Shown: one piece after another, positions 1-58,113 of the stretch
How the letters are laid out: every line of letters begins with the position of its first letter
Position numbering within the stretch: position 1 is the stretch's first letter
NCBI GenBank assembly: GCA_017480975.1
Contig: JAFURK010000034.1
Coordinates: 1-58,113 of the forward strand
Length of the DNA: 58,113 nt
Direction: 5' to 3'
Source of the DNA: Bacilli bacterium
GTDB taxonomy: Bacteria > Bacillota_I > Bacilli_A > RF39 > UBA660
Translations under genes and position numbers: made by a program
The notes under the pieces: model-generated
What the model saw: the letters and a program-made list of their open reading frames with translations, nothing else
Database searches by the model: none
Told to the model about the DNA's origin: nothing

Positions 1-45
1 TAACAATCCAACCATAACTACCAATAACAAATAAATTCTTTTCAC
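1..45 (-). CDS. 5' fragment (first 15 codons) of an unknown protein with a hydrophobic N-terminus; runs off the left edge
   Basis: Reverse strand reads GGAGGTG, 6 nt, then GTG AAA AGA ATT TAT TTG TTA TTG GTA GTT ATG GTT GGA TTG TTA (MKRIYLLLVVMVGLL). This is an SD plus GTG start at 45. Too short to classify. Confidence 0.3.
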   Translation of the reverse strand, partial: MKRIYLLLVVMVGLL

Positions 46-175
46 TACTTACACCTCCATCTATTATAATTATAATATCATAGATAACCACCATTTAACA
101 ATACCTATTTTTATTTTTTTAATCACTAAAATGCTTAAAACTATCATTACCTAATAACCATCTTTAGCTAAATAC

Positions 176-220
176 CAAGAAAAAATACTAATCAAGTAGT
201 AATCTACCCAATCAGTATTT
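176..220 (-). terminator. Rho-independent terminator downstream of cls (copy 1 of a near-identical terminator pair)
   Basis: Minus-strand RNA is AAUACUGAUUGGGUAG-AUUA-CUACUUGAUUAGUAUU followed by UUUUU. The 16-bp stem needs G:U pairs that only work on the minus-strand transcript. It lies 9 nt after the cls stop. Confidence 0.75.
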
Positions 221-228
221 TTTACCTT

Positions 229-1758
229 CTAAAACAACGGAAAAAATATTTTCATACTTTCTGTAACTAACTTTTTCCATCCCTTTAACTTAACTTTTTT
301 ACCTATAATTTCTTCAGAAATATCTAAAGTCTCTAAAAAATCCTTTTTCATCTCTTTAATACAACTTATATTATACATCCATACTCCACATTCAAAATGA
401 TGCACTAAAGATCGATAATCCAAATTAACCGTCCCACAAGTCGCAAATAAATCATCACTTATAAACTCTTTAGCGTGTATAAATCCCGGTGTATATTCAT
501 AAATCCTCACTCCACTATGAATTAAAATATCATAATTAGATTGTGTCATCCAAAAAATAGTTTTTTTATCAGGAATATGAGGAACGATAATTCTGACATC
601 AACTCCCTTTTTAGAACTTACACATAAAGCATTCATTATTTCATAATCACAAATCAAATATGGTGTTGTAATATAAACATACCTCTTAGCAGTATTAATC
701 ATATTCAGATACACATTTTTACCAACACTATCATGATAAAATTCTTCTGGCCCATCCCCATAAGGAACCACAATACCATCAGCCTGCTTTTTATAAACAT
801 TCTGATTCATCACATCTGCTAGTTCAATTATTTGTTTATTTTGACAATTCCAAGTCTCTAAAAATAAAGCCGTTAAACTATCAACAGCGTCCCCTTCTAA
901 CTTAACTGCCGTATCCTTCCAATGACCATGCTTTACTTTTTCATTAATATATTCATCCGCTAAATTAATTCCCCCAGTAAAACCTACTATCCCATCAATA
1001 ACGGTAATTTTTCGATGATCCCTATTATTGTGAATTCTTGACATAACCGCCCTAAATTTATTAGAGGGCATGCAATTAATACCTTCACAATTTAACTTTT
1101 CATAATACTTCTCATCTAATGTTGTCATACAACCAAAGTCATCATATATAACATAAACCTTCACCCCATCATTAACTTTTTTCTTTAATACTTCATAAAT
1201 AGAATCCCACATCTTACCCTCTTCAATGATAAAATACTCCATCATTATAAACTTTTTAGCATTTCTTAAAGAATCAAGCAGTGCTTCATGAAACTCTTCG
1301 CCTACTTTATAATAAGTAACTTTAGTATTTTGATAAACTGGTAACTCAGTAACTTTACTAATATAATTAGCCTGCAAATAAGCATCCATATTTTTATCTT
1401 TTAACCTCTCTAAAACTTCATTCTGCCTTAAATAAGGTTTTAATTTTTCTTTATTATTTTTAAATCTTGTAATCAAATCTTTATTCTGATCATTACTTGT
1501 TAAAAGAATAAAAGCAAATGCCCCAAATACAAAAAACAACATCATAATAATTACCCAAGGTAACTTAAATTCTGGACTTTCATACTTATTAATAATATAT
1601 AGAAATACCCCCACGTAAAATATATATCCTAACACAACAATTAAACTAGAATATTTATAAAATAAACCAAATACAATAAATAATTGTACCAATTCTAATA
1701 AAATAACAAAAGCTGAAATAAAAAATCTCGATCTAACAACTTTTAATAATTTTTCCAT
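229..1758 (-). CDS. cls: Cardiolipin synthase (phospholipase D superfamily)
   Basis: 509 aa with two N-terminal TM helices. Two HKD motifs: HRKITVIDG and HAKEFISDD. Size and architecture are typical of Firmicutes Cls. Confidence 0.9.
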   Translation of the reverse strand: MEKLLKVVRSRFFISAFVILLELVQLFIVFGLFYKYSSLIVVLGYIFYVGVFLYIINKYESPEFKLPWVIIMMLFFVFGAFAFILLTSNDQNKDLITRFKNNKEKLKPYLRQNEVLERLKDKNMDAYLQANYISKVTELPVYQNTKVTYYKVGEEFHEALLDSLRNAKKFIMMEYFIIEEGKMWDSIYEVLKKKVNDGVKVYVIYDDFGCMTTLDEKYYEKLNCEGINCMPSNKFRAVMSRIHNNRDHRKITVIDGIVGFTGGINLADEYINEKVKHGHWKDTAVKLEGDAVDSLTALFLETWNCQNKQIIELADVMNQNVYKKQADGIVVPYGDGPEEFYHDSVGKNVYLNMINTAKRYVYITTPYLICDYEIMNALCVSSKKGVDVRIIVPHIPDKKTIFWMTQSNYDILIHSGVRIYEYTPGFIHAKEFISDDLFATCGTVNLDYRSLVHHFECGVWMYNISCIKEMKKDFLETLDISEEIIGKKVKLKGWKKLVTESMKIFFPLF

Positions 1759-1760
1759 AA

Positions 1761-2414
1761 CTACCTTTCTTCCAAAACACTTCTAATATTTATTATCATA
1801 TATAATCCCATAATTACAATCATTAAACTAACTACCATACCAGTATAACCATTAACAACCGCTAAATCATACTCACTAGCAAAAGTATCTAATAATACCA
1901 CTTGTGTTAACACAATCGATGTTAAAGCATTAGCAAAATTAGTAATCTTTACCGCCTTCAAAATAGGACTACTTTTTCTTTTATATTTAACCATTCCATG
2001 TATTGACCAACCAACTTGCCAAAAAGCATTGAGAGCTACTAAATAAGTCAAATATTCATGCATTAAAGTATTAGTCCCTTTATAATACATATATACACTT
2101 ACCGAAAAATACATTACCCCAAGTATTATTAATAAAATTCCATTATGCAAATAATTCTTATATCCTAATTCCTTCTTTAAATTTTCATCATCTATTCCTC
2201 GACGTATCCCATAAGCCCTAATAGAAAAAAATCTAGATATCGATAAAACTGCTAAAAAGCCCGCATTGACGAAAAACCATAATGACGGAATCGTAAAAGC
2301 AAATATAAATTTTGCTATAGCAATTATTATATTTGCCATCGTCGTAAAAATCAGCAAAAGCATTGTTTTATCATTTTTTTCTAGATTTAAAATATTACTT
2401 AATAACTTTTTCAC
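1761..2414 (-). CDS. Polytopic membrane protein, unknown function (about 6 TM)
   Basis: 217 aa with repeated hydrophobic segments. Its stop lies 2 nt upstream of the cls start and it overlaps the upstream gene by 4 nt, so it is in the same operon. Confidence 0.6.
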   Translation of the reverse strand: MKKLLSNILNLEKNDKTMLLLIFTTMANIIIAIAKFIFAFTIPSLWFFVNAGFLAVLSISRFFSIRAYGIRRGIDDENLKKELGYKNYLHNGILLIILGVMYFSVSVYMYYKGTNTLMHEYLTYLVALNAFWQVGWSIHGMVKYKRKSSPILKAVKITNFANALTSIVLTQVVLLDTFASEYDLAVVNGYTGMVVSLMIVIMGLYMIINIRSVLEER

Positions 2415-2836
2415 TTAATTTTATTTCCATTGATATAAGAATATATCGGATAGTTTAATACACAAATAATAAGACCTACAACTCCTGTTATAATACCTAC
2501 TAACATATCAGCTTGACTAGCTTCACCTACCATAACTTTACTCATACCAAAGCCCATTATAAGTGAACCAATAATACCAATAACAAAAGTAAGAACTAAT
2601 CCCCAATTAATTGGCCCTCGAGGCTTCTTAGGATGTTCCTTTCTATAAACTGGTATAATACATAGTAAAATAATAAATCCTATAATTGCTACTACTATCC
2701 CTTGAGTAAATAAATTCCATTCTGGTAGTAAGCACATACACATACCAATTGCAAATACTAAACCACCAATAGTTCCTAAAATAATTTCTAGTAAAGTTTC
2801 CTTCTTCATATAATCCTCCAAATTATTTATTATCAA
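2411..2836 (-). CDS. Small membrane protein, unknown function (about 4 TM)
   Basis: 141 aa, hydrophobic. Overlaps both neighbours (4 nt and 14 nt). Confidence 0.6.
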   Translation of the reverse strand: MIINNLEDYMKKETLLEIILGTIGGLVFAIGMCMCLLPEWNLFTQGIVVAIIGFIILLCIIPVYRKEHPKKPRGPINWGLVLTFVIGIIGSLIMGFGMSKVMVGEASQADMLVGIITGVVGLIICVLNYPIYSYINGNKIK

Positions 2837-3134
2837 TTATATCGTTCATTCTTTGTCTTTGCTCTTTAAGCATTTCTTGATAATTTTCTCTATTTTCTTG
2901 AGCTATTTCCTTAGCGTCTCTTTCCATATGTGACATAACTACCTTAGCTTTAGCCTTTAATCCATCAGCATCCTTAAATTCTTGAAAATCTGGATCAACC
3001 TTTTTCGCCTCTTCAAATCTAGCTTTACTATCAGCTTTAATAGCTTCAAAATTTTCCTTATCGATCTTTTTTTGTTCCTCCATATTTTCTTTCATATCAT
3101 CAAATGCTCTTCCAAAAAATCCTTTTTTTTCCAT
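2823..3134 (-). CDS. Small highly charged (K/E/D-rich) helical protein, unknown function; first gene of the cls operon
   Basis: 103 aa. Strong SD (AAAGGAGGAG) 6 nt before the ATG. No TM segment. Confidence 0.55.
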   Translation of the reverse strand: MEKKGFFGRAFDDMKENMEEQKKIDKENFEAIKADSKARFEEAKKVDPDFQEFKDADGLKAKAKVVMSHMERDAKEIAQENRENYQEMLKEQRQRMNDIIDNK

Positions 3135-3172
3135 GATAACTCCTCCTTTTCATTCTTAATACTAATATATCA

Positions 3173-3190
3173 AAGTAAATTTTAAGTAAA
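3173..3190 (-). promoter_or_regulatory. Direct repeat TTTACTT-N4-TTTACTT (minus strand) abutting a TGATATATT extended -10; putative response-regulator box for the cls operon
   Basis: The plus strand shows aagtaaa at 3173-3179 and 3184-3190, an 11-bp period. The same repeat with the same spacing occurs upstream of the response-regulator gene at 5010-5027. Confidence 0.5.
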
Positions 3191-3265
3191 AATTTAACCT
3201 TTATTAACAAAAAATACTTAAAATTACTTAACTCTAAATATAAAGCTAAAGAAAATATAAGTATT

Positions 3266-4312
3266 TTAACCCCTATAAAGAATAACGGTAAAAGTACTTC
3301 CCTTATTAAGCTCACTCTCAACTTTAATTTTACCTTCAACCAATTGAACAATCCTATTAGCAATCGTAAGACCTAATCCTAACCCCCTAGCAGTCTTACT
3401 CTTATCCACTTGATAAAACTTATTAAAAATTAATTTTAACTCTTCTTCAGTCATACCTATTCCCGAATCAATAACACTAAATATTATAGTCTCTTGATAA
3501 ACCCTTAAATTAACGGAAATATTACCACCATCTGGCGTATACTTAATCGCATTATTAATCAAATTAATCCACAAATGCTCCATTATCTCTTCACTACCAA
3601 AATATTCTACTTCTTCCAAATTACAAGACAAATCAATCTTCTTCTTGCTATATTCTGGCTCCAATACAATAATACATCTTCTAATTTGTTCATCAAGTAA
3701 ATATTTATTCTTATTAGGAATTATCCCTTGCGAATTCAACTTCGTAAGAAGGATTGAACTATTCGCCAAATAAGTAAGCTTCTCAGACTCTTCAACTATT
3801 ATCTTTAAATATTTATCCCTATTCTTCTTATCAACGTCATCTTCTAATAACAATTCAGCAAAGCCCTTAATTGAAGTAATTGGCGTCTTAAACTCATGCG
3901 AATAATTATTAACAAACTCATCCTGTAACGTATTAGCCTTCTTTAACTCTTCTTCTAACTTATTAAAATTATTATACGCTACCGCAAAAATTGATGACTT
4001 ACTCGGATCAAGCTTAGCATGATAATCACCACTAGCTGCTTTCGCAAGCCCATCCGCTAAATCCGTCGCCTGCTTAGCCATCCACCTAGCATTTATTGTA
4101 TTAATAACCGTTATAAAAAGCACCATTGGAATAATTAACGCCAAAGCCCTAAAAATCAAATCCCATGATAGCTTATAATTATTTATCAACCATTCAACAA
4201 GACAAAAAGAAACAATTGAGGAAACTAAAATAAATACCGTCTGAAATCTTAACCAACGTACTATATTTTTATACGTAACTCTATCAATATGAATTCTATT
4301 TCTCATCAGCAA
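3266..4312 (-). CDS. Sensor histidine kinase, intramembrane-sensing type (2 TM with a minimal loop, HAMP, HisKA, HATPase_c)
   Basis: H-box SHEFKTPITSIKG, N-box LINNAIKYT, G-boxes DSGIGM and GLGLGL. The two N-terminal TM helices are separated by only about 8 residues. Confidence 0.9.
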   Translation of the reverse strand: MLMRNRIHIDRVTYKNIVRWLRFQTVFILVSSIVSFCLVEWLINNYKLSWDLIFRALALIIPMVLFITVINTINARWMAKQATDLADGLAKAASGDYHAKLDPSKSSIFAVAYNNFNKLEEELKKANTLQDEFVNNYSHEFKTPITSIKGFAELLLEDDVDKKNRDKYLKIIVEESEKLTYLANSSILLTKLNSQGIIPNKNKYLLDEQIRRCIIVLEPEYSKKKIDLSCNLEEVEYFGSEEIMEHLWINLINNAIKYTPDGGNISVNLRVYQETIIFSVIDSGIGMTEEELKLIFNKFYQVDKSKTARGLGLGLTIANRIVQLVEGKIKVESELNKGSTFTVILYRG

Positions 4313-4973
4313 CCACTACTTTATATCCTAATCCCTTTACTGAAACAATCTCAAACTCATCTACCCCTTTTAATTTATTACGAATCTTATTAATATGGGT
4401 CTTTATTGTATCCTCACTTGCTTTCGATTCATAGCCCCAAACATCTTCTAATAACTGCATCTTCGTCATAACCCTATTTGGATAAGATAATAATTTAAAT
4501 AAAAGTTCAAACTCTCTCTTCGTAAATTCTATTCCCCTATTATTATATTGCACCAAATAATTATTTTCATTCATCATAAAATTACCTATATTAATTTTCA
4601 TCTTACTAGAAATATTAGCCCTTCTAAGCAAGGCCTTAATCCTAAGTAAAAGTTCTTCATAATCAATCGGTTTCGTAACATAGTCATCAATGCCTAATTC
4701 AAAACCTTGCCTTTTATCTTCAAAAGTCGACTTAGCTGTCAAAAATAATACAGGAACTTCCTCCTTATTATCACGAAGATACTTAACCATCTCATACCCA
4801 TCCATAACCGGCATCATTATATCAGCTATAATTAAATCTATTTGCCTTTCATAAAAAATATCAAGCGCTTCACTTCCATTCTCCGCCACAACTACATTAT
4901 AATATTTCTTTAATCTAGCCTCGGTTAAAAGTCTTGTATGTTCATTATCCTCAACTACTAATATTGTTACCAT
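4296..4973 (-). CDS. OmpR/PhoB-family response regulator
   Basis: 225 aa. Receiver domain (DLIIADIMMP, LTAK) plus a C-terminal winged-helix (trans_reg_C-like, ending LGYKV). Overlaps the kinase gene by 17 nt. Confidence 0.92.
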   Translation of the reverse strand: MVTILVVEDNEHTRLLTEARLKKYYNVVVAENGSEALDIFYERQIDLIIADIMMPVMDGYEMVKYLRDNKEEVPVLFLTAKSTFEDKRQGFELGIDDYVTKPIDYEELLLRIKALLRRANISSKMKINIGNFMMNENNYLVQYNNRGIEFTKREFELLFKLLSYPNRVMTKMQLLEDVWGYESKASEDTIKTHINKIRNKLKGVDEFEIVSVKGLGYKVVVADEK

Positions 4974-5009
4974 GGTATCACCTCTAATTACAAAAATATT
5001 ATATCATCA

Positions 5010-5027
5010 AAGTAAAATAAAAGTAAA
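5010..5027 (-). promoter_or_regulatory. Direct repeat TTTACTT-N4-TTTACTT upstream of a TGATATAAT extended -10; putative autoregulatory box of the two-component operon
   Basis: The plus strand shows aagtaaa at 5010-5016 and 5021-5027. The minus strand reads TTTACTTTTATTTTACTTTGATGATATAAT. Confidence 0.5.
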
Positions 5028-5083
5028 TTTTTATAAGTTTAAAATACTTAATTATTACTATACTAAATAAATAAACCTTATAA

Positions 5084-5113
5084 TATAAAAATAAACACTT
5101 TCTTTGTGTTTAC
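5084..5113 (-). terminator. Rho-independent terminator after the thioredoxin-like gene
   Basis: Minus strand reads TAAACAC-AAAGAAA-GTGTTTA followed by TTTTTAT, 12 nt after the stop. Confidence 0.5.
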
Positions 5114-5124
5114 TTTTATATTTC

Positions 5125-5844
5125 TTAACAAGCTTCATCACAAGTATGTTGCTTTACATACAAATATTCTAAAATACTTTCAAATTTATTATATGTATCT
5201 GCTGTTATTTCATCAGTTAATTCCATATAACCATCAGTTTGTTTATCACTAATTCCAGTTTCTATTTTTTCGGCTTGACCATCTACGACTATAACTACAT
5301 TAGGAGCATATATTCTTTTTTCATCGGCAGAAACTTTATTTCCTTCTGCATCAGTTAATGTATAATCAGCTAAGACATTACCTAATAATTCAATTAATTC
5401 ATAATAACCATCTGTTCCTTCTTTTGTTGTTTCTAATTCTCCATTATCATTTATTTCAATTGTATCACGAATTTCTTTTACATCTACATAATAAATTTCA
5501 TCTATTTCAACATCTTTAGCAACTTCTATTAAAGTAGGAAGTACACTTCGACACCAAGGACAGCTATTAAATCCAAAGTAAACCGCAAAAGTTTCCTTAT
5601 TGTTTATCATTTCAACAATATCATCAGCCCCTTTATAAATAAATGGATTATCTTTAGATATAGAAAGTTCTCGATACTCCTTACCACTTTTTTCATTAAC
5701 CTCCCCATTTAAAGATTCATATTCCTCTTTAAATTTAATCGCATCTTTATTATTTTCTTTTTTAGTATTAAGAATATTAAATACCAATATTCCTCCAATT
5801 ATAATTACTATAGCGATTAACACAAATAATATTTTTTTCTTCAT
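5125..5844 (-). CDS. Membrane-anchored extracytoplasmic thioredoxin-fold protein (CPWC active site) with a C-terminal CDEAC motif
   Basis: 239 aa with an N-terminal TM. FGFNSCPWCRS is a CxxC thioredoxin motif. The extreme C-terminus is HTCDEAC. Its ATG overlaps the stop of the preceding small ORF (ATGA). Confidence 0.7.
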   Translation of the reverse strand: MKKKILFVLIAIVIIIGGILVFNILNTKKENNKDAIKFKEEYESLNGEVNEKSGKEYRELSISKDNPFIYKGADDIVEMINNKETFAVYFGFNSCPWCRSVLPTLIEVAKDVEIDEIYYVDVKEIRDTIEINDNGELETTKEGTDGYYELIELLGNVLADYTLTDAEGNKVSADEKRIYAPNVVIVVDGQAEKIETGISDKQTDGYMELTDEITADTYNKFESILEYLYVKQHTCDEAC

Positions 5845-6005
5845 CTTTTTTTCCTCCTCTTATCAATAATAATTTTGCCATCTTTATTAGATATCACTGT
5901 TATAAAATTATTATTTGATACTACTTCCTCATTATCTTTTTTTCCACAACCATTCAACCTCAATATACCTATAAACAAGACAAATATTACTAATAACTTT
6001 TTCAT
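5841..6005 (-). CDS. Small putative lipoprotein (54 aa), not in the ORF track
   Basis: The ATG immediately follows the copA TAG. It encodes MKKLLVIFVLFIGILRLNGCGKKDNEE..., a signal peptide plus an L-N-G-C lipobox-like site. Its TGA overlaps the next gene's ATG. Confidence 0.5.
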   Translation of the reverse strand: MKKLLVIFVLFIGILRLNGCGKKDNEEVVSNNNFITVISNKDGKIIIDKRRKKR

Positions 6006-8216
6006 CTAACTTCTTCTTAATTTTATTTTCTTTAACCTTAAGACATTAAATATTACCGTTAAACTACTTATAGTCATAGCCAATCCCGCTACCATTGGAT
6101 TCATATTTATATTCCATTTGGTTAATAACCCTATTGCTATAGGTATCATACAAATATTATAGAAAAACGCCCAAAATAAATTTTGTTTTATATTTCTAAT
6201 CGTTTTCTTACTTATAATTATTAAATTAATTAAATTTATCAAATTATCATTTATCAATATAACATCGGCCGAATTATTCGCAATATCAGTTCCACTTGAT
6301 ACTGATACCCCAATATTGGCTGTTGCTAAAGATGGAGCATCATTAATGCCATCACCCACCATCATAACTTTTTTATCAGCTTGCATAAGTTCTTTAATTT
6401 TATTTACCTTATCTTTTGGTAAAACATTAGCAATTACTTCTTCTATACTTAGTTCTTTAGCAATAGTTTTAGCCGTAATTTCATTGTCCCCCGTTAACAT
6501 AATAACTTGCTTATTTAATGACTTTAATTCTTTAATTACTGCCTTGGCATTATCTCTTACAACATCTTTAACCCCAATTAAGGCAATAATTTTACCATTT
6601 TCAATTACATAAACAATACTATTACCTTTTTTAGATAACTCTTCTTCATCCTTTTTATAATTATTACTTATGCCTAGTTTTGTTAGCATTTTATTATTAC
6701 CAATATAATACTTATTTTTTCCTATCTCTCCAGATAAGCCTAATCCTGTTAAATATTTAAATTCATTTACGATTAATAAGTGAAGTTTATTTTCTTTACT
6801 ATAATTTATAAAAGCATTAGCAATCGGATGTGTCGATTTAGACTCTAAACTAGCCACTATTCTAAGAAGTTCTTTTTCTTTATAATTACTATAATTAAAA
6901 ATTTCCGAAATCTTTAAATCTCCATAAGTTAAAGTCCCAGTTTTATCAAAAACAATAGTATCAACCTTATGAGCATTTTCTAATGTTTCACTAGTTTTAA
7001 CAAGAATACCACTCTTAGCACAAATACCTCCACTTACAACAATAGCTAAAGGTGTCGCTAATCCTAAAGCACATGGACAAGCAACTACTAAGACTGTTAC
7101 AAAATGTGTTAAACTAGTATTAATTCCCGAACCTAACAATAAATAAATGATACATGTTAAAAAAGCAATCACCATAATGCTAGGAACAAAAATACCACTA
7201 ACTTTATCGGCTATTTTAGCAATAGGAGCCTTCGTATTAGTCGCTTCTACTACTAATCTAACAATCTCTGAAATAGTAGAATCTCTGCCTATTCTTTCAG
7301 CCCTATATTCAATATAACCATCTATATTTAAACTACCAGCAACTACTCTATCATCCATTTTTTTCTTAGTGGGTACAGATTCTCCCGTAATAAATGACTC
7401 ATCTAAATAAGAACTACCACCTGTTATAATTCCATCAACAGCAACTTTCATTCCCGGTTTACAGATTAGAATATCATCTTTTTTTACTTCATCTATAGTT
7501 ACTCCTTTTTCACCTTGACTAGTCTTTAAAATAGCTTTGGCCGGAGTTATTTGAACTAAATCTTTAATAGCTTCTTTCGTCTTTTCTTTACTTCTAGAAT
7601 CAATAAATCTTCCCAATTTAATAAAGAATATTACAATACAGGCTGATTCAAAATATAAATTTTCTACATATTGATGTTTACCTATTATAATCATAATAGT
7701 TCCAAAGACACTATAAAGAAAACTTGATAATACACCAATAGATACTAAAGTATCCATATTAGGTGTCTTATGAATTAAATTTTTATACCCATTCCTAAAA
7801 ATATCAAATCCATAAATTAAATAAGGAATAGATAGAATTAATAAACAAATTGAATAATTAATTGGAAATTTCATCATATTTAAAAATGGTATTACCGGTA
7901 AATTTATCATATGTGACATTGAAATATATAAAACAAGTATCGATAAAAGACTAAATACAATTAATATAATTTTACCACTACTCTTTTTTTGTTCTTTAAC
8001 CTCACCATAAATACCTAAACTTTCAAATCCAGCCTCTTTAACAAATCTATTTAAGTCATCTAATGTTAAGCTATCTTCATACTCGATCAAAGCTTGAGCT
8101 AAAACTAAATTTACTGAGGCATTTATAATTCCTTTTTGTTTATTTAAGTATTTTTCTAATCCTACTGAACAAGCACTACAACTCATTCCATCAATACTTA
8201 AAATTACCTTTTGCAT
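6006..8216 (-). CDS. copA: Copper-translocating P1B-type ATPase
   Basis: 736 aa. One N-terminal HMA domain (GMSCSACSVGLEK), a CPC motif (VACPCALGLATP), DKTGTLT and GDGINDAP. Confidence 0.93.
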   Translation of the reverse strand: MQKVILSIDGMSCSACSVGLEKYLNKQKGIINASVNLVLAQALIEYEDSLTLDDLNRFVKEAGFESLGIYGEVKEQKKSSGKIILIVFSLLSILVLYISMSHMINLPVIPFLNMMKFPINYSICLLILSIPYLIYGFDIFRNGYKNLIHKTPNMDTLVSIGVLSSFLYSVFGTIMIIIGKHQYVENLYFESACIVIFFIKLGRFIDSRSKEKTKEAIKDLVQITPAKAILKTSQGEKGVTIDEVKKDDILICKPGMKVAVDGIITGGSSYLDESFITGESVPTKKKMDDRVVAGSLNIDGYIEYRAERIGRDSTISEIVRLVVEATNTKAPIAKIADKVSGIFVPSIMVIAFLTCIIYLLLGSGINTSLTHFVTVLVVACPCALGLATPLAIVVSGGICAKSGILVKTSETLENAHKVDTIVFDKTGTLTYGDLKISEIFNYSNYKEKELLRIVASLESKSTHPIANAFINYSKENKLHLLIVNEFKYLTGLGLSGEIGKNKYYIGNNKMLTKLGISNNYKKDEEELSKKGNSIVYVIENGKIIALIGVKDVVRDNAKAVIKELKSLNKQVIMLTGDNEITAKTIAKELSIEEVIANVLPKDKVNKIKELMQADKKVMMVGDGINDAPSLATANIGVSVSSGTDIANNSADVILINDNLINLINLIIISKKTIRNIKQNLFWAFFYNICMIPIAIGLLTKWNINMNPMVAGLAMTISSLTVIFNVLRLKKIKLRRS

Positions 8217-8223
8217 ATTAACT

Positions 8224-8684
8224 ACTCTCCTTTAAAATATCCTTCATCATCTATTATTTTAATTGTACTTTTTATCATACTTATCCAATAAGTATAAGTA
8301 AATGTTTCTTCTTTATTGAGAATAAATTTAATTACATTATCTCCCTCAATTAGCTCTTGCCCTATATTAAATTCATCAATTACTATTCCATTATTACAGC
8401 CTGTTAAGTATTTTTATCTACATGAATTTCTAATGTAATATCCTTTTGTAAAATAACATCTTAATAATTATCATACCCTAAATTAAATTCAACAACTTGA
8501 TAATCAGCTTCTATAACTAAAACAGTAAAATTATCATCATATTAAATAATTTAAAAACATTAACCCTAAACAATATATCAATTAAAATTGCAACTAAAAG
8601 AATAACCAATAATATCAAAATAAATTTCCTTAACTTAATACCATCTTTTAAAATATTTATATCTTCACAATAACAATAATGCAT
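8224..8684 (-). pseudogene. Decayed gene between csoR and copA (membrane-anchored beta-rich protein, unknown family)
   Basis: The minus strand starts with a 54-codon ORF (MHYCYCEDINILKDGIKLRKFILILLVILLVAILID...). Protein-like text then continues through a frameshift, two in-frame TAA stops and a second frameshift: YDDNFTVLVIEADYQVVEFNLGYDNY*DVILQKDITLEIHVDKNT*, then GCNNGIVIDEFNIGQELIEGDNVIKFILNKEETFTYTYWISMIKSTIKIIDDEGYFKGE*. Confidence 0.45.
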
Positions 8685-8708
8685 CCTTCTATTTTTATAT
8701 AAATTTTT

Positions 8709-9008
8709 TTATTTTAGTTTTCCAAATAAGTTTAATACATCATCAATTACTTCTAAATTACCATTTTCAATATCATCAACCATACAAGTTTTCATATGAC
8801 TTTTTAATATTTCATTACCTAAACTTTTTAAAGCATTAGTAGCTGACGCTACTTGCAATAAAACATCATCACAATATCTATCATCATTAATCATTTGTCC
8901 AATACCATTTATTTGACCAGCAATAATTTTTAATCTTCTATTTAAATCATTCTTTTCTTCTTCGGTTCGATGTTTTGCTCTTGTACAATTCTCACATTTC
9001 TTTTTCAC
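8709..9008 (-). CDS. csoR: CsoR-family copper-sensing transcriptional repressor
   Basis: 99 aa with a GTG start. The pattern is DUF156/CsoR-like: RLKIIAGQINGIGQMI, and Cys/His ligand positions (RYCDDVLLQ ... HMKTC). Confidence 0.85.
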   Translation of the reverse strand: MKKKCENCTRAKHRTEEEKNDLNRRLKIIAGQINGIGQMINDDRYCDDVLLQVASATNALKSLGNEILKSHMKTCMVDDIENGNLEVIDDVLNLFGKLK

Positions 9009-9025
9009 TTTATCACCTATATTAT

Positions 9026-9054
9026 ATTATAGGGGTAGGGGGTATCTCTGTCAA
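9026..9054 (-). promoter_or_regulatory. Sigma-A promoter of the csoR-copA operon with a C-tract operator in the spacer
   Basis: Minus strand reads TTGACA-GAGATACCCCCTACCCC-TATAAT, a 17-nt spacer. ATACCCCCTACCCCTAT (9029-9045) is the only G/C-rich island in the region. It is flanked by ATA/TAT, as in CsoR/RcnR-type operators. Confidence 0.7.
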
Positions 9055-9096
9055 GTGATTGTAAGAAAAAAATTATCGATTAAAGATAATTTCTTG

Positions 9097-9663
9097 TTAA
9101 TTAATTAATTTTTTAGCCCGCTCGCAACTATCATATATTACATTATATTGTTCCTCAATTAAAGAAACATTTTCTAACTCTCTACTAGTTTTAACTTTTT
9201 TATAAACAAAATATGGTAAAATCCACCCGATTAAGCCAACAATACCACATAAAGTTCCAATAATATAAAGAGGATTCGATGCTGTTATAGCAAATACAGA
9301 CAATGCTAAAAAAACTGTACCTATCATGCCAATTATCATCGCCCAAATAATACCAAATGAATTAGGTTCCCCCTCTAACCTTTCTATTTCTTTTAAGGCT
9401 ACCTCCAACTTTCTTTGTAAAGACTGTAACTCTATCTTATTTTTTATTCTTCTATCCCTTTTAAAATTTATCTTCACTATTCTATGATTATTAATGTCAT
9501 AATTATTAATAAAATAATCTTCTCGATCTATTAATGCCATATTATTAATAAATATCCATCCCAAATTTTCATAGCAATCCCTATATAAAGCTTCCTTATC
9601 TATTTTTACATTTAAAGTTAGATACTCATAAGCAACAAAATCTTTCATTTCACCCTTCATCAT
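9097..9663 (-). CDS. Membrane protein, unknown function (cytoplasmic N-domain, coiled segment, 2 TM)
   Basis: The start is moved to the ATG at 9663, which has GAGGAGG 5 nt upstream. The track start is an upstream TTG extension. Confidence 0.55.
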   Translation of the reverse strand: MMKGEMKDFVAYEYLTLNVKIDKEALYRDCYENLGWIFINNMALIDREDYFINNYDINNHRIVKINFKRDRRIKNKIELQSLQRKLEVALKEIERLEGEPNSFGIIWAMIIGMIGTVFLALSVFAITASNPLYIIGTLCGIVGLIGWILPYFVYKKVKTSRELENVSLIEEQYNVIYDSCERAKKLIN

Positions 9664-9893
9664 AAATACCTCCTCACACAATTTTCGTTCAATTCCAATA
9701 TGCGATTATAAGACCATAAAGTAAATTTATCGTAAAATAATTTTAAAAATGAAAACTTTTTTCAATAAACAAGAAAAAATATTCTCTACTTTGAAAAATA
9801 CCCATAACTCCCAAAATAATTTTATTTAAAATTACCATAACCCCATTAACATTCATTTTAATAGTCCTTTTCTTTACCTTAGGATATAGCATC

Positions 9894-11171
9894 CTAAACC
9901 ACCTCTCTAATTCCTTTAATACTATTACCATTATTACCTACCAACTTTACATTATCAAGTTGACTTTTAAGTAATTTATAAAACCTCTGTTCAAACTTAC
10001 TATCCTCTATATTCGAATTAACCGTCACATTTAAATACTTACCAAAAGAACAAACTGTACATTTTATTTTTTGAACCTTACTAGGCATTACTAATACTAA
10101 AATATTATCAATATATTTTTCATATTTATCATCTATATCTATTACCCCGACATTAGATAAAGTAGATGTGGATGTTCTAGTAACCAAATTACCTATAAAT
10201 TTCATCACTATTTTTTTCATAAATAATGGTACCAACCTAATAATAACATTCATTCCCAAATTTACATCCCTAGTTAAATAACTTTTTACTTTATCTATCT
10301 CTAGTTTTTCTTGAATATCTTTATGCACATTCTTTAACACCTCATCAAATTTAAGGGGATCACTTCCTACAACTTTAGCGTTTACATTCATACAAACAAA
10401 AAAATTTGATAAAGTATCTACCTGATAATATTTTCTTAAATTTATTGGCACTGCAATATTTATTTCTTTTCTAGAATTTTTATTATAAATAGATAAATAC
10501 ATAGCATAAATATAAATAGCAGTTAAATATTCTGTTATTGTAACCCCATAATTTTTACACACTTTTTTTATTTTATCTATATCAATAATATAATGATAAG
10601 TATTATTAATGTGTTTATTAACCTTTCCTGGTATTTGATAAGCCATTTTAAACTTATCATTTACTTTTAAATTTTTATCATATTTTCTTAAATACTGATC
10701 TTGATAACTAATGCTATTATTTGTATTTTCGCTAAAAGATAAATTATACTTTAAACTTAGATAATTATAAATAATAGATTTAAGAAAACTAATCGCCCCA
10801 GTTCCATCTGTTAAAACATGAAAAATATCTAAATTTATTTTCTTTTTATAATAAGTTACTTTAAATAAATAATCATTATTCTCCTTAAAATTAATATGTT
10901 GACAAGGTATTTCATCCTCTTTTTTTATAATTGGCTCTTTAGGATTATATTCTAAATAATTCCAAAACACTCCCGTACCAATCTTAACCTTAAATATTAA
11001 ATAATTATTTAATGCTCTTTCTAAAGCTTTTATTAATATTTTTTCATCAATATCTTGCTTTAAAATAACCGAATATCTAAAAATATTAGTATTATCTTTA
11101 TCATCTAAAGAAAATATTTTAGCTGTATTATCTAATTTGCGCCAACTCTTTTTTAGATATTCTTTTGTCAT
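9894..11171 (-). CDS. HxxxD-type acyltransferase (condensation / alcohol-acetyltransferase-like)
   Basis: 425 aa. The motif FHVLTDGTGAISFL matches the HxxxDG catalytic signature of condensation/WS-DGAT/PapA5-like acyltransferases. Confidence 0.55.
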   Translation of the reverse strand: MTKEYLKKSWRKLDNTAKIFSLDDKDNTNIFRYSVILKQDIDEKILIKALERALNNYLIFKVKIGTGVFWNYLEYNPKEPIIKKEDEIPCQHINFKENNDYLFKVTYYKKKINLDIFHVLTDGTGAISFLKSIIYNYLSLKYNLSFSENTNNSISYQDQYLRKYDKNLKVNDKFKMAYQIPGKVNKHINNTYHYIIDIDKIKKVCKNYGVTITEYLTAIYIYAMYLSIYNKNSRKEINIAVPINLRKYYQVDTLSNFFVCMNVNAKVVGSDPLKFDEVLKNVHKDIQEKLEIDKVKSYLTRDVNLGMNVIIRLVPLFMKKIVMKFIGNLVTRTSTSTLSNVGVIDIDDKYEKYIDNILVLVMPSKVQKIKCTVCSFGKYLNVTVNSNIEDSKFEQRFYKLLKSQLDNVKLVGNNGNSIKGIREVV

Positions 11172-11234
11172 CTTTTCACCTCAAATATAATATATAACAT
11201 ATGAGTAAAATTTTAGTAAAATTCTATTATAATA

Positions 11235-11277
11235 GAAAAAAATACTTATCAAGTAGTAATCTACCCAATCAGTATTT
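11235..11277 (-). terminator. Rho-independent terminator (copy 2 of the near-identical pair) ending the ftsY-downstream operon
   Basis: The 41-nt core is identical to 181-221 except for one base (t for a). Minus RNA is AAUACUGAUUGGGUAG-AUUA-CUACUUGAUAAGUAUU plus UUUUUUU. Confidence 0.75.
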
Positions 11278-11290
11278 TCAACTAATATTA

Positions 11291-11530
11291 TTAAAATACA
11301 TCTTTATACTTTTGCCCAAATATCATTAATGCCTCATTAAGCTCATTTTCAGTATCTAAAGATACAAAAAACTTTTCTTCACCATCAACTTGTTCTTTTA
11401 AGATTTGAATATCACTTGGATTTTGACTATCAGAAAAATAAAAATATTTATTATTATCTTTTTCTAAAGAATCTATTAAAATATAATCTTTACCATCAAT
11501 TTCTAAAGTTTCTACTTGCACTTCTTCCAT
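11291..11530 (-). CDS. Small acidic protein, DUF1292-like
   Basis: 79 aa. The pattern (LEIDGKDYILIDSLE ... DIQILKEQVDGEEKFFVSLDTENELNEALMIF) resembles UPF0473/DUF1292. The ATG directly follows the upstream stop. Confidence 0.45.
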   Translation of the reverse strand: MEEVQVETLEIDGKDYILIDSLEKDNNKYFYFSDSQNPSDIQILKEQVDGEEKFFVSLDTENELNEALMIFGQKYKDVF

Positions 11531-12148
11531 TTATCTTGAAACTCCTTTCACATCCATATTTTCTAATTCTTCTACATCTACTACTGCAGCATCCCAACAA
11601 CCAGAAGCTCTGCCCATAAAAGTAGATTGCTCCAATCCCATTCTTGCACAAGATTTATTAACTTCATCAATAGGAATTCCCATTTTATCTAATACTGGAG
11701 CCACCTTATTTACATCTATATTTTCATCTACAACCATTTTATCAACTAATTTATCAACAACGACTTCATAATTTGTGGCTTCATGTGTATCATTATCTAT
11801 AATTGCCCTATCACTATTTCGAATAGTTCCAATTGTATAACGAGCATCAAACCACTCAATAGCATTACTTTGTTTTAATGAATTAGCAATGTTTTCGCTA
11901 CCAATATAAAGACGAGTTGCTACCGAACTAGCTATTACCAATAAACCAATACAAGCCAATTTAGCTGCACCATGAGACTTTTTAGCAACTTTTTTCTTTC
12001 TCATATTATTCTGCGGGATTCTTTTTACTTTTTTTTGTTCATTGCGAACCTTATCATAAACATCCAAGCCTTCTCCAGGATTATTTCTACAACTTCTAAC
12101 CATATTAACTAAAGAATCATCTATACCACGATTCATATTTTCTTCCAT
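11531..12148 (-). CDS. Single-pass membrane protein, unknown function
   Basis: The start is moved to the ATG at 12148 (GGAGTG SD 6 nt upstream). It has a basic N-terminal region, one TM (AAKLACIGLLVIASSVA) and an extracytoplasmic domain of about 125 aa. Confidence 0.55.
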   Translation of the reverse strand: MEENMNRGIDDSLVNMVRSCRNNPGEGLDVYDKVRNEQKKVKRIPQNNMRKKKVAKKSHGAAKLACIGLLVIASSVATRLYIGSENIANSLKQSNAIEWFDARYTIGTIRNSDRAIIDNDTHEATNYEVVVDKLVDKMVVDENIDVNKVAPVLDKMGIPIDEVNKSCARMGLEQSTFMGRASGCWDAAVVDVEELENMDVKGVSR

Positions 12149-12228
12149 ATTAAACACTCCTTCTAACATAATAAGTATACAAAAAATTCTAACTTATCAC
12201 AAGCCAATTAACCATTAATTATATTAAC

Positions 12229-13149
12229 TTAATTGGCCAAATAATTATTTGGATCAACTCTAACTCCCTCACTTGCTAATTCATCCTTAAATATTTCCAT
12301 AAAATTAACTAACTCTTTCTTGATAACATCTGGATAAACTGCTTTACTAAACCTAACTGCATCATAAATATTCTTAAAACCTACTGTCGTCCTATTCTCA
12401 TATATGGCATTCGAGAATGCCTGTCTAAGTAGTACTAAAGCTATATCAGGATATCTCGAAGAAATCTCATAAACTCGCTTAAATTCACTAGTTAAACTAA
12501 CTATAAACTTACATATATTCTCTTTCTGAAAATCAGTATAAGCTAACTTTACACCTGTTTGATACTCAATCTTAGGTAAAGTTTTCATCAATATCTGAAC
12601 ACACATCTCTTCAGTTGGTTCGGATACATCAACCTTATCAAACCTTCTCATAAACGCTTTATCCCTTAAAATAAAGTGTTCATATTCATAAGTAGTAGTC
12701 GCCCCAATAATCTTAATTGTTCCACGACTTAAACCTTCCTTAAACATATTCGCCAAATCTAATCTACCATCACCAATCAAAGTATGAATCTCATCAATAA
12801 ATAAAATAACTCTATCCATATTCTTTAATTCTTGTACTAATTTTAATACTCGATTACCTTCATTATCATTACCAAGTAATGCCGTCGTATTAACTCTAAA
12901 AATTCTATATCCTAGTAGCACATTAGGTACTACTCTTTGTTGAATACGATATGCTAAACCTTCAACAATAGCTGTCTTACCAATACCCGGCTTACCAACA
13001 AGTAGTGCTGACTTCTCAGGAGTTAATAAAACTAATATTAAATTCTTAATTTCTTCATCACGAGCAATCGCTGGATCAGTAATATATTGCGCAGCCGTCA
13101 TCTCATCTGCGTAGCGACTTAATATACTTCCTTCATTCATTAAATTCAC
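12229..13149 (-). CDS. Stand-alone AAA+ ATPase resembling nucleotide-binding domain 1 of ClpA/ClpB/ClpC
   Basis: 306 aa. The sequence is DPAIARDEEIKNLILVL ... LLVGKPGIGKTAIVEGLAYRI ... ILFIDEIHTLIG ... IGATTTYEYEHFILRDKAFMRRFDKVDVSEPT. This is the Clp D1 signature, but there is no N-domain, M-domain or D2. Confidence 0.75.
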   Translation of the reverse strand: MNLMNEGSILSRYADEMTAAQYITDPAIARDEEIKNLILVLLTPEKSALLVGKPGIGKTAIVEGLAYRIQQRVVPNVLLGYRIFRVNTTALLGNDNEGNRVLKLVQELKNMDRVILFIDEIHTLIGDGRLDLANMFKEGLSRGTIKIIGATTTYEYEHFILRDKAFMRRFDKVDVSEPTEEMCVQILMKTLPKIEYQTGVKLAYTDFQKENICKFIVSLTSEFKRVYEISSRYPDIALVLLRQAFSNAIYENRTTVGFKNIYDAVRFSKAVYPDVIKKELVNFMEIFKDELASEGVRVDPNNYLAN

Positions 13150-13153
13150 CCTC

Positions 13154-13348
13154 TTATCTTAAAATTACCGCTAGCATTCCCCACATAAAACAAACAACCA
13201 TAATAGCACCTAAGAAAACAGCATCAGCAAATCCACCACTAGTTCTAACTTTCTCATCATAAAACATTTTATATTGTTTACCTTCATCTTTAGGTAATTC
13301 ATTATCTAAAATTTCTACTGGTAAATCTTTTCTATCCACTAATCTCAT
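13154..13348 (-). CDS. Small C-terminally anchored membrane protein
   Basis: 64 aa with a C-terminal TM. Tightly packed between ylxM and the AAA+ gene (4-nt gaps). Confidence 0.45.
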   Translation of the reverse strand: MRLVDRKDLPVEILDNELPKDEGKQYKMFYDEKVRTSGGFADAVFLGAIMVVCFMWGMLAVILR

Positions 13349-13352
13349 CTCC

Positions 13353-13646
13353 TTAAATCAACCCTTCCAACATCTTCTTTAAATCCTTATCTTTTTCTCT
13401 TTCTATTATATCACAAATTATCTTACTTTTTTTATATAACCCTAACTTTTCTTCATAAAAACTTAACTTCTCTTCTACTCCTTGAATAACCTTATGAATC
13501 GCATTTCTACTAACATTAAAGTTTTCCCCTATCTCAGCTAAAGACAAATTATTAAAGTAATATTCTTCGAAGTATTCTCTTTGCCTCTCATTGAATAACT
13601 CTCCATAAAAATCATATAACATAACCCATTTATCTCTATCGCTCAT
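13353..13646 (-). CDS. ylxM: YlxM/UPF0122 helix-turn-helix protein
   Basis: 97 aa. LYDFYGELFNERQREYFEEYYFNNLSLAEIGENFNVSRNAIHKVI matches the sigma-70 region-4-like YlxM family. It sits immediately after ftsY, as in other Firmicutes. Confidence 0.85.
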   Translation of the reverse strand: MSDRDKWVMLYDFYGELFNERQREYFEEYYFNNLSLAEIGENFNVSRNAIHKVIQGVEEKLSFYEEKLGLYKKSKIICDIIEREKDKDLKKMLEGLI

Positions 13647-13656
13647 AACTATCTAC

Positions 13657-14622
13657 CTACAAATCTTTAAACAAACCATAAATATATTTCTCAATATCAA
13701 ACTTCTCTAAATCATCCATACCTTCACCAAGACCAACGTACTTAACCGGAAGTCCTACAGTTTCTTTTATTGCCAAAACAATACCACCTTTAGCGGTTCC
13801 ATCTAACTTCGTTAAAACTACTCCCGTAATATCAGTAATTTCTTTAAAACTCTTCGCCTGACTAATACCATTTTGACCCGTTGTAGCATCTATTACCAAT
13901 AAAGTTTCATGAGGAGCATCAGGAATTAATTTTTGAATAACTCGATTAACTTTCTCTAACTCACGCATCAAATTATCCTTATTTTGAAGTCTACCAGCCG
14001 TATCAATCAATACTACATCATAATCTTCAGCTTTAGCCTTCTCTAAACCATCATACATAACACTAGAAGGATCCTTAGACTTAGAAGTAATAACCTCAAC
14101 CCCTACTCTTTCACCCCATTCTTCTAATTGTTCAATCGCACCAGCCCTAAAAGTATCACCTGCTACTAACATAACTTTTTTACCATCTGATTTTAATTGA
14201 TGCGCTAACTTACCAATCGTCGTTGTTTTACCAACCCCATTAACACCAACAAATAAAATAACTGTAGGTCCTTCATCACTATAATGAATCTTACTATCTA
14301 ATATTCCATTATCAACATACATAACGAACAATTCATCAATAATAATTTCCTTTAACACACTCGCATCCGTAATCTTCTCACTACTAACACGCTTTCTTAA
14401 CAAATCAACAAACTTAACAACCGTATCAACCCCAATATCTGCCATTATCAATATATCTTCTAACTCTTCAAAATAATCATCATCAATATTTTTATATCGC
14501 TTACTTAAATTAGATAACTGTGATACAAATTCACGTCTTGTTTTCTCTAACCCCTTATCATAATTCTTTACTTCTTCCTTTTTACCTGTAAATGCTTTCT
14601 TTATCTTATCAAATAAACCCAT
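13657..14622 (-). CDS. ftsY: Signal recognition particle receptor FtsY
   Basis: 321 aa. SRP GTPase motifs: GVNGVGKTTTIGKLA, DTAGR and TKLDGTAKGG. Confidence 0.95.
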   Translation of the reverse strand: MGLFDKIKKAFTGKKEEVKNYDKGLEKTRREFVSQLSNLSKRYKNIDDDYFEELEDILIMADIGVDTVVKFVDLLRKRVSSEKITDASVLKEIIIDELFVMYVDNGILDSKIHYSDEGPTVILFVGVNGVGKTTTIGKLAHQLKSDGKKVMLVAGDTFRAGAIEQLEEWGERVGVEVITSKSKDPSSVMYDGLEKAKAEDYDVVLIDTAGRLQNKDNLMRELEKVNRVIQKLIPDAPHETLLVIDATTGQNGISQAKSFKEITDITGVVLTKLDGTAKGGIVLAIKETVGLPVKYVGLGEGMDDLEKFDIEKYIYGLFKDL

Positions 14623-14790
14623 ATTATCAATCCTTTCAAGTTACACCTATTATATCACACATTATCCCAAAACCACATCAATTTACACTATTTTACACCT
14701 AAAATACTTAAATTTCTTTATAGCTATTAATAATAACTAACCAAATAAAAAGACAACCATATTACTTGCATTAATTTGTAACATTAGTTG

Positions 14791-15504
14791 TCAATTAATA
14801 AAAACTAATATTTTCTCAGGTACTTTTTTTAATTCTTGCTTTGAATTTGCACCTATACTATCACAATTTTCGAGAATAAATAACTTTTCAAAGATAAAAA
14901 TAAAATTTTTAAGATTATTTATAATAGAATTTCTTAAATCATTTTCTGAAAATTTATCTGGTAAATCTAAAAATTCTAAACTATAAGTATCTAATATTCT
15001 GGTATTAGGATAATCATCTTCATCAATAGTTTTTGTAACAGATGGTAATTGTTTCCCATCTGATAATAAATATCTTTCATAATATGATGAAGATATTTGC
15101 CTATCTAATTCTCTTTTTGAATATTTATTTTTAACTGCTAATTGTAAATAAAAATGTCTTTCTTCTTTTGATTTAGTTCCACTCAAAATTAGTAAATTAT
15201 TTGACCACGACAATTGCGTCACCAGTGGTGTCGCAATCTCATCATCTTTATACGTTTTATAAAATTGAATCATCCGTTCTATATTTCTTTTAGTAAAACC
15301 TTTAATACTTGGATAATTATTTTTTATAAATTCTGCTGCCTTAGTTGTTATCTTATCACCATACTTACTACCTTGTTGCAAATTATATAAAAAATTACCA
15401 ACATCTAAATACATTAAAATTAATTCTTCATTAATTTTGATGTAAGCATTATTTCTTCTTTGCTCTATTAATTCAATTATTTTATTAAATTTTTCATCTA
15501 ACAC
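14791..15504 (-). pseudogene. Truncated YhcG/DUF1016-family gene (N-terminal domain only; PD-(D/E)xK nuclease domain missing)
   Basis: The N-terminal roughly 200 aa read like DUF1016 (LSWSNNLLILS, ERHFYLQLAVKNKYSKRELDRQI). The sequence diverges after NLKNFI, where the conserved nuclease core should start, and stops at 237 aa. Confidence 0.45.
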
Positions 15505-15608
15505 GCTTTCTAATTACAATAATAATTTTTGTCATATATAACATCAAATTCTTGTTTAAGCAACATCATATGTAATTAAACTGATGAATATCATCCATCA
15601 GTCTTATT

Positions 15609-16688
15609 CTACTTAGTAACATCTTTAGAAGTATTTTCTAATTTTTCAGTTTTTTCTTTCTTTTCTTTTTTATCTTTACTTTTCTTACTCTTAATTGAGA
15701 TACCATAACACTCTCTTACCTGATCTTCTATCTCGACAAAAACATCAGGATTATTTGCTAAAAATAATTTTGCATTCTCCTTACCTTGACCAATCTTATT
15801 ATTATGATAAGCATACCAAGCTCCACTCTTATCTACAATTCCAGCCTCTACTGCCAAATCAAGAACTTCCCCTTCATGTGAAATACCAGTACCATACATA
15901 ATATCAACCACTGCCGTTTTAAATGGCGGCGCTACCTTATTCTTAACAACTTTAATCTTCGTACTATTACCAACCACATCAGTTCCCTGCTTAATTTGTT
16001 CCCCTCTTCTAATATCTAAACGAACAGATGAATAATACTTTAAAGCTTTACCTCCTGGAGTCGTCTCTGGATTACCAAACATTACTCCAACTTTTTCACG
16101 TAATTGATTAATAAAAATTACAATTGTATTAGTCTTATTTATTGAACCAGATAACTTTCTTAAAGCTTGACTCATTAATCTAGCTTGCAATCCAACATGG
16201 GTATCACCCATTTCACCATCAATTTCCGCTTGTGGAACTAACGCTGCTACTGAATCAATTACAATAATATTAACCGCTTCACTCTTAACTAACGCATCAC
16301 AAATCTCTAATGCTTGCTCACCAGTATCAGGTTGTGATAATAATAATTCATCTATATCAACCCCTAAATTTTCCGCATAAACCGGATCAACTGAATGCTC
16401 CGCATCAATAAAAGCCGCTCTCCCGCCTGCTTTTTGCACCTCAGCTATCGCATGTAAGGCAAAAGTCGTTTTACCAGAAGACTCTGGACCATATATTTCA
16501 ATAATCCGCCCCTTTGGATATCCACCTACACCTAGAGCTATATCTAACGCTAAAGAACCACTGCGACTTACCTCAACTTCAGCATTCTCTTGCTCCCCTA
16601 ATTTCATAATAGCGCCTTTACCAAATTGTTTCTCAATATCAGCCATCACCTGTGCCAATGCTTTATCTTTTTCTAAATTTTTACTCAT
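15609..16688 (-). CDS. recA: Recombinase RecA
   Basis: 359 aa. GPESSGKTT Walker A, plus conserved L1/L2 regions. It has a K/E/S-rich C-terminal tail. Confidence 0.97.
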
Positions 16689-16719
16689 GTCTAATCTCCT
16701 TTACTCACCGTACAAACCA

Positions 16720-16773
16720 ATTATATACTAGCTTTGCTACCTTTGTCAATACTTTTACAAACAATTGTTTGTA
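16720..16773 (-). promoter_or_regulatory. recA promoter (TTGACA-18nt-TATAAT) preceded by a perfect 18-bp palindrome
   Basis: The -10 element is at 16720-16725 and the -35 at 16744-16749. The palindrome TACAAACAATTGTTTGTA is at 16756-16773. Its core AAAC-N4-GTTT is one base per half-site away from the Gram-positive LexA (Cheo) box GAAC-N4-GTTC. Confidence 0.6.
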
Positions 16774-16788
16774 CGTTGTTAGTTAACT

Positions 16789-16818
16789 AAAAAAAAGAAC
16801 CTAAATTTAAGTCCTTCT
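16789..16818 (-). terminator. Probable rho-independent terminator after rlmH
   Basis: Minus strand reads GAAGGACUUAAAUUUAGGUUC (stem with G:U pairs) followed by UUUUUUUU. Confidence 0.5.
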
Positions 16819-17253
16819 CTACTTATGGTAACTTTCATTATGTTGTATCTTAAATGCTCGGTATATTTGCTCTAATAAAACAACTCTAAACAACTGATGA
16901 GGAAACGTCATCTTCGAAAAAGATAACTTATAATTAGATAAAGCCTTTACCTCATCATCTAAACCATAACTCCCACCAATAATAAAAGTAATATTAGCAT
17001 AATTCATTAAAGTTTTATCTACCATATCAGCAAATTCTACTGAATTAAGTTGTCTTCCTTCTATCTCCATCGTCACAATATAATCTTTTTTATCAAGTTT
17101 TTTTAAGATTAAATCTTTCTCTTGTTTAATATTACTATCCATTACCTCAATAATTTCTACCTTATGATATTTACTAAGCCTCTTCATATATTCAGCTATT
17201 GCATCCCGATAAAAAGACTCTTTAATTTTACCAACACAAATAATCTTTATCAT
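16819..17253 (-). CDS. rlmH: 23S rRNA (pseudouridine1915-N3)-methyltransferase RlmH (SPOUT)
   Basis: 144 aa. ITFIIGGSYGL and FPHQLFRVVLLEQIYRA are typical of RlmH. Confidence 0.88.
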   Translation of the reverse strand: MIKIICVGKIKESFYRDAIAEYMKRLSKYHKVEIIEVMDSNIKQEKDLILKKLDKKDYIVTMEIEGRQLNSVEFADMVDKTLMNYANITFIIGGSYGLDDEVKALSNYKLSFSKMTFPHQLFRVVLLEQIYRAFKIQHNESYHK

Positions 17254-18008
17254 ACTAAAATTTCCTCCGTCTCTTCATCTTGCTTAGCAATCATAATTCT
17301 ATCTACCAATTGATTATTATCATCTAGTCTTTGCTTTAATGTTTTATAAGCCAAATCCCTAGTATTATTTTCTTCTGATAAATGAGCCAAAACAATAGTA
17401 TTCGTCTTATCACCAATAAAACTAGATAAATATCTTGCACTATCATAATTCGATAAATGCCCCTTATCACCTAATATTCTCTGCCTTAATTTAAAAGAAT
17501 AAGACCCATTATTTAACATTTCTATATCATGATTACTCTCTAATATATATACTTCTCTATTACTTAGTAAATTAAAATACTTATTATTAATATACCCAGT
17601 ATCAGTAATATAAACAATCCCTCTATTATCCCCCTCAATGACATAGCCGACAGAGTCGGCCACATCATGAGAAGTCTTAATAATATGCATAATCAAATCT
17701 TTTAACTTAATCTCATCTTTATCTATTAATTCATAATTATCAACATATTCAAGCTCATCTTTCATCATTCTAGTAAAATAAACTTTCGTACCATACTTCT
17801 TTAAAAATACTTTTAACCCCTTAACGTGATCAGAATGCGTATGTGTTATAAATATTGCATCTATCTCTTCTGCCTTAATCCCAATTCCTTCTAATTTATT
17901 AACAACATACTTACATGTATTTCCCATATCAATAAGTATTTTAGTATCATTACACTCAATATAGGTCGTATTCCCCTTACTTTCAGAGGATAAAACAATA
18001 ACTCTCAT
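17250..18008 (-). CDS. MBL-fold metallo-hydrolase (YycJ/WalJ-like)
   Basis: 252 aa with the HTHSDH motif. Overlaps rlmH by 4 nt. Confidence 0.8.
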   Translation of the reverse strand: MRVIVLSSESKGNTTYIECNDTKILIDMGNTCKYVVNKLEGIGIKAEEIDAIFITHTHSDHVKGLKVFLKKYGTKVYFTRMMKDELEYVDNYELIDKDEIKLKDLIMHIIKTSHDVADSVGYVIEGDNRGIVYITDTGYINNKYFNLLSNREVYILESNHDIEMLNNGSYSFKLRQRILGDKGHLSNYDSARYLSSFIGDKTNTIVLAHLSEENNTRDLAYKTLKQRLDDNNQLVDRIMIAKQDEETEEILV

Positions 18009-19522
18009 TAATATAAATTAAATGGATTAAAAGGACTTCCATGATTAGGATGACCAATATAAGTAGCAAAATGCAAATGCGTACCACTATAAGGCCTATA
18101 ACTTGATGGCACTGGATAAACTTCTCCCGTATTTCCCATCGTACCAATCTTCTGACCGCGACTAACTACTTGACCAACTTTTACATTAACTGATGCCATA
18201 TGCATATAAACAGTGTAATAATTACCAATATTATGATTAATCATAACATAATTACCTCGTCTACCATTACAGCTTAAATTACCAACTACACAACCACCTG
18301 CTGCCGCCACAACTGTACCATTATTAGCTGCATATATTCCAGAGCCATGTCCAGGGCCATAAATATCAATTGCTGCATGCATACTTCCCCAACGATAACC
18401 ATAATAAGTCGTAATCGTATAAGGAGTATCTGTCGGCCATGCCCAATAAGTCAAGTCTGCAATATGTGGAACTTCTTTATCGCCTTTAACAATAACCTTA
18501 TCAACAGCTGGCTTTAATTCTACCGAGTTAAGCGTAATTGTACCTGTCAATTGCCCATTAATATATTCATACTCACGACTTACCCTATATAAACCGTTTT
18601 CTCCTTCTTGCGTAACATATTCAACCCCTTGTAACTCATTAGGATCATACTTAACACTAACTCCAAAAGCTTTTTCTTCATCTTTAACACTATTTACTTC
18701 TACCACAATACTAATAACCGGATCAATTAAACCAACATTAACTTCCTTACCAGCATACAATAACGCATTAACGCTAGGAATATCATCATTAGCAATCAAA
18801 AATTCTTGAACATTAAGCTTATTAGCATTCGCAACCGTCTCAACCGTATCTCCTTCTTTTACCACATAAGTCGACTGCTTATCTAAAGTTCCATATAACA
18901 AATACTTAGCTAAATCCGAAGCATCAGTAAAAATATCTTCATCAATTGATATATAAGCCTTCTTATAAGTAATATCCTCATCTATATCTATATTATTAAT
19001 AACACTACCAGTATCAACTATCTCCTTCTGCGTTCCCGCCATATAAGCCTCATATTCTTCTTCCTCTACAAAAGAACGAATCAACTGAACAACAGCCTCA
19101 TCAAATATTTCTTTATTCAAGGTATAAATATATTTAGTTTCATAATCTTCTTGTTCTACATTATCAATTGTAATCATAGTTCCTTTAATTGTAAATTGCT
19201 TCAAATTAACTATCCTTTGATAGATCTCTTCATTAGTATCAGTATTAGAATCATAAGTTGTAACTGCTTTAATAGTTACCCCATTAGGCATATAAACTTT
19301 ATCAACACCATACTTCTCTTTAATAGCGTCTTGCTTTTGATTAATATATTCATCAAAAGCCTCTTCATTCGCCACTGTACCTATCATTTTTCCGTCTATA
19401 TATACTTGATACACTTCAACCGGAACTTTTCGCCTATAACTAGTAAACCCTAATCCAAACACCAATACCCCAATTAAAACTATCACTATTATATATGATA
19501 ATCTAAATTGTTTATTTTGCAT
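18008..19522 (-). CDS. Membrane-anchored LysM/G5/M23 peptidoglycan metalloendopeptidase
   Basis: The start is moved to the ATG at 19522 (GGTGA 5 nt upstream). The longer track ORF would overlap dnaB by 92 nt. It has a LysM-like segment (YVVKEGDTVETVANANKLNVQEF) and a G5-like end (KPAVDKVIVKGDKE). The M23 motifs are HAAIDI and GTHLHF. Confidence 0.8.
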   Translation of the reverse strand: MQNKQFRLSYIIVIVLIGVLVFGLGFTSYRRKVPVEVYQVYIDGKMIGTVANEEAFDEYINQKQDAIKEKYGVDKVYMPNGVTIKAVTTYDSNTDTNEEIYQRIVNLKQFTIKGTMITIDNVEQEDYETKYIYTLNKEIFDEAVVQLIRSFVEEEEYEAYMAGTQKEIVDTGSVINNIDIDEDITYKKAYISIDEDIFTDASDLAKYLLYGTLDKQSTYVVKEGDTVETVANANKLNVQEFLIANDDIPSVNALLYAGKEVNVGLIDPVISIVVEVNSVKDEEKAFGVSVKYDPNELQGVEYVTQEGENGLYRVSREYEYINGQLTGTITLNSVELKPAVDKVIVKGDKEVPHIADLTYWAWPTDTPYTITTYYGYRWGSMHAAIDIYGPGHGSGIYAANNGTVVAAAGGCVVGNLSCNGRRGNYVMINHNIGNYYTVYMHMASVNVKVGQVVSRGQKIGTMGNTGEVYPVPSSYRPYSGTHLHFATYIGHPNHGSPFNPFNLY

Positions 19523-20864
19523 TCTTTTCACCATCTCTCTTAATTGATAAGAAAGTAGAAGTTTTCTTCTTAAATAACATATCGATTGTTGCAATTGGCC
19601 CATTACGATGTTTCAATATTACCAATTGAATTGGTACTGGTAAATTATCATCTACAGGCATTTCTACATCAGGAGCATGTAAAGCTGCAACAATATCAGC
19701 ATCTTGTTCAATCGCTCCAGATTCCCTCAAATCACTAAGTACTGGTTTCTTATCTTCTCTTTTTTCAACATTTCTTGATAATTGTGACAACGCTATAACA
19801 GGTACCTCTAACTCTAATGCCATTGTCTTTAAATTTCTTGATATTTCAGAAACCTCTTGTTGCCTACTTCCAGAATATTTAGAAGAAGAATCAATTAACT
19901 GCAAATAGTCTATAATAACTAATCCTAATCCTTCTCCTTGCGTAGACAACCTCCTACATTTAGCCTTAATCTCACTAGCTGTAACACCACCAGCATCATG
20001 GAAAAATATATTAGTATCGGCTAGTTGACTAATAGCTTCATTAATTCGACGCCAATCTTCATTCTCTAATCGCCCCGTTTGTAATTTTTTATTATCTACT
20101 TGTCCTAGAGAGCTAATCATTCTCATAATCAACTGCTCGGCCGGCATTTCCAGTGAGAACACCGCAATATTTTTCTTAGTACTTTTAGCTGCAGCACAAG
20201 CAATATTTAAAGCAAAAGCCGTCTTACCTACAGCTGGACGAGCTGCTACAATAATCATCTGTGTTGGACTAAAACCATTAGTTAAATTATCTAAATCAAT
20301 TAATCCCGTTGTAAGACCAGTAACACGCCCCTTATTCTTAGCTAAACTCTCCAAATCATTTTGAGCCTTATCCAAAACTTCTTGAACAGTTCTAAATTCA
20401 GCCGTCCTACGTAATTTAGAAATATTTAAAATACTTTTTTCAGCTTGCTCTACAGCTTCTCCCACTTTAACATCAGGTTGATTAGCATTTGTAATAATAG
20501 CTGTCGCTGCCTCAATCATCCTTCTTAAGGTAAACTTCTCTAAAACAATATCAATATAGTACCCTACATTAGCCCCCGTCGCAACACTTTCAACTATGCT
20601 ATTTAAGTATTCTACTCCACCAATTTGTAATAAATTACCCCGATTAATAATTTCTGAAGTAACAGTTCCTACATCTACTGGTTTCTTATCTTGATATAAA
20701 CTTTTTATTACTTCAAAAATTTTACTATGACTATCTAAATAAAAAACCTCACTACTTACTTCTTCACATACTTTCTGCAAAGATGCATAAGAGTAAAAAA
20801 CCGAACCAATCAAACGCATCTCAGCTTCAATATTATGAGGCAAACCACCATTATTCATAACCAA
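19512..20864 (-). CDS. dnaB: Replicative DNA helicase DnaB
   Basis: 450 aa. The N-terminal LPHNIEAE motif, the Walker A ARPAVGKTAFAL, and the RecA-like C-terminal domain are all present. Confidence 0.96.
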   Translation of the reverse strand: MVMNNGGLPHNIEAEMRLIGSVFYSYASLQKVCEEVSSEVFYLDSHSKIFEVIKSLYQDKKPVDVGTVTSEIINRGNLLQIGGVEYLNSIVESVATGANVGYYIDIVLEKFTLRRMIEAATAIITNANQPDVKVGEAVEQAEKSILNISKLRRTAEFRTVQEVLDKAQNDLESLAKNKGRVTGLTTGLIDLDNLTNGFSPTQMIIVAARPAVGKTAFALNIACAAAKSTKKNIAVFSLEMPAEQLIMRMISSLGQVDNKKLQTGRLENEDWRRINEAISQLADTNIFFHDAGGVTASEIKAKCRRLSTQGEGLGLVIIDYLQLIDSSSKYSGSRQQEVSEISRNLKTMALELEVPVIALSQLSRNVEKREDKKPVLSDLRESGAIEQDADIVAALHAPDVEMPVDDNLPVPIQLVILKHRNGPIATIDMLFKKKTSTFLSIKRDGEKNAK

Positions 20865-20869
20865 TCCTC

Positions 20870-21310
20870 CTATTTTTGTACTAATTTAATCTGTAATTCC
20901 GCCTTTACTTTTTTATGTAAATTTATAATTACAATATGAGTACCTAAAGAACTGATACTACCCTCAGTAACTATCATCTTTTTATCAACTGCTATTCCCT
21001 TTTTACTAAGTTCTTCACTAATCTGCTTACTACTAACACTACCAAATACCTTACCATTATTAGCTGAAACCTTAAATTCCAAAGTAATTTTTTCTAACCT
21101 TTGTTTCAATTTATTAGCATCATCTATAGCTTTTTCTTCCATAGCATGTTTTTTCTTAATATCTTCATTTAAAATATTTGAACTAGTTTTAGTATACTTA
21201 ACTGCATAACCATTCTTAATCAAAAAATTAGTCGCATAACCATCACTAACTTCTTTTATTTCATTAACTTTTCCTTGTTTCTTTAAATCTTTAATAAATA
21301 TAACTTTCAT
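20870..21310 (-). CDS. rplI: 50S ribosomal protein L9
   Basis: The start is moved to the ATG at 21310 ([14 protein letters not shown]..., AAGGTGA SD). The promoter mapped just upstream excludes the longer track ORF. Confidence 0.92.
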
Positions 21311-21332
21311 CCAAATCACCTTCTTGATATCA

Positions 21333-21361
21333 ATTATACTATAAATTTTAAATATAAGCAA
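21333..21361 (-). promoter_or_regulatory. Promoter of rplI-dnaB (TTGCTT-17nt-TATAAT)
   Basis: The -10 is at 21333-21338, the -35 at 21356-21361, and the spacer is exactly 17 nt. Confidence 0.55.
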
Positions 21362-21405
21362 AGAAAAAAGCCAATAAAGATTTATTAACTTTATTAAACT
21401 TTTTA

Positions 21406-23865
21406 TTACTTATGTATTTTCCTTTTACGAACTTTTTTACTGTCTTCTCCTACTGGTGTTTTAGTTTTTCTTAAATATAAATAACTACCTATTCCTAAAG
21501 CTATAACTAAAACAAATATCCCCCCAACTATATAAGTAGATAATGAACCAGTCGGAATTTCTATAATAGGCATATCATACATAACCAACTTATTATCAGC
21601 TAAAGAATTACCAAATGCATCCACTAATGTACCATCATCTTTTAAAGTAAATAATACTGACTCAGCCGTTGTATAATTTGTAGGAGCAATTTTTTCTACT
21701 AGGTAATAAGTTCCAGCTGGAAGACCAATAATTTTCTTAGGTTCATCAGTTGATACCCAACTAGCAGCAGTTCCACCTTCTAAAACAGCTTCCGCACAAT
21801 CACCTGTATATTGATCAACAACCATTTGTAGTTCATCATTTTCATCGATATACGTTTGACAAATGCTAATAGTAGCACCAGGTAACTCCTTTGCTGTCGT
21901 AATATCCAACTTACTAATGGTAATAAAATTAACATCATTTTCAATAACAATTGCCTTTTCGCCCTTTAAAAATTCTTCATTAGTAATAACTGTATCGCCT
22001 GATTTCACATTCCCTTTTTCATCAATAGAGAAAGATGTAGCAGTAGTAGCTTTAATGTATCCTCTAGGTGGCGTAATTTCAATAATATAATAATCACCTT
22101 TAGGAACTCCCACGAATTCATAAGGCTTATCAATAGAAATCCAACTCATCTCCACTCCATCAATAGTCTTAGCAGGATCACAACTATCTTTTTGGCTTTC
22201 ATAACTAGAAGCTGTACAAATTTTTAAACTAGCACCATTTACTTCCTCATTACCACCAACAGCCTTTTTACTAATTTTAATAGTATTCTTATTATTTACT
22301 TGCGTTACAATTAAATTACCACTAGAAGTAGTGACCTTGGTATAATTACCTTTATTACTACAATACCCATCATCAGCTTTAGTATTTCCAGATATATTAT
22401 AACAAATTTTTTCATAAGTAACTGTTGTACTCGCATCTTCATCCTGATTAGTTGATGAAAACTCACAATTTCCAGAATCATTTAAATCAACAGGATTTCC
22501 CCCCTCTGAACTTTGACATTTATATACATAGTTATCAAAATTACAAAATTCACTATCAACTTTCGTAGGTTCTTCACCATCATTACCAACGTAATAACAA
22601 ACATTACCATTACCATTAGAAATAGAATTCATACGATAAAAGTGATTTACACTCCCACTTAAAACATAACCATCAGGAGCACTTTTTTCAACTAAATAAT
22701 AATCATGTTTAAAGAAATCATCATCATTTTCAGCAACATTAGGACTAGTATAAGTGATACTAGAACTACCACCACTATTATCTGCTAACAACTTTTTGCC
22801 ACTAGCTTCATAATCTTGATATAATTCAAGCGTTGAGCCCTCTAAACTATTACCATATTCATCAACCTTATTAGCAACAATCATATGATTTACAGTATTT
22901 GGTATAAGTAATCTAATAGACTTACCACCAGTACGACTAATAGTTGAAGAATCTACCGTTACTAAATGTTGACTATTAGTACAATCAGTATTATTATATC
23001 TAATAATTGTAGGATATACACTTGTATTTGAAGCGGATACACTAACCGTAACAGTACTACTAGCTTTTAAATCACTACCAGATACCTTTACATAAAAACT
23101 ATACTGTTCACCATCCGTCTTTGGCTCAATCGTAACAGAATCGCTACAATTACTTCCCATTCTAGTACAAATTTGAGCAGTTCCACTTGTCGAAGTAGCT
23201 TTCAAAACATAAGTAACTTGACCATCATACTTAGGTACACCACCATATGTAGCATATAAATTATTCATAACAATCTTATCAGATATATAATAACCATTAG
23301 ATTCATTCAAAGTACCATTTAAAAGACTAAATTGAGGTGCCGGAATACTTGTATTTAATTTTAAATTAGATTCATATTCCACAGCCTGATCATAAACTTG
23401 ACGGACACGATTATTAGTATTATAAAAATTGTATGAAGTACCACCATAAACTCTTTTATTAAAAAATGTATTTAAGACAGCACCAACCTGCTCGTATCTT
23501 TCAGCCCCATCACTTACTAAATCTGACATTTCCTTTGCCATCATTCCAGCCGCAATAGCGCTCTTAGAATCTTTGCTCCAACTACTATCAACCTCATAAT
23601 TTTTAGAACAAATTTCCAATCCCCATTGAACACAATATGCATGCTTATTATTAATTACTTTAACATACTCTATCGCATACCCAGAAGGACAAGTACCTCC
23701 AAATCCAACAAAACCTCCACCATAATTACCATTGGTTAAATTAAAACAAACGTGAGTATCATTTTTATCCCCAGTATAAGTTAATGCTTTAGCCTGCACT
23801 GGGAATAAAAATAATACCAAAACCATTAATAATACCAAACTATATTTCTTAACAAATTGCTTCAT
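21406..23865 (-). CDS. Large cell-surface protein with three SpaA/Cna-B-type (prealbumin-fold) repeats and a C-terminal membrane anchor
   Basis: 819 aa. The signal peptide ends in FPVQAKA. Three repeats carry the signature [12 protein letters not shown] / [12 protein letters not shown] / [12 protein letters not shown]. The C-terminus has IEIPTGS, a hydrophobic helix and a K/R tail. Confidence 0.75.
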
Positions 23866-23902
23866 TATATACCTCCTACCTTATTAAAATAAAGTATATC
23901 AC

Positions 23903-23950
23903 AAAAAAAGAGAAAAAACAACCGTTTTCATAACTAAAAAGCTGTTGTTA
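23903..23950 (-). terminator. Rho-independent terminator after recG
   Basis: Minus strand reads AACAACAGCUUUU-loop-AAAACGGUUGUU followed by UUUUCUCUUUUUUU. Confidence 0.55.
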
Positions 23951-23956
23951 ATTCAC

Positions 23957-25957
23957 TTAATTTAATCCTTTATCAATCTCCAAGTAATAACGAAATTCCT
24001 GATATTTATCATCAGTAAAATAATTATCAAAAAATTCATCTGCATCCTTTTTTACCCTTACTAATAATTCAAAATCTTTTCTCAAATCTGCCAATTTAAA
24101 TTCTGCCTGTCCACTTTGTCTAACTCCAAACAAATCTCCTTCTCCTCTATTTTTAAAATCATACTCACTAATCTCAAAACCATCATTAGTCTTCTCCATA
24201 ATTTGTAATCTATCACAAGGATCTTTTGATATTAAAATACAATAACTTTGAATACTACCTCTCCCGACTCTTCCTCTTAATTGATGTAAAGTTGATAAAC
24301 CAAATAAATTAGCTTGAAAAATTACAATCATTGATGCATTCGGAACATTAACTCCTACCTCTATTACAGTAGTAGAAATAAGTATTTTAATCTTTCCACT
24401 TTCAAAATCACTCATAATATTCGCTTTTTCTTCATTATCCAACCGACCATGAACACACCCAATCTTACAAATTTTTCCAAAAGCACATTCCATTTTTTCC
24501 GCCAACTTATTCACATTATTCAACTCTTCAGAATCTTCATTTTCAATTGCTGGGGCTATCACATATACTTGGTGTCCCTTATCAATTTCACTTTTCATCA
24601 TTTTCAAAACTTCCAACATGTCTTCTTCTTTTTTGTAAAAAGTACTTACTTCTTTTCTTCCTATTGGTTTAGTTTTAATGCTAGATATATCCATATCTCC
24701 ATAAATAGTCAAAGCATAGGTTCTAGGTATAGGAGTAGCGCTCATCGACAAAACATCAGGATTACTTCCCTTTTCTTTCAATAATTTTCTTTGATTAACC
24801 CCAAATCGATGTTGTTCATCAGCTATAATTAACCCCAAATTTTTATAAGAAACATTTTCTTGAATTAAAGACTGAGTACCAATGATAAAATCAGCTTCTC
24901 CATTATTAATTTGTTTCAATACATTATCCTTCTTCTTTTTAGTAAGACTAGAAGTCAATAAAACTACTTTTACACCTGTATCCTCAAATAATTCTAATGC
25001 ATTCTGATAATGCTGAACAGCCAAAATTTCAGTTGGTACCATCAATGCCGACTGATAACCAGCCAAAAAATTCATATAACTAGCAATAAAAGCTACAATT
25101 GTCTTACCACTACCAACATCTCCTTGAACAAAACGATTCATTTGCTTCCCAGAAGTAATATCTCTCTTTATTTCCTCAATAGTCTTAATCTGATCAATTG
25201 TCAATTCAAAACCTAATCTCTTAATAAATTCACTAACTTTACTATTATCAAAAATCTTCTTAACCGAAAATTCACAATTATTCATACTCCAATACTTTAA
25301 ATACCGTACCCTTAAAAGATACCAAAAAAATTCCTCATATTTTAATCTTTGCTTAGCCCTTTTATAATTAAGTTCATTAACTGGGTGATGTATTTGCCTA
25401 ATTGACCATAACTTATCTGGAAAATGATATCTATCCCCAATATAATCAGGAATGTAATCAATAATTTGAATATCACTTTTTAATGCTGTATCAATAAACT
25501 TAGTTATCATTTTCCTATTCAACCCATCTGTTGCACCATAAATAGCTTCTATTTGTGGATTCTTAGGTAATTTTCCAACTCTAACTTCATTAGCGACAAT
25601 AGTATTTCTTAACTTATCATACTTACCAATAATAATAACATTCATACCATACTTTAATTCTTTAAGTAAATATACCTGATTAAAAACAACAACATTATAC
25701 ATTCCTCTTCCATCAACAATTCTAAAAATAACTTTTTTTAACTTAGTTGATAACTGCACTATCGTTGGTTGTCCTTCAACAATCCCATCTAAAATTACTT
25801 TATCCTTATCTAAAACATAATCCATATTACTTCTTTTTAAAACATCATATCTTTTAGGATAATAATAAATCAAATCTTCAACAGTATATATACCTAACTT
25901 ATTTAAAAGTAAACTAGTTTTAGTTCCAACACCATCTAATTCCATTAATTGCCTCAT
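23957..25957 (-). CDS. recG: ATP-dependent DNA helicase RecG
   Basis: About 666 aa with a wedge domain plus SF2 helicase. Motifs: GDVGSGKT, DEQHRFGV and QLRGRVGRG. The start is ambiguous between the ATG at 25957 and the GTG at 25966. Confidence 0.93.
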   Translation of the reverse strand: MRQLMELDGVGTKTSLLLNKLGIYTVEDLIYYYPKRYDVLKRSNMDYVLDKDKVILDGIVEGQPTIVQLSTKLKKVIFRIVDGRGMYNVVVFNQVYLLKELKYGMNVIIIGKYDKLRNTIVANEVRVGKLPKNPQIEAIYGATDGLNRKMITKFIDTALKSDIQIIDYIPDYIGDRYHFPDKLWSIRQIHHPVNELNYKRAKQRLKYEEFFWYLLRVRYLKYWSMNNCEFSVKKIFDNSKVSEFIKRLGFELTIDQIKTIEEIKRDITSGKQMNRFVQGDVGSGKTIVAFIASYMNFLAGYQSALMVPTEILAVQHYQNALELFEDTGVKVVLLTSSLTKKKKDNVLKQINNGEADFIIGTQSLIQENVSYKNLGLIIADEQHRFGVNQRKLLKEKGSNPDVLSMSATPIPRTYALTIYGDMDISSIKTKPIGRKEVSTFYKKEEDMLEVLKMMKSEIDKGHQVYVIAPAIENEDSEELNNVNKLAEKMECAFGKICKIGCVHGRLDNEEKANIMSDFESGKIKILISTTVIEVGVNVPNASMIVIFQANLFGLSTLHQLRGRVGRGSIQSYCILISKDPCDRLQIMEKTNDGFEISEYDFKNRGEGDLFGVRQSGQAEFKLADLRKDFELLVRVKKDADEFFDNYFTDDKYQEFRYYLEIDKGLN

Positions 25958-26003
25958 ACAATCCACCCACTTAACACCATTATATCATAACCAATTATTA
26001 AAT

Positions 26004-26546
26004 TTAATCTAAATAATCTTCATAACTCAAAAACTCATTTTTCTTAGTATAAACAATATAAATTTTATTATCGCAAGACTCTCCCAAATAGTCACCATTA
26101 GAAACTACATCATAAAGCTTAACCATATTATTACATAAATTACCATACCAAATATCGATATCGTTATCTCCCTCAACTATCACTACATTACCATACTTGT
26201 CTTTTTCACCTAAATATACAACTATTCCACTATTAACAGCGGGAACTAAATAATTATAACCAACACTAAGCATAACCCCATCCTCATAAGATTCTACTCC
26301 CTGATAAACTAATTTCTCATTAAAAACTAGCTTTGCCTTTTCAAAATAAATATTTTCAATTGGAAATATCCCCCCAAAATATTTATTATATAAATCTTTA
26401 AAACCAGAAAAATCAAAATGATCTTGATATACCTTTTCATAAATATAATTCTTATAATCAACATTAAGTTTACAAGCTATACCTAAACCTAAAAATAAAA
26501 TAATACATACTAAACCCTTAATCAAAAAAAAATATACTCTTTTCAA
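26004..26546 (-). CDS. Membrane-anchored protein with a degenerate (non-catalytic) LytM/M23 domain
   Basis: 180 aa. VPAVNSGIVVYLGEKDKYGNVVIVEGDNDIDIWYGNL follows the M23 template, but the metal-binding His residues are replaced: VEGDND for HxxxD and YGNL for xxHL. Confidence 0.55.
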   Translation of the reverse strand: MKRVYFFLIKGLVCIILFLGLGIACKLNVDYKNYIYEKVYQDHFDFSGFKDLYNKYFGGIFPIENIYFEKAKLVFNEKLVYQGVESYEDGVMLSVGYNYLVPAVNSGIVVYLGEKDKYGNVVIVEGDNDIDIWYGNLCNNMVKLYDVVSNGDYLGESCDNKIYIVYTKKNEFLSYEDYLD

Positions 26547-26718
26547 TTAGATCACCACTTACTAATATTTATAATATATATTATTTAACTATTTTACTTT
26601 CTATTCTAAGAATGTTATAATTTAATTTATAAATAATTTATTTGTTAAAAATGCTTAAATTGATTTTAACTATATAATAAATCAATTTATAGATATTAAA
26701 GAAAGGACATTAAATACA

Positions 26719-27024
26719 ATGAAAAAATTTAATATGCGAGATGAACAATTTATTTGTGAAAATTGTTATAAAAAAGTTGAAAAATTAAATTATACAGCCC
26801 GTGATCATTGCCCATACTGCCTCTATTCAAAACATGTTGATATTAATCCAGGTGACCGTCAAAATACCTGTCATGGGTTACTAAAACCTATATCTATAGA
26901 AAAATTTAAAAACACTTATAAAATTATTTATAAGTGTGAAAAATGTCATCAACTTCATAAAAATATTATGGCCACTGATGATAATTATGATAAAATAGTA
27001 GAACTATCCACTAGTAATTACTAG
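26719..27024 (+). CDS. RNHCP-domain zinc-ribbon protein
   Basis: 101 aa. CENCYKK ... ARDHCPYCLYSKHVD ... CEKCH matches the RNHCP family pattern. This is the only convincing plus-strand gene in the window. Confidence 0.75.
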   Translation: MKKFNMRDEQFICENCYKKVEKLNYTARDHCPYCLYSKHVDINPGDRQNTCHGLLKPISIEKFKNTYKIIYKCEKCHQLHKNIMATDDNYDKIVELSTSNY

Positions 27025-27585
27025 CTCTAATTCTTTAAAAAAATCATAAACATATGGCATAACCAAAACAAACAAAATTAAAATAAATACAATAACCATC
27101 ATAATTTTAAATTCTTTAGAAAGTTTGAAACCTGAATCAGGTTTCTTTTTTTCTACCATTGTTGGTTCATATTTTACGTTATCTAAATGCTCATTATTTG
27201 AAAAATCTTCATTATTATATAAACTAACATCATTACCAATAGTATCATTAGTATTTGGAATAAACTGTGAATGTGAACCAACATTACCATATTGACTAGT
27301 CCCTACTTCATCATTAACAACATTAAAATTTTGGGAAGTATCATATTGATTAGTATTAAAATTACTACTAAATTGATTTTGATTAATATCATAACCATTA
27401 TTAAAATTAGCAACATTATTAACTAAATCCTGATTAACATTATAATTACTATCTCCATTCTGAAGATTAACTCCCATAGCACTATTAATATTAACTTGTG
27501 GATTCTCAATCGCCGTATTTAAATTACTAGTAGCATGATAAGTATTTTGGGAGTCTGAATTTCTCATTAAATCATTATCATTCAT
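27004..27585 (-). CDS. Tail-anchored, extremely N/Q/S-rich low-complexity protein
   Basis: 193 aa. About 150 aa of N/Q/S/D-rich sequence are followed by one C-terminal TM (FKIMMVIVFILILFVLVMPYV). Confidence 0.55.
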   Translation of the reverse strand: MNDNDLMRNSDSQNTYHATSNLNTAIENPQVNINSAMGVNLQNGDSNYNVNQDLVNNVANFNNGYDINQNQFSSNFNTNQYDTSQNFNVVNDEVGTSQYGNVGSHSQFIPNTNDTIGNDVSLYNNEDFSNNEHLDNVKYEPTMVEKKKPDSGFKLSKEFKIMMVIVFILILFVLVMPYVYDFFKELELVITSG

Positions 27586-27609
27586 AAAAAATCCTTTCTA
27601 CAAATATCT

Positions 27610-28803
27610 TTACTGATTATTAGCAAACATACTAGAAATATCAAATGGTTGCGAACCATCAGAAGTATAAACTCCCATTCCAGTTCCTTGCAAATTACTA
27701 GTATTTTTACTATTTTCAGCTACATTAGTATTTGGTTCAATTCCATTAGATACATTTGATGATTGATTTCCATTTGCCATCCCTACTTGTTGATTGTTAA
27801 TTGCATTTACTCCTTGCTGTTGTACCGCTTGTCCACCAATCATACCATTATCAAGATTAACCCCAACAGAAACACCAGGAGTAACAGACATATTTGAATT
27901 TACAGCCATATTTTGATTAATCATCTGCGAATTTTCCATTCCACTATTAACATTCATATTTGGAACAGGTGCAGAATTCATTGACATATTTGACATTTGT
28001 AATTGTACATTAGGCATTTCCCCTATTCCGTTATTTTCCCCTAAATTATTAGGCATTCCTACGGTAGAACCTACATTTGACATTGAATTTATACTTGACA
28101 TTGGATTTATATTTGGCATAGAATTTGCAGATTGCATAGATACTGAATTTACTTCCGGATTTACAGCAACCATTTGCGGTGTTTCAACCATACCAACCGT
28201 TGCATTTAAATTACTTTGAAAACTTTGATTAACATTCATTTCTGGAATTGGCATCGAATTTACTTCTACATTTGACACTAAAGGTTGTACATTTTGTCCA
28301 TTAGCCATCCCATTTTCTAATCCTAAATTACTTACCATTTCTACATTATTATTTATGTCTTGAACTGGTACAGAAGCAACTTCAATATTTACATTTTGCG
28401 GTTGCATATTAGCCATTTGACTAGTTGAAGTATCAAAAGATGGTGTTACACCTACAACTTCAGAAACTATTTGATTTGCAGCAGCATTAACTACCTGTGG
28501 TTGTTCATTCATAACTTGTGCATTTTGTTCATTAGAAATAGAAACATTATCAACTTGCGGTTGAACAACTTGTTCATTAACAGCAGCAGGACTGGAAATA
28601 GTTTCATTATTTACTTGAGTAACATTAGTACTATCTGGTACTAAATTATCATTATTATTCTCACTAACCTTAGAAGAACTCTTTTTCTTCTTATTATCCT
28701 TATTTTTAGAATCAACTAAAAAACCTATTACACCAATTATTAAAATTATTAACACAACTAAGATATAAACATAATATTCTATCAAAAATTCTACAAAACT
28801 CAT
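27610..28803 (-). CDS. N-terminally anchored, N/Q/M/V/S-rich low-complexity repeat protein
   Basis: 397 aa. It has an N-terminal TM and a basic patch (KKKKSSSK). About 340 aa of degenerate repeats follow, of the type NVxVxSxPVPxMNVN / MSNxGxxxGM. Confidence 0.6.
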   Translation of the reverse strand: MSFVEFLIEYYVYILVVLIILIIGVIGFLVDSKNKDNKKKKSSSKVSENNNDNLVPDSTNVTQVNNETISSPAAVNEQVVQPQVDNVSISNEQNAQVMNEQPQVVNAAANQIVSEVVGVTPSFDTSTSQMANMQPQNVNIEVASVPVQDINNNVEMVSNLGLENGMANGQNVQPLVSNVEVNSMPIPEMNVNQSFQSNLNATVGMVETPQMVAVNPEVNSVSMQSANSMPNINPMSSINSMSNVGSTVGMPNNLGENNGIGEMPNVQLQMSNMSMNSAPVPNMNVNSGMENSQMINQNMAVNSNMSVTPGVSVGVNLDNGMIGGQAVQQQGVNAINNQQVGMANGNQSSNVSNGIEPNTNVAENSKNTSNLQGTGMGVYTSDGSQPFDISSMFANNQ

Positions 28804-28875
28804 AAATAAGCCTCCTTTTTATTCTAATCTACTCTATTTAAAGATTACCATAAAATAAGAAAAAAGTAAATAATA

Positions 28876-30573
28876 TTACTTAATCTTACTAATGGGATTT
28901 TCTTCAACTAAACTAATTGCTTGCATTGAAACCTCTAAAGATTGCTCATACTGTCCCTTATAAAATAACATCGTAGCTCTCTCTAAACCTTGATCAACCT
29001 CACTATAAGTACTACGATACCTATTACCATAAAGTATCATTTTTTCACTAAGCTGTGAGGCCTTAATCATATCATTAGTATTATTATAGATTTTAAAAAC
29101 TAAATCTCTAGCAGTATCAACCCTAATATTAAGTATCTTAATAACGATAGGTTTTTTATCTAACTCTCTAACAATTTCCCTAATTGCATCTTGCGCCTCT
29201 TTTAATTCCACATAATAACTACTAGGAATTACTGGTAACTTATAATCTTTAAGTTTCATCTTCGCTTTCTTTAATAAATCTTGGATTGTATTTAATTGCT
29301 CTTTAGCCCTGTATTCATCATCTTGCATACTAGTAATTGATTTTAATTGATAGTCTAAATCATCTTGTAATCTCGATAACTTAATTCCTAACCCATCTAA
29401 CTCATCATACAATTTAGAATAAGCAAATGTTTTCAATTTACCTTGCTCCAACAATCTTTTAAAATCATCATTAATCGCCTCTAAATTACGATTTAAAGTA
29501 CTAAACCTATTAATCTCCGCATCTGTTAAATCATAAGTAACTCTAATATCATCAATTTGAACATAAATATCATAAACAACCTTATTAACCTTCTCTAACT
29601 TATATCTAAACTTCTTACAACCTTCCTTAAACGAATCTTTACATTCTTTTTCTTTATCAAAATCAGCAAATAAAGAATTAAAGTAATCCAAAATAGTTTT
29701 AAGCTCTATATTGGCATCCTCCATTTTTAAGTCACGAATATTATTCATAATACCTTCAGTCTTTTTAGTAATCTCCTCTAAATTATATTCAACATTCAAA
29801 TAATCCATTGGATATCCATCTCTTTGCATCCTGCCATATAAAACTTTAGCTTCCTCTATCTTACCTGGAATTAATACACTAGCCATCAATAATAATGACG
29901 AAATATTATCCAAAATATCCTTTAATTTATTTAATTCCTCTTCAATAACAATAACTATTTTTTCAACTTCAACATAGTCATTATTATCCATTGCATTTTC
30001 AAATGCCAGAAACTGATTATCTAACTTATCAAATTCTTCCTGAATTCTTGGTACTAATTCTCCATATTCCTTTTCACAGCGACTAAACTTACCTTGTAAC
30101 TCACGATAAGTAACTTTTAACTTTGTAATCAAAGCCCTATTTCTTTCTTCCGAATTAGTAATAATTTGGATTTCTTCAATTAACTTCTGACTCTTACGAC
30201 GTAACTTATCAATCTCTAACTCAATTCCCGCCATTTTCTTAACAGCACCCTTATAATCATGCTTATCAATTAGAAAATCCACTTCACTAATCTCATCGGT
30301 TATTGTTGGTAGCATCTTATCTTTAATATAACTAAAAGTACCATCCCATTCATCTAACTTGTGCTTCAAATTATCAGTTTTAACCATCCCACGAACCTTC
30401 GTAATCTCCGATAATATCTTTACATTAATAAGCTGATTTTTCTCAATATCCAATTCTTCAACTTTTTCTTTATATCTCTTACTACTTTTTCTTCTTGTAA
30501 CCAAAAAAGTAATACCAACTAAAATAATAGCAATTATAAAAGTAGTAATAACAACTAAAAATATATTATCCAT
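28876..30573 (-). CDS. ezrA: Septation ring formation regulator EzrA
   Basis: 565 aa with an N-terminal TM followed by long coiled-coil repeats. Length and pattern are typical of EzrA. Confidence 0.88.
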   Translation of the reverse strand: MDNIFLVVITTFIIAIILVGITFLVTRRKSSKRYKEKVEELDIEKNQLINVKILSEITKVRGMVKTDNLKHKLDEWDGTFSYIKDKMLPTITDEISEVDFLIDKHDYKGAVKKMAGIELEIDKLRRKSQKLIEEIQIITNSEERNRALITKLKVTYRELQGKFSRCEKEYGELVPRIQEEFDKLDNQFLAFENAMDNNDYVEVEKIVIVIEEELNKLKDILDNISSLLLMASVLIPGKIEEAKVLYGRMQRDGYPMDYLNVEYNLEEITKKTEGIMNNIRDLKMEDANIELKTILDYFNSLFADFDKEKECKDSFKEGCKKFRYKLEKVNKVVYDIYVQIDDIRVTYDLTDAEINRFSTLNRNLEAINDDFKRLLEQGKLKTFAYSKLYDELDGLGIKLSRLQDDLDYQLKSITSMQDDEYRAKEQLNTIQDLLKKAKMKLKDYKLPVIPSSYYVELKEAQDAIREIVRELDKKPIVIKILNIRVDTARDLVFKIYNNTNDMIKASQLSEKMILYGNRYRSTYSEVDQGLERATMLFYKGQYEQSLEVSMQAISLVEENPISKIK

Positions 30574-30649
30574 CTCTTCACCACCTTAATTGTTACAACA
30601 TTATTTTATCATACTTTTACCCTTTTTGGCGAGCTTTTTAATCACTTTA

Positions 30650-30685
30650 CAAAAAAAGATAGTAAAACACTAATCTTACTATCTA
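30650..30685 (-). terminator. Rho-independent terminator after typA
   Basis: Minus strand reads AGAUAGUAA-loop-UUACUAUCU (9-bp stem) followed by UUUUUU. Confidence 0.75.
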
Positions 30686-30758
30686 ATTCTATTCTAATTA
30701 TATACTAAAAGTACTGATAAGCATTTTACTAAAATTAAAGACTTACCTAATACCTATT

Positions 30759-32567
30759 TTATTTCTTACTATCATGTTTCTTTCTTAACTCTGTATTAAG
30801 AATTTCTTTACGAAGACGAATATTCTCTGGCGTAACTTCTACTAACTCATCCATATTAATATAATCAAGCGCATACTCTAATGTAATAAGACGAGGTCTT
30901 TTTAATACTACTGTATGATCTGATCCAGCCGCTCTAGTATTTGTAAGTTGTTTTCCCTTTACAACATTAACCGCCAAATCATTATCACGATTACACTCAC
31001 CAACAATCATCCCTTCATATACCTCTGTACCCGGTTCAATAAACATAATACCTCTATCTTCTAAATTTCCTAAGCTATAAGCCGTTGCTTTACCATTTTC
31101 CATTGATACAAGTACACCTAATTTTCTCTCACCTACATTAACACCTTGGACTGGAGCATATTCTTTAAAAGTATGATTAATAATTCCATATCCCTTAGTC
31201 ATCGTCATAAAATCAGTCATAAACCCAATTAAACCACGTGAAGGAACGGTATAATTTAAACGCGATAAACCATTAACACTAGACATATTATCCATAATCG
31301 CCCCGCGATTACCTAGCGCTTCAATTACATTACCAACAGACTCTTCAGGTACTTCTATTTGCACATCTTCATAAGGCTCACAACTAACGCCATCTATTTC
31401 TTTTAAAATAACTTCTGGCTTAGATACTTGTAATTCAAAACCTTCTCGACGCATATTCTCAATTAAAATTGATAAATGCAATTCTCCACGTCCTGATACT
31501 ATCCAAGATTCATTACCAGATTGTTCTACTCTTAAACTAACATCTCGTTGTGTTTCTCTAAATAATCTATCAGCTAGTTTACTAGCCGTAACAAACTTAC
31601 CTTCTCTTCCAGCAAATGGACTATTATTAGTCATAAAAGTCATCTTTAAGGTTGGCTCATCAATTCTTAAGACAGTTAATGCTTCTTCTTTACCTACATT
31701 ACATACTGTCTCACCTACAGAAATATCAGCAAGCCCTGCTATCGCCACTATATCCCCAGCTTGAGCACTCTCAATCTCAACTCTCTTAAGCCCCATAAAA
31801 CCAAATAATTTTTGAATTCTAAATTGCTTAATACTACCATCTAATCTCACACAAGATACCATCTCATTAACCTTTACAGTTCCTGATTTAATTCTACCAA
31901 TACCAATTCTACCAACAAAATCATTATAATCTAACAAAGCTGGTTGAAATTGCAAATTACCCTCTTTATTTACTTCAGGAGCTGGAATTTCACTTAATAT
32001 CAAGTCAAATAAACCATCATAACTCTCTTGCTGAGTAGAAATATCTGAATCTAAACTAGCAGTCCCATTTAAAGCTGATACATAAGCCGTCTTAAATTCA
32101 ATTTGTTCATCATCAGCCCCTAATTCAATAAATAAATCAAGTACTTCATCTAATACTTTCTCTACTCTTGCTGTTGGCTTATCTACCTTATTAATAACAA
32201 CTATTGGTTTAACCTTAGCATCTAATGCCTTCTTTAATACAAATCTTGTTTGTGGCATTGTTCCCTCATATGCATCAACAACCAAAAGAACACCATCCAC
32301 CATATTCATAATTCTCTCTACTTCACCACCAAAATCAGCATGTCCTGGAGTATCCAAAATATTAATACGTGTTCCTTTATAATTAATTGCCGTTGTTTTA
32401 GCTAAAATCGTAATACCTCTTTCCTTTTCAATATCATTAGAGTCCATTACTCTAGTCTCTACTTCTTCATTTTCACGAAAAGTCCCTGATTTTCTTAATA
32501 ATTGATCCACTAAAGTAGTTTTACCATGGTCAACATGAGCTATAATAGCAATATTTCTAATATTCAT
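30759..32567 (-). CDS. typA: Translational GTPase TypA/BipA
   Basis: 602 aa. Motifs: AIIAHVDHGKTTLVD, DTPGHADFGGEV and NKVD. Confidence 0.96.
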   Translation of the reverse strand: MNIRNIAIIAHVDHGKTTLVDQLLRKSGTFRENEEVETRVMDSNDIEKERGITILAKTTAINYKGTRINILDTPGHADFGGEVERIMNMVDGVLLVVDAYEGTMPQTRFVLKKALDAKVKPIVVINKVDKPTARVEKVLDEVLDLFIELGADDEQIEFKTAYVSALNGTASLDSDISTQQESYDGLFDLILSEIPAPEVNKEGNLQFQPALLDYNDFVGRIGIGRIKSGTVKVNEMVSCVRLDGSIKQFRIQKLFGFMGLKRVEIESAQAGDIVAIAGLADISVGETVCNVGKEEALTVLRIDEPTLKMTFMTNNSPFAGREGKFVTASKLADRLFRETQRDVSLRVEQSGNESWIVSGRGELHLSILIENMRREGFELQVSKPEVILKEIDGVSCEPYEDVQIEVPEESVGNVIEALGNRGAIMDNMSSVNGLSRLNYTVPSRGLIGFMTDFMTMTKGYGIINHTFKEYAPVQGVNVGERKLGVLVSMENGKATAYSLGNLEDRGIMFIEPGTEVYEGMIVGECNRDNDLAVNVVKGKQLTNTRAAGSDHTVVLKRPRLITLEYALDYINMDELVEVTPENIRLRKEILNTELRKKHDSKK

Positions 32568-32671
32568 AATACATCACACCTCTTTTTTTAATCCTTGCCT
32601 ATTATATCACATATTTCCCCTTTTTAAAGTACTTTTTTACAAAAAAATTAATTTCTAGTTATTTTATTACA

Positions 32672-33793
32672 CTAAAATCTTTCTAAATAATTATAAAATT
32701 TATCTTGTGTCTTTACAAATAATCGCCTTCTACCTACAAAATCAAAAATAAAATCTCTAATTAATCCCAATAAAATACAAGCAATAAAAATAATTAAAGT
32801 CCACATAATAACAAGTAAAATCAAATTATATAAACCAAATTGTCCCCATATCTTCGTTTGTAAAACCTCATAAATATAAAATATCATATAATAATTCTCA
32901 TGTATTAAATAAACATCCAACACTACCCTTGAGACAAAATTAATTTTCGAATTTTTTATTTCCAAAGTAGAAAAATATAAAAAGTAAAAGATAGATTGAA
33001 CAATAACTACCGGATTACTATATAACCGATTATTATTAAATAAATAACTTCCAATTTCTCTCAACAAAGAATTATCCATTACTACTAAAGAATGTGAAAA
33101 CTGTAAAGTCATAAAATTAAATATTAAACAAAATAACGAAATAGCGAGAAAAAGAATTTGCTTCTTATTCTTAGAATAATTTATAAAATGAACATTTTTA
33201 TCAATTGGATACTTTCTTAAATAAGCACCAATCAAATACATATACATAAAATGAACAATCGTATAACCATTATTCGCAACAGTTCCCTGATTAGTAACTA
33301 AAGGAATAATAGAAAAAACAACAAATCCTACTATTAATAACTTTCGATATTCTTTTTGACTCATACACCTAATTAATTTATTTAACCAAGGAGTTAACAA
33401 ATACAATAACAAATAACAATTTATATACCAATAATCCCTAAAATCAATTGGTAATAATTCCTTTAATAACTCCACTTTAGTTATATCAGCAAGTCCCAAA
33501 AAATAAAATAATAATACAAATAAAACTTTATAAAACCAAGTAAGTATTACTATTTTCAAAAATTTCCTTAAAGAAAATTCTTTATTATATTGAAAATAAC
33601 CTGCTACTAAAACAAAAGAATTAATATGTACTACACCAAACAATACAAAAAATTCCAAAACAAACTTAACCGTTCCCCCAACCTCATACAATCCACCATG
33701 CAAAATTAAATGCCACATAACTACAAATAGCATTGAAATAATCCGCATCACTTCAAAATTAGATTGTCTTACATTATTATTCTTTTTTAACAT
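32672..33793 (-). CDS. Acyltransferase family 3 (AT3) integral membrane O-acyltransferase
   Basis: 373 aa, about 10 TM. The N-terminal NFEVMRIISMLFVVMWHL is typical of the AT3 family. Confidence 0.8.
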   Translation of the reverse strand: MLKKNNNVRQSNFEVMRIISMLFVVMWHLILHGGLYEVGGTVKFVLEFFVLFGVVHINSFVLVAGYFQYNKEFSLRKFLKIVILTWFYKVLFVLLFYFLGLADITKVELLKELLPIDFRDYWYINCYLLLYLLTPWLNKLIRCMSQKEYRKLLIVGFVVFSIIPLVTNQGTVANNGYTIVHFMYMYLIGAYLRKYPIDKNVHFINYSKNKKQILFLAISLFCLIFNFMTLQFSHSLVVMDNSLLREIGSYLFNNNRLYSNPVVIVQSIFYFLYFSTLEIKNSKINFVSRVVLDVYLIHENYYMIFYIYEVLQTKIWGQFGLYNLILLVIMWTLIIFIACILLGLIRDFIFDFVGRRRLFVKTQDKFYNYLERF

Positions 33794-33879
33794 ATGTGTC
33801 CCTTACCTTTACTTATTAAGACACCCTTCCTATTCTTATACAAAATTATATCATTTTTAAAACCAAAAAAAAAGAATTT

Positions 33880-34644
33880 TTAACATTCTTTAACATATTT
33901 TTTTAAAATTTCACTTACTTTTTCATAACCATCATCACTTAAATGAAGACCATCAATAGTATATTTCTTATTCAAATTACCATCATTATCTAACAATGAC
34001 GAATAAACATCAATATAAATAACATTGTTATTCAATGAATATTCCTTTATTCTATTATTAATATTTTTTATTTTCTCATTACTTTTCTTTCTCGCCGGCC
34101 CATTAATATTACTATTTACCGGATAAATAGATTCCACATAAATAGTCGCAAATGGTCTATTATCTTTAATTTCTTCAACAATACTTTCAATTCCTTCAAA
34201 TATTTCGTCTTCACTTTCAAATTCTAATTGATTAGTACCAATAAGTAAAAAAACTTTAGTCGGATTATAATCATAAATTCTTCCTTGCATATCAGCTAAA
34301 ATATCAGAAGTTTTATTTCCCTCTACACCACTATTAACAAAAGGAATATCAGAAAAATACTTATTTATTTCGTATCTATTAGTAATAGAATCCCCTAAAA
34401 ATAAATAATTAGATTTCTCTAACTGACAATTATTATTTTTATTCAATAACTCTAACCTATTTCGATAACTTAGCTTAAAATCTCCCAAAATAAGTGGAAC
34501 ATCAGATGCAATATTTTCACTAGAAGGCTCTCTACTAAAATCAGGAATCAAAACAATAATAACAATAAATAAAATAAAATTTAATAACAAAGAAAGAAAA
34601 AATAAACCATTCATCTTTTTTTCTTCATTAACATTCCTAAACAT
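33880..34644 (-). CDS. Membrane-anchored SGNH/GDSL hydrolase
   Basis: 254 aa with an N-terminal TM. It has GDSITN block I and DGLHLSDDGY block V. Confidence 0.8.
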   Translation of the reverse strand: MFRNVNEEKKMNGLFFLSLLLNFILFIVIIVLIPDFSREPSSENIASDVPLILGDFKLSYRNRLELLNKNNNCQLEKSNYLFLGDSITNRYEINKYFSDIPFVNSGVEGNKTSDILADMQGRIYDYNPTKVFLLIGTNQLEFESEDEIFEGIESIVEEIKDNRPFATIYVESIYPVNSNINGPARKKSNEKIKNINNRIKEYSLNNNVIYIDVYSSLLDNDGNLNKKYTIDGLHLSDDGYEKVSEILKKYVKEC

Positions 34645-34694
34645 AATGATATATCACCCCTATAAAATCCCAAAAAGAAAGAAATACTTTTAAA

Positions 34695-35219
34695 CTATTT
34701 CTTAACCCTTTTAAAAAAATCCATAAAATATAATATAGACACTAATATTAAATATATACCAGTAATTTTTAAATAAGTAATTATTATACTACCCGGATTA
34801 AAAATTAATAACAAACCTATTAACAAAGCTATTATTGATAGCAATAAATATTTATGTCTATTAATAGCAACACTCCCCTTTAATTTAATAAAATTAACAA
34901 ACATATCACAAGCCATAACAAATAAATAAAGACTAAATAATATTGGTAATATATTTATCATAAAACCATAATATACATATAAAATTAAACTAACCCATAT
35001 AAATACTACAGCTAGTAACAAATCAGTATAATTATTTTCTTGATACTTCTTCCCCCAAAAAAACTGTACTAATTGTATTACTCCAATAATAGCACATATA
35101 CAAACCAATATATAATTAAAAGTCCTAATCAACTCTTCCGTAGCCGCAAAAAATACTACTCCTAAAACAAAATATAAAATTCCAATCAAAATACCACTTA
35201 ATCCTACATCACTCTTCAT
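34695..35219 (-). CDS. HdeD/DUF308-like membrane protein
   Basis: 174 aa with six short TM helices in the DUF308 repeat pattern. Confidence 0.5.
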   Translation of the reverse strand: MKSDVGLSGILIGILYFVLGVVFFAATEELIRTFNYILVCICAIIGVIQLVQFFWGKKYQENNYTDLLLAVVFIWVSLILYVYYGFMINILPILFSLYLFVMACDMFVNFIKLKGSVAINRHKYLLLSIIALLIGLLLIFNPGSIIITYLKITGIYLILVSILYFMDFFKRVKK

Positions 35220-35301
35220 AAAACGAAACCTCCTTACCTACCTAATTCTCTAACCAATACTAAAATTATCTATAAGTATTATTTGTATAAAATACTTATT
35301 A

Positions 35302-36183
35302 CTAACTCTTCTTAATTATACTACTAGCAACTAATACCCCTTCACTACTAGACGTAATTAACTGATATACATTTTTATCTATAACATCACCACAAGCATA
35401 TACATCATTAATACTAGTTTCACCAGCTTCATTTACTTTAATATAACCACTATTTTTATCACCAATAAATAACTCACTATTAGGAATATGCCCTATCGCC
35501 AAAAAGACACAACTTGCCTTTATCTTCATACCATTATCTAAACAAACTCCATTTAATTTATCATCTTCAACCCAATAAGAAGAAACAATTCCTTCATAGA
35601 TAATCTCAATATTACTTATCCTTTCTATTCTCTCCTTAAGTATCTCTTCAGCCCTTAAATTAGAACCACGATAAATCAAATAAACCTTATGACATATATT
35701 AGATAAATAAATAGCTTCCGATACCGCACTACTTCCACCACCAATTACAATAACATCTTTCTCTTTATATAAAGCTCCATCACAAGTAGCACACAAACTA
35801 ATCCCTCTACCTAACCATTTTTCTTCATTTTTTAATTCCAAAGTTCGCTCTCTTCTACCCGTTGCAAATACCAAATGTTTATAACTATATTTAGTATCTC
35901 CAACTGTAATTATCTTTTTATCATAATCAATCTTACTTACATCATCATAAACTAAATCTACATCATAATTCTGTATTTGTTCTAAAAGCATCATTGATAA
36001 CTCAGTTCCACCAATTGATACATATCCTGGATAATTCTCAATTACACTAGCCTTATTTAATTGGCCTCCAGGCATATCATTTTCTAATATTAATGTCTTA
36101 ATCCCAGCTCTTTTCAAATAAATCGCACAACTAATTCCACTAATACCAGCCCCTATTATAATCGTATTATATTCTACCATCAT
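35302..36183 (-). CDS. trxB: Thioredoxin-disulfide reductase
   Basis: 293 aa. Motifs: GAGISG FAD site, CATCDG redox centre and GGGSSAVSEA NADPH site. Confidence 0.9.
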   Translation of the reverse strand: MMVEYNTIIIGAGISGISCAIYLKRAGIKTLILENDMPGGQLNKASVIENYPGYVSIGGTELSMMLLEQIQNYDVDLVYDDVSKIDYDKKIITVGDTKYSYKHLVFATGRRERTLELKNEEKWLGRGISLCATCDGALYKEKDVIVIGGGSSAVSEAIYLSNICHKVYLIYRGSNLRAEEILKERIERISNIEIIYEGIVSSYWVEDDKLNGVCLDNGMKIKASCVFLAIGHIPNSELFIGDKNSGYIKVNEAGETSINDVYACGDVIDKNVYQLITSSSEGVLVASSIIKKS

Positions 36184-36979
36184 TACCTCCTACTACTTTA
36201 CTACTAGTTGGAATTCTTTTTTTTCTCCAAATAACTATACTACCAACAATACCTATTACAATCATTATAACCGAAACAATTTGACTAATTCTAAAATCAC
36301 CTAAATATAAAGAATCACTTCTTAATCCTTCAATAAAAAATCTTCCAACACCATACCAAATTAAATAAAAACATATTTGTTTACCTACTATATTAGAATA
36401 TTTTTTTCGAATCCACATTAATATAAATACTCCAATTAAGCACCATAGTGATTCATACAAAAAAGTTGGCTGACGATATGCACCATCAATATACATACCT
36501 TGAATAATAAATTCCGGTATCATAAAACTCTTTAATGCTTCATAAGTAGTAATACCGCCGTAGGCCTCACTATTAAAGAAATTTCCCCATCTACCAATCG
36601 CTTGACCTAATAATAATGATAACGAAAATATATCTAGCATTTTAATAAAGTTCAATTTCTTTTTTACACAATAATAAGCAATATAAAGAACCCCAGCTAT
36701 TATAGCCCCATAAATAGCTAGGCCACCTTCCCAAAGCATAAATATTCCAAGCAAATTATCCTCATAAGCCGAAAAATTAAAAATAACATAATAAAGTCTA
36801 GCCCCAACTATAGCCCATATCACCAAAGAAAACAACATATCAATAATATTAGATGTCTGATAACCTAACTTTTTACAATAATTAACAATTATATTATATC
36901 CTATTAATACCGCTACTAATATTAATACTGAATACCAATAAATAGTTAATGGCCCTAACTGTATAAATACTCTATTCAT
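36167..36979 (-). CDS. lgt: Prolipoprotein diacylglyceryl transferase
   Basis: 270 aa. GRWGNFFNSEAYG and GRFFIEGLRSD are the Lgt signatures. Confidence 0.93.
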   Translation of the reverse strand: MNRVFIQLGPLTIYWYSVLILVAVLIGYNIIVNYCKKLGYQTSNIIDMLFSLVIWAIVGARLYYVIFNFSAYEDNLLGIFMLWEGGLAIYGAIIAGVLYIAYYCVKKKLNFIKMLDIFSLSLLLGQAIGRWGNFFNSEAYGGITTYEALKSFMIPEFIIQGMYIDGAYRQPTFLYESLWCLIGVFILMWIRKKYSNIVGKQICFYLIWYGVGRFFIEGLRSDSLYLGDFRISQIVSVIMIVIGIVGSIVIWRKKRIPTSSKVVGGNDGRI

Positions 36980-36981
36980 TT

Positions 36982-37449
36982 TTACTCCTTTCCTTTATAA
37001 ATAATAGGCTTTATTATCATACCTTCCATCAACATATTAAGTACTGATATAACAACTGCAATAACAAACGGTATTATAAACCCTTGTATCTGAAAATTAT
37101 CTCCCAATATAAAACTAGTAATATATAATACTAATACATTGATAATAGGATAAAACAATCCCATCGAAAGAGCTGTAATAGGCAACGTTAAATAAAATAA
37201 TACCGGCTTAATAGTTTGATTTAGAATATATATTATAACTGCTGCTAATAAAGCATATAATCCATAATACTGATTATTAATATAAAAAGAATCCTTAAAC
37301 ATACAAGACACTGCTATTAAAACAATTGCATAACCTACCATATATAATAACCATTCAAAAATTTTATTATTTATCAATCTTTTAAAATGATTCTTCTCTT
37401 TGTTATTATCAGATTCATCAATTATAATAAGTTTTTTCAAACAAATCAT
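36982..37449 (-). CDS. Holin family 4 / DUF360 (YvlD-like) membrane protein
   Basis: 155 aa with 4 TM. GLFYPIINVLVLYITSFILGDNFQIQGF fits the DUF360 pattern. Its stop is 2 nt before the lgt start. Confidence 0.6.
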   Translation of the reverse strand: MICLKKLIIIDESDNNKEKNHFKRLINNKIFEWLLYMVGYAIVLIAVSCMFKDSFYINNQYYGLYALLAAVIIYILNQTIKPVLFYLTLPITALSMGLFYPIINVLVLYITSFILGDNFQIQGFIIPFVIAVVISVLNMLMEGMIIKPIIYKGKE

Positions 37450-37560
37450 CTCCTATACCTTATATAAAAGTATAACATGAATTTCAATGGTTGTAAAATA
37501 CTTAAAAAGAATTTAGTTTTATAATTTATAAAATATTAATAAATTGAAATATATTACAAA

Positions 37561-37590
37561 TAAAAAAAATCTTCATAAATTTGAAGACTT
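37561..37590 (-). terminator. Rho-independent terminator closing the Tad-like operon
   Basis: Minus strand reads AGUCUUCA-AAUUUA-UGAAGAUU followed by UUUUUUU, 17 nt after the last gene's stop. Confidence 0.7.
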
Positions 37591-37606
37591 ATCAACAAAA
37601 AAATAA

Positions 37607-38584
37607 TTAATCAATACTTCTATACAATCCTAATTTATTTAAAATGGGAAATAAAATCTCCAAATTATCTAACCTATCATTCAAAGGAGGTAACACTCCA
37701 AAAAAATTAATCCCTGTTTCAAAACTCAATTGTTTAACATCTTTATTACTCAATAAGGAACGATTTAAAATTACTTTTTGATCAGCAATTTTATTAAAAC
37801 AACGATTGTCTAACATCACCGCCTTATTAATCATTAAAGTTGAGGATTCCATTAAAAAAACAACATCAGAACAAACACTATAAACGGTAGCAAGATCCAA
37901 ATCATTTAAATCAATTAAAAGAACATTAACGCCTTTATATTTTAATAACAAATTATTTAATTCATTAGCTTTACAACTAATCATATCTTTATCATTAAAA
38001 AACATAAAATCTCGTTTATTAATTTCTATTGCTACAGTATAATAATTTTTTGATAACTGTTTCTTTAACATATAAATTAAACTAGTAGCTCCCGCATGAC
38101 TAGTAAAATTTTTTATTCCAATAATTTTAACTCCAGAATCGACTACATCGAAATTTTTATCAACACCGCCAACTTCAGGTGTCATCACCATAGAATACTC
38201 ATCAATTTTTTGTAAATGAGCTACATCCTTGTAACTATTAGGATTATCATATAAATATTTTAATTCATCTTCAGTTCGAGCAAAATTATAAATTCCCATA
38301 CTAATTAATTTAGAAATATAAGAATCAGAATTAACAACATTATTATCATTAGGTAAAAGTAATATTATTTTACTAACATCTAAACCTATAGATAAAGCCT
38401 TTAAATTATTAACATTAGTATAATCTTTAATTGATGTAATATCTAAAAACATTCTATTAAAGAAAAAATTAGAAAAAGACTGCACAATCTCATCAACAGT
38501 AAACTCTCCCGTAATAGACTTAATAACATCAATATCTAAATTAACAAATTTTTTACCATTCAAATTACTAACAATGACATTCAC
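37607..38584 (-). CDS. TadZ/CpaE-like protein: pseudo-receiver N-domain plus MinD/ParA-like domain with a degenerate Walker A
   Basis: 325 aa. The C-terminal half follows the MinD/ParA template: VKIIGIKNFTSHAGATSLIYML ... VLLIDLND ... DVVFLMESS ... VILNRS ... GVLPP. The P-loop reads SHAGATS instead of KGGxGKT. Confidence 0.55.
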   Translation of the reverse strand: MNVIVSNLNGKKFVNLDIDVIKSITGEFTVDEIVQSFSNFFFNRMFLDITSIKDYTNVNNLKALSIGLDVSKIILLLPNDNNVVNSDSYISKLISMGIYNFARTEDELKYLYDNPNSYKDVAHLQKIDEYSMVMTPEVGGVDKNFDVVDSGVKIIGIKNFTSHAGATSLIYMLKKQLSKNYYTVAIEINKRDFMFFNDKDMISCKANELNNLLLKYKGVNVLLIDLNDLDLATVYSVCSDVVFLMESSTLMINKAVMLDNRCFNKIADQKVILNRSLLSNKDVKQLSFETGINFFGVLPPLNDRLDNLEILFPILNKLGLYRSID

Positions 38585-38599
38585 TATTCTGCCTCCACT

Positions 38600-39001
38600 C
38601 TATGCGTTATTTATAATTTTTGTCTCACCACCAATAGGTATCGCAATACCTACATTAAACAAAGGAAAATCCATAACAATATAAGCAAAAACTTTATAAT
38701 AAGAACCACTATTCTTTGAAACTATACAAACACCATGCTCAGTTAAATTACCACCTTGAGAATTGCAATGTTCTAATACTTTAGGATACCTATCCTTCGG
38801 ATAAGAATATGCTACCTCATATAAATAAGCATCAATTTCCTCAACAGTATACCCTTTATTATGCTCTATGTAATTGACAACACCATTCTTCACTCTAAAT
38901 GTTTTTGCAAAACTAATTGAAACAGTCATAAAACAAATAAATATAACAAAAAAAGTCAAAATAATAGTTATAATAAAAGAACCACCAAAAGCATCTTTCA
39001 T
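38600..39001 (-). CDS. TadE-like prepilin / minor pilin candidate (paralog 2)
   Basis: 133 aa. It begins MKDAFG-GSFIITIILTFFVIFICFMTV, a short charged leader ending in Gly followed by a hydrophobic helix. It is a paralog of 39034-39459, with shared blocks FRVKNGV, YYKV..Y.V.DFP.FN and IPI.GET. Confidence 0.55.
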   Translation of the reverse strand: MKDAFGGSFIITIILTFFVIFICFMTVSISFAKTFRVKNGVVNYIEHNKGYTVEEIDAYLYEVAYSYPKDRYPKVLEHCNSQGGNLTEHGVCIVSKNSGSYYKVFAYIVMDFPLFNVGIAIPIGGETKIINNA

Positions 39002-39033
39002 CTTAAATCACCACCAAATAATAATAGAACATG

Positions 39034-39459
39034 TTAATAAGGTAAAACAATAACCTCTGTCTCGCCAGAAATTGGGATAACTGGATTATAATTAAAGAAC
39101 GGAAAATCAATAACTAAATAAAGAATAACTTTATAATATACTTCATTAGAACTAACTTCATTTCTAATAATACAAGCACCATTTTCAGAATAAAATCCAG
39201 ATTTAGAATCGCAATTACTTTTAGCACTAGGATATTGACTAGCCGGATAATTATAAGAAAAATTGCTTAAATAATTGTTAATATCATCCTCACTATCACT
39301 ACTACTATCATACTGCATTTGTTCCAAAATATCAATTACGCCATTCTTTACTCTAAAAACTCTCGCATAACTGGCAGCAATAGTCATGAAAGATACAAAA
39401 GCAACAATAAAAATTATAATAAGTTTAAACATAAAAGTACTTCCAAATGCATCTCTCAT
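39034..39459 (-). CDS. TadE-like prepilin / minor pilin candidate (paralog 1)
   Basis: The start is moved to the ATG at 39459 (GGTGAT SD), giving 141 aa. It begins MRDAFG-STFMFKLIIIFIVAFVSFMTI. Confidence 0.55.
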   Translation of the reverse strand: MRDAFGSTFMFKLIIIFIVAFVSFMTIAASYARVFRVKNGVIDILEQMQYDSSSDSEDDINNYLSNFSYNYPASQYPSAKSNCDSKSGFYSENGACIIRNEVSSNEVYYKVILYLVIDFPFFNYNPVIPISGETEVIVLPY

Positions 39460-39564
39460 CACTATCACCAACCTCAAAAAAAATAATTACAATCCTATTA
39501 ATAGATATTCCTAAATAAGACATACAAAAATAATTCTAACTAACCAATCCTATTATTTGCTTCT

Positions 39565-39741
39565 TTATAAATTTTGATTAGTACCATCAACATATTCAAT
39601 ATTATAACTAGTAAGATTGCTCCATTGATTTTCAACATATTTTTGAGCAAGTGGAACTAAAAATCTTACAACTCCAGCTATCAAAGCAATTGCCAAAATG
39701 GTAACTACTACCATACTTAATTCACCTGTAGATTCTTTCAC
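39565..39741 (-). CDS. Flp-like major pilin candidate (58 aa), not in the ORF track
   Basis: Minus strand reads GGAGG, 8 nt, then a GTG start. It encodes MKESTGELSMVVVTILAIALIAGVVRFLVPLAQKYVENQWSNLTSYNIEYVDGTNQNL, ending in TAA at 39565-39567. The short polar leader ends in Gly and is followed by a hydrophobic helix of about 20 aa. Its position directly after the platform genes is where flp sits in Tad loci. Confidence 0.6.
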   Translation of the reverse strand: MKESTGELSMVVVTILAIALIAGVVRFLVPLAQKYVENQWSNLTSYNIEYVDGTNQNL

Positions 39742-39778
39742 CTAAATCACCTCCTTTAATTGCAAATACTTCTATAAA

Positions 39779-40573
39779 TTAAATACTAGAAAAAGACATT
39801 AACATAGAAACTAAAAGTAATATCATACCCCCGCCACCAGTAACAACTAACATTACCATAGTCATACTTTCCATTTTACTTAACCTATTTTTATATTTTT
39901 GTTCCCTAGATTTTTGTTGTAAACTAGAAACACTTTTAGAAAATGATATTAACTGAGTATGTTTTTTTTCTTGCTCCCCTAAACTTAAACGATAAAGTAA
40001 TCTCATCATCCTAACAGAATCTCTAACCGGATACATAGTTGCAAAATCCATATAAGGTTGAACTGAAGAATCACCAGCTTCAATCTTAGCAACCATAGCT
40101 TTCAATCCAGGCTTAAAAACTTCCGGAGCATCTTCAATACTTCTAGCAAGCGCAACTGGAACAGTATAATGTTGAATCAAAACTTCTAACCCTTTTAAAT
40201 AATAAGGAAGCAAAGAATCAACTTCATTCAAATGATTTTTATAATAAGTTTTCAAATTAAAATATTGTAATTTAAAAACTAAAAAACCAATAAGCAAACT
40301 AATTATTATATTTAAAAATGATAAACTAGAAATAAAGAAAAACATACATAAAATACTAACTAAAAAACCATTACGTACTCTTTTCATAAAAACAGCATCA
40401 ACATCATAAACTGCATCACCGTATTTAGATAAAAGTAAAAATTCATAATCACTTTCCTTTAACAAATTAAATAAGTCTTTATTATCTGCAACAAATTTTC
40501 CTGTACTAATTTTACCGCTGTAAAATAGTACTCCAAAAATAATTACACCTACTAATAATATCTCTATATACAT
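39779..40573 (-). CDS. tadC: Tad pilus platform protein, GspF/T2SSF-like (TadC-like)
   Basis: 264 aa. The topology (N-terminal TM, cytoplasmic helical domain, C-terminal TMs) fits T2SSF. Its ATG shares one base with the stop of the preceding paralogous gene. Confidence 0.65.
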   Translation of the reverse strand: MYIEILLVGVIIFGVLFYSGKISTGKFVADNKDLFNLLKESDYEFLLLSKYGDAVYDVDAVFMKRVRNGFLVSILCMFFFISSLSFLNIIISLLIGFLVFKLQYFNLKTYYKNHLNEVDSLLPYYLKGLEVLIQHYTVPVALARSIEDAPEVFKPGLKAMVAKIEAGDSSVQPYMDFATMYPVRDSVRMMRLLYRLSLGEQEKKHTQLISFSKSVSSLQQKSREQKYKNRLSKMESMTMVMLVVTGGGGMILLLVSMLMSFSSI

Positions 40574-41472
40574 TACTCAGCACCTACATTCTCATTATAA
40601 TATTTTTCCCCTTTAAGAAGAAAAAATGTATTTACAAGCACTAAAATATGTAACAAAACAACAATAATCGGATTATCTAACATAGCAATATAGCTATCAA
40701 CTCCTAGCAATAACTGAATAAGCATAACAATTCCATATAATGCAACACCAAATAAAAGAAATTGTTTGTGAAATTCAGCCCTATCCATTCTATCTCGATA
40801 AACTCCTTCTACTAATACGTCAATATCATTTAACATATTATCAAAAGTTTCCTCTGTATCCTTGGCACCTTCTTTGGTAACTTGTAAAAATAATTGATGC
40901 ATATTCTTTACCATAAAGAAAGGATATTTAGTATTCATATAAACTATCGAATCATTAACCTCCCCCTTCTCATATGATAAAGCTATCATAGTTTTAACAT
41001 CAGTTAAAACAGGATCTTCTAAAACACCAGATTCAACTACGCCTTCTAATGATTTTATAAATGCCTGAGTACTAGCAAATTCCATTATCGTATTTGTAAC
41101 ATAAACTTGAATTTGTTCAAAAATATATTCACTATATTGCCTCTTTGAACGCAAATAAGTAATGTATGGAATAAATGATATAGCAATAATTGCATAAACA
41201 ATTGAAACAAGCAAACTATAGAAATACATATAACCAACAACCCCTGCAATGCCAGCAAACAAAACTAACTGCGTAATATATTGTCTTGGAGTATAATCCA
41301 TTCCTAACTCTTTAATTTTCTTTCGCATTTCTTTATAAGAATAAGGTGCATATTTTCCATAAATATTATTAGCTTGTTCAGTAATAAACTTATAAACACC
41401 ATTTCCAGTACTTGAACGATAAGTAACAATAAATATTAATACAACACCAACTAGTAATACTGCTATTAACAC
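40573..41472 (-). CDS. tadB: Tad pilus platform protein, GspF/T2SSF-like (TadB-like)
   Basis: 299 aa with a GTG start (GAGGTGA SD). The topology matches its downstream partner, and it lies immediately after the secretion ATPase. Confidence 0.65.
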   Translation of the reverse strand: MLIAVLLVGVVLIFIVTYRSSTGNGVYKFITEQANNIYGKYAPYSYKEMRKKIKELGMDYTPRQYITQLVLFAGIAGVVGYMYFYSLLVSIVYAIIAISFIPYITYLRSKRQYSEYIFEQIQVYVTNTIMEFASTQAFIKSLEGVVESGVLEDPVLTDVKTMIALSYEKGEVNDSIVYMNTKYPFFMVKNMHQLFLQVTKEGAKDTEETFDNMLNDIDVLVEGVYRDRMDRAEFHKQFLLFGVALYGIVMLIQLLLGVDSYIAMLDNPIIVVLLHILVLVNTFFLLKGEKYYNENVGAE

Positions 41473-41476
41473 ATAA

Positions 41477-42808
41477 TCACCTCATTCCACTCTGACTATC
41501 ATTAAGACCATTATACAACATTTTTTCAGAATTAACAATATTAATATCTGAAAAATTTGAACTTAAATTAGAATTGCTTTGCGGATAAACACTTGAATTT
41601 TGAGAATAAATTTGTGGATTTTGAGAATAAATACCAGTATTTACACCAGCTAACTGTGAATAATTAGTATTAATGTTTTGAGAAGAAACTTGTGGATTCA
41701 CCCCAATATTTACCATATTGTTATTATTCATATTAGGGTTTACCTCTTTAAATTGTTCCTTAACTAATATATCAGCTTGCATAGAAACACCTTGACTTTC
41801 CAAATAACCTAATAAATACTTAGTTGGATTATTTATGGTGACATTTCCATCTGGAGTTTTTTTATACAAAATCTTATAATCTGGTTGATTATGGTCATCA
41901 ACAAAAAATTCAACAACCTCAGCAACTTCTCTTTTAAATCTCTGTAATTCAGGACTATAATATCCTTTTATATGCACACCTAATTGCACATATCTATGAA
42001 TACTTCTTAAAAATTGATCCATATCTATACTTGATTCAAGTAAACTATACAAACGACTAGGAATAGATTCAGCCTTATCAGCATGTATAGTTGAAAGTAT
42101 ATTATGACCAGAAGAAATAGAATCACGAACGGCCATAACTGCTTCAGCACTTCTAACCTCAGATAATAGTATCCACCTAGGATTTTGTCTCATACAAGTA
42201 ACCAAAACATCTGCATAACTTGCAATATTATTAGTTTTCATAGCTACAATATCCCGTTCAGGAAATATCTTATCCAAATGAAGTTCTAAAGTATCCTCAA
42301 TAGTAATAATCTTTTCATTATACTTAGTATGTGCTGCCATATACTTTACAAACTCAGTCTTACCACTACCAGTTTCTCCACTAACTAAAATATTACAATG
42401 GCCTTCTACACATTTTAACAGAAAATCATGAATATCTAACCTAATATAATCTTCTTGAATTATTTTATCTTTCTCTAATCTAATTTTAGCAGGAGTCTTA
42501 CGAATTAAAACTGCAATTCCATTACGAGCAATAGATTCATGAACAAAGTTCATACGCAATTCAGCACTTTCAGCATCCAAAAATGGATTGGCCATATTAA
42601 ATGACTTTCCCATCGAATTAGCACATTGAAAGGCCATTTTTTCCATAAAAGTATTATTTAAAGCAGGATTTTCAACTCTAAAAACTCCTTTAGACAATGT
42701 CTTTAACCAAACTTGTCCTCCATTACTATAGGAAATATCTGTTACATCATCATTATTCAAATATTCTTGAATTGGTCCAAAATCAACTTGTGTAAATTCA
42801 TTTTTCAT
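41477..42808 (-). CDS. tadA: CpaF/TadA-family type II/IV secretion ATPase with a C-terminal N/Q/S-rich extension
   Basis: 443 aa. Motifs: Walker A VSGETGSGKTE, Asp box ITIEDTLEL, Walker B RQNPRWILLSEVR and His box ILSTIHA. The last roughly 87 aa are low complexity (IYSQNPQIYSQNSSVYPQSNSN). Confidence 0.85.
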   Translation of the reverse strand: MKNEFTQVDFGPIQEYLNNDDVTDISYSNGGQVWLKTLSKGVFRVENPALNNTFMEKMAFQCANSMGKSFNMANPFLDAESAELRMNFVHESIARNGIAVLIRKTPAKIRLEKDKIIQEDYIRLDIHDFLLKCVEGHCNILVSGETGSGKTEFVKYMAAHTKYNEKIITIEDTLELHLDKIFPERDIVAMKTNNIASYADVLVTCMRQNPRWILLSEVRSAEAVMAVRDSISSGHNILSTIHADKAESIPSRLYSLLESSIDMDQFLRSIHRYVQLGVHIKGYYSPELQRFKREVAEVVEFFVDDHNQPDYKILYKKTPDGNVTINNPTKYLLGYLESQGVSMQADILVKEQFKEVNPNMNNNNMVNIGVNPQVSSQNINTNYSQLAGVNTGIYSQNPQIYSQNSSVYPQSNSNLSSNFSDINIVNSEKMLYNGLNDSQSGMR

Positions 42809-42817
42809 CTATATCAC

Positions 42818-43651
42818 CTATTGATTATTAGTTTCATTATTACTTACTTCATCAGAAGTACTAGATAAAATTTCATCAACTGATACCATTTCAGTTTTTT
42901 CATTAATAAAATCTTGAATATCCTTACTACTAACAAAAACAGCATCCTCAGCAGTTACTTCTTGAGTATTAGGAACCAAAATTAATTCAACATCATAGCT
43001 ACCAGCTAAATATATAGCTTTTCTAAATAACAAATGCATATCTTCAGGCAAAGCAAATAACATATATGCCGGAGTTCTAGCTTCTTGTGAATTTTCAAAA
43101 ACATGACGTCCAGATGAATCCTTAACATCCAAAATTTTTATATTACTTAAAAATTTACCAAACATAATAGTATTTTCATCACTTCTAGCTTTAAAATAAA
43201 TATTAATATAATCATCTGGCATCATACTGTTAGCATATGTACTATCCATATTAACCTTATAACTAATAACAGTCTCATTCTCAGCTACATCTAGAAAAGA
43301 AGAATTCGGTAATGTTGCAGACTCAACAACTAAATCAGTATAAAATATACTACCTTCAGCTATTACTGTATTGTAATCAGGATATTTCCCAATAATGTCT
43401 TCTCCACTTCTATAATAACTTCCTACCAAAAATGAAGTTGGAACATTCATATAAGAAATCATATCAGAAGTAATCTCAGTTCTAGGTTGAATAGTCTGAT
43501 TAGCATAAGGAACTTTAGTTAAAGCAACTTTTTTATTAATAGTAGAACTATAACCAAAATATAAAATTAAAATACACAAAAGAACCCCTAAGATGGTAAC
43601 AGTATTTTTATTACCAACAAATTTTTTTATAGAACTAGATAAATTACTCAT
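42818..43651 (-). CDS. cpaB: CpaB/RcpC-like pilus assembly protein (N-terminal TM plus SAF domain)
   Basis: 277 aa. It has a TM (VTILGVLLCILILYF). The SAF-like segment is KVPYANQTIQPRTEITSDMISYMNVP ... IIGKYPDYNTVIAEGSIFYTDLV. Confidence 0.6.
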   Translation of the reverse strand: MSNLSSSIKKFVGNKNTVTILGVLLCILILYFGYSSTINKKVALTKVPYANQTIQPRTEITSDMISYMNVPTSFLVGSYYRSGEDIIGKYPDYNTVIAEGSIFYTDLVVESATLPNSSFLDVAENETVISYKVNMDSTYANSMMPDDYINIYFKARSDENTIMFGKFLSNIKILDVKDSSGRHVFENSQEARTPAYMLFALPEDMHLLFRKAIYLAGSYDVELILVPNTQEVTAEDAVFVSSKDIQDFINEKTEMVSVDEILSSTSDEVSNNETNNQ

Positions 43652-43681
43652 TTAAATCACCCTTTCATACTTTTATTAATC

Positions 43682-44164
43682 TTAATTCCTAAGTTCTAAA
43701 ATTCCGCTAAGATTATTAACTAAATTAAACGAAGATTCATCACCACTAGTCGTCAAAACATAATCTTGAGTCTTACCAGTAATGACTACTGTAGCCTTTG
43801 GTGGCATCTCAATGATGTCATAAAATTGAATATTATATTCACTAACATCTCCCATTACACTAGCAGCAAAACGTCTAGTAAAATTTTCAACAAATTTTTG
43901 TTCAATAATTTTTAAATCATCATCGCCACATGCTTCTACAGTCTCAATAGTACCTTCATTGTTGAAAACCTCAGCTTTACCTTCTGAATCTCCAATTCTA
44001 TAACATACTAAATCAACCGACTCTAACATTGCAGCTTCCATTGCCTCTTTCAATACATAGTACTCAGATTCATTGTTAACTGTAATATCCTGAAACATAA
44101 CAATCAATATAAAACCTAACATCCCAAATAATATAAAACCTAAACTTAAATAAGCATATTTCAT
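43682..44164 (-). CDS. N-terminally anchored protein of unknown family (possible pseudopilin or assembly factor)
   Basis: 160 aa. It begins MKYAYLSLG-FILFGMLGFILIVMF and is followed by a soluble domain. I recognise no motif. Confidence 0.45.
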   Translation of the reverse strand: MKYAYLSLGFILFGMLGFILIVMFQDITVNNESEYYVLKEAMEAAMLESVDLVCYRIGDSEGKAEVFNNEGTIETVEACGDDDLKIIEQKFVENFTRRFAASVMGDVSEYNIQFYDIIEMPPKATVVITGKTQDYVLTTSGDESSFNLVNNLSGILELRN

Positions 44165-44182
44165 TTAAAATCACCACCACCA

Positions 44183-46765
44183 TTATTTAGTTGCATCACA
44201 AGCTGTAGAAAAAGTTCCAACTGGACAATAACTATTATCTATCCCTAATTTAGTCTTAAAATATCCAGAGAACTTACTAGTTATAAATTCATTACTACCT
44301 GTTTTAGTAATTGTTTGCATACTAGCATAACTAGAATCATTTGAATAATCATTCAATTCATTTATTCCTAACTTATCTCCAGAACTACCACCTTTGGCAA
44401 TTGTTACTTCATATAAAGGTTGACCACTATAATAAGCATCATAAGTACTCTTTAATCTAGTTTGATTATTTCCATCCGCCCACCATACTTGCCAATTTAC
44501 AGGAATAGAAGATGTATTTTTAAATGGTTTTTCAACATCAATAGAACGATAATTATAAGTTAATGCAATTTTATCTCCATCTCCATCGCCATCTTCATCT
44601 TTATAATAACTGTCATTAACATTAACATCACATGTTCCATTTAATTTCCAATCAAATTCAGAATACTCAACTAACAAACTAGGATTAATATTTTCAGCCA
44701 AATTAAACGGAAAATCTTCATCATAAACCCATTTAAAATCAACATAAAACCTTTGACCAGTCGCAACAGATTTCTCTTTCAAATCCTGTGTTGCATCCTC
44801 AGCCTTTTTTATATATTCAGCTTTACCAGCTTCATTACCTGTGATATAGATATAAGAATCAGCTAAACTATACGAATACTTATTTGTTGTATATTTACCA
44901 ACATTATTTGAACCATCACGAATAATATCCCTCTCTGGCGAAGTTTCATCCTTTTTCCAACTGCCATCAACCTCATAACCAGGATTATTTACATCACAGC
45001 TAGAAATATCATTACCATTGCAAGATTTATATTTTATATTTGAAATTGGATCACCATCTTCGACACCATCTTTAATCTTTTTCTGAACTTCTAAATCAAT
45101 CACCTCAAAAGCTGCTTCAGATATTCCAATAAATCCAGAACTACTTCCATCACTCTTAGTATATTTTGCTTTCGTATTATCATCTAAATAAACCGTTTGA
45201 GTAGAACACGAACCATTAGAATATACAGTTGTTTCATACTTATAATAAGGTATACCACTTTTAGTTTGTAAAGCATTTACCCAAGTAACCGTATTGTTAT
45301 AAAAAGTACCTTCTAACCCAAAACCTTTTCCAGCATAGATACCAGTACTATTATCAAAACCAGTTAACTCACCAAAATTAAATTCTGCCTCTTGTATCAA
45401 TAATACATTAATAGAAACTTTAATAGTATCAGAACCAGCACAAGTATTAAGTCTATTTTGTAATTTTACTTCACCAGATACATCTATTTTATTGTTTTTT
45501 CCTCCTATACATTGAAAATACTTACCATTAACAGGTGAACCACTACCACTTGATCCAGCATTATTTTCACAAACTACACTATTTTCTTTAACAGTACTTT
45601 TTGTTTCTCCACCAGTAAGTTGATCATAATAATCACATTCTCTTTGAACAATATTTTCTTTTAATTCTATTGTTAAACTTCCCGTAACAGATAACCAACT
45701 ACCAAATGCATAAAAAACACTACTACCATATCTATTAGATTTTACAAAACAATCATCAGTTACTTCACTAGCTTTCAAAGCATAGAGTACATCTTTCCAA
45801 CTTCTTCCAGTATCATAACTGTTTTGATAACTTCCAAGACTTCCTCGACTAGAAACTATGTAAGAGCCACTACTATTAAACACTTTATAAGTTCTACTAT
45901 TACCATCTTTACAAGTACCAGCACTAATTTTTTCACGACTAGTATTCCGGTATGCAATAGTTTCAGGAGCAATAGTAACAGAATCACTCATCCCACCAAT
46001 AGTTAACAAGAAATTTCCAACTTCATTTTCAGTGCCACAGCTTTTTTCATTAACCCAACAATTTTTTGTATATACACCTAATTCAGTCGAAAAATATGTA
46101 CCACCATATTCATCACTATGGCGATCAGAATAAAAACCGGCCTTATCATGCAAAACAATTCTAAAATGAATTTCTTCTTCACTTCCTAATTCATTAATTA
46201 ACTCATCTAAAGTAATACTAGCTCTAAACCCAACATTTTTGTAAGTACACCAAGCACCTGAAGCCCCATTAGTACAAGAATTCTTCCACTCGCTTTCTCT
46301 TACACCATCATAAGCTTTTTTACAATTTTCTTGAGCTTCAGTCGTACCATTACCATCGCTATCAGCTCTAGAACCAAAACAACGAGATTCAGACATATTT
46401 CTATCTGATTGTGTAACTCTCAGACGAACACTTTTACCAGTTACCTCATTTTCTTTGTAAGTTTTATCCCACTTTCCTACATAAGCTACCACATAAGTAT
46501 CAAAATTACCTCTTCCTCCATTAATACTACCAATATTATGTTGATGTTCAATAAAAGCATAACCATCAAAACTCAAGTTATTACCACTAATATTAAAACT
46601 TTCAACAGAATAAATAACTTTATGAGAAACATTATTTCCCCCAACAGACTCAATACACTCATCGTATGACGTACCTTCTCTACAATTATCTTGTCCTAAA
46701 ACAACATTAGGAAAAACAAACATAACCATAAACAAAAAACATATAAATTTTATCTTTTTTCTCAT
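44183..46765 (-). CDS. Large secreted Cys-containing protein of unknown family (candidate pilus-associated adhesin or substrate)
   Basis: 860 aa. The signal peptide is MRKKIKFICFLFMVMFVFPNVVLG-QD. Many Cys residues are spread through the sequence, with an acidic DEDGDGDGD patch and no C-terminal anchor. Its ATG overlaps the upstream stop by 4 nt. Confidence 0.6.
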   Translation of the reverse strand: MRKKIKFICFLFMVMFVFPNVVLGQDNCREGTSYDECIESVGGNNVSHKVIYSVESFNISGNNLSFDGYAFIEHQHNIGSINGGRGNFDTYVVAYVGKWDKTYKENEVTGKSVRLRVTQSDRNMSESRCFGSRADSDGNGTTEAQENCKKAYDGVRESEWKNSCTNGASGAWCTYKNVGFRASITLDELINELGSEEEIHFRIVLHDKAGFYSDRHSDEYGGTYFSTELGVYTKNCWVNEKSCGTENEVGNFLLTIGGMSDSVTIAPETIAYRNTSREKISAGTCKDGNSRTYKVFNSSGSYIVSSRGSLGSYQNSYDTGRSWKDVLYALKASEVTDDCFVKSNRYGSSVFYAFGSWLSVTGSLTIELKENIVQRECDYYDQLTGGETKSTVKENSVVCENNAGSSGSGSPVNGKYFQCIGGKNNKIDVSGEVKLQNRLNTCAGSDTIKVSINVLLIQEAEFNFGELTGFDNSTGIYAGKGFGLEGTFYNNTVTWVNALQTKSGIPYYKYETTVYSNGSCSTQTVYLDDNTKAKYTKSDGSSSGFIGISEAAFEVIDLEVQKKIKDGVEDGDPISNIKYKSCNGNDISSCDVNNPGYEVDGSWKKDETSPERDIIRDGSNNVGKYTTNKYSYSLADSYIYITGNEAGKAEYIKKAEDATQDLKEKSVATGQRFYVDFKWVYDEDFPFNLAENINPSLLVEYSEFDWKLNGTCDVNVNDSYYKDEDGDGDGDKIALTYNYRSIDVEKPFKNTSSIPVNWQVWWADGNNQTRLKSTYDAYYSGQPLYEVTIAKGGSSGDKLGINELNDYSNDSSYASMQTITKTGSNEFITSKFSGYFKTKLGIDNSYCPVGTFSTACDATK

Positions 46766-47406
46766 TCTAACACTCTTCTCTTTCTCATTCTAAGAAAAGC
46801 GACTATAATTACAACTAAAAGAACAACTCCTCCAAGAATAAATAAATAATAATTACTTAAAAAATCAACAACTTTATTAATAAAACTTCCATTATCATCA
46901 TTATCATTATCGTCATTTAAATAAGAATTAACTACTTTATAAAAATACTCATCATTAATTTCTGCTTGATAATTAGAATCACATACATCTAAATTATATT
47001 CTTCCAATTCTTTACATTCTTTTCTTAAAGAATATACATTAAATTTAGGAAGATTAAAAGAAAACTTTTTCAATAAAATATCTCGACACCTAGTAGAATA
47101 AACCTTAAGCACATTGTTTCCCGATGAAAGTATCAGCTCTAATACACCATTTTCAATCTGATTATAATAATATTCATTTCCATCACCATCAACTATATAT
47201 AATTGTTCATTTAACCCCCGCACATAAACATAATACAAATTATATATCCCTTCTTCTCCTACAACTACTTCATAATCATATTCAACATAACTAGCTAATT
47301 CCTTTAAATTATCAATTTCTTCTTTATCACACATAAGCGCATCTACACTTAAATTAAATCCAAATAAAGAAAAGCAAAAAACAAACATCAACTTTAATAT
47401 TTTCAT
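46762..47406 (-). CDS. Secreted, C-terminally membrane-anchored protein of unknown family; first gene of the Tad-like operon
   Basis: 214 aa. It has a signal peptide, an ectodomain of about 150 aa with 5 Cys, and a DDNDNDDN linker. A TM (LFILGGVVLLVVIIVAF) and an RMRKRR tail follow. Confidence 0.55.
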   Translation of the reverse strand: MKILKLMFVFCFSLFGFNLSVDALMCDKEEIDNLKELASYVEYDYEVVVGEEGIYNLYYVYVRGLNEQLYIVDGDGNEYYYNQIENGVLELILSSGNNVLKVYSTRCRDILLKKFSFNLPKFNVYSLRKECKELEEYNLDVCDSNYQAEINDEYFYKVVNSYLNDDNDNDDNGSFINKVVDFLSNYYLFILGGVVLLVVIIVAFLRMRKRRVLE

Positions 47407-47476
47407 ATCAGCCTCCTACTATTATCATAATAATACCATTTTTTCTAGAAAAATAAAAGACTTTTACTCTATAAAA

Positions 47477-47515
47477 AGAAAAAAATTGTAACTTTTGTGC
47501 CAAAAAATTACAATT
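47477..47515 (-). terminator. Strong rho-independent terminator after obg, insulating the Tad-like operon
   Basis: Minus strand reads AAUUGUAAUUUUUUG-GCA-CAAAAGUUACAAUU (about 14-bp stem) followed by UUUUUUU. Confidence 0.8.
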
Positions 47516-47552
47516 CAAATAATCAAAAATCTTACAATAACCTTAATAAATT

Positions 47553-48821
47553 CTATTTTGTATACTCAAATTCATAATCAAGAATTCTAACAATATCCCC
47601 TTCTTGTATTCCCATTTTTTCTAATTCATCATCAATTCCCATTTTTCTAAGTTTATGCGAAAATCTAAATAATGCTTCTTCGGTATTAAAATTAGTCATA
47701 TTAAATAACTTTTCTACTTGTTCTCCTTTTATCACATAAACTTCTTTATCCTTAGTAATAGTAAAAGGTTTCTCCTTTTTAAATTTATATAAAACATGAC
47801 TTTCTTGCATTTCTGGTTCAAATAATATTTGCGTTTCGGTATTCATAACCAATTCTTTTAGTTTATCAATAACAATATCTAATCCTTGATTATTAATTGC
47901 ACTAATCTCATAAATAGGAACATCAACCTTCTTTTTAAATTCTTCTAAATTATTAATAGACTCTTCCATATCCATTTTATTAGCAATTATTATCTCCGGT
48001 TTATTCAATAATTTATTACTGAATTTTCCTAATTCTTCTCTAATGGTTACATAATCATCGTAAGGATTTCTACCTTCTATTCCTGACATATCAATAACAT
48101 GAGCAATTATCTTAGTTCTTTCGACATGTTTCAAAAACTTATGGCCTAATCCTAAACCATCTGATGCGCCTTCAATTAATCCAGGCAAATCTGCTACCGT
48201 ATAAGAATAATCTTTCATACTAACAACACCTAAATTAGGAGATAAAGTTGTAAAATGATAACTAGCAATCTTTGGATTTGCATTAGTAATCATTGATAAA
48301 ATAGTACTCTTACCAACACTTGGAAGTCCTACTAAACCAACATCTGCAAGCATTCTAAGCTCTACTTTTATTTTTCTATTTTCACCAGGTTCTCCTCTTT
48401 CGCAATAAGAAGGACAAGGATTACTGCGTGTAGCCAAAGTAACATTACCTCTGCCACCACGTCCACCATAAGAAACAATAATTTCCTCACCATTCTTAGT
48501 CAAATCACCAATAACAACACCAGTCTCACTATCTCTAACAGTTGTCCCAACCGGAACTTTAACCACGGTATCAATAGCATTCTTACCATTCTTATTTTTA
48601 CCTTCACCATTCATACCAGGATTACCTTTTACATGTTTTTGATATCTTAAATCAATTAAAGTTCTAAGTCCTTCATCAGCTTTAAAAATGATATCTCCAC
48701 CTTTACCACCATTACCACCAAAAGGACCACCCATTGCAATATATTTTTCTCTTCTAAATGCCATACAGCCATCCCCACCACGACCGGCTGTAACTTCAAC
48801 TATAACCTCATCTACAAACAT
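47553..48821 (-). CDS. obg: GTPase Obg/CgtA
   Basis: The start is moved to the ATG at 48821 (MFVDEV...). It has the glycine-rich Obg fold (GGDGCMAFRREK, GGPFGGNGGKGG), G1 GLPSVGKST, and a C-terminal OCT-like domain. Confidence 0.95.
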   Translation of the reverse strand: MFVDEVIVEVTAGRGGDGCMAFRREKYIAMGGPFGGNGGKGGDIIFKADEGLRTLIDLRYQKHVKGNPGMNGEGKNKNGKNAIDTVVKVPVGTTVRDSETGVVIGDLTKNGEEIIVSYGGRGGRGNVTLATRSNPCPSYCERGEPGENRKIKVELRMLADVGLVGLPSVGKSTILSMITNANPKIASYHFTTLSPNLGVVSMKDYSYTVADLPGLIEGASDGLGLGHKFLKHVERTKIIAHVIDMSGIEGRNPYDDYVTIREELGKFSNKLLNKPEIIIANKMDMEESINNLEEFKKKVDVPIYEISAINNQGLDIVIDKLKELVMNTETQILFEPEMQESHVLYKFKKEKPFTITKDKEVYVIKGEQVEKLFNMTNFNTEEALFRFSHKLRKMGIDDELEKMGIQEGDIVRILDYEFEYTK

Positions 48822-48924
48822 ATCTACACTTCCTCTCACTTGTTAGTATTATACACTATTCCATAAAAAAAAAAAAGAAAAAAAATTAATTAAATACATA
48901 CAGTTATATAATTAAAATTTTTAT

Positions 48925-49872
48925 TCATTCTATAATTTCATCAATAATATATTTAGGCCTACGCTTTGTTTCTAAATAAATTTTTGATATATATTCACCT
49001 ATAACCCCAATACAAAATATTTGAAAACTTCCAAAAAAACATACCAAAGCAATAATCGTAACCCAACCATTCACAACATCTGCTCCCCTAAAATAACTAA
49101 TAATTACATACATCAAATAAATAAAACTTAAAAAAGAAAAAATAATTCCTATTCCAATAATAAATCTAATAGGCTTAATACTAAAAGAAGTAATTCCATC
49201 AATAGCAAGCCCTAACATTTTTCTTAAATTATATTTACTACTTCCTGCTTTCCTATCCAAACGTTTATAATAAACTTTACTAGTTTGAAACCCAAGTTTA
49301 GGTATAATTCCTCGTATAAATAAATTACTCTCCTCATATCTTGATAATTCCTCTAAACTTCTTTTACTCATCAATCTAAAATCTGCATGATTATTAATAA
49401 TTTCCCCGCCTAAAAAAGACATAACTTTATAAAAAACTAAAGCCGAATTCCTTTTAAACCAACTATCATTATCCCTATTATTTCTAACCCCATAAACAAT
49501 TTCATTACCTTTATAATATTCATCTATCATATCATCAATAGCATTTATATCATCTTGTAAATCAGCATCCATCGTAATAATCATATCAACATTCTTTCTA
49601 GTTTCCATAATACCAGCATACATAGCAAATTGATGCCCAAAATTTCTAGATAACTTTATAATCATTAAAAACTTATTTTTTAATTGTAATTTTTTCACAA
49701 TATTAATTGTATTATCCTTACTTCCATCATCAACAATAACTATTTTACTCTTTTTACTTATCTTATTACTGCGAATTAATTGATTTAATTTTTCACTAAT
49801 AACCTTAATACTATTTTCAATTACCTCTTCTTCATTATAACATGGCACTACAATATGCAAAATATCATTCAT
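48925..49872 (-). CDS. GT2 polyprenyl-phosphate glycosyltransferase (GtrB/CsbB-like) with two C-terminal TM helices
   Basis: The start is moved to the ATG at 49872 (GGAGG SD, ATGA overlap with the upstream stop). Motifs: VVPCYNEEE, DDGSKD and DADLQDD. Confidence 0.85.
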   Translation of the reverse strand: MNDILHIVVPCYNEEEVIENSIKVISEKLNQLIRSNKISKKSKIVIVDDGSKDNTINIVKKLQLKNKFLMIIKLSRNFGHQFAMYAGIMETRKNVDMIITMDADLQDDINAIDDMIDEYYKGNEIVYGVRNNRDNDSWFKRNSALVFYKVMSFLGGEIINNHADFRLMSKRSLEELSRYEESNLFIRGIIPKLGFQTSKVYYKRLDRKAGSSKYNLRKMLGLAIDGITSFSIKPIRFIIGIGIIFSFLSFIYLMYVIISYFRGADVVNGWVTIIALVCFFGSFQIFCIGVIGEYISKIYLETKRRPKYIIDEIIE

Positions 49873-51046
49873 TAAAACCTCCATAAGTATCACTAGCTCT
49901 AACATAAAATTTCATAATAAATTTAACAATAAATTTAGGCCAAATTTTTTCAAACATAATAATATCTTCTTTTAAACGTTCTTTACTATTAATAAACTCA
50001 ACCGTAGTCGCTTCATCATGAATTCTATAACAAATTAATTTCTTACTAATATAACCAATTTTTCCTTTACCTTTAGCAAATTTCAAAAAAGTATCCCAAT
50101 CTAAAGAAAATTTAAGTTTTGATGTAAATATATTATTACTTCCTAATAACAATTTATTGTAAGTTACCGAAGGACAATTAATGCTATTCCCAAACGATAA
50201 CGCCCCAACTTTAAACCATTTTAATCCATTAAATAGAGAAAATCTTAATGGAAATTTTAATATTCTTTTTAACTTACTATTTATATCTAATTCTTTTTTA
50301 TTATCTTTTAATACATAATAATCAGTACAAAGAAATAAAACATTATTATTAAATTGATAAAATTTTAAAATTTGTTCTAAATAATTTTTTTCATAAATAT
50401 CATCTTGATGAACAATAGTAACTAAATCACTATTAGCTTTTCTATACCCAAAATTCCAATCCTTTTGAATATCACTTTTTCCTTTTCGAACATATAAATG
50501 AATTTTATATTTTATAGCCATTCTATTAATAAAATCATTATCAGTAGAAGTAACCATAATAATATTAGAAGATACAGTCTGATTAATCAAAGATAAAATA
50601 CACTGTTCCAAATATCTACATTCCTTATAGGCACAAATAACAAAAGTATGAGAATACTTCTTTTTAACTACTCCAAAAGTCCAAAACTTACTTAACAAAT
50701 AATTATAAGGAACAGTTATTATCAAAGTAATAATAGGAGCAATTGTATTCGAAATATTTAAAATGTCAACCCATAAATACATACAGAACATATTAATTAC
50801 AAAAGAAGATAAATAAATTATATAATACTTCTTTATACTACCATTTCTACTTCTAAAAACAAAGTTTTTATTAAAACCATATGATATAAAACATGAACAA
50901 ATATAAGCAATAAAATTAGAAATTAAATAATTAATATTAAAATATAATAGTATATAATAAATAATTAAAGAATTGCATGTATTAAATATACCTACTATTC
51001 CAAACCTAATAATTTGAAAAAAATTACTTTTTATAAACTTAAACAC
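49865..51046 (-). CDS. Fusion of a GtrA-like 4-TM domain with a GT2 glycosyltransferase domain
   Basis: 393 aa. The N-terminal roughly 125 aa fit GtrA (FGIVGIFNTCNSLIIYYIL ... SKFWTFG). The C-terminal part is FVICAYKECRYLEQCILSLINQT ... HQDD, a GT2 fold. Confidence 0.7.
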   Translation of the reverse strand: MFKFIKSNFFQIIRFGIVGIFNTCNSLIIYYILLYFNINYLISNFIAYICSCFISYGFNKNFVFRSRNGSIKKYYIIYLSSFVINMFCMYLWVDILNISNTIAPIITLIITVPYNYLLSKFWTFGVVKKKYSHTFVICAYKECRYLEQCILSLINQTVSSNIIMVTSTDNDFINRMAIKYKIHLYVRKGKSDIQKDWNFGYRKANSDLVTIVHQDDIYEKNYLEQILKFYQFNNNVLFLCTDYYVLKDNKKELDINSKLKRILKFPLRFSLFNGLKWFKVGALSFGNSINCPSVTYNKLLLGSNNIFTSKLKFSLDWDTFLKFAKGKGKIGYISKKLICYRIHDEATTVEFINSKERLKEDIIMFEKIWPKFIVKFIMKFYVRASDTYGGFNE

Positions 51047-51417
51047 TTCTAAAACACCTCTAAATCCATTTTAATACAATCAATTAGTACAAACATAAAA
51101 ATACTTATATTCCTCAATTAATTTATAATTATCAATCATATAATCTAAAATTTGTTCATTCAATTGACATCCTCCATCATCATAATGTCAATTAGAAACA
51201 AAAAATACACAACTATATATTATCAATTTCAATAATATATCTATTTGCTCCATCATATCCAAAATTATCATTATTTAAAAGATCAAACTTATTAATTGAC
51301 ATATTTCAATATAAATTAAAAAATAACAAATGACAAATGATAATAATAAAAATTAAACAAAATAATAAAATATATCTTAACCATTTTCTTTAATAAAATT
51401 CATAAAAAGCACTCCCA

Positions 51418-54099
51418 TCAATTAATAAAACCATATACATAAATGTAAAAAAATACACCTAAAAATACTAAATAATAACAACAATTAAAAATTTTAAGAA
51501 TAATGCTATTTGGAACAAACTTAAACTTTACAAAAATTAATAATAGCAATAACGATATAATTGAAATAATACCACTTTCTTTCAAATAAGAAGGATAATA
51601 TGTTAATACTACTTTATTAGCTCCATCACTAAGAGGAATAGAAACAAAATTATCTAAAATTTTTTCAATTTTAACTTTCTTACCATTCACTTCACAATTA
51701 TAATTACTAGAATAATTAATTGGTAAAAATAAATTTTTATTGTTTCCTTCAGCATTAACTTCTGCAAACAATTTATTTTTATCAAAATTTACTTCAACAT
51801 TACTTTTATACTCAATAATTAAATCATTCATTTTTTTTATATTTATTTTTGAAAATTCAAAATCTTTTATACAAAAATCTTTATATAAAGACATAGTAAC
51901 TTTTATTTTTTTATCTTCATATGCACCTAAATCAACAATTCCAGAACTAGAAATAAATTTCTTATTAAAACTATCATTAACATTAGAATTATATATGAAA
52001 CCATCATTAACCTTTATATAATTAATTTGAAAAAGTTTATCCATTCCCTTATATTTTTTCTTATCTTTTCCAACATAAATTATAGAATCATAATCAAAAT
52101 ATAATTCACTAAGTTCAGAAACTGTTAAATAAAAACTAAATTCAGTATCTTCCTTAGCGCAAATATCATTTTCATCTAAATATGCACTATTTGAATCCAC
52201 TAAAAATTCAAAATCAATATCTTCTAAAATACTATCTTCCTTATTAAATAACTTTTGATAAATTTCATTTTGATAATTCAATAAATTATCTTCACCCTCA
52301 TAATAATTAAAAGAATCAAAAACTAAACCATAACCTAAAAAGGAATTTAATTCATACAAATTAACATTATTATCATTATCAATCAAATTATAAACTCTAC
52401 TATCCAATTCCTCATTTGAAATATAACGATTAATTCCTAATAAATTATCCGTAAATAAAGTACCGTCGCGATCAGTAGTAGAAGTAAATGGCGTAGCATA
52501 CCCTAAATTATCCAAAGAATCACTACTATTGGAATCATTCATATGCCAATTACTAATAGTTGATTTACTTAAAATAAAACCATAATTTTCAATCATATCA
52601 ACATTTAAATTTTTATATCTAATTTCTTCATTTATATCATCTTTTAAAAAATTATATAAATTATTACCAATATTAAAAGAATAATTGGTTGATTCTTTCG
52701 ACAATTCGGGCGAACTTATTCCAATATAACTAAGAGACCACCCAATACAACAAACACCTAAAAATAAAACTAATAAAGAATACTTTAAATATACATTTCT
52801 CAATAATAAAATTGAATAAACTAAAAATAAACCTAAAATAGAAATTAATAAAGCATTAAACATTACTTCATAAGAACCTAATCTTAATGATGGATCACTA
52901 GCAGCACTAACTGGAATATGCTTAGTAAACAAATATATCAAAAATATAAAAATCAAAAATATGTATATATAATAATTTTTACTTTTTTTAAATTGCAAAC
53001 TTTCATTAAATTGCAAATAATACAAAGCCCCTAAATATAAAACCATTACAACTATAAAACTATATCTATAAGGAAATTCTGCATAACTACCGGTATGCCA
53101 CATTAAATTGATTGGATTAAAAATTACTCCAACTAAAAATATTATAAATAAATACAAATAAAATCTTCTAATTTTTTTATTTCCCCTTTTCGATTTTAAC
53201 ATAATCATAAAAAGAATAATTGGTAATCCATAAAACAATACAATCATTAATTTATCTGCCATATCTCCAAAAAGATATTTTCCAAAATCTATTGAAGCTC
53301 TTACAGAATTAAATACCCGAACTATTGTAGGTAAAACAAAAACCAGTGCTAATCCTAAAGTCAAAATAGTACCTATCCCCAATTTATAAATAAACATCTT
53401 TTTATCTTCTTCTTTACATAAAAACACCAAATAACCAAATGATAAGAATAATATAAATAATAATTCCATATAAGCAATATAAAAAGAATAAATAATAGAT
53501 AAAAATAATATAATCGTATATAATCTATAATCACCATTATCAATAATTTTCTTAAATCCTAATAACAAAATGGGAAATAAAATTACATTATCTAACCAAA
53601 CAAAATTTGTATGATAAACAATAACCCACCCACTAAATGCATATAAAACACTAAATAAAATTTTCCAATAAATATTAAGCTTTTTATATACTTTATCAAA
53701 CATAAAAAAAGAAGTAACCGAAAGCAAACATAATCTTATTACAAATAAATATGACATAAAATTAGGAATATTGCTTCTAGAAGTTAAAGTTAAAAGCCAA
53801 TTTACCGGTGACAATATTCCATAAATAGAAATTAAATCATACATATCAGTACCTAAACCCACCTTAAAATTTATAAAAATACTTTCATTTCCATTAAACA
53901 AATCATACATATAATAATAAATTGGTAAATATGCCTTTCCAAAATCTCCATTAACCAAAGTATTTTTTCCAAACGGATAAACATCATTTATAAAATATAC
54001 AATTGTTATCAAGAATAATACAATAATAGGAGATATCAGAAATTTAATTCTACTTTTATCAAGATTTTTAAACTTATTATACACATTTATTTTTCTCAT
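51418..54099 (-). CDS. YfhO-family polytopic membrane glycosyltransferase (GT-C-like)
   Basis: 893 aa with more than 12 N-terminal TM helices, a large extracytoplasmic domain and a terminal TM. Size, topology and the neighbouring CsbB-like GT2 match the CsbB/YfhO pairing. Confidence 0.7.
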   Translation of the reverse strand: MRKINVYNKFKNLDKSRIKFLISPIIVLFLITIVYFINDVYPFGKNTLVNGDFGKAYLPIYYYMYDLFNGNESIFINFKVGLGTDMYDLISIYGILSPVNWLLTLTSRSNIPNFMSYLFVIRLCLLSVTSFFMFDKVYKKLNIYWKILFSVLYAFSGWVIVYHTNFVWLDNVILFPILLLGFKKIIDNGDYRLYTIILFLSIIYSFYIAYMELLFILFLSFGYLVFLCKEEDKKMFIYKLGIGTILTLGLALVFVLPTIVRVFNSVRASIDFGKYLFGDMADKLMIVLFYGLPIILFMIMLKSKRGNKKIRRFYLYLFIIFLVGVIFNPINLMWHTGSYAEFPYRYSFIVVMVLYLGALYYLQFNESLQFKKSKNYYIYIFLIFIFLIYLFTKHIPVSAASDPSLRLGSYEVMFNALLISILGLFLVYSILLLRNVYLKYSLLVLFLGVCCIGWSLSYIGISSPELSKESTNYSFNIGNNLYNFLKDDINEEIRYKNLNVDMIENYGFILSKSTISNWHMNDSNSSDSLDNLGYATPFTSTTDRDGTLFTDNLLGINRYISNEELDSRVYNLIDNDNNVNLYELNSFLGYGLVFDSFNYYEGEDNLLNYQNEIYQKLFNKEDSILEDIDFEFLVDSNSAYLDENDICAKEDTEFSFYLTVSELSELYFDYDSIIYVGKDKKKYKGMDKLFQINYIKVNDGFIYNSNVNDSFNKKFISSSGIVDLGAYEDKKIKVTMSLYKDFCIKDFEFSKINIKKMNDLIIEYKSNVEVNFDKNKLFAEVNAEGNNKNLFLPINYSSNYNCEVNGKKVKIEKILDNFVSIPLSDGANKVVLTYYPSYLKESGIISIISLLLLLIFVKFKFVPNSIILKIFNCCYYLVFLGVFFYIYVYGFIN

Positions 54100-54125
54100 A
54101 CCTACTACCTCACTAGAAATATAAC

Positions 54126-55643
54126 TTAATTATCTAACTTTTTAAAAAGTATAAAATCATCGTCCTCATATAAAATCTCATAATTGATATCTTTCAAGAT
54201 TATCATATACAAAACTGATTTTTTATCTAAAAGTACATGAGTAACATCAAAATATTCAAATTTTTCCTCATAATCAAATTCAATATCCACTAATTCGTCA
54301 AAAATACTATAATCCATCCCATTAAATTCTTTTAAATATAAATCACACCTAGAATCAATAAATACAGGTATATCATTAAATAACAAATAACTACCATAAT
54401 TATAATTATTATATAACCTCATATTTTCTACTTCTAAATTCTTATTTATATATTTAACTGCACCCACAGGATATTCTTCTTTTAAAACATACTTTTCATC
54501 ACTATGCAAATAAAAATTATATCCAGAATAACCGATTATAACAATAAAAACTACAACATAAATAAATTTATTTTTAACAATTAAATTATACAAAATATCT
54601 AAACTTTTATCACCGATATTACTTAAACAACGTAAAGAAAGAATTGTAACATATAATACCCCTATAGTATAGAAAAAAACTAAATGTCTCGTAGAAATTA
54701 AAGCCATAACTAACAGTCCACAAATCATAAATAACTCTCTCAAATAAATTTTAGATTTGTTATTTATTAAAATAATAACTAATAATATCACGGTAAAGAT
54801 AAAAAATGGATTTTCTATAACAACTAAAGGTAAATGTTCTAAAAGCAACTTCTGACTATTACCTAACATCACTCTAAACACATACGAATAACATATTCTA
54901 CTCGGAGTAAATATTCCCATCAAAAAACTTAATACTAAACCTACTATAACTTTATTCAAATTTTTTATTTCTTTTATTATTACTTTAGAATTTTTATATT
55001 TATCTAATTTATATATTTTTCTAACTTTCCTATTTTGACTTACCTTATATACAATATGTTCTCCTATAAACGGTAAAAATAATACAAAATAAAATAGCCA
55101 TGTAGTAGCATGAGTGTTAGCAATAATTAAAGATAGAATACAAAGATAAATTATATACCTATTTTGACCAGTTTTAATTAATCGATCAATACTATACACT
55201 TCCAGCAAAAATAAAGGTAAAGATATTATTTGTGATCTAGCAACAGCAAACATAGATAATGGTACACAAGTAATAGCAGCTACAAAAAAAGCAATAAATT
55301 CATTTTTATGCATTTTCAAATGAACAAAATATATGCATAAACCAAAAAAAATAAAACAAATAATAACTGAAATATAAACACCTATATAATCAAAAACATT
55401 ATATATCAGATATATAATTACATCATATAACCAATGAGGATAAGTATATTCCAAATCAGCTACCCAAGAATAATGATCTAATAAGTCAATGCCATTCTTT
55501 ACTATATCTTCTCCCAATTTAATGATATAGAAAGTATCATTTTGTAAAACCCTATATGTTAATCCAATACATAAAAATATAATAGCAAAAATACTTAAAA
55601 TTCTAAATTTAATTTTATCATGCACAATTATCACTACTTCCAT
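54126..55643 (-). CDS. Polytopic membrane protein, possible second GT-C-type glycosyltransferase
   Basis: 505 aa with about 11 TM plus a soluble C-terminal domain of about 110 aa. It is adjacent to YfhO. I recognise no firm motif. Confidence 0.4.
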   Translation of the reverse strand: MEVVIIVHDKIKFRILSIFAIIFLCIGLTYRVLQNDTFYIIKLGEDIVKNGIDLLDHYSWVADLEYTYPHWLYDVIIYLIYNVFDYIGVYISVIICFIFFGLCIYFVHLKMHKNEFIAFFVAAITCVPLSMFAVARSQIISLPLFLLEVYSIDRLIKTGQNRYIIYLCILSLIIANTHATTWLFYFVLFLPFIGEHIVYKVSQNRKVRKIYKLDKYKNSKVIIKEIKNLNKVIVGLVLSFLMGIFTPSRICYSYVFRVMLGNSQKLLLEHLPLVVIENPFFIFTVILLVIILINNKSKIYLRELFMICGLLVMALISTRHLVFFYTIGVLYVTILSLRCLSNIGDKSLDILYNLIVKNKFIYVVVFIVIIGYSGYNFYLHSDEKYVLKEEYPVGAVKYINKNLEVENMRLYNNYNYGSYLLFNDIPVFIDSRCDLYLKEFNGMDYSIFDELVDIEFDYEEKFEYFDVTHVLLDKKSVLYMIILKDINYEILYEDDDFILFKKLDN

Positions 55644-55742
55644 AATAACAATATATCATTTGCAACAAAAAAATTCAATAACTATCTCCTAATATATTTA
55701 AAAAATTCAATTTAAAATTTATAAAAATTCAACCTTATTATT

Positions 55743-56123
55743 TTAAGATAAATCCTTGATTTTCCTATTAACAACACCTATCTTACTTTCTAAACTTTCT
55801 ATATCCTTTTTTAAGGCATTAACCTTATCTTCTAACACTTTCTTATTACTTTCCAAATCAGTACCTTCCTTTAAGATAATCTCATATTGACTTATCAACT
55901 GCTTATATACTTCAATATCTTCCATTAAATCTTCATATTCATCCCTTAAAGAATTTAATCTATTACTTTCATTTTGGCACTGATAATACCCCCAAATTTG
56001 ATAACTAAAAAATCCAATTATTCCAAAAAGAACACCCCCCAATATTAATTGTAAATTTTTATACTTATTCCTATCACTTAACTTATATCTTGATTTCTTT
56101 TTATTCCTTTTTATCCTCTTCAT
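55743..56123 (-). CDS. Small bitopic coiled-coil protein
   Basis: 126 aa with a basic N-terminus, one TM and a heptad-rich ectodomain. Its ATG shares one base with the upstream stop. Confidence 0.5.
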   Translation of the reverse strand: MKRIKRNKKKSRYKLSDRNKYKNLQLILGGVLFGIIGFFSYQIWGYYQCQNESNRLNSLRDEYEDLMEDIEVYKQLISQYEIILKEGTDLESNKKVLEDKVNALKKDIESLESKIGVVNRKIKDLS

Positions 56124-57160
56124 TAGTAATACAAAGCCTTCTTTCCAAAATAATTGTACCTTTCCTCAAATAAAGAACGAGAATACGTTTTTAACGTACC
56201 ACCAATAGGATCAGCTACAACCACACTACTATTATCAGCACCAACCATAACAACCGCATGCTCCCCCGCTTTCCAATAAATAGTCTCCATTGTCGGTTTA
56301 TAAATCCAACTTTGAGAAATATATGGTAAACTAAGTCCCATCGAAGTCCAAACCATAACTGGCTTACCACTTTGAACCAAACTAATTACCTCATTAAAAG
56401 AAAAATTATTTCTAATCTGTATACCACTCTTATATACATTTGCTACTTCAGCTATCGGCTTTTCATAAACTCCATAACTGGCACTAGAGTAAGGATTCCC
56501 TACAAATTCAACTTCTGGATTTCCCCCATAAGTAACTCCATTCTCCAAATATGGTAAATTACCCTTTTTTAACTTAGAAATAACATTATCTGGAGTAACA
56601 GCAACCCCATAATACTGAAGTAACATCGTTAAAGCAACACTTTCACAACCAGTCTGATATTTAGGGTACTGATTAATTAAAGGAAAATTATAACTATTTT
56701 TTTTACTTATACTGCTGCTAGTACTATTATTACTATTACTACTACTATTAATGATAGCTTGTTTCTTTTTTTCATATTTTTTTACTAAAACATCATATTC
56801 AGAATTTAAACTATCTTTTTTCTTCTCCAAATCACTAACTTCATTCGATAAAGTATCAATTTCCTTTTGTAAACTTGCATTTGAATTTTCCTTGTTTTCA
56901 ATCTCTTTTAAATACAAATCATAATCAAAATTATCCTTCTGAAATAAAACCAATAACTCATCATACAACTCCATTTTTTCAGATATAACCCCATTTAAGT
57001 TAACTTCACCATCAACTCCAACTAACTTTTCTTCTTTAAAATATTCATATTGTTTTTTATTACTATCGATAATTTCTAAATTTTTTAAATATAGAAAAAA
57101 TGAACCACCAACACTAAAAATAATCAAACAACAAAATAAAATAACTCTTCTCATAACCAA
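56123..57160 (-). CDS. Membrane-anchored coiled-coil protein with a C-terminal C39-like (Peptidase_C39_2) cysteine peptidase domain
   Basis: 345 aa. An N-terminal TM and a coiled coil (EIDTLSNEVSDLEKKKDSLNSEYDVLVKKYEKKK) are followed by a Ser/Asn linker. The peptidase domain starts QYPKYQTGCESVALTMLLQYYG, with a downstream GEHAVVMVG His. Confidence 0.6.
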   Translation of the reverse strand: MVMRRVILFCCLIIFSVGGSFFLYLKNLEIIDSNKKQYEYFKEEKLVGVDGEVNLNGVISEKMELYDELLVLFQKDNFDYDLYLKEIENKENSNASLQKEIDTLSNEVSDLEKKKDSLNSEYDVLVKKYEKKKQAIINSSSNSNNSTSSSISKKNSYNFPLINQYPKYQTGCESVALTMLLQYYGVAVTPDNVISKLKKGNLPYLENGVTYGGNPEVEFVGNPYSSASYGVYEKPIAEVANVYKSGIQIRNNFSFNEVISLVQSGKPVMVWTSMGLSLPYISQSWIYKPTMETIYWKAGEHAVVMVGADNSSVVVADPIGGTLKTYSRSLFEERYNYFGKKALYY

Positions 57161-57786
57161 ACCTCAACATCTCTAATTTTCAAAACATTATTATCGTTAT
57201 AAAAAGTATATAAATAACTATTTCCATTTTCATAATTAACTATTGCCTTAATATCTTCCCCACTAGTATAAACAGAAACATTTGATATTAAAAATTCAAA
57301 TCTATCATTAGCATAATCACTCAACGATACATAATTATCAATTATACAAACATCATTATTAATAATACTAAAATCACTAATACCAAAATAAAAATCTGTT
57401 ATCTCATAAATAATATCTAAATTTACATAATCCAAAGTCAAATTCTCAATACCATCTTTATCAACATATAAACAATTATCTAATTTCTTTAAACCTTCAG
57501 AATAATATTCCTTATTATCTAAAACATAATCTAAAGCAAAATGAACCAAAAAATCATAATTATCTCTTAACACATCTGAATACATAAAACTACTATTCGG
57601 AATAATAAAATCATCTATATTGCTTAAATAAATCTCAATATCCTTTTCCAACGCCTCATAATCATTCTTATAAAAAAGAACAGAATTATCTATATCATAA
57701 GAATAAGCAAAAGACGTATTAAATACTTCACTTCCCAATAAAGCAATTCCACCAATTAACAATAAAACTAAAAATATCTTCTTCAT
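57151..57786 (-). CDS. Secreted protein of unknown function
   Basis: 211 aa with an N-terminal signal peptide. Overlaps the downstream gene by 10 nt. Confidence 0.5.
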   Translation of the reverse strand: MKKIFLVLLLIGGIALLGSEVFNTSFAYSYDIDNSVLFYKNDYEALEKDIEIYLSNIDDFIIPNSSFMYSDVLRDNYDFLVHFALDYVLDNKEYYSEGLKKLDNCLYVDKDGIENLTLDYVNLDIIYEITDFYFGISDFSIINNDVCIIDNYVSLSDYANDRFEFLISNVSVYTSGEDIKAIVNYENGNSYLYTFYNDNNVLKIRDVEVWL

Positions 57787-57935
57787 ATCATCACCATATC
57801 TTAAAACAATAATATCAAAAAAAGCATTAAAAGTCTATTCTAAATCAAAACAAATTACCAGTTCCTTTTCTAACACATCAAAAGAACTTTCCTATACAAC
57901 AAAAAAAGAACTTTAAAATAAAAAGCTCTTAAACC

Positions 57936-58113
57936 TCAGTTATTATTAGAAGAATTTTTATCACCTTGTTCAAAATATACTTTACCTACCTCATATTCAG
58001 CTTCAACTAAAGAAGATAAATCATTAATTATTTTTTGATTTTGATTAAATAAAACCGAATATATTAAATACTCATCCCATATCATAAGTTCATGTTGTTC
58101 TCTTTCATCTAAA
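57936..58113 (-). CDS. 3' fragment (last 58 codons) of a gene entering from the right edge; DUF2207-like C-terminus
   Basis: Minus strand reads ...LDEREQHELMIWDEYLIYSVLFNQNQKIINDLSSLVEAEYEVGKVYFEQGDKNSSNNN, ending in TGA at 57936-57938. The W..YL.Y..L motif resembles DUF2207 C-termini. Confidence 0.35.
   Translation of the reverse strand, partial: LDEREQHELMIWDEYLIYSVLFNQNQKIINDLSSLVEAEYEVGKVYFEQGDKNSSNNN

Follow-up and report, generated by a model that had tools for sequence, protein, structure and literature searches.

The locus described here lies on the minus strand, at positions 37607-47406, of a 58,113-nucleotide contig (the window) from the genome of an uncultured gut Bacilli bacterium. 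It consists of eleven co-oriented, tightly packed open reading frames, G1 to G11 in the direction of transcription, and all of them were found with the sizes and order given in the original prediction. G1 and G2 overlap by 4 nt, G6 and G7 by 1 nt, and the remaining junctions are gaps of 4-37 nt as predicted, with the sole exception of G8 to G9, where the gap is 87 nt from a TTG start of G9 or 105 nt from its conserved ATG at 39459. The proposed bracketing terminators were recovered as hairpins with a U-run on the same strand. The upstream one (47477-47515) is AT-rich, has a 14-bp stem (-10.1 kcal/mol, z = -3.35, with 1 of 200 shuffles equally good) and is likely the terminator of obg; it is followed by the AGGAGG ribosome-binding site of G1 at about 47415. 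The downstream one (37561-37590; 9-bp stem, U8, -7.7 kcal/mol, z = -1.9) is likely the terminator of the operon. No internal terminator was found by a generic terminator scan, which looks for G+C-rich hairpins and missed both of these AT-rich ones. With its overlaps, short gaps and a terminator at either end, the compact locus does look like one transcription unit.

The operon is flanked by obg upstream and by a PF04020 holin-like gene, lgt and trxB downstream. These flanking genes vary among relatives, and obg adjoins the operon in loci L001 and L008 only. The operon itself is stable on the chromosome and kept across many species. In a neighbourhood survey the gene order was the same in all 16 related loci with the full block, all of them from gut Bacilli/Erysipelotrichaceae-like MAGs, and the arrangement is therefore not due to chance.

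G5 (443 aa, 41477-42808) is a secretion ATPase of the CpaF/TadA-VirB11 clade, with a Walker A motif GETGSGKT, a T2SSE match of E = 7e-26 and a variable C-terminal tail rich in N, Q and S. The assignment as a CpaF/TadA-like ATPase is borne out by solved structures, where the top match is CpaF (71 bits, over residues 9-257) ahead of VirB11 (59) and FlaI (57). Among NCBIfam models it scores about equally against VirB11 (116 bits) and the TadA family (98), followed by FlaI (84) and ComGA (75), all far below the cut-offs. That the best of these scores is VirB11 raises the question whether G5 could be the VirB11 of a type IV secretion system left over from an integrated conjugative element. Its relatives on pLS20 and pAW63 are annotated as VirB11, it is 32-35% identical to pLS20-type and Priestia plasmid ATPases, and the closest plasmid relatives lie in conjugation operons, adjoining VirD4-like and pLS20_p028 genes. 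We nevertheless consider such a remnant very improbable. VirB4, VirD4, relaxase and VirB6/8 genes are missing from the surroundings of the locus, both in the window and in 17 relatives, the neighbours are housekeeping genes, the operon is chromosomal and conserved across many species, and the partners of G5 are TadB/TadC-, CpaB- and pilin-like rather than VirB proteins.

Two single-domain platform paralogues are a hallmark of Tad systems, and the predicted pair was found in G6 (299 aa, 40573-41472, a single T2SSF-like domain) and its paralogue G7 (264 aa, 39779-40573). Pfam T2SSF missed both outright, and they reach TadB/TadC only by profile-profile comparison through two intermediate sequences from Bacillus plasmids. 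On its own G6 has no Pfam or PDB match in sequence searches, and its confident, all-helical AF2 model (pLDDT 92.7) retrieved nothing from the PDB with Foldseek. It does match a Priestia protein (phmmer, 1.3e-13) which itself scores 24.2 bits against T2SSF, and its extended profile matches canonical TadB (hhalign, 91%, E = 1e-6) and TadB+TadC (92%). The extended profiles of G6 and G7 match each other at 94% (E = 1e-7), compared with 97% for the TadB/TadC control and 0.1% for CpaE negative controls. The extended profile of G7 matches TadB+TadC at 74% (E = 3e-5). G4 (277 aa, 42818-43651) has an N-terminal TM helix and a CpaB/RcpC-like (SAF) region, in line with the CpaB-like protein expected here: TIGR03177 CpaB (E = 4e-5) and RcpC (E = 0.013) score below their cut-offs, while a Priestia SAF/RcpC protein matches at 2e-22 (phmmer) and canonical CpaB at 21-46% (hhalign, E = 1e-3 to 2e-4). 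We conclude that a Tad-like core machine is supported.

The pilin-like genes fit the Tad pattern less closely. G8 (58 aa, 39565-39741) is a candidate major pilin of Flp size, with the leader MKESTG, the residues E-L-S-M and a hydrophobic helix; it occurs in 17 of 17 loci with the N-terminus MKE[AS][TS]GE[LF]SM. It lacks the Flp motif G/XXXXEY and E5, does not match canonical Flp with hhalign, and shows a weak match to archaeal Pilin_N (E = 0.025). G9 (39034-39459, about 141 aa, when read from the conserved ATG; 39034-39477, 147 aa, when read from the TTG at 39477) combines the leader M[RK][DE]AFG with a hydrophobic helix and a small domain in which 2 Cys are conserved, and G10 (133 aa, 38600-39001) is its paralogue with 42% identity; some relatives have a single copy only. 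The pair had been called TadE-like prepilins, of which the paralogy and the pilin-like N-termini hold but not the similarity to TadE (hhalign 0.1%, no Pfam match); a relation to DUF4320 is likewise unconvincing (6% for G9 by hhalign). The leaders of G8 and G9/G10 are alike in having 6 residues with Gly as the last, and are conserved across 17 loci. In G8 this Gly is not preceded by the usual basic residue, and the processing of G8 by a peptidase is putative and unproven. As predicted, a peptidase gene is absent from the locus: no prepilin-peptidase motif occurs in the 58-kb window, and 17 related loci have none at a distance of up to about 10 kb.

Short-leader pilin-like proteins in a monoderm host are also what a competence-type (Com-like) DNA-uptake pilus would show, and DNA-uptake systems are often kept in reduced genomes. 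We give this reading very little weight. The 75 bits of G5 against ComGA stay below its VirB11, TadA and FlaI scores, two single-domain platform proteins take the place of one two-domain ComGB, the ComGC-type FTLxE motif is absent, and no comEA or comEC gene is found nearby. Furthermore, com operons are not known to contain CpaB, DUF5411 or a large adhesin.

G11 (325 aa, 37607-38584) was described as a TadZ-like pseudo-ATPase, and we predict that it is TadZ-like in architecture only. Its AF2 model (pLDDT 83.5) shows an alternating beta/alpha domain at the N-terminus (residues 1-127), joined by a linker to a ParA/MinD-like domain at the C-terminus, whose P-loop is degenerate (HAGATS, no Lys). 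The best Foldseek matches are of the HypB-ATPase type, BcsQ, ParA, FlhG and MinD (E = 4e-5 to 3e-3), but solved TadZ is not among the top 50, and no sequence or profile match to anything was obtained, CpaE/TadZ included. In the distant locus L029, G11 lies directly 3' of a G7-like gene.

The three lead genes had been regarded as unrecognisable orphans, which our results contradict. G3 (160 aa, 43682-44164) has an N-terminal TM helix and a DUF5411 domain (Pfam, E = 6.5e-35), and matches the pLS20 p36 family (hhalign, 93%, E = 2.5e-7) and plasmid DUF5411 proteins (81%). G2 (860 aa, 44183-46765) is a secreted protein with its own signal peptide and a candidate adhesin. It has no Pfam or PDB match and a hypervariable body (17-37% identity), but it ends in a conserved C-terminal module (YRSIDxxNPFP...NW, then SYC..G.FS..CD), and the profile of this module matches the C-termini of a Priestia Ig-like protein (3e-6), a pLS20-type Tie (E = 1.5e-5) and a Paraclostridium thioester-domain protein (3e-5). 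The PFP..W module is common to big surface proteins upstream of related cassettes. Behind the signal peptide of G1 (214 aa, 46762-47406), some 160 residues form an extracellular domain in which 4 Cys are invariant; a C-terminal TM helix then leads into a short basic tail, whose last residues are usually L-E or L-D. The protein evolves fast (22-43% identity among relatives), and Pfam and NCBIfam gave only a weak, C-terminal anchor-like match to NF041738 (E = 2e-4).

It could be asked whether G1-G3 are independent surface proteins that merely lie upstream of pilus genes G4-G11 working alone. G1 and G2 carry Sec signals, so that no special export route is required, they evolve at a rate quite unlike that of the core, and their association with the machine is a putative one. 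Still, this seems improbable to us, given the 4-nt overlap of G1 and G2, the gaps of only 18-30 nt from the lead genes to the core and the lack of a terminator between them in the generic scan. The DUF5411 gene always comes after the gene for the big secreted protein, in L008 this pair is duplicated as a unit inside the operon, and the cassette of big protein, DUF5411 and ATPase recurs across very distant Bacillota elements, where plasmid surface proteins share the C-terminal module of G2.

Taken together, we think it probable that the locus encodes a Bacillota-specific, DUF5411-type and highly divergent monoderm Tad-like (type IVc-like) filament machine which displays a hypervariable adhesin. 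The filament itself is a predicted structure. Among relatives the core is 55-91% identical and G1/G2 only 17-43%, a pattern typical of exposed binding proteins. An experimental anchor is offered by the Tie protein of pLS20, an established adhesin that mating requires, chiefly in liquid (PMC8092201). The machine would build a thin filament, with G5 driving polymerisation of G8 from the G6/G7 platform, G4 and G11 probably scaffolding or positioning the machine, and G9/G10, perhaps with G3, acting as minor or priming subunits. From synteny and the shared motif only, we infer that G2 attaches to the filament by its conserved C-terminus, through G3, the minor pilins or both. Its fast-evolving body, together with the membrane-anchored G1, might then bind host, particle or cell surfaces, and a prepilin peptidase, if needed, would be encoded elsewhere in the genome.

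The same machine parts could also form a short pseudopilus, as in T2SS or Com, acting across the thick wall as a piston or conduit that exposes or releases Sec-exported G2 (and G1) in place of a long adhesive pilus. We regard this as unlikely, if the most serious of the alternatives. In its favour, G2 has its own signal peptide, no pili are reported for Gram-positive conjugation systems, and no cell-wall anchor is known for pLS20 Tie (PMC8092201). In addition, Clostridia operons that are related and contain CpaF, PilC and DUF5411 were flagged computationally and labelled "secretion-related" (Miller et al. 2022, PMC9523054). On the other hand, monoderms do not need a secretion step across a second membrane, and a Flp-sized major subunit together with a CpaB homologue is typical of true Tad pili, although the present evidence does not tell a short from a long filament.

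Returning to the adhesin-displaying filament, the claim of an undescribed variant system must be narrowed. Related cassettes of Bacillus plasmids and of pLS20-type conjugation operons are likewise led by genes for a surface protein, a large secreted protein and a DUF5411 protein, and the same architecture is seen in the pLS20, pAW63 and pZB18-type modules. Because of this recurrence and the flagged Clostridia operons, the locus is a divergent, uncharacterised subtype and not wholly undescribed. Its machine has relatives that were flagged computationally and never characterised. Full versions of the cassette are found on the Bacillus plasmid pHT73 and on a Priestia plasmid (L024), where the order is SLH / Ig-like / DUF5411 / SAF / ParA-like / CpaF / T2SSF / ... 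/ DUF4320. A reduced version is formed by pLS20 genes 34-41 (the Tie adhesin, p36, "VirB11" and p38-p41), in which G6 resembles p38 (hhalign, 83%), G7 p39 (93-97%, with E = 5e-10 for the extended profile at 97%) and G8 p41 (30%, E = 6e-4). The chromosomal eleven-gene operon is thus related to the unexplained block of "VirB11" and its neighbours on Gram-positive conjugative plasmids such as pLS20.

The operon consists of eleven co-oriented open reading frames on the minus strand (37607-47406), numbered here G1 to G11 in the order of transcription, which lie between the upstream neighbour obg (47553-48839) and a PF04020 gene with exactly the sizes and order originally predicted. The predicted junctions, overlaps of 4 nt and 1 nt and gaps of 4-37 nt, hold with one exception: the gap after G8 is 87 nt, or 105 nt if G9 starts at the conserved ATG at 39459. 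As an attenuator, this G8-G9 region showed no significant structure (z = +1.1). Both proposed terminators were confirmed as hairpin and U-run elements, folding at -10.1 kcal/mol (z = -3.35) on the obg side and -7.7 kcal/mol (z = -1.9) downstream; a generic terminator scan missed both because they are too AT-rich. The operon is followed by the PF04020 holin-like gene, lgt and trxB.

The window is a complete contig (58,113 bp) from an NCBI MAG named "Bacilli bacterium", with a G+C content of about 28% and all of its large genes on the minus strand. All but one of the ORFs of at least 110 aa are on this strand, and along the whole contig the GC skew stays strongly negative (-0.23 to -0.65); the contig appears to come wholly from one replichore, with an extreme gene-strand bias. 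The PF04020 gene (4-TM "phage holin" superfamily IV, 36982-37449) is found immediately 3' of the operon terminator and 5' of lgt, and in two related loci, L001 and L012, holin-lgt neighbours are also present 3' of the operon, at some distance. Elsewhere, the window encodes an 819-aa secreted protein (21406-23865), whose signal peptide ends in VQAKA and which did not match the C-terminal profile of the secreted protein G2, and two adjoining ORFs of 193 and 397 aa (27004-28803) of N/Q/S-rich low complexity, one of them with an N-terminal TM helix.

The ATPase G5 (MBQ8681864.1) is recognised by Pfam as T2SSE (E = 7e-26). Its best match among solved structures is CpaF (71 bits), followed by an archaeal GspE-like protein (62), VirB11 (59) and FlaI (57), and NCBIfam scores it at 116 bits for VirB11, 98 for the TadA family, 89 for TrbB, 84 for FlaI and 75 for ComGA, all far under the cut-offs (250 for VirB11 TIGR02788, 300 for ComGA). 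The NCBIfam scores do not separate G5 from VirB11, and the ATPase alone therefore indicates only the CpaF/VirB11/archaeal clade. G5 supplies the TadA/CpaF-type ATPase that a Tad system requires. The VirB11 score could also be read as that of a T4SS/VirB11 remnant of an integrated conjugative element, but we give this very little credence, as no VirB/D4 genes are present. Genes of a conjugative T4SS (VirD4, VirB4, VirB6, relaxase) were found neither in the window nor in the flanks of 17 related loci; obg, lgt, trxB and a glycosyltransferase gene are the neighbours. VirB11 of a T4SS was rejected as an identity for G5, given the sub-threshold score and no VirB genes nearby. A Com-like DNA-uptake pilus is just as remote a prospect, since neither the platform architecture nor the pilin motifs fit it; the Com pilus was rejected on the ComGA score, two single-domain platforms and no FTLxE pilin motif. 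An archaeal-type pilus was considered and rejected too. G5 ends (41477-41730) in about 85 residues of low complexity, rich in N, Q and S; close homologues are 421-548 aa long with alignments covering only the first 80-100% of G5, and canonical CpaF aligns to residues 10-257 only.

The platform proteins G6 and G7 had no match in Pfam, NCBIfam or the PDB, even in profile searches with clade alignments, and the G6 family is small, with 255 clusters (50% identity) among 1.84 billion proteins. G6 is similar (E = 1.3e-13) to a Priestia koreensis plasmid protein that RefSeq names "type II secretion system F family" and that scores 24.2 bits with Pfam T2SSF, against a cut-off of 25.2. For hhalign we extended the clade alignments with this protein and its pHT73 homologue and took canonical TadB/TadC references from three proteobacterial Tad loci. 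The extended G6 profile matches TadB at 91% (E = 1e-6) and TadB with TadC at 92% (E = 5e-7), the extended G7 profile matches TadB with TadC at 74% (E = 3e-5), and the two match each other at 94% (E = 1e-7); the positive control, TadB against TadC, gives 97% (E = 1e-11) and the negative control, CpaE, 0.1%. Without the Bacillus intermediates, profiles of the window clade reach just 2-8%, and the clade-only alignments of G6 and G7 align with each other in the N-terminal TM helix alone, so that their paralogy is visible only once the intermediates are added. The extended-profile matches thus identify G6 and G7 as a TadB/TadC-like paralogous pair. A pair of paralogous single-domain platform proteins is a hallmark of Tad systems, and the two one-T2SSF-domain paralogues that such a system requires are present here by extended-profile hhalign, direct searches being negative. 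AlphaFold2 predicts G6 with confidence (pLDDT 92.7, pTM 0.81, 13 helices), and Foldseek found no match for this model in the PDB (best E = 1.2), which may contain solely isolated cytoplasmic T2SSF domains. Remote full-length relatives of G6 from the representative search had no Pfam families.

The CpaB-like protein G4 matches TIGR03177 at E = 4e-5, but with 22.9 bits against a cut-off of 71, and RcpC at E = 0.013. Its homology to a plasmid SAF/RcpC protein is clear (phmmer, 2e-22), and hhalign against canonical CpaB gives 21-46%. Tandem duplicates of G4 are found in six relatives (L002, L006, L007, L009, L010 and L012; for example L006:8213-9085 and 9136-9981), the window having a single copy. 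For the TadZ-like G11 (IJ509_03000), a clade-alignment profile matched nothing in the PDB, and there was no sequence or profile similarity to anything, canonical CpaE and the ParA-like protein of the Priestia plasmid cluster included. In its AlphaFold2 model (pLDDT 83.5), an alternating beta/alpha domain at the N-terminus is joined by a disordered linker to a C-terminal domain whose best PDB neighbours are SIMIBI NTPases (ATPase-type HypB, BcsQ, ParA, FlhG and MinD; E = 4e-5 to 3e-3). The solved TadZ is absent from the top 50 fold matches, and the P-loop, HAGATS, is without lysine. TadZ proteins combine a receiver-like domain with an atypical ATPase domain. The predicted structure of G11 fits this architecture, which does not demonstrate membership of the family.

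The candidate filament subunits are G8, a 58-aa protein of the size of Flp, and the pilin-like paralogues G9 and G10. Homologues of G8 are found in all 17 related loci, where the N-terminus MKE[AS][TS]GE[LF]SM leads into a hydrophobic stretch of about 20 residues and finally a short tail, while in those of G9/G10 a hydrophobic helix comes after the starting motif M[RK][DE]AFG[GS] and precedes a small domain in which two cysteines are conserved. Both kinds have a leader of six residues with Gly last, suggesting a common class-III-type processing step that G8 and G9/G10 may undergo. G8 has no Flp G/XXXXEY processing motif, lacking the EY, and reaches 0.6% with Ralstonia Flp in hhalign; E5 is absent from G8, G9 and G10. 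The original prediction described G9/G10 as TadE-like, which we could not uphold: they have no TadE/TadF (PF07811) match in Pfam, and hhalign gives 0.1% against TadE proteins and only 6% against DUF4320. Its claim that the locus lacks a peptidase gene stands, as scans for an A24 prepilin peptidase motif were negative both for the 58-kb window and for the surroundings (about 10 kb) of the 17 related loci. With no Flp, E5, TadE or DUF4320 signature and no peptidase nearby, the term pilin therefore rests on size, topology and position, which suggest G8-G10 as candidate pilins. A pseudopilus-type wall-crossing or secretion device could be built from the same parts, and we think this unlikely. When the eleven proteins were checked with the Pfam and NCBIfam HMMs, only T2SSE and DUF5411 passed the thresholds; T2SSF, TadE, Flp_Fap and CpaE gave nothing. 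Standard HMMs (Pfam T2SSF, TadE, Flp and CpaE) miss nearly the whole machine, and TXSScan-type surveys probably undercount this subtype.

The lead genes, which had been called unrecognisable, proved not to be so: G3 belongs to Pfam DUF5411 (E = 6.5e-35), and the C-terminal module of G2 is common to plasmid surface proteins. A profile of the conserved G2 C-terminus, YRSIDxxNPFP..NW, matches the C-termini of three kinds of plasmid surface protein, with E-values in a 100-protein search set of 3e-6 for a Priestia Ig-like protein, 3e-5 for a Paraclostridium thioester protein and 1.5e-5 for Tie-type proteins (matched stretch ...INADDPFPNGAPKGW...). G2 alone matched nothing in a profile search of the PDB, a homologue search with it returned only G2 itself, and the family search with G1 gave no match. 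In all G1 homologues a C-terminal TM helix precedes a short, basic tail on the cytoplasmic side (G1 C-terminus, 46762-46830), which ends in L-E or L-D in all but one, and four extracellular cysteines are invariant; the tail could be a recognition tag. The L008 locus (2086-9089) has a second pair of large secreted protein and DUF5411 ahead of G1-G2-G3, and this duplication inside the operon suggests that adhesin and DUF5411 form a modular cassette.

A scan of species-representative genomes identified the 17 loci, with ATPases 72-91% identical, in MAGs of uncultured gut "Bacilli" and "Erysipelotrichaceae" and in mislabelled ones; the sources include Hadza humans and a goat. The order from G1 to G11 is kept in 16 of the 16 loci that hold the full block, while the genes flanking the operon vary from genome to genome. 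That the lead genes work independently of the pilus genes appears quite improbable to us, and we take G1-G3 to belong to the system. Among relatives the core proteins are 55-91% identical, G1 22-43% and G2 17-37%. In public metagenomes, more than 7,500 ATPase clusters (90% identity) matched G5 at E <= 1e-5, the best 120 of them being 71-94% identical to it, which makes the system an abundant one in samples from the gut. Judging from these sequences, the putative surface organelle is common in a lineage of uncultured gut Bacilli. In a distant lineage (L029:8209-11774, JGI metagenome 3300049647; G6 26% identical), CpaB-like, G6-like, G7-like and G11-like genes are consecutive beside ribosomal-protein genes, with no ATPase or pilin genes between them, and G11 (E = 3e-57) is better kept than G6 or G7.

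The closest plasmid relatives of the ATPase (33-35% identity) are "CpaF/VirB11 family" genes of Bacillus, Paraclostridium and Enterococcus plasmids, and their neighbourhoods have the shape of the window locus. The plasmid block begins with a large surface protein, which is of the thioester-domain, isopeptide or Rhs-like kind, a protein of about 125 aa with an N-terminal TM helix and the ATPase, and continues with membrane proteins of about 270 and 245 aa, an N-TM protein of about 120 aa and TM proteins of about 47 aa. In pLS20 these are genes 34 (the Tie adhesin), 36, 37 ("putative VirB11") and 38-41, of which those other than 34 and 37 were entered as unknown (PMC8557374); in pAW63 the block is CDS 26-19 (PMC1196294). 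G5 is 32-35% identical to the p37-type ATPase (174 bits). With the other pLS20 products, hhalign gives 93% for G3 and p36, 93-97% for G7 and p39, and 83% for G6 and p38, against less than 3% in cross-controls. G8 reaches 30% (E = 6e-4) with p41, the 47-aa TM protein, and p40 is a DUF4320 protein (95%) that G9/G10 match at only 2%. Among the features of a pLS20-type module, the window holds a p37-type ATPase flanked by counterparts of p36, p38 and p39 and, in G2, a large upstream candidate adhesin with the C-terminal PFP..GW module. Fuller versions occur on the Priestia plasmid and on the conjugative B. thuringiensis plasmid pHT73, in the order SLH, a protein of about 850-990 aa, DUF5411, CpaB-like, ParA-like, ATPase, two platform proteins, small TM protein and DUF4320. 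A tblastn search with the Priestia T2SSF-family protein matched 363 plasmid records, of which 357 were from Bacillus. A "TrbC/VirB2 family protein" gene is found 3' of the Tad-like block in Enterococcus pZB18 (L020:12458-12736), B. mycoides p97 (L022:10599-10877) and a Peribacillus plasmid (L023:10535-10807). Genes annotated in this way are at odds with the common view that Gram-positive conjugation has no pilin homologues.

Homology identifies the machine core; filament formation, subunit processing and adhesin docking we infer. It is fairly probable, in our view, that the operon makes a Tad-like filament, or a stub of one, that belongs to a Bacillota-specific DUF5411 type and presents the hypervariable G2 together with G1. 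The conserved C-terminal module of G2 would dock on the filament through DUF5411 and minor-pilin proteins, and the hypervariable tip or partner proteins are candidates for attachment to the host or to particles. Only tentatively do we extend this to the whole family as an adhesin-presenting pilus that would also be the mating-pair organelle so far missing from Gram-positive conjugative plasmids. Here the PFP..W module of G2 and Tie-type proteins would dock, via DUF5411 and minor pilins, on a filament of subunits of about 50 aa. Experiments have shown that Tie is an adhesin and that pLS20 needs it to transfer efficiently, above all in liquid; no wall anchor is known for it, and how it stays on the cell was left as an open question (PMC8092201). 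Recent reviews describe Gram-positive T4SSs as being without VirB11 and pili (PMC12857230, PMC8557374). If the tentative extension is true, the "VirB11" plus unknown block of pLS20, pAW63/pXO2 and pHT73 is the long-missing pilus-like mating-pair-formation organelle, and the window operon is its chromosomal counterpart for host adhesion in uncultured gut Bacilli, which are abundant. On the homology, pLS20 genes 36-41 and the equivalent genes of pAW63/pXO2/pZB18 are moved to a module derived from Tad, which offers an explanation that can be tested in the genetically tractable B. subtilis. Our literature search found no paper linking the pLS20, pAW63 or pHT73 block to Tad or type IV pili, and RefSeq labels on some plasmid members read DUF5411, SAF, T2SSF or CpaF/VirB11.

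As a kind of system, Tad/type IVc is already known, and related Clostridia operons have been flagged as an uncharacterised secretion-related system (PMC9523054). The latter are 8-9 gene operons computationally predicted in Roseburia, Ruminococcus and Eubacterium, with CpaF, PilC/GspF-like, DUF5411 and large invasion/adhesin-like proteins and the rest unrecognisable; they belong to Clostridia, not Bacilli, and are likened to the window locus by description (Miller et al. 2022, PMC9523054). A Tad-like cluster of TANB77 gut Clostridia, also uncultured gut Bacillota and identified by structural homology, has CpaB, TadZ/CpaE, TadA and several unrecognisable pilin-like genes, but differs in a fused TadC-TadB, separate TadZ and CpaE and no reported DUF5411/lead adhesin block (PMC11680825).

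With the Tad systems of Caulobacter (Cpa), Aggregatibacter and the monoderm Bifidobacterium breve, the window locus shares the CpaF-clade ATPase, the TadB/TadC-like pair, a probable CpaB-like protein, an accessory protein predicted to have a ParA/MinD fold, a candidate major subunit that is hydrophobic and very small, with larger pilin-like proteins, and the absence of a separate retraction ATPase. In contrast to them, all components of the locus other than the ATPase are under Pfam/NCBIfam thresholds, the Flp G/XXXXEY motif and TadE (PF07811) signature are missing, there is no TadV in or near the locus, and the TadZ-like gene comes last, with a dead P-loop and no CpaE sequence similarity. The locus also adds a conserved lead block of anchored protein, hypervariable secreted protein and DUF5411.

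The blocks of pLS20 (34-41), pAW63/pXO2, E. faecium pZB18 and Paraclostridium have the same gene shapes in nearly the same order as the window, and Tie shares the C-terminal PFP..GW module with G2. They are without CpaB- and TadZ-like genes, have DUF4320 (p40) at the place of G9/G10 and swap the small pilin with the protein of about 120 aa. Unlike the window locus they sit inside T4SS operons (VirD4, VirB4, VirB6), and G2 lacks the thioester or isopeptide domains found in the bodies of their adhesins. The pHT73 and Priestia koreensis (NZ_CP061869) clusters, located on conjugative plasmids, differ from the window in a ParA-like gene (AAA_31, intact GK[RT]) between CpaB and the ATPase that is unrelated in sequence to G11, in SLH domains on the lead protein instead of a C-terminal TM anchor, and in DUF4320 as the last pilin-like gene. 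They nevertheless have the full architecture of the window locus, from the surface-anchored protein to the N-TM protein of about 130 aa, and plain phmmer detects the relatives of G4, G6 and G7 in them.

Follow-up and report, generated by a model that had tools for sequence, protein, structure and literature searches.

Type IV filaments share a core set of components, namely an ATPase, a membrane platform, a pilin and a prepilin peptidase, and the Tad lineage is thought to stem from archaeal pili (PMC6668835). The class III signal peptide consists of a hydrophilic leader with a Gly/Ala end followed by 20-25 hydrophobic residues, and Glu5 is 'often but not always' present in its substrates (PMC10191384). 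Prepilin peptidases are often encoded apart from the other genes or are shared; every MSH locus is without one (PMC6668835), and in Bifidobacterium tadV always lies outside the Tad locus (PMC13091076). A 'secretion-related' operon with DUF5411 was reported from Roseburia, Ruminococcus and Eubacterium, in a study that described no leader motif, pilin or peptidase for it (Miller et al. 2022, PMC9523054).

The locus considered here lies on the minus strand of the window, by which we mean the whole 58,113-nucleotide stretch of DNA that was analysed. Its gene order is Tad-like: a CpaB-like gene opens the core locus and is followed by genes for a CpaF-like ATPase, two platform-like proteins, a pilin candidate, one or two pilin-shaped proteins and a TadZ-like protein. 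We suggest that in uncultured small-genome gut Bacilli it would encode a Tad-type (type IVc-like) filament system that has diverged strongly. We assign a probability of about 0.6 to the reading that the 58-aa pilin and the two pilin-shaped subunits belong to such a divergent Tad-type system and that their class III leaders are cut by an unlinked A24 peptidase. The features are as follows, with a slash marking a proposed cut.

37607..38584, minus strand: TadZ/CpaE-like protein by fold match, 325 aa, N-terminal alpha/beta domain and ParA/MinD-fold domain, degenerate P-loop
38600..39001, minus strand: pilin-shaped protein 2, 133 aa, in the TadF position, MKDAFG/GSFIITIIL...
39034..39459, minus strand: pilin-shaped protein 1, 141 aa, in the TadE position, MRDAFG/STFMFKLIIIF...
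39565..39741, minus strand: major-pilin candidate, 58 aa, Flp-sized, GTG start, MKESTG/ELSMVVVTILAIALIAGVV...
39724..39741, minus strand: six-codon pilin leader MKESTG, with the proposed cut inferred after Gly6
39779..40573, minus strand: platform-like membrane protein, 264 aa, in the TadC position, four predicted TM segments and a soluble domain of ~130 aa
40573..41472, minus strand: platform-like membrane protein, 299 aa, in the TadB position, five predicted TM segments
41477..42808, minus strand: secretion-type ATPase of the CpaF/TadA-VirB11-FlaI group, 443 aa, PF00437, E 7e-26
42818..43651, minus strand: CpaB/RcpC-like bitopic protein, 277 aa, TIGR03177 E 4.2e-5 (below the cut-off), PF16976 (RcpC) E 0.013
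43682..44164, minus strand: DUF5411 protein, 160 aa, N-terminal TM helix, PF17424, E 6.5e-35
44183..46765, minus strand: large secreted Cys-rich protein, 860 aa, candidate adhesin or cargo, signal-peptide-like N-terminus, conserved position
46762..47406, minus strand: first gene of the conserved locus, 214 aa, signal peptide and C-terminal TM anchor

The three neighbouring small ORFs at 39565-39741, 39034-39459 and 38600-39001 begin with MKESTG, MRDAFG and MKDAFG, respectively, and a hydrophobic helix follows in each, as the original prediction had described. The start codons on which this description depends were backed by homologs. The pilin candidate starts with GTG at 39741, 6 nt past the ribosome-binding site GGAGGTGA, and in 20 of 22 homologs this position is occupied by ATG, again with a strong ribosome-binding site ahead. 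The 141-aa protein starts with ATG at 39459; the N-terminus MRDAFG was found in all 33 aligned homologs (M1, D3, A4, F5 and G6 being invariant among them), and in most related loci Met1 is the earliest possible start past the upstream stop. Therefore, the TTG at 39477, the use of which would make the common leader an artefact, is not a conserved start. The 133-aa protein starts with ATG at 39001, preceded by GGTGGTGA. No terminator was found between the pilin gene and the next gene, where the RNA folded no better than shuffled sequences.

Comparison of homologs narrowed the leader motif from M-[KR]-[DE]-x-x-G to M-[KR]-[DE]-[AS]-x-G. The N-terminus MKE[AS][TS]GE is present in 119 of 120 pilin homologs, and M1, K2, E3, G6 and E7 are invariant across 23 loci. 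In the partner family, Gly6 is kept in 138 of 145 representatives (clusters at 50% identity) and the full M[KR][DE][AS]xG in 121. Among 433 unrelated ORFs (100 aa or longer) of the related loci, not one begins with M[KR][DE]xxG, and neither does any other ORF of the window. On these sequence counts, the leader motif occurs far above chance. Synonymous codon variation was found at Gly6 (GGT/GGC/GGA), Ser9 (AGT/TCA) and Glu7, and the constraint thus acts at the protein level.

With 42% identity (E 5e-41), the two larger proteins are paralogs, and their common leader is therefore inherited. Because of this, the claim that three proteins share a leader stands as far as the leader is concerned, while the number of independent families is two, not three. 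A second copy of the accessory gene, of the 133-aa type, occurs in about half of the related loci. Structure prediction with AlphaFold2 gave the 141-aa protein a helix from 3 to 47 and a small alpha/beta head (pLDDT 89.7); C83 and C96 are near-invariant among the 33 homologs. Neither TadE/TadF profile (PF07811, PF13400) matched the window proteins, and PF13400 reached sub-threshold scores in 5 of 75 members of the accessory family (best E 0.017). In one homolog of 1051 aa (P0297), the accessory module is fused to Listeria-Bacteroides repeat (Flg_new) adhesin repeats, a fusion that resembles modular pilins.

Homologs of the pilin candidate are 45-98 aa long and consist of one hydrophobic helix and a short variable tail, which is Cys-rich in some. 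The Flp_Fap (PF04964) and Flp1_like profiles did not match the pilins. The archaeal Pilin_N profile (PF07790) gave 15.8 bits against a cut-off of 25.2 for the window pilin and weak sub-threshold matches in 6 of 23 homologs (best E 0.018). A Foldseek search of PDB with the 141-aa model returned no significant match, the top hits being levivirus coat proteins (E ~0.3). The earlier reading of the three proteins as prepilins is thus upheld by the short conserved leader but not by any pilin family match at threshold, whether by sequence for the three proteins or by Foldseek for the 141-aa model; the case for calling them prepilins comes from architecture and gene context. The DUF5411 protein, which has no leader motif, was considered as kin of the pilin-shaped family, and hhalign showed no relation. 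Cleavage of the pilin by type I signal peptidase was also considered and rejected, as there is no conserved AxA-type site past the helix.

All three N-termini fit the class III pattern, with Gly6 conserved in both families. The likeness to type IVa and class III signals that had been proposed therefore holds, in that the leader has the length of a type IVa one and agrees with the class III definition (PMC10191384). Type IVa prepilins and ComGC pseudopilins (M-K-x-x-K-G/F-T-L-I-E) also have a leader of about six residues that ends in Gly before a hydrophobic helix, and their accessory subunits have the same lollipop architecture. However, the proteins of this locus have no Phe at +1, no Glu at +5 and no N_methyl signature, their leader contains an acidic residue, and the ATPase belongs to the CpaF/VirB11/FlaI group and not to the PilB/ComGA group. 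Archaeal class III pilins (Pilin_N, PF07790; substrates of PibD, FlaK and EppA) are alike in the short leader, Gly at -1 and the lack of Glu5, but here there is no basic residue at -2/-3, all Pilin_N matches are sub-threshold and the host is a bacterium. Unlike Flp pilins, the pilin here has neither the G/XXXXEY motif (no Glu at +5, no Tyr at +6) nor the Flp_Fap signature, and its leader is six fixed residues instead of a longer variable sequence. Glu at +5 is indeed absent in all three proteins, as first stated; the residues after Gly6 of the pilin are E-L-S-M-V-V, so that its invariant Glu is at +1 and not at +5. Many accessory subunits have Lys or Arg at +6.

The other genes of the locus are mostly invisible to Pfam, and no source-database name was available for any protein tested. 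The PF00437 match of the ATPase is above its cut-off and places the protein among the secretion ATPases; its best solved relative is CpaF (E 8.5e-19), its NCBIfam matches to VirB11, TadA, TrbB and FlaI are all far below the cut-offs, and its C-terminal tail is rich in N, Q and S. TIGR03177, the profile that the CpaB-like protein matches below the cut-off, is pilus_cpaB. Both platform-like genes are kept in all related loci. Their products had no Pfam, NCBIfam or PDB sequence match even with 13-sequence profiles, and in particular no T2SSF (PF00482) match at threshold; their topology is compatible with TadB/TadC, and in an hhalign comparison of the two only the first TM segment aligned. The 325-aa protein likewise had no Pfam or PDB sequence match. 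Its AlphaFold2 model, made from an alignment of database homologs, has two alpha/beta domains (pLDDT 80), for which Foldseek found ParA, MinD, HypB, BcsQ, FlhG and FleN (E 2.6e-5 to 1e-3). The hallmarks of TadZ/CpaE, namely a protein of ParA/MinD type, an atypical P-loop and a receiver-like domain at the N-terminus, are recognisable at the fold level only. The 214-aa protein has a near-threshold match to a GGIII-like C-terminal anchor domain.

In comparison with the Tad/Flp pilus, the locus is alike in the order of ATPase, two membrane proteins, very small pilin and two pilin-like proteins, and in having a ParA-fold TadZ-like protein; the known Tad system used for comparison also has its prepilin peptidase outside the locus and a gut host. 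It differs in that the platform, TadE/F-like and TadZ-like proteins are unrecognised by Pfam and NCBIfam, in that the TadZ-like gene ends the locus instead of starting it, and in the additional conserved genes, which encode DUF5411 and two secreted proteins of 214 and 860 aa. The DUF5411 operon of Miller et al. is alike in content, with 8-9 genes including a CpaF-type ATPase, a platform, DUF5411 and a large surface protein, most of its other genes are unannotated and it is abundant in the human gut; in contrast, its hosts are Clostridia and its platform is recognisable as PilC/GspF (PMC9523054).

The Clostridial DUF5411 operons were labelled a putative secretion system (PMC9523054), and in many related genomes a Gram-positive type IV secretion module (T4SS_pilin, TrbL, TraC-like, VirB4-like and M23 hydrolase) lies right next to our locus. 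Together with the lack of a pilin family match at threshold, this is consistent with a different reading, in which the three proteins would be no filament subunits but bitopic components of a secretion- or conjugation-associated machine, their N-terminus being a common membrane-targeting element. We consider this very unlikely. No such module adjoins the locus in the window or in the closest relatives, the 58-aa protein matches Flp pilins in size and shape, and the set of ATPase, CpaB-like and TadZ-like proteins, as well as the gene order, is Tad-like.

A Pfam scan of 50 of the 54 gene-like ORFs in the window, which took in every ORF with at least three predicted membrane helices, gave no match to PF01478 or PF06750, and the motif GxGD[hydrophobic][KR] did not occur in any of the six reading frames. 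The original prediction was right that the window holds no A24 peptidase, and none was seen in about 40 related loci covering ~0.7 Mb. Several other candidates were rejected. The 155-aa four-TM protein at 36982-37449, a possible small TadV-like peptidase, is PF04020 (Phage_holin_4_2), and its gene travels with lgt and not with the pilus genes. In distant relatives, ORFs of ~170 aa lie upstream of the locus; these encode a membrane-anchored thioredoxin/PedC-like protein and a SpoU-type methyltransferase. A C39-like peptidase at 56123-57160 might have been thought to cut at the Gly-Gly of MRDAFGG, but it is 17 kb away and non-syntenic, its domain is probably extracellular because of an N-terminal TM segment, and the MRDAFG leader is far too short to be a double-glycine signal.

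The missing linked peptidase is weak evidence because unlinked genes are normal and the 58-kb window makes up a few percent of the genome, whose size is at least 1.3 Mb. It had been presented as notable, and it carries little weight, given that comparable systems as a rule have the peptidase gene unlinked (PMC6668835, PMC13091076); taken on its own, it is ordinary. Two related genomes bear on this. In L031 (complete chromosome OZ006981.1), the place of the 860-aa protein is taken by one of 968 aa, encoded two genes upstream of the CpaB-like gene, whose N-terminus is that of a canonical prepilin (...RRKKG/FTLIEV), and in L027 a prepilin with MKNSG/FTLVEL lies ~9 kb upstream; no A24 peptidase was found within 10 kb of either. 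Since canonical G/FTLxE prepilins require an A24 peptidase, an unlinked enzyme is plausible, and these proteins suggest, indirectly, that the genome holds one. The gene for the enzyme of our locus most likely lies at another site in the genome, as it does in other Gram-positive Tad systems, and the presence of an A24 gene in the host genome is assumed.

It had been suggested that processing depends on an unlinked gene or on an unconventional enzyme. The first is ordinary (PMC6668835, PMC13091076) and the second is unneeded. Cleavage by a non-A24 enzyme, an unrecognised protease of the locus or the genome, would accommodate a motif that is unlike the substrates of PilD, TadV and FlaK (no basic residue at -2/-3 and an acidic one at -4), and several conserved locus proteins have no recognisable family. 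We nevertheless regard it as highly improbable: the only uncharacterised cytoplasmic protein of the locus, the 325-aa protein, has a ParA/MinD fold instead of that of a protease, both polytopic proteins match TadB/TadC in size, topology and position, and the other peptidases of the window are extracytoplasmic M23 and C39-like enzymes at least 17 kb away and non-syntenic. To our knowledge, removal of a type IV prepilin leader by a non-A24 enzyme has no precedent.

Leaders that are cut off usually drift in sequence. Here the length is constant at six residues, the net charge is ~0 and not positive, and K2 and E3 of the pilin leader do not change; a near-invariant leader of fixed length followed by an invariant Glu at +1 seems unusual for a cleaved peptide. 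Such a segment looks more like a functional part of the mature protein, and M-[KR]-[DE]-[AS]-x-G might therefore be uncut and kept on the mature subunits, with no peptidase needed. It could serve as a docking signal for the platform, the ATPase or the TadZ-like protein, or form part of the filament core, perhaps with Lys2, Glu3 and Glu7 in inter-subunit salt bridges. The absence of a peptidase from all of the ~40 loci would agree with this, and in a system so divergent the known rules may fail. However, Gly6 is the most conserved residue and lies right before the helix, the exact position of the prepilin peptidase cut, and N-terminal charges would fall inside the hydrophobic core of the filament. 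Canonical prepilins that need the peptidase occur in two related genomes, in one of them within the same locus, and leader removal is needed in every characterised type IV filament (PMC10191384, PMC6668835). We thus think a kept leader unlikely. That the gut Bacilli build a type IV-like filament without any A24 peptidase, with the N-terminus either kept or cut by a new enzyme, seems quite improbable; if true, this would make it the first type IV filament system to do without the canonical peptidase.

We infer the leader cleavage, the enzyme responsible and the filament itself, and the preferred reading of a divergent Tad-type system with an unlinked A24 peptidase would work as follows. M-[KR]-[DE]-[AS]-x-G and the hydrophobic helix would act as a class III signal peptide, with which each subunit inserts into the membrane N-in/C-out. 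The six-residue leader would then be cut off after Gly6 at the cytoplasmic face by an aspartic A24 prepilin peptidase, which may also serve a Com or type IV pilus system, and the CpaF-like ATPase and the two platform-like proteins would polymerise the subunits. The 58-aa protein would be the major pilin and the two paralogs accessory subunits analogous to TadE and TadF, which probably form a tip or priming complex. Charge neutralisation is the usual role of Glu5 in type IV pilins, and the invariant Glu with which the mature pilin would begin could replace it. The mature accessory subunits would begin with Gly or Ser and have no acidic residue, as is also the case for tip subunits of other type IV filaments.

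The predicted pilus system is Tad-like, very divergent and very widespread. It represents a large family in gut and other metagenomes that is missed by current annotation: the pilin and TadZ-like families comprise 3026 and 4035 homolog clusters at 90% identity and the accessory family 1268 clusters at 50% identity, and none of these clusters has a Pfam domain or a source name. The N-terminal signatures MKE[AS][TS]G/E for the pilin and M[RK][DE][AS]xG/[GS] for the accessory subunits offer a simple handle for annotation and a defined site for mutation. Many relatives have a conjugation-type secretion module physically linked to the locus. The filament, if real, would be a candidate organelle for colonisation or cell contact in uncultured gut Bacilli that are abundant and have reduced genomes.

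Three minus-strand ORFs lie in a row at 38600-39741, with the coordinates and N-termini that the original prediction had correctly given them:

39565-39741, minus strand: pilin, 58 aa, GTG start, N-terminus MKESTGELSMVVVTILAIALIAGVV...
39034-39459, minus strand: pilin-shaped protein, 141 aa counted from ATG, N-terminus MRDAFGSTFMFKLIIIFIVAFV...
38600-39001, minus strand: second pilin-shaped protein, 133 aa, N-terminus MKDAFGGSFIITIILTFFVIFI...

In all three, six hydrophilic residues, the last of them Gly, precede a hydrophobic helix about 20-25 residues long. The GTG of the pilin at 39741 has GGAGGTGA 6 nt upstream, and an ATG stands at the same position in 20 of 22 homologous loci, with a ribosome-binding site that is equally strong. 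For the 141-aa protein, MRDAFG opens all 33 aligned homologs (M1, D3, A4, F5 and G6 invariant, at overall identities down to 43%), and the start Met is the earliest possible start past the upstream stop in most related loci. The choice of the ATG therefore holds, and the upstream TTG at 39477, use of which was to make the shared leader an artefact, is not the conserved start. Between the pilin and the gene that follows it are 105 nt (39460-39564, minus strand) in which AATAGGATTG occurs as a direct repeat. This stretch has no hairpin resembling a terminator, and its RNA folds no better than shuffled sequence does. The G+C content of the window is about 28%. GC skew is strongly negative over its whole length (1-58113; -0.30 to -0.55 per 2 kb) and every gene-like ORF is on the minus strand, a strand bias unusually extreme for 58 kb.

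The leader common to the three proteins is a real pattern and exceeds chance. The two pilin-shaped proteins, of 141 and 133 aa, are paralogous (42% identity, E 5e-41), and thus their leaders count once. The pilin is unrelated to them and has the same pattern; the consensus across families is M-[KR]-[DE]-[AS]-x-G. Across 23 loci the pilin kept M1, K2, E3, G6 and E7 invariant, with its C-terminal half conserved only to about 30%, and MKE[AS][TS]GE opened 119 of the 120 best database homologs. In the accessory family of pilin-shaped proteins (145 representatives of clusters at 50% identity), 138 had Gly6 and 121 the full motif. No M[KR][DE]xxG start occurred among 433 unrelated ORFs of the related loci that are 100 aa or longer. 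The codons for Gly6, Glu7 and Ser9 vary synonymously (AGT vs TCA for Ser9), which indicates selection on the peptide and not on the RNA. None of the three proteins has Glu at +5, as was originally observed; what had been missed is the Glu that the pilin invariantly has at +1. At +6, Lys or Arg occurs in many accessory subunits.

Class III signal peptides are defined by a hydrophilic leader that ends in Gly or Ala and is followed by 20-25 hydrophobic residues, Glu5 being frequent but not obligatory (PMC10191384). By this definition, we suggest that all three N-termini are most likely class III signal peptides. They would be cut after Gly6, on the cytoplasmic face of the membrane, by an unlinked A24 peptidase (PilD/TadV/FlaK type), and the products would then be assembled by a CpaF-like ATPase and two platform-like proteins. 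The two paralogs, which are without an acidic N-terminal residue, may be tip or priming subunits, a role that would be analogous to that of the capping subunit without Glu5 in other filaments (PMC10191384). From the sequence features and the gene context we infer the cleavage, the enzyme and the filament, and we give the whole proposal a probability of about 0.6.

Cleaved leaders vary as a rule. The leaders described here are fixed in length, almost invariant in sequence and roughly neutral in charge, with one acidic residue inside, and two other readings therefore stay alive. The N-terminus could be kept on the mature protein and be functional there, which we consider unlikely, or the leader could be processed by a different, non-A24 enzyme, which we consider very unlikely.

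The predicted lack of a prepilin peptidase gene in the window was borne out by a Pfam scan, in which 50 of the 54 listed ORFs, including all with at least three predicted membrane helices, gave no Peptidase_A24 match, and by a six-frame search, in which the GxGD[hydrophobic][KR] motif was found neither in the window nor in the first 32 related loci (altogether 0.58 Mb). Precomputed Pfam annotation placed no PF01478 within 10 kb in eleven metagenome contexts. The absence is thus real and characterises the family of loci as a whole. One candidate for cutting at the Gly-Gly of the MRDAFGG N-termini, a membrane-anchored coiled-coil protein that carries a Peptidase_C39_2 domain (56123-57160, minus strand; E 1.7e-27), was dismissed.

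Canonical prepilins (G/FTL-type) need an A24 peptidase, and they are present in two related genomes:

L031 (complete chromosome OZ006981.1), 1375-4281, plus strand: 968-aa protein with the canonical type IV prepilin N-terminus ...KKIARRKKG/FTLIEVISVIIILG
L027, 372-746, plus strand: 124-aa ComGC-like prepilin MKNSG/FTLVELLATIAIISILG, encoded about 9 kb ahead of the Tad-like locus, with cdsA and rseP after it

The core locus opens with the CpaB-like gene, and the 968-aa prepilin is encoded two genes upstream of it; this protein has a long repeat region rich in Cys and Thr and holds the position of the 860-aa secreted protein of the window. No A24 peptidase was found within reach of these two loci either. 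Prepilin peptidases have been modelled as 'loner', exchangeable components that are common to several systems, and none occurs in MSH loci (PMC6668835). In a tad operon of Bulleidia (Erysipelotrichales) tadV is the first gene (PMC12786226), so the linkage of the peptidase varies. Because of such loner or shared peptidases and the canonical prepilins in the two related genomes, the missing linked peptidase is not surprising and is ordinary on its own. It would be striking only if the A24 enzyme were missing from complete genomes.

The order of the genes is the same in 26 species-representative genomes and on several metagenome contigs. All carriers of the conserved locus are uncultured gut 'Bacilli', Erysipelotrichaceae or CAG:321-type MAGs, and one is the complete chromosome OZ006981.1 (1.31 Mb). 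The genes are, in order:

anchored protein, 214 aa
secreted Cys-rich protein, 860 aa
DUF5411 protein (PF17424, 6.5e-35)
CpaB-like protein (TIGR03177, 4.2e-5, below cut-off)
41477-42808, minus strand: ATPase (PF00437 at 7e-26)
two polytopic proteins, at the TadB and TadC positions
pilin, one or two pilin-shaped proteins, 325-aa protein

The closest solved relative of the ATPase is CpaF (8.5e-19), with archaeal GspE, VirB11 and FlaI next. Its residues ~345-443 form a tail of about 100 residues rich in Asn, Gln and Ser; the homologs range from 377 to 537 aa, mostly owing to differences in this tail or in an N-terminal extension equivalent to it. Sequence searches of Pfam, NCBIfam and the PDB, profiles included, gave no match for the two polytopic proteins, the pilin, any accessory protein or the 325-aa protein.

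These genes could also encode components of a machine that serves secretion or is associated with conjugation, and not of a pilus. DUF5411 operons in Clostridia are labelled 'secretion-related' (PMC9523054), and a Gram-positive T4SS module often adjoins the locus in more distant relatives. However, this module is absent from the window, and we regard such a machine as quite unlikely compared with the proposed filament. In the relatives (L018, L020, L021, L023, L024, L027, L030 and L031 at about 11.4-20 kb; L036-L039 at about 11.7-20 kb) the module is of conjugation type and lies within a gene or two past the TadZ-like gene. It consists of small T4SS_pilin-like proteins, TrbL/VirB6-like (614-910 aa), PrgI-like (~108 aa) and TraC-like proteins, a 594-aa VirB4-like ATPase and an M23/lysozyme hydrolase; L028 has a VirD4-like coupling protein in addition.

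The model of the 325-aa protein (pLDDT 80) has two alpha/beta domains, the C-terminal one matching ParA, MinD, HypB, BcsQ, FlhG and FleN in Foldseek (E 2.6e-5 to 1e-3), and its predicted architecture is that of TadZ/CpaE. The 141-aa protein was modelled with confidence (pLDDT 89.7) as a helix of residues 3-47 that carries a small head, in which two short helices accompany three or four strands, and this predicted outline is the 'lollipop' of pilins. Because Foldseek found no significant match for it in the PDB, the likeness is one of architecture and not demonstrated homology. The head has a near-invariant Cys pair. In P0297, a database homolog of the accessory family (L034 187-3342, 1051 aa), the first ~130 residues are the pilin-shaped module, which begins with the shared leader motif, and Listeria-Bacteroides repeat (Flg_new) domains are fused to it, giving a version of the accessory subunit that is a modular adhesin. 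Two membrane-anchored thioredoxin/PedC-like proteins (CxxC) and a SpoU methyltransferase flank the locus start in many relatives (L015, L018, L020, L021, L023 and L025 at about 500-2100; L036-L040), and the thioredoxin/PedC-like neighbours fit disulfide formation in Cys-rich secreted components. The thioredoxin-like membrane protein of the window is at 5125-5844, far from the locus.

Elsewhere in the window, an 819-aa surface protein (21406-23865, minus strand) has a signal peptide, SpaA prealbumin-fold domains (E 8.2e-25), a C-terminal TM anchor and a basic tail, and is a second adhesin candidate, of the sortase-pilus type. Two adjoining proteins of 193 and 397 aa (27004-28803, minus strand) have one TM segment each and long low-complexity regions rich in Asn/Gln/Val/Ser; neither has a Pfam match.

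The abundance of the system in metagenomes is very high, with 3026 pilin, 4035 TadZ-like and 1268 accessory-subunit clusters. As a kind, Tad-like type IV filaments whose peptidase is unlinked are already known. The variant, with its fixed six-residue leader M-[KR]-[DE]-[AS]-x-G and the pilin Glu at +1, is undescribed, and part of what sets it apart is that nearly all of its components are out of reach of current family models.

Follow-up and report, generated by a model that had tools for sequence, protein, structure and literature searches.

Introduction

A class III signal peptide consists of a hydrophilic leader that ends in Gly or Ala and is followed by 20-25 mainly hydrophobic residues, and the Glu5 of type IV pilins is frequent but not obligatory (PMC10191384). 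Among the systems that build such filaments, Tad is thought to derive from short Epd-like archaeal pilins, and some other type IV filament systems are known to rely on an unlinked or a shared peptidase (PMC6668835). In gut Firmicutes, an uncharacterised operon with DUF5411, CpaF and PilC is reported for Roseburia, Ruminococcus and Eubacterium in the excerpts of one study (PMC9523054), and a Tad-like pilus cluster is reported for TANB77 in those of another (PMC11680825). As far as these excerpts go, divergent Tad-like clusters of uncultured gut Firmicutes have already been reported, and the kind of system is therefore known.

A related set of genes is carried by Gram-positive conjugative plasmids. 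Genes 36-41 of pLS20 are annotated as unknown, except for gene 37, a 'putative VirB11', and plasmids of this type are said to have no pilus components (PMC8557374); how they form mating pairs is an open question (PMC11730352).

Here, we analysed a stretch of 58,113 nt with a G+C content of 27.8% from a Bacilli bacterium (the whole stretch is hereafter called the window), and in it a 58-codon ORF that lies in an operon with similarities to both kinds of system. In the literature searched, no description was found of this pilin family, of its G/E site or of its link to the plasmid 'VirB11 module', nor was a T4P-like pilus in Gram-positive conjugation described.

Results

A 58-codon ORF in a tightly packed operon is a real gene

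The initial annotation had pointed out, on the minus strand of the window, a GGAGG separated by 8 nt from a GTG that opens an ORF of 58 codons. The same arrangement was recovered when the sequence was re-read, the ORF listing agreed with it (Table 1), and the earlier translation matched letter for letter. The ORF had also been described as unlisted, which holds for the six-frame track but not for the public record, where a MAG named Bacilli bacterium already has it annotated (IJ509_03015, a hypothetical protein). It fills a 301-nt gap between the neighbour genes of a tightly packed minus-strand operon, and neither a terminator nor a stable RNA structure was found downstream of it. When the 301-nt gap was shuffled, an ORF of at least 58 codons was obtained in 148 of 5000 shuffles (3%); such a length is only mildly unlikely by chance, and it is therefore conservation that decides whether the ORF is a gene.

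Table 1. Features of the small gene and of the surrounding gene module in the window
Feature	Position	Strand	Remarks
860-aa Cys-rich secreted protein and 214-aa protein with C-terminal membrane anchor	44183..47406	-	Clade-specific upstream partners
160-aa DUF5411 protein, N-terminally anchored	43682..44164	-	PF17424, E 6.5e-35
277-aa CpaB/RcpC-like protein	42818..43651	-	TIGR03177 E 4e-5, under cut-off; hhalign 95.6%
443-aa T2SSE/CpaF/VirB11-family ATPase	41477..42808	-	PF00437, E 7e-26
299-aa polytopic membrane protein, 5 predicted TM	40573..41472	-	Candidate second platform subunit
264-aa polytopic membrane protein, 4 predicted TM	39779..40573	-	Candidate TadC-like platform subunit
Shine-Dalgarno GGAGG	39750..39754	-	8-nt spacer TGATTTAG to GTG (39741-39739)
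58-aa pilin-like protein (putative prepilin) gene	39565..39741	-	GTG start, 58 sense codons, TAA stop
Parts of the 58-aa protein			Leader MKESTG (1-6); invariant G6-E7; hydrophobic helix 8-32; variable tail 33-58
Candidate minor subunit of ~141 aa (MRDAFGSTF...)	39034..39459	-	Leader conservation
Candidate minor subunit of 133 aa (MKDAFGGSF...)	38600..39001	-	Paralog of the 39034..39459 gene
325-aa soluble protein	37607..38584	-	Conserved last gene of the module; in 83/85 loci

Among 5.8 billion proteins, searched through a word index, 127 homologs of 45-65 aa were found. Exhaustive phmmer comparison with 1.84 billion cluster representatives gave 97 clusters at 50% identity (E ≤0.001); nearly all were 45-76 aa long, and their alignments began at the first residue of query and target. 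When each species was represented by a single genome, at least 170 relatives were obtained, and 80 loci were retained from them; across the homologs, the length of the family ranged from about 45 to 104 aa. The retained loci came almost entirely from uncultured gut and rumen MAGs, and the names on them were Bacilli, Tenericutes or Mollicutes bacterium, Ca. Onthousia, Ca. Scybalousia, and Clostridium sp. CAG:628 and CAG:1000, the named genera being placed by NCBI in 'Bacilli incertae sedis'.

The signals and the position of the gene were also conserved. A GGAGG- or GGAG-like Shine-Dalgarno (SD) sequence was present 6-10 nt 5′ of the start in all 84 related loci, and the position of the family within the conserved gene order was always the same. 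ATG was the start codon in 80 of 82 sequences, GTG being used in the window and in one relative. Synonymous codons were mixed in the related loci, A4 being encoded by GCT (28), GCA (27) or GCG (23), and G6 by GGA (48), GGT (32) or GGG (2). The dN/dS was 0.018 over codons 2-10 and 0.20 over codons 2-29, and it was 0.06-0.54 when the window gene was compared with its nine closest relatives. The search for a lack of conservation in related genomes thus turned out in favour of the gene, because dN/dS was low and the invariant residues were encoded by mixed synonymous codons. The gene at 39565-39741 is real: it encodes a tiny pilin-like protein, is strongly conserved and is under purifying selection.

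An invariant N-terminus is followed by a hydrophobic helix and a variable tail

The N-terminal decapeptide MKE[AS]TGEL[NS]M was essentially invariant, the family consensus around the Gly being MKEATG/ELNMTVVT. G6 and E7 were without variation, and G6 was invariant in 82 of 82 locus sequences as well as in all database members inspected. Mean pairwise identity was 97% over residues 1-10, 53% over residues 11-32 and 21% from residue 33 to the end, as against 45-64% for the machinery proteins over the same genome pairs. Residues 8-32 had a mean Kyte-Doolittle hydropathy of 2.46, and the length of the tail varied from ~10 to ~70 residues across the family. Cys was found in 36 of 81 distinct members, with 2, 4 or 6 Cys in each and all of them beyond residue 32. 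Even-numbered Cys confined to the tail point to disulfides, and hence to an N-in, C-out topology with an exposed tail; this argues for a tail that is extracytoplasmic and, in many relatives, disulfide-bonded.

The type IV prepilin layout recognised in the initial annotation was borne out by the family, namely a short polar leader that ends in an invariant Gly, then ~25 residues of hydrophobic helix, and last a variable tail. The leader MKESTG ends in Gly and residues 8-32 supply the 20-25 hydrophobic residues after the putative cleavage site, as in a class III signal peptide, and the conserved N-terminus combined with a variable, apparently exposed C-terminal part (97/53/21% identity, paired tail Cys) is what is expected of a type IV pilin. 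As far as can be judged from sequence, this conservation mosaic is the signature of type IV pilins. The motif had also been read correctly, with Glu directly after the Gly, no E at +5 and no Y at +6: the Glu at mature position +5 is absent, V or T being found there, and an invariant Glu is present at +1 instead. To our knowledge, a G/E site has not been described in any characterised pilin.

The small protein is distinct from Flp and stays below the threshold of other pilin profiles

The Flp/Fap pilins of the Tad (type IVc) systems resemble the small protein in several ways. They are very short prepilins with a mature part of ~45-55 aa; the polar leader ends in Gly, and the hydrophobic helix directly behind it has an acidic residue at its beginning. 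Their loci also encode a CpaF-superfamily ATPase, CpaB and, side by side, two polytopic membrane proteins. However, the Flp identity proposed for the small protein was contradicted by the HMM and motif tests. When PF04964 (Flp_Fap) was searched, the window protein gave no match at E ≤0.1 and none of 46 diverse family members matched at E ≤10, and an hhalign comparison of 70 family members with 4 annotated Flp pilins gave a probability of 0.4%. The Flp motif G/XXXXEY was absent; genuine Flp sequences fetched for comparison read G/VTAIEYGLIA, with E5-Y6, whereas the family reads G/EL[NS]M[TV]V, with Glu at +1, V or T at +5 and V or I at +6. The location of the gene, previously said to be exactly where flp is expected, did not agree with Tad loci either, since in the canonical loci that were fetched flp comes first, upstream of tadV and cpaB, and the order runs on to tadZ-cpaF-tadB-tadC, whereas the window gene stands after the membrane-protein genes.

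No pilin HMM reached its threshold for the family, and no N_methyl match was returned. The only recurrent Pfam match was PF07790 (archaeal pilin N-terminus), which was obtained with 10 of 46 members at a best E of 0.0024, its score of 15.8 bits missing the gathering threshold of 25.2. Archaeal type IV pilins, the only pilins whose model gave such recurrent, sub-threshold matches, are alike in being short, in often missing Glu5 and in having two single-domain platform genes; they are unlike in that the scores fall under the gathering threshold and that the organisms here are bacterial (Bacilli). Substrates of EppA and PibD typically have a basic residue at -2 and Q at +1, and the window family has neither. 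A PDB profile search with the small-protein family returned nothing significant; in it the helices of T4a pilins were aligned with P30 opposite the pilin P22, again without significance. A holin reading was raised by a weak PF16083 match and rejected, because the surroundings show no sign of a phage and the gene keeps its place beside the ATPase module.

The module is recognisable as Tad-like only in part

Clustering of the ORFs of 85 loci revealed an eight-gene core that was present in at least 71 of them, in the order DUF5411 protein, CpaB-like protein, T2SSE ATPase, membrane proteins of ~298 and ~262 aa, the small protein, one or two proteins of ~150 aa and a protein of ~325 aa. The 58-codon gene thus shares a conserved operon with an ATPase of the T2SSE family and a homolog of CpaB (PF00437; TIGR03177; hhalign). 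In other clades and on plasmids, a large adhesin is found in place of the 860-aa and 214-aa upstream partners. The window ATPase matched the NCBIfam models VirB11, TadA, TrbB and FlaI, all below cut-off and with VirB11 highest, and in hhalign its family aligned with CpaF at 99.4%, as expected of a Tad-like ATPase. The CpaB-like protein likewise aligned with canonical CpaB (95.6%, E 1e-8).

In 84 of 85 loci, the ~140/150-aa proteins encoded downstream began with the leader M-[RK]-[DE]-[AS]-x-G. This family is present in two copies in the window, where the conserved start of the ~141-aa gene is the ATG at 39459 and not the listed TTG at 39477 upstream. The shape of this leader is the same as that of MKE[AS]TG in the small protein, which suggests that all of these proteins are substrates of one peptidase. 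The label 'TadE-like' for the ~150-aa proteins and the label 'TadZ-like' for the 325-aa protein were both dropped, because hhalign gave only 0.1-0.3% for the comparisons with TadE/TadF and TadZ (325-aa family against TadZ, 0.1%); the 325-aa protein had no Pfam, NCBIfam or PDB match. Unlike in the Tad loci of Flp/Fap pilins, homologs of tadV, TadE, TadF and TadZ were undetectable around the window gene.

The two membrane proteins had been taken for the two platform genes of the system, a reading that was weakly supported. Neither the 299-aa nor the 264-aa protein matched Pfam T2SSF, and PDB profile searches with both families returned nothing significant. When hhalign was run against 16 annotated TadB/TadC sequences, a borderline 69% (E 4e-5, 131 columns spanning the T2SSF domain) was reached by the 264-aa family together with its plasmid homologs and 22-27% by the 299-aa family, five unrelated families used as negative controls all remaining at ≤1.5%. 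The two proteins are similar in topology, with 4-5 TM segments, and show no detectable paralogy to each other; the HMM scores of TadB/TadC against the two membrane-protein profiles were indistinguishable from those of shuffled sequences. The AlphaFold2 models of the two proteins were of low confidence (pLDDT 64 and 62, pTM 0.47 and 0.38), their input alignments being shallow, with only homologs ≥73% identical. Foldseek searches of the PDB with these models gave nothing at E ≤0.001, and PilC-N (2whn) and EpsF (2vmb) appeared only at E ~5, which was not counted as evidence. The borderline profile match is suggestive of a T2SSF/TadB-TadC-like platform subunit in the case of the 264-aa protein. 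On the whole, the machinery around the small gene appears from these comparisons to be only partly Tad-like, with the ATPase and CpaB as its recognisable parts.

A prepilin peptidase was also looked for. No Peptidase_A24 gene was detected by Pfam among 40 ORFs of the window, including all multi-TM ones, or within 10 kb on either side in the 84 related loci, for which precomputed Pfam marks were included. Neither a phmmer search with a TadV sequence over ~2300 ORFs of the 85 loci nor a scan for the G.[GHA]D motif gave a prepilin peptidase candidate, and no linkage to a dedicated TadV was detected in the window or in the 85 loci.

The ATPase module is related to that of Gram-positive conjugative plasmids

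The best plasmid matches of the window ATPase were 'CpaF/VirB11 family' ATPases of Gram-positive conjugative plasmids, namely pLS20-like plasmids of Bacillus, pXO2/pAW63-like plasmids of the B. cereus group, pZB18 of E. faecium and a Paraclostridium plasmid. The window ATPase scored 147-174 bits against these VirB11-like ATPases and 83-98 bits against canonical CpaF. On the plasmids, the gene order is an adhesin, a ~125-aa protein, the ATPase, membrane proteins of ~270 and ~245 aa, a ~120-aa N-terminally anchored protein and 47-66-aa single-helix proteins, after which come TrbC/VirB2, VirD4 and VirB6-like genes. In the profile-profile comparison of the two modules, in which non-cognate pairs gave ≤2.4%, the DUF5411 protein was homologous to its plasmid counterpart, the ~125-aa protein upstream of the ATPase (hhalign 94.6%), and the match of the 264-aa family to the ~245-aa protein was supported (81%). 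The matches of the ~150-aa (27%) and 299-aa (7%) families were weak, and so was that of the small protein (8%), although it is colinear with the plasmid small proteins.

A homologous ATPase, a DUF5411-like protein and a ~245-aa membrane protein are thus found in the same order in pLS20-type modules; genes 36-41 of pLS20, the 'putative VirB11' module, share this gene order, and their ATPase is the closest relative of that of the window. By these comparisons, the ATPase, the DUF5411 protein and the 264-aa protein appear to be closest to the 'VirB11 module' of pLS20/pXO2/pZB18-type plasmids. Unlike the window, however, the modules of pLS20, pXO2, pAW63, pZB18 and the Paraclostridium plasmid are without CpaB-like and 325-aa genes, and their small proteins are not significantly similar to the MKEATGEL family. 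The plasmid small proteins start with MLDQNTDR.. or MEENSGRL.., and those of the MLDQNTDR.. type are without Gly at the equivalent position; Gly-dependent cleavage would therefore not be conserved across the wider module.

VirB6-like, PrgI-like and split VirB4 genes were found directly after the module in 32-36 of 58 chromosomal relatives, the 58 being the chromosomal loci of other clades with enough downstream sequence. No T4SS genes were found in the clade of the window (L001-L011), and in the 58-kb window itself there was no VirB4, VirB6, VirD4 or relaxase, in which it differs from the plasmid systems.

Discussion

In our assessment, the product of the ORF is probably the major subunit of a surface fibre, Tad-like and akin to type IV filaments, in an uncultured gut bacillus. 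The comparisons above establish the gene itself, its pilin-like conservation, its topology and its conserved partners; we infer its cleavage, the cleavage site, filament formation and the role of major subunit. The 58-aa precursor would enter the membrane N-in, C-out, and a prepilin-type peptidase encoded elsewhere would cut between G6 and E7, taking off the six-residue MKESTG. The mature protein of 52 aa would then be pulled from the membrane and polymerised via its hydrophobic N-terminal helix by the adjacent ATPase, the two polytopic membrane proteins (putatively remote TadB/TadC-like proteins) and the CpaB-like protein. The two downstream ~140-aa proteins with the same leader shape may be minor or priming subunits, and the variable tail, disulfide-bonded in many relatives, would form the exposed surface, the acidic residue that is usual at +5 in type IV pilins sitting at +1 here. 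Against the major-subunit reading stand the failure of the searches to find an A24 peptidase, the sub-threshold scores of the pilin HMMs, the Glu at +1, the failure of Pfam, PDB profile searches and Foldseek to recognise the two membrane proteins as T2SSF, the missing similarity of the downstream ~150-aa and 325-aa proteins to TadE or TadZ, and the plasmid small proteins without an equivalent Gly.

The other explanations differ widely in how probable they are. An ORF standing by chance in an intergenic gap has a practically negligible probability: a comparable length does turn up in 3% of the gap shuffles, but the reading is refuted by conservation across more than 100 genomes, a dN/dS of 0.02-0.2 together with synonymous codon variation at invariant residues, and an SD sequence and gene position that are both kept. 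Membership of the Flp family (PF04964), with the protein as a genuine pilin of a canonical Tad (T4c) pilus, is very unlikely. Its small size, the hydrophobic helix following a Gly and an operon that holds a CpaB homolog and a CpaF/VirB11-family ATPase would fit such a pilin, yet 46 members left PF04964 unmatched even at E 10, the hhalign probability was as low as 0.4%, the G/xxxxEY motif, a tadV gene and TadE and TadZ homology are absent, the gene order is unlike that of canonical loci with flp first, and the ATPase scores higher with the VirB11-like ATPases of plasmids than with CpaF. Even more improbable is a conjugative (type IV secretion) pilin of the VirB2/TrbC type. The T4SS genes (VirB4, VirB6-like, PrgI-like) that directly follow the module in most relatives and the best score of the ATPase on the VirB11 model speak for it, but VirB2-type pilins have two hydrophobic helices and the small protein has one; moreover, this role is filled in relatives and plasmids by a separate PF18895 T4SS_pilin-like gene, the small protein has no PF18895 match, and the window is without any T4SS genes.

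The main rival is an uncleaved single-pass membrane partner, structural or regulatory, of the complex of ATPase and membrane proteins, which would not be a filament subunit at all; we regard it as possible, though rather unlikely. No peptidase gene was found, the platform homology is only borderline, and the proteins most closely related to the ATPase, to the DUF5411 protein and to the 264-aa protein sit in the conjugation operons of plasmids, where the small proteins of 47-66 aa are without the Gly site and are listed as of unknown function (PMC8557374); such a partner is also how the small proteins beside the VirB11-like ATPase in pLS20-type operons are implicitly treated. However, a hypervariable tail of variable length would be unexpected if it were buried (21% identity against 45-64% for the machinery), and so would the paired Cys in it. 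The N-terminal decapeptide is the most conserved part of the locus, and its leader shape is common to two further N-terminally anchored proteins, which is typical of the substrates of one peptidase. These points favour the filament subunit over an uncleaved partner.

As far as the excerpts of the two reports go, the gut Firmicutes operons (PMC9523054, PMC11680825) are like the present locus in coming from gut Firmicutes, in combining a DUF5411 protein with a CpaF-type ATPase and in encoding several small N-terminally anchored 'pilin-like' proteins without family assignment. They are unlike it in belonging to Clostridia and in having platform proteins recognisable as PilC/TadB-C, and a 45-100-aa pilin of the MKEATGEL type is not described in these excerpts. 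A filament subunit of the kind proposed here would widen the known range of type IV pilin-like subunits, with an acidic residue at +1 (G/E) and a predicted mature protein of only 40-100 aa. Among uncultured Bacilli of gut and rumen with reduced genomes, the family is widespread, with at least 170 species-level genomes and 97 clusters, and it has had no family assignment.

A broader reading of the module can be put forward tentatively, and we hold it to be doubtful: it could be a Tad-like pilus built into one family of Gram-positive T4SS/conjugation systems, with the 45-100-aa single-helix proteins as its pilins. That family would comprise the pLS20, pXO2/pAW63 and pZB18-type plasmids together with the chromosomal VirB4/VirB6 loci of uncultured gut Bacilli. 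If this were true, Gram-positive conjugation systems, widely said to be pilus-less, would own a type IV filament pilus that is not VirB2-derived, and the pilus is all that the clade of the window would have retained, adhesion being one conceivable use. The small-protein family also offers a concrete candidate function for the 'unknown' genes beside the VirB11-like ATPase in pLS20, pXO2 and pZB18-type plasmids, and since pLS20 and B. subtilis are genetically tractable, this function could be tested directly there. For the gut bacteria themselves, the hypervariable and probably exposed tail of the small protein would probably be a surface antigen or adhesin of abundant members of the community.

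Homology to conjugative plasmids and neighbouring secretion genes

A module homologous to that of the window was found on Gram-positive conjugative plasmids, namely pLS20-like plasmids, Enterococcus faecium pZB18, a Paraclostridium plasmid and Bacillus mycoides p97. Every plasmid module encodes single-helix proteins of 47-66 aa, all annotated as hypothetical, and these share a conserved N-terminus of their own (MLDQNTDR.. or MEENSGRL..). Type IV secretion genes come immediately after the pilin module in most relatives from other clades (36 related loci, L012 among them), and a class B sortase-like gene together with a surface protein of ~950 aa is often present upstream of the module. The type IV secretion genes found after the module in these relatives were absent from the window.

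Features of the window, the plasmid loci and relatives from other clades
Feature	Location	Strand	Details
Homologous module, plasmid locus L085	8347-12346
Homologous module, plasmid locus L086	9011-13438
Homologous module, plasmid locus L087	9395-13644
Homologous module, plasmid locus L088	9094-13265
Type IV secretion genes after module, other-clade locus L012	11839-19909
Post-module gene, other clades			T4SS_pilin-like protein, PF18895
Post-module gene, other clades			TrbL/VirB6-like protein, pLS20_p028 family
Post-module gene, other clades			PrgI-like protein, 106 aa
Post-module gene, other clades			VirB4 (Mbov_0397 family, 359 bits), divided between two ORFs
SpaA prealbumin-like fold domain protein	window 21406-23865	-	819 aa; PF17802, E 8e-25
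Candidate minor-subunit gene, mechanical ORF	window 39034-39477	-
Pilin gene	window 39565-39741	-	tail sequon NLT
ATPase	window 41477-42808	-	low-complexity Asn/Gln/Ser-rich C-terminal extension, residues ~370-443
Cys-rich secreted protein and C-terminally anchored protein	window 44183-47406	-	860 aa; 214 aa
YfhO-family protein and two GT2 glycosyltransferases, one of them a GtrA fusion, adjoining locus	window 48925-54099	-

Genes for the Cys-rich and the C-terminally anchored protein are found ahead of the module in the clade of the window alone, in the position that thioester or isopeptide adhesins hold in the plasmids; no family match was obtained for either product. Counterparts of the glycosyltransferase and YfhO-family genes lie just downstream of the locus in two related loci (L003 and L004).

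Variation in the module genes

The C-terminal extension of the window ATPase did not align to the plasmid VirB11-like ATPases or to CpaF, and the length of the ATPase ranges from about 394 to 536 aa among relatives. An N-x-S/T sequon is present in the tail of 47 of the 81 pilin-family members, including that of the window; glycosylation of the subunit is conceivable. As regards the downstream candidate minor subunit, the mechanical ORF start, a TTG at 39477, is probably wrong; the start in all relatives is an ATG equivalent to 39459 (MRDAFGSTF...), giving a product of ~141 aa in the window.

In a closed 'Clostridium sp.' MAG chromosome (L025, CP091739.1), nearly all module genes were in fragments and the small pilin gene was unbroken (96 aa). 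This fragmentation looks like frameshift errors of long-read assembly, not decay.

A second surface-fibre candidate

The window also encodes a sortase-type pilin or adhesin, the protein with SpaA prealbumin-like fold domains, and the organism may therefore possess a second surface fibre, unrelated to the pilin module.

Follow-up and report, generated by a model that had tools for sequence, protein, structure and literature searches.

The locus described here raises the question of what three envelope proteins do at the head of a pilus operon. The first-pass annotation of the DNA stretch that was analysed (58,113 nt; hereafter the window) had proposed three roles for them, namely a tip adhesin with its membrane tether, a wall-spanning module in place of the diderm secretin/RcpB/TadD set, or a secreted substrate. 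The genes lie on the minus strand and encode proteins of 214 aa (p214, 46762-47406), 860 aa (BIG, 44183-46765) and 160 aa (p160, 43682-44164). The ORF coordinates bear out the tight arrangement already noticed: the stop of p214 and the start of BIG share a 4-nt overlap, ATGA, at 46762-46765 (context ...GAATGAGA...), and the spacing to the next genes is 18 nt and 30 nt. The topologies previously claimed for all three proteins also agreed with our hydropathy analysis. The obg-p214 intergenic region (47407-47552, minus strand; 146 nt, AT-rich) contains an AGGAGG ribosome-binding site 5' of p214 and a promoter-like TTGTAA-17-TACAAT arrangement (47513-47485), the match quality of which is no better than chance. 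Where the gene upstream of p214 is divergent, as it is in six to seven related loci, the unit starts with p214.

On the basis of the ORF, the alignment and an AF2 model, BIG is predicted to be a Sec-exported, beta-rich and cysteine-rich protein with no anchor. Hydropathy revealed one hydrophobic segment in total, located at the N-terminus (aa 4-26), and a signal peptide was assigned to aa 1-24 (MRKKIKFICFLFMVMFVFPNVVLG; 46694-46765, minus strand) using hydropathy and the consensus of 45 homologs. The N-terminus reads MRKKIKF...VVLG|QD and the family consensus is MKK...PNxVxA; judged by these residues, the leader is of the Sec type and not a prepilin leader. BIG contains 21 Cys. It was rejected as an LPXTG sortase substrate, as it has neither the motif nor a C-terminal transmembrane segment (TM).

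An exhaustive HMMER scan of 1.84 billion cluster representatives (E ≤ 1e-3) recovered about 59 relatives of BIG; lengths in the family lie between 708 and 1058 aa, and insertions of domains, SpaA for example, occur. In many distant relatives the sole aligning part is the conserved C-terminal region, which comprises aa 660-860 in the homolog alignments (44186-44788, minus strand). This region has the family motif YR[STP]I....PFP...NW, seen in the window copy as the hallmark YRSIDVEKPF (aa 739-748, nt 44522-44551) and IPVNW (aa 754-758, nt 44492-44506), and a terminal Cys element, C847-x2-G850-x5-C856. Residues R740, F748, N757, W758 and G850 are invariant among the homologs and C712, C847 and C856 are near-invariant, while Cys129, 164, 173, 236, 243, 377, 399, 419, 712, 847 and 856 are kept in at least 82% of them. 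The C-terminal motif is carried even by the protein of locus L016, which was negative by HMM. The conserved Cys set and the invariant C-terminal motif indicate that the fold of BIG is constrained despite divergence. The acidic patch DEDGDGDGD (aa 723-731; 44573-44599, minus strand), located by regex, TRF and homolog alignment, is encoded by an in-frame hexanucleotide tandem repeat (TRF array 44573-44600, period 6, 4.7 copies), and the corresponding position in homologs is occupied by D/G/P-rich linkers that differ in length.

The structure prediction and Foldseek search suggested in the first-pass annotation gave a good model (pLDDT 78.1, pTM 0.69) that matches no known fold, as whole-chain Foldseek returned nothing from PDB or BFVD. 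From about aa 720 onward the pLDDT falls to 53-72 although this part is the most conserved, as would be expected for a partner-dependent interface. BIG had no sequence match in PDB and no Pfam or NCBIfam match at E ≤ 1, and the searches of Pfam, NCBIfam, PHROGs, PDB and BFVD placed it in no known family unrelated to pili. SpaA, Cna and TED domains were not detected in the window copy. Two prealbumin-like SpaA domains (E 3e-32) are present in the homolog P0127, and other homologs gave weak VWA, TED and WxL matches, the VWA match being a single N-terminal one in one homolog. Three points speak against an adhesin module: BIG has no wall anchor, its docking is hypothetical, and the whole-chain Foldseek search gave no fold resembling an adhesin or PilY1.

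According to its ORF, hydropathy and a 14-sequence alignment, p214 is a type I bitopic membrane protein. Its signal peptide (aa 1-23, ending ...VDA) precedes an ectodomain of ~150 aa with conserved C26, C107, C131 and C142 and the motifs LPKFNxYS and CDxWYQG, after which come an acidic linker, a C-terminal TM (a hydrophobic stretch at aa 179-209, the TM itself at about aa 185-205) and the tail RMRKRRVLE, in which RKRxVL[ED] is conserved among homologs. The gene is present at the same position in every related locus. No match to p214 was found in Pfam, NCBIfam or PDB; LPXTG_anchor scored E 0.38, and GG_III-CTERM 21 bits against a cutoff of 22. It was rejected as a sortase substrate, since the TM and the basic tail are present but LPXTG is not. 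When p214 and BIG were compared using hhalign, the signal peptides were the sole matching part.

In contrast to its earlier description as an orphan, p160 belongs to DUF5411 (PF17424; 120.4 bits, E 6.5e-35, gathering threshold 30 bits). More than 338 homologs were found, and every one among the matches listed also carries PF17424. Pfam, alignment and hydropathy describe a bitopic protein with one N-terminal TM, in which G14 and G17 are invariant. Its juxtamembrane helix (NNESEYYVLKEAMEAAMLESVD) hardly varies either, and the protein further has a C54-C79 pair and, at the C-terminus, a small alpha/beta part. The statement that no family could be recognised by eye therefore needs dividing: p214 and BIG are indeed without a curated family in Pfam, NCBIfam or PHROGs, but homologs exist for all three proteins.

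The genes downstream of the trio, all on the minus strand, encode what their sequences suggest is a divergent, only loosely Tad-like system. The bitopic p277 (42818-43651), which is highly conserved between loci, is CpaB/RcpC-like at a sub-threshold level (TIGR03177, E 4.2e-5, 22.9 bits vs a cutoff of 71; PF16976, E 0.013). p443 (41477-42808) is a TadA/CpaF-type secretion ATPase by PF00437 (T2SSE, E 7e-26, 91 bits vs a cutoff of 24.9) and by its top PDB match, CpaF (8.5e-19), with NCBIfam scores well under the equivalog cutoffs. The polytopic platform proteins p299 and p264 (39779-41472) are TadB/TadC-like by position; their window copies have no Pfam match, and p264 orthologs in L009 and L014 gave weak T2SSF matches over nearly the full profile (E 0.047 and 0.077). 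Alignments and hydropathy identified a Flp-sized pilin candidate, p58, and the minor-pilin-like p147 and p133 (38600-39741), all three with a short MK[DE]xxG leader and then a hydrophobic helix. p58 begins with MKESTG|ELSMVVV and lacks the EY of the Flp motif G/XXXXEY, and no Pfam TadE or Flp match was obtained for any of the three. The last gene of the cluster encodes the conserved soluble p325 (37607-38584), TadZ-like by position only and with no match in Pfam, NCBIfam or PDB. The prepilin peptidase motif GxGD[VIAFLM]K was found in no real ORF of the window or of L001-L019, the sole match being in a spurious 25-aa frame, and a peptidase may be encoded elsewhere. The term "pilus operon" is thus upheld by the CpaF-like ATPase and weakened by the sub-threshold T2SSF and CpaB similarities and by the failure to find the peptidase motif nearby. 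The loosely Tad-like character of the machine and the failure to find the peptidase motif nearby also count against an adhesin module.

The order p214, BIG, DUF5411 and then the Tad-like machine was observed in ~17 independent loci from gut Erysipelotrichaceae/Bacilli MAGs. Whether loci were found via DUF5411 or via distant BIG relatives (25-30% identity), the order was the same, and the full arrangement p214-BIG-DUF5411-CpaB-like-ATPase-rest is kept in every locus with enough flank. DUF5411 and the T2SSE ATPase flank the BIG relatives wherever flanking sequence exists; the link of the trio to the Tad-like machine is therefore real, and its orthologs do not occur mainly without adjacent tad genes. 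The named loci with BIG are labelled Erysipelotrichaceae, Bacilli or Firmicutes MAGs, with the exception of three Muribaculaceae labels, which are probably mis-binned. The trio behaves as one unit, because L012 has two tandem copies of distinct lineages (all three parts of copy a are nearest to L004 and all three of copy b to L006/L007), and L013 carries it apart from the machine, between tilS/ftsH and parA/parB. The arrangement in L013 also bears on the stoichiometric co-production with the machine that the first-pass annotation had suggested.

Related loci were compared against the window copy of each protein, and a gradient of identity was obtained: 81-86% for obg, 68-90% for the ATPase p443, 54-86% for p299/p264, 46-78% for the CpaB-like p277, 42-74% for p325, 34-68% for DUF5411, 30-80% for the operon pilins, 25-41% for p214 (36-41% for the L004 and L006 genes) and 21-33% for BIG, often alignable in part only. 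BIG is the fastest-evolving protein of the operon, and a gradient with BIG at its lower end is the pattern expected of an exposed, diversifying surface protein. In partial Mantel tests with machine divergence removed (10 loci), the BIG C-terminus co-varied weakly with DUF5411 (r 0.43, p about 0.03, among several comparisons), DUF5411 also tracked the CpaB-like protein and p325, and the value for BIG and p214 was about zero. This lack of co-variation between p214 and BIG speaks against an adhesin module.

Among the three proposed roles, the data favour an adhesin with membrane partners, because BIG evolves fastest, the module is duplicated or detached, and one homolog has SpaA domains; a wall-spanning module is argued against, as discussed below. 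Our leading but tentative reading, held with slightly less than even confidence, is that the trio is a variable pilus-associated adhesin module, similar to PilY1 and the Kil "Tip" proteins in its working, with DUF5411 as the adaptor. p214, BIG and DUF5411 would then form a co-inherited extracytoplasmic module on a divergent Tad-like type IV filament machine of gut Erysipelotrichales-like Bacilli. BIG would cross the membrane via Sec and undergo oxidative folding with about 11 conserved cysteines; its fast-diversifying N-terminal and central beta-domains would be exposed to the surroundings and act as an adhesin or receptor-binding head, and the conserved C-terminal ~200 residues, with the motif and the terminal Cys-loop, would dock to the machine or filament. 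Through its juxtamembrane helix, DUF5411 could connect BIG either with conserved parts of the envelope or with the filament, at its base or tip. For p214, a role as a membrane tether or dedicated chaperone is possible, and its short conserved cytoplasmic tail could signal to the cytoplasmic side.

By sequence, such a trio does not appear to belong to either of the families that it would resemble. The C-terminal beta-strand of PilC/PilY1 docks to a PilK-family minor pilin (PMC13533445). For BIG, the conserved but low-pLDDT C-terminus and the weak co-variation with DUF5411 give indirect hints of a comparable docking. Like PilY1/PilC (about 1000 aa), BIG is large, Sec-exported and not a pilin, has a variable N-terminal and a conserved C-terminal part, and is encoded inside a pilus cluster beside small membrane-helix proteins; its acidic Asp/Gly patch might resemble a Ca site, and the weak N-terminal VWA match in one homolog is a further likeness. 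However, the PilY1/PilC C-terminal domain was not detected in BIG by Pfam or NCBIfam, nor in 45 homologs, Foldseek found no beta-propeller, BIG is flanked by DUF5411 and by a membrane protein of type I instead of PilK/GspK-like minor pilins, and the machine is Tad-like in a monoderm host. In Myxococcus, Kil/Tad pili have paralogous, disulfide-rich, interchangeable three-gene "Tip" clusters (PMC12075869). In common with the TadE/TadF/TadG (KilL/M/N) complexes of these pili (PMC12075869) and with CpaL/TadG (PMC13533445), the trio is a three-gene unit linked to a Tad-type machine, occurs in paralogous or alternative copies within the main cluster and away from it, has numerous conserved cysteines and includes a large member with a variable distal part. 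The Kil/Tad tip proteins resemble pilins and carry class III leaders and alpha1-N helices; the signal peptides of BIG and p214, by contrast, are of the ordinary Sec kind, and DUF5411 has no MK[DE]xxG leader and no profile similarity to the operon's pilins, including the minor-pilin-like ones. BIG was rejected as a TadG/CpaL/KilN large minor pilin owing to its Sec-type N-terminus, which differs from MK[DE]xxG, and the lack of a TadE match; the trio was rejected as a secretin (RcpA/CpaC) or TadD TPR lipoprotein, as none of the three proteins gave such a match in Pfam or NCBIfam. Sortase-anchored Gram-positive adhesins and pilins share with BIG a beta-rich, multidomain, secreted character, and SpaA domains in one homolog, but BIG has no LPXTG or other wall-sorting signal and no sortase gene was noted in the operon.

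Also comparable are the gut-Firmicute operons of Roseburia, Ruminococcus and Eubacterium predicted by Miller et al. 2022 (PMC9523054), which are uncharacterised, were picked out by computation only, and have a CpaF-like ATPase, a PilC/GspF-like platform and DUF5411, as here. Their listed products include an "internalin-like" protein of 478 or 151 aa and those of several very small ORFs, and the BIG and p214 families are not listed. DUF5411 occurs in these Clostridial Tad-like operons linked to CpaF/PilC-like genes (PMC9523054). Since it is also conserved about as well as the core parts, and is found in Clostridial systems without BIG, DUF5411 may be a machine component rather than a BIG-specific adaptor.

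These findings on DUF5411 also lend something to the rather improbable alternative that the trio is a structural envelope sub-complex, in which BIG would be a wall-spanning collar or conduit replacing the diderm secretin/RcpB/TadD, a machine part and not a payload, and DUF5411 and p214 would be bitopic alignment proteins like PilN/PilO/GspL-M. The co-variation of DUF5411 with the CpaB-like protein and p325 would suit it, as would the tight coupling of the trio directly 5' of the CpaB-like gene; a monoderm filament must also pass thick peptidoglycan, and the operon has no other identified candidate for this. Nevertheless, the divergence of BIG far outpaces that of every machine protein and exceeds that of the pilins too, and its variable length, its domain insertions, the two divergent module types in one genome and the detached module in another are atypical for a fixed conduit. 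No secretin, PilN/O or GspM similarity was found, and the data argue against a conserved wall-spanning conduit.

It is more doubtful still that BIG is a cargo pushed through the wall or released by a Tad-like pseudopilus in the manner of a T2SS, with p214 and DUF5411 as escorts. In a monoderm there is no outer membrane that such a system would have to cross, and we know of no established T2SS-like export in monoderms. The 200-residue conserved domain could serve as a recognition signal, but together with dedicated bitopic partners it suits stable docking over a transient signal; similarly, BIG has a Sec signal, no anchor and a strict association with the machine, but SpaA-type stalk domains suggest a cell-associated adhesin, and no enzyme or toxin domain was found across 45 homologs. 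The term "secretion-related", given to DUF5411 operons in a 2022 NLP language-model study (PMC9523054), would accord with this alternative. Least likely, and very unlikely, is an independent surface-protein system lying beside the Tad-like genes with no functional link, to which the L013 trio and the differing upstream neighbours (obg, thioredoxin-like or yunB) would point, as adjacency is kept down to 25% BIG identity in all examined loci but L013, the gaps to machine genes are small, and DUF5411 is separately linked to CpaF/PilC-like genes in Clostridia.

Returning to the pilus-associated adhesin module, a bolder and rather unlikely version would be that the cassette is an exchangeable, Sec-delivered, disulfide-stabilised adhesin unit and a new way to arm a monoderm type IV filament. 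DUF5411, a bitopic protein that is not a pilin, would stand in for the minor pilins of the PilK or TadG type used elsewhere, p214 would take part in loading or signalling as a type I membrane partner, and different cassette types could retarget one conserved machine to different gut surfaces. For Gram-positive gut bacteria, little is established about the construction of Tad-type filaments or about their binding targets, and the present lineages are uncultured. Should the adhesin reading be true, DUF5411 would gain a function, two extracellular protein families would be new, both recognisable by a signature motif, and the PilY1 and Kil-Tip principle would have an equivalent in monoderms that is made from unrelated, non-pilin parts. 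The reading would also give access to the host or partner specificity of Erysipelotrichales-like Bacilli, which are abundant in the gut, with the hypervariable head of BIG as a candidate recognition element and a target for phages or antibodies.

Finally, a divergent gene for a membrane-anchored thioredoxin-like CxxC protein adjoins p214 in six loci (L008, L010, L015, L017, L019 and L020), and a fragment of such a gene lies beside p214 in L009. This neighbour fits disulfide-dependent folding outside the cell.

The three genes under study lie on the minus strand, as do all genes of the window, which belongs to a "Bacilli bacterium" MAG and has a GC content of ~28%; among named relatives, an Erysipelotrichaceae MAG comes nearest. 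The first-pass annotation had placed their open reading frames correctly: p214 (214 aa) at 46762-47406, a protein of 860 aa, here called BIG, at 44183-46765, and a 160-aa protein at 43682-44164. An AGGAGG ribosome-binding site is found upstream of p214, the stop codon of p214 and the start codon of BIG do overlap in an ATGA sequence, and the gaps after BIG and after the 160-aa gene are 18 nt and 30 nt, in line with the spacing first reported. The topologies proposed by eye also agree with hydropathy: p214 has a signal-like N-terminus, a C-terminal transmembrane (TM) segment and the tail RMRKRRVLE; BIG has a single N-terminal signal segment, 21 Cys residues and no LPXTG motif; and the 160-aa protein has one TM segment, located at the N-terminus. 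The DEDGDGDGD patch of BIG (aa 723-731) is coded by an in-frame hexamer repeat; apart from this repeat, a search for phase-variation signals found nothing.

The same annotation regarded the three proteins as orphans without a recognizable family, which does not hold for the 160-aa protein, a member of Pfam DUF5411 (PF17424; E 6.5e-35) with more than 338 relatives. For BIG and p214 the claim survives in part, since neither has a match in Pfam, NCBIfam or PHROGs, but both have relatives. For BIG, 59 were identified at E<=1e-3 when 1.84 billion cluster representatives were scanned exhaustively with HMMER, and 16 of these reach E<=1e-30. The relatives are 25-41% identical to BIG and, where full-length, mostly 700-1060 aa long. 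A word-indexed search with BIG recovered BIG alone, and a second search with an alignment of its C-terminal domain as query gave zero matches. The plasmid and phage collections searched by tblastn contained no match to BIG either, so that an origin in mobile elements or phage tails is without support. The p214 relatives, found at the syntenic position, share four Cys residues, the motifs LPKFNxYS and CDxWYQG, and a C-terminal RKRxVL[ED], and the DUF5411 proteins retain C54 and C79. In the window DUF5411 gene (44094-44143, minus strand), the repeated GFIL..GFIL of the TM helix, with the invariant G14 and G17, is encoded by a tandem duplication of 24 nt (2.1 copies, 84% match). The BIG and p214 families, their behaviour as a cassette and the thioredoxin-like linkage described below did not appear in the searchable literature; the association of DUF5411 with Tad-like genes was known earlier, computationally only.

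The machine encoded downstream of the trio, a type IV filament system of a divergent Tad-like kind, is related to those DUF5411 operons of Clostridia that were flagged by computation in 2022. Its ATPase belongs to the TadA/CpaF type (Pfam T2SSE; top PDB match CpaF, 8.5e-19), and the CpaB and T2SSF matches fall below threshold. The pilin candidate p58 and the minor-pilin-like proteins p147 and p133 all start with a short MK[DE]xxG leader, behind which comes a hydrophobic helix, and lack the Flp motif. In the alignments of these proteins (A5 and A6; window 38600-39741, minus strand) the leader is unusually short, and the major pilin candidate has Glu at +1, not +5, without the Flp EY motif. A prepilin peptidase motif was detected neither in the window nor in the fetched related loci (L001-L019). 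The filament system is distinct from the canonical tad operon described in Bulleidia (PMC12786226), a locus of another type. A 155-aa membrane protein of the Phage_holin_4_2 family (window 36982-37449, minus strand) directly follows the last operon gene and precedes lgt and trxB, a position it also holds in L001 and L002, contigs of the same species.

In order to compare related loci, we anchored the collection on DUF5411, because the BIG alignments (A1 and A2) offered no stretch conserved enough to serve as an anchor, and separately on distant BIG relatives. With both anchors, the gene order was uniform in every locus with sufficient flank: p214-like, BIG-family (708-1058 aa), DUF5411, CpaB-like, T2SSE ATPase, two polytopic membrane proteins, a pilin of ~50-60 aa, one or two minor-pilin-like proteins and a soluble protein of ~320 aa. 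L011 (10691-12432) and L018 (10987-12755) each have two CpaB-like paralogs in tandem. In locus L012 the trio is duplicated in tandem; copy a is nearest to L004 in each of its three parts, and copy b to L006/L007 in each of its own, so that two cassette types coexist, each inherited as a unit. Locus L013 has the trio on its own, flanked by tilS/ftsH and parA/parB. The gene upstream of the trio varies: the window and four other loci have obg, two have yunB, and six to seven have a divergent thioredoxin-like gene, so that p214 opens the transcription unit in these last. The contigs of L012, L016 and L017 are labelled "uncultured Muribaculaceae" yet bear a Firmicute-type operon, and the obg of L012 is 83% identical to that of the window; mis-binning or mislabelling of these MAG contigs is the probable cause.

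When the proteins of 13 loci were compared to those of the window, identity dropped steadily from the cytoplasmic to the outermost parts: 81-86% for obg, 68-90% for the ATPase, 54-86% for the membrane proteins p299 and p264, 46-78% for the CpaB-like protein, 42-74% for the soluble protein p325, 34-68% for DUF5411, 30-80% for the pilins, 25-41% for p214, and 21-33% for BIG, often over only part of its length. Co-variation was assessed in 10 loci by a partial Mantel test that corrected for machine divergence. It gave r 0.43 (p ~0.03) for the BIG C-terminus against DUF5411, which additionally tracks the CpaB-like protein and p325; the co-variation of BIG with p214 was close to zero. These results lend weak support to DUF5411 as the link between BIG and the filament system.

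The best-conserved region of BIG comprises its C-terminal ~200 residues, with an invariant or near-invariant Y-R-[STP]-I-x4-P-F-P ... N-W (YRSIDVEKPF...IPVNW in the window) and a terminal C-x2-G-x5-C. The L016 protein, which the BIG HMM misses, has the motif too, as YRPISLKDPFP...SNW. Eleven Cys residues of BIG are kept in at least 82% of the homologs. Among the 45 homologs examined, one (P0127) contains two SpaA prealbumin-like domains (E 3e-32) and others show weak VWA, TED or WxL matches, all of which are domain types of Gram-positive surface adhesins. The AlphaFold model of BIG, based on a 45-sequence alignment (a single-sequence run gave pLDDT 33), is mostly beta, with pLDDT 78.1 and pTM 0.69. 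The pLDDT exceeds 90 across much of aa 440-720 and is 53-72 from about aa 720 on, the most conserved stretch; in the model, this pattern is consistent with a partner-dependent interface at the C-terminus. Whole-chain Foldseek searches against PDB and BFVD gave no match at E<=1e-3, and the top matches, among them immunoglobulins, pore-forming toxins and bunyavirus glycoproteins, were dismissed as noise (query-normalised TM <=0.11). PDB profile searches with BIG, p214, DUF5411, p325 and the CpaB-like protein gave no meaningful match.

A membrane-anchored thioredoxin-like gene lies back-to-back with p214 in L008 (353-796), L010 (5223-5669), L015 (6692-7147), L017 (5704-6186), L019 (474-911) and L020 (37-486), in each case on the minus strand, and a fragment of it in L009 (52-219). 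Its product is a PedC/TraF-like protein of ~150 aa with an N-terminal TM segment and a CSHC motif. The window p214 has no such neighbour; the window's only relative is a distant 239-aa CPWC protein located 38 kb away (5125-5844, minus strand). The conserved Cys residues of BIG, DUF5411 and p214, together with the adjoining thioredoxin-like gene, argue for oxidative folding outside the cell.

The trio would serve a type IV filament as an accessory or tip module, made of unrelated parts in a monoderm host; it is not a categorically new system. We tentatively favour, at somewhat less than even confidence, an adhesin module in which BIG would be a variable, surface-exposed head coupled to the filament system via conserved partners. 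Several features make this reading the best fit: the trio is strictly associated with the machine and inherited like a unit, BIG diverges extremely while its Cys scaffold and C-terminus are conserved, and adhesin-type insertions occur, as does a redox partner. A role of the trio in envelope alignment or as a conduit appears unlikely, and BIG as cargo quite improbable; that trio and machine are merely co-located is the least probable reading. The closest working analogies are PilY1/PilC, Sec-exported tip adhesins whose C-terminus docks to a minor pilin (PMC13533445), and the interchangeable, disulfide-rich three-gene "Tip" clusters of Kil/Tad pili (PMC12075869). Membership fails in both cases, as BIG lacks the PilY1 domain, and also the prepilin leader and TadE domain of a Kil/Tad tip protein. 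Kinship of DUF5411 with the minor-pilin-like proteins of the operon was rejected because hhalign found no profile similarity, and that of p214 with BIG because only their signal peptides were paired. The trio lends itself well to complex modelling and to study in a culturable relative.

Upstream of obg, the window encodes YfhO (893 aa), a GtrA-GT2 fusion and a GT2 glycosyltransferase (49865-54099, minus strand), which look like a wall-polymer glycosylation module and may bear on what the filament must cross. In both the window (55743-57786, minus strand) and L004 (2642-4677), a group of three genes also stands upstream of obg; it encodes p211, then a Peptidase_C39_2 protein of 345 aa whose N-terminal part is coiled-coil, and p126. 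Over the entire 58 kb (1-58113) the GC skew is strongly negative (-0.30 to -0.55 per 2 kb) and nearly all ORFs of substantial size run along the minus strand, so that gene orientation appears to follow a single replication direction.
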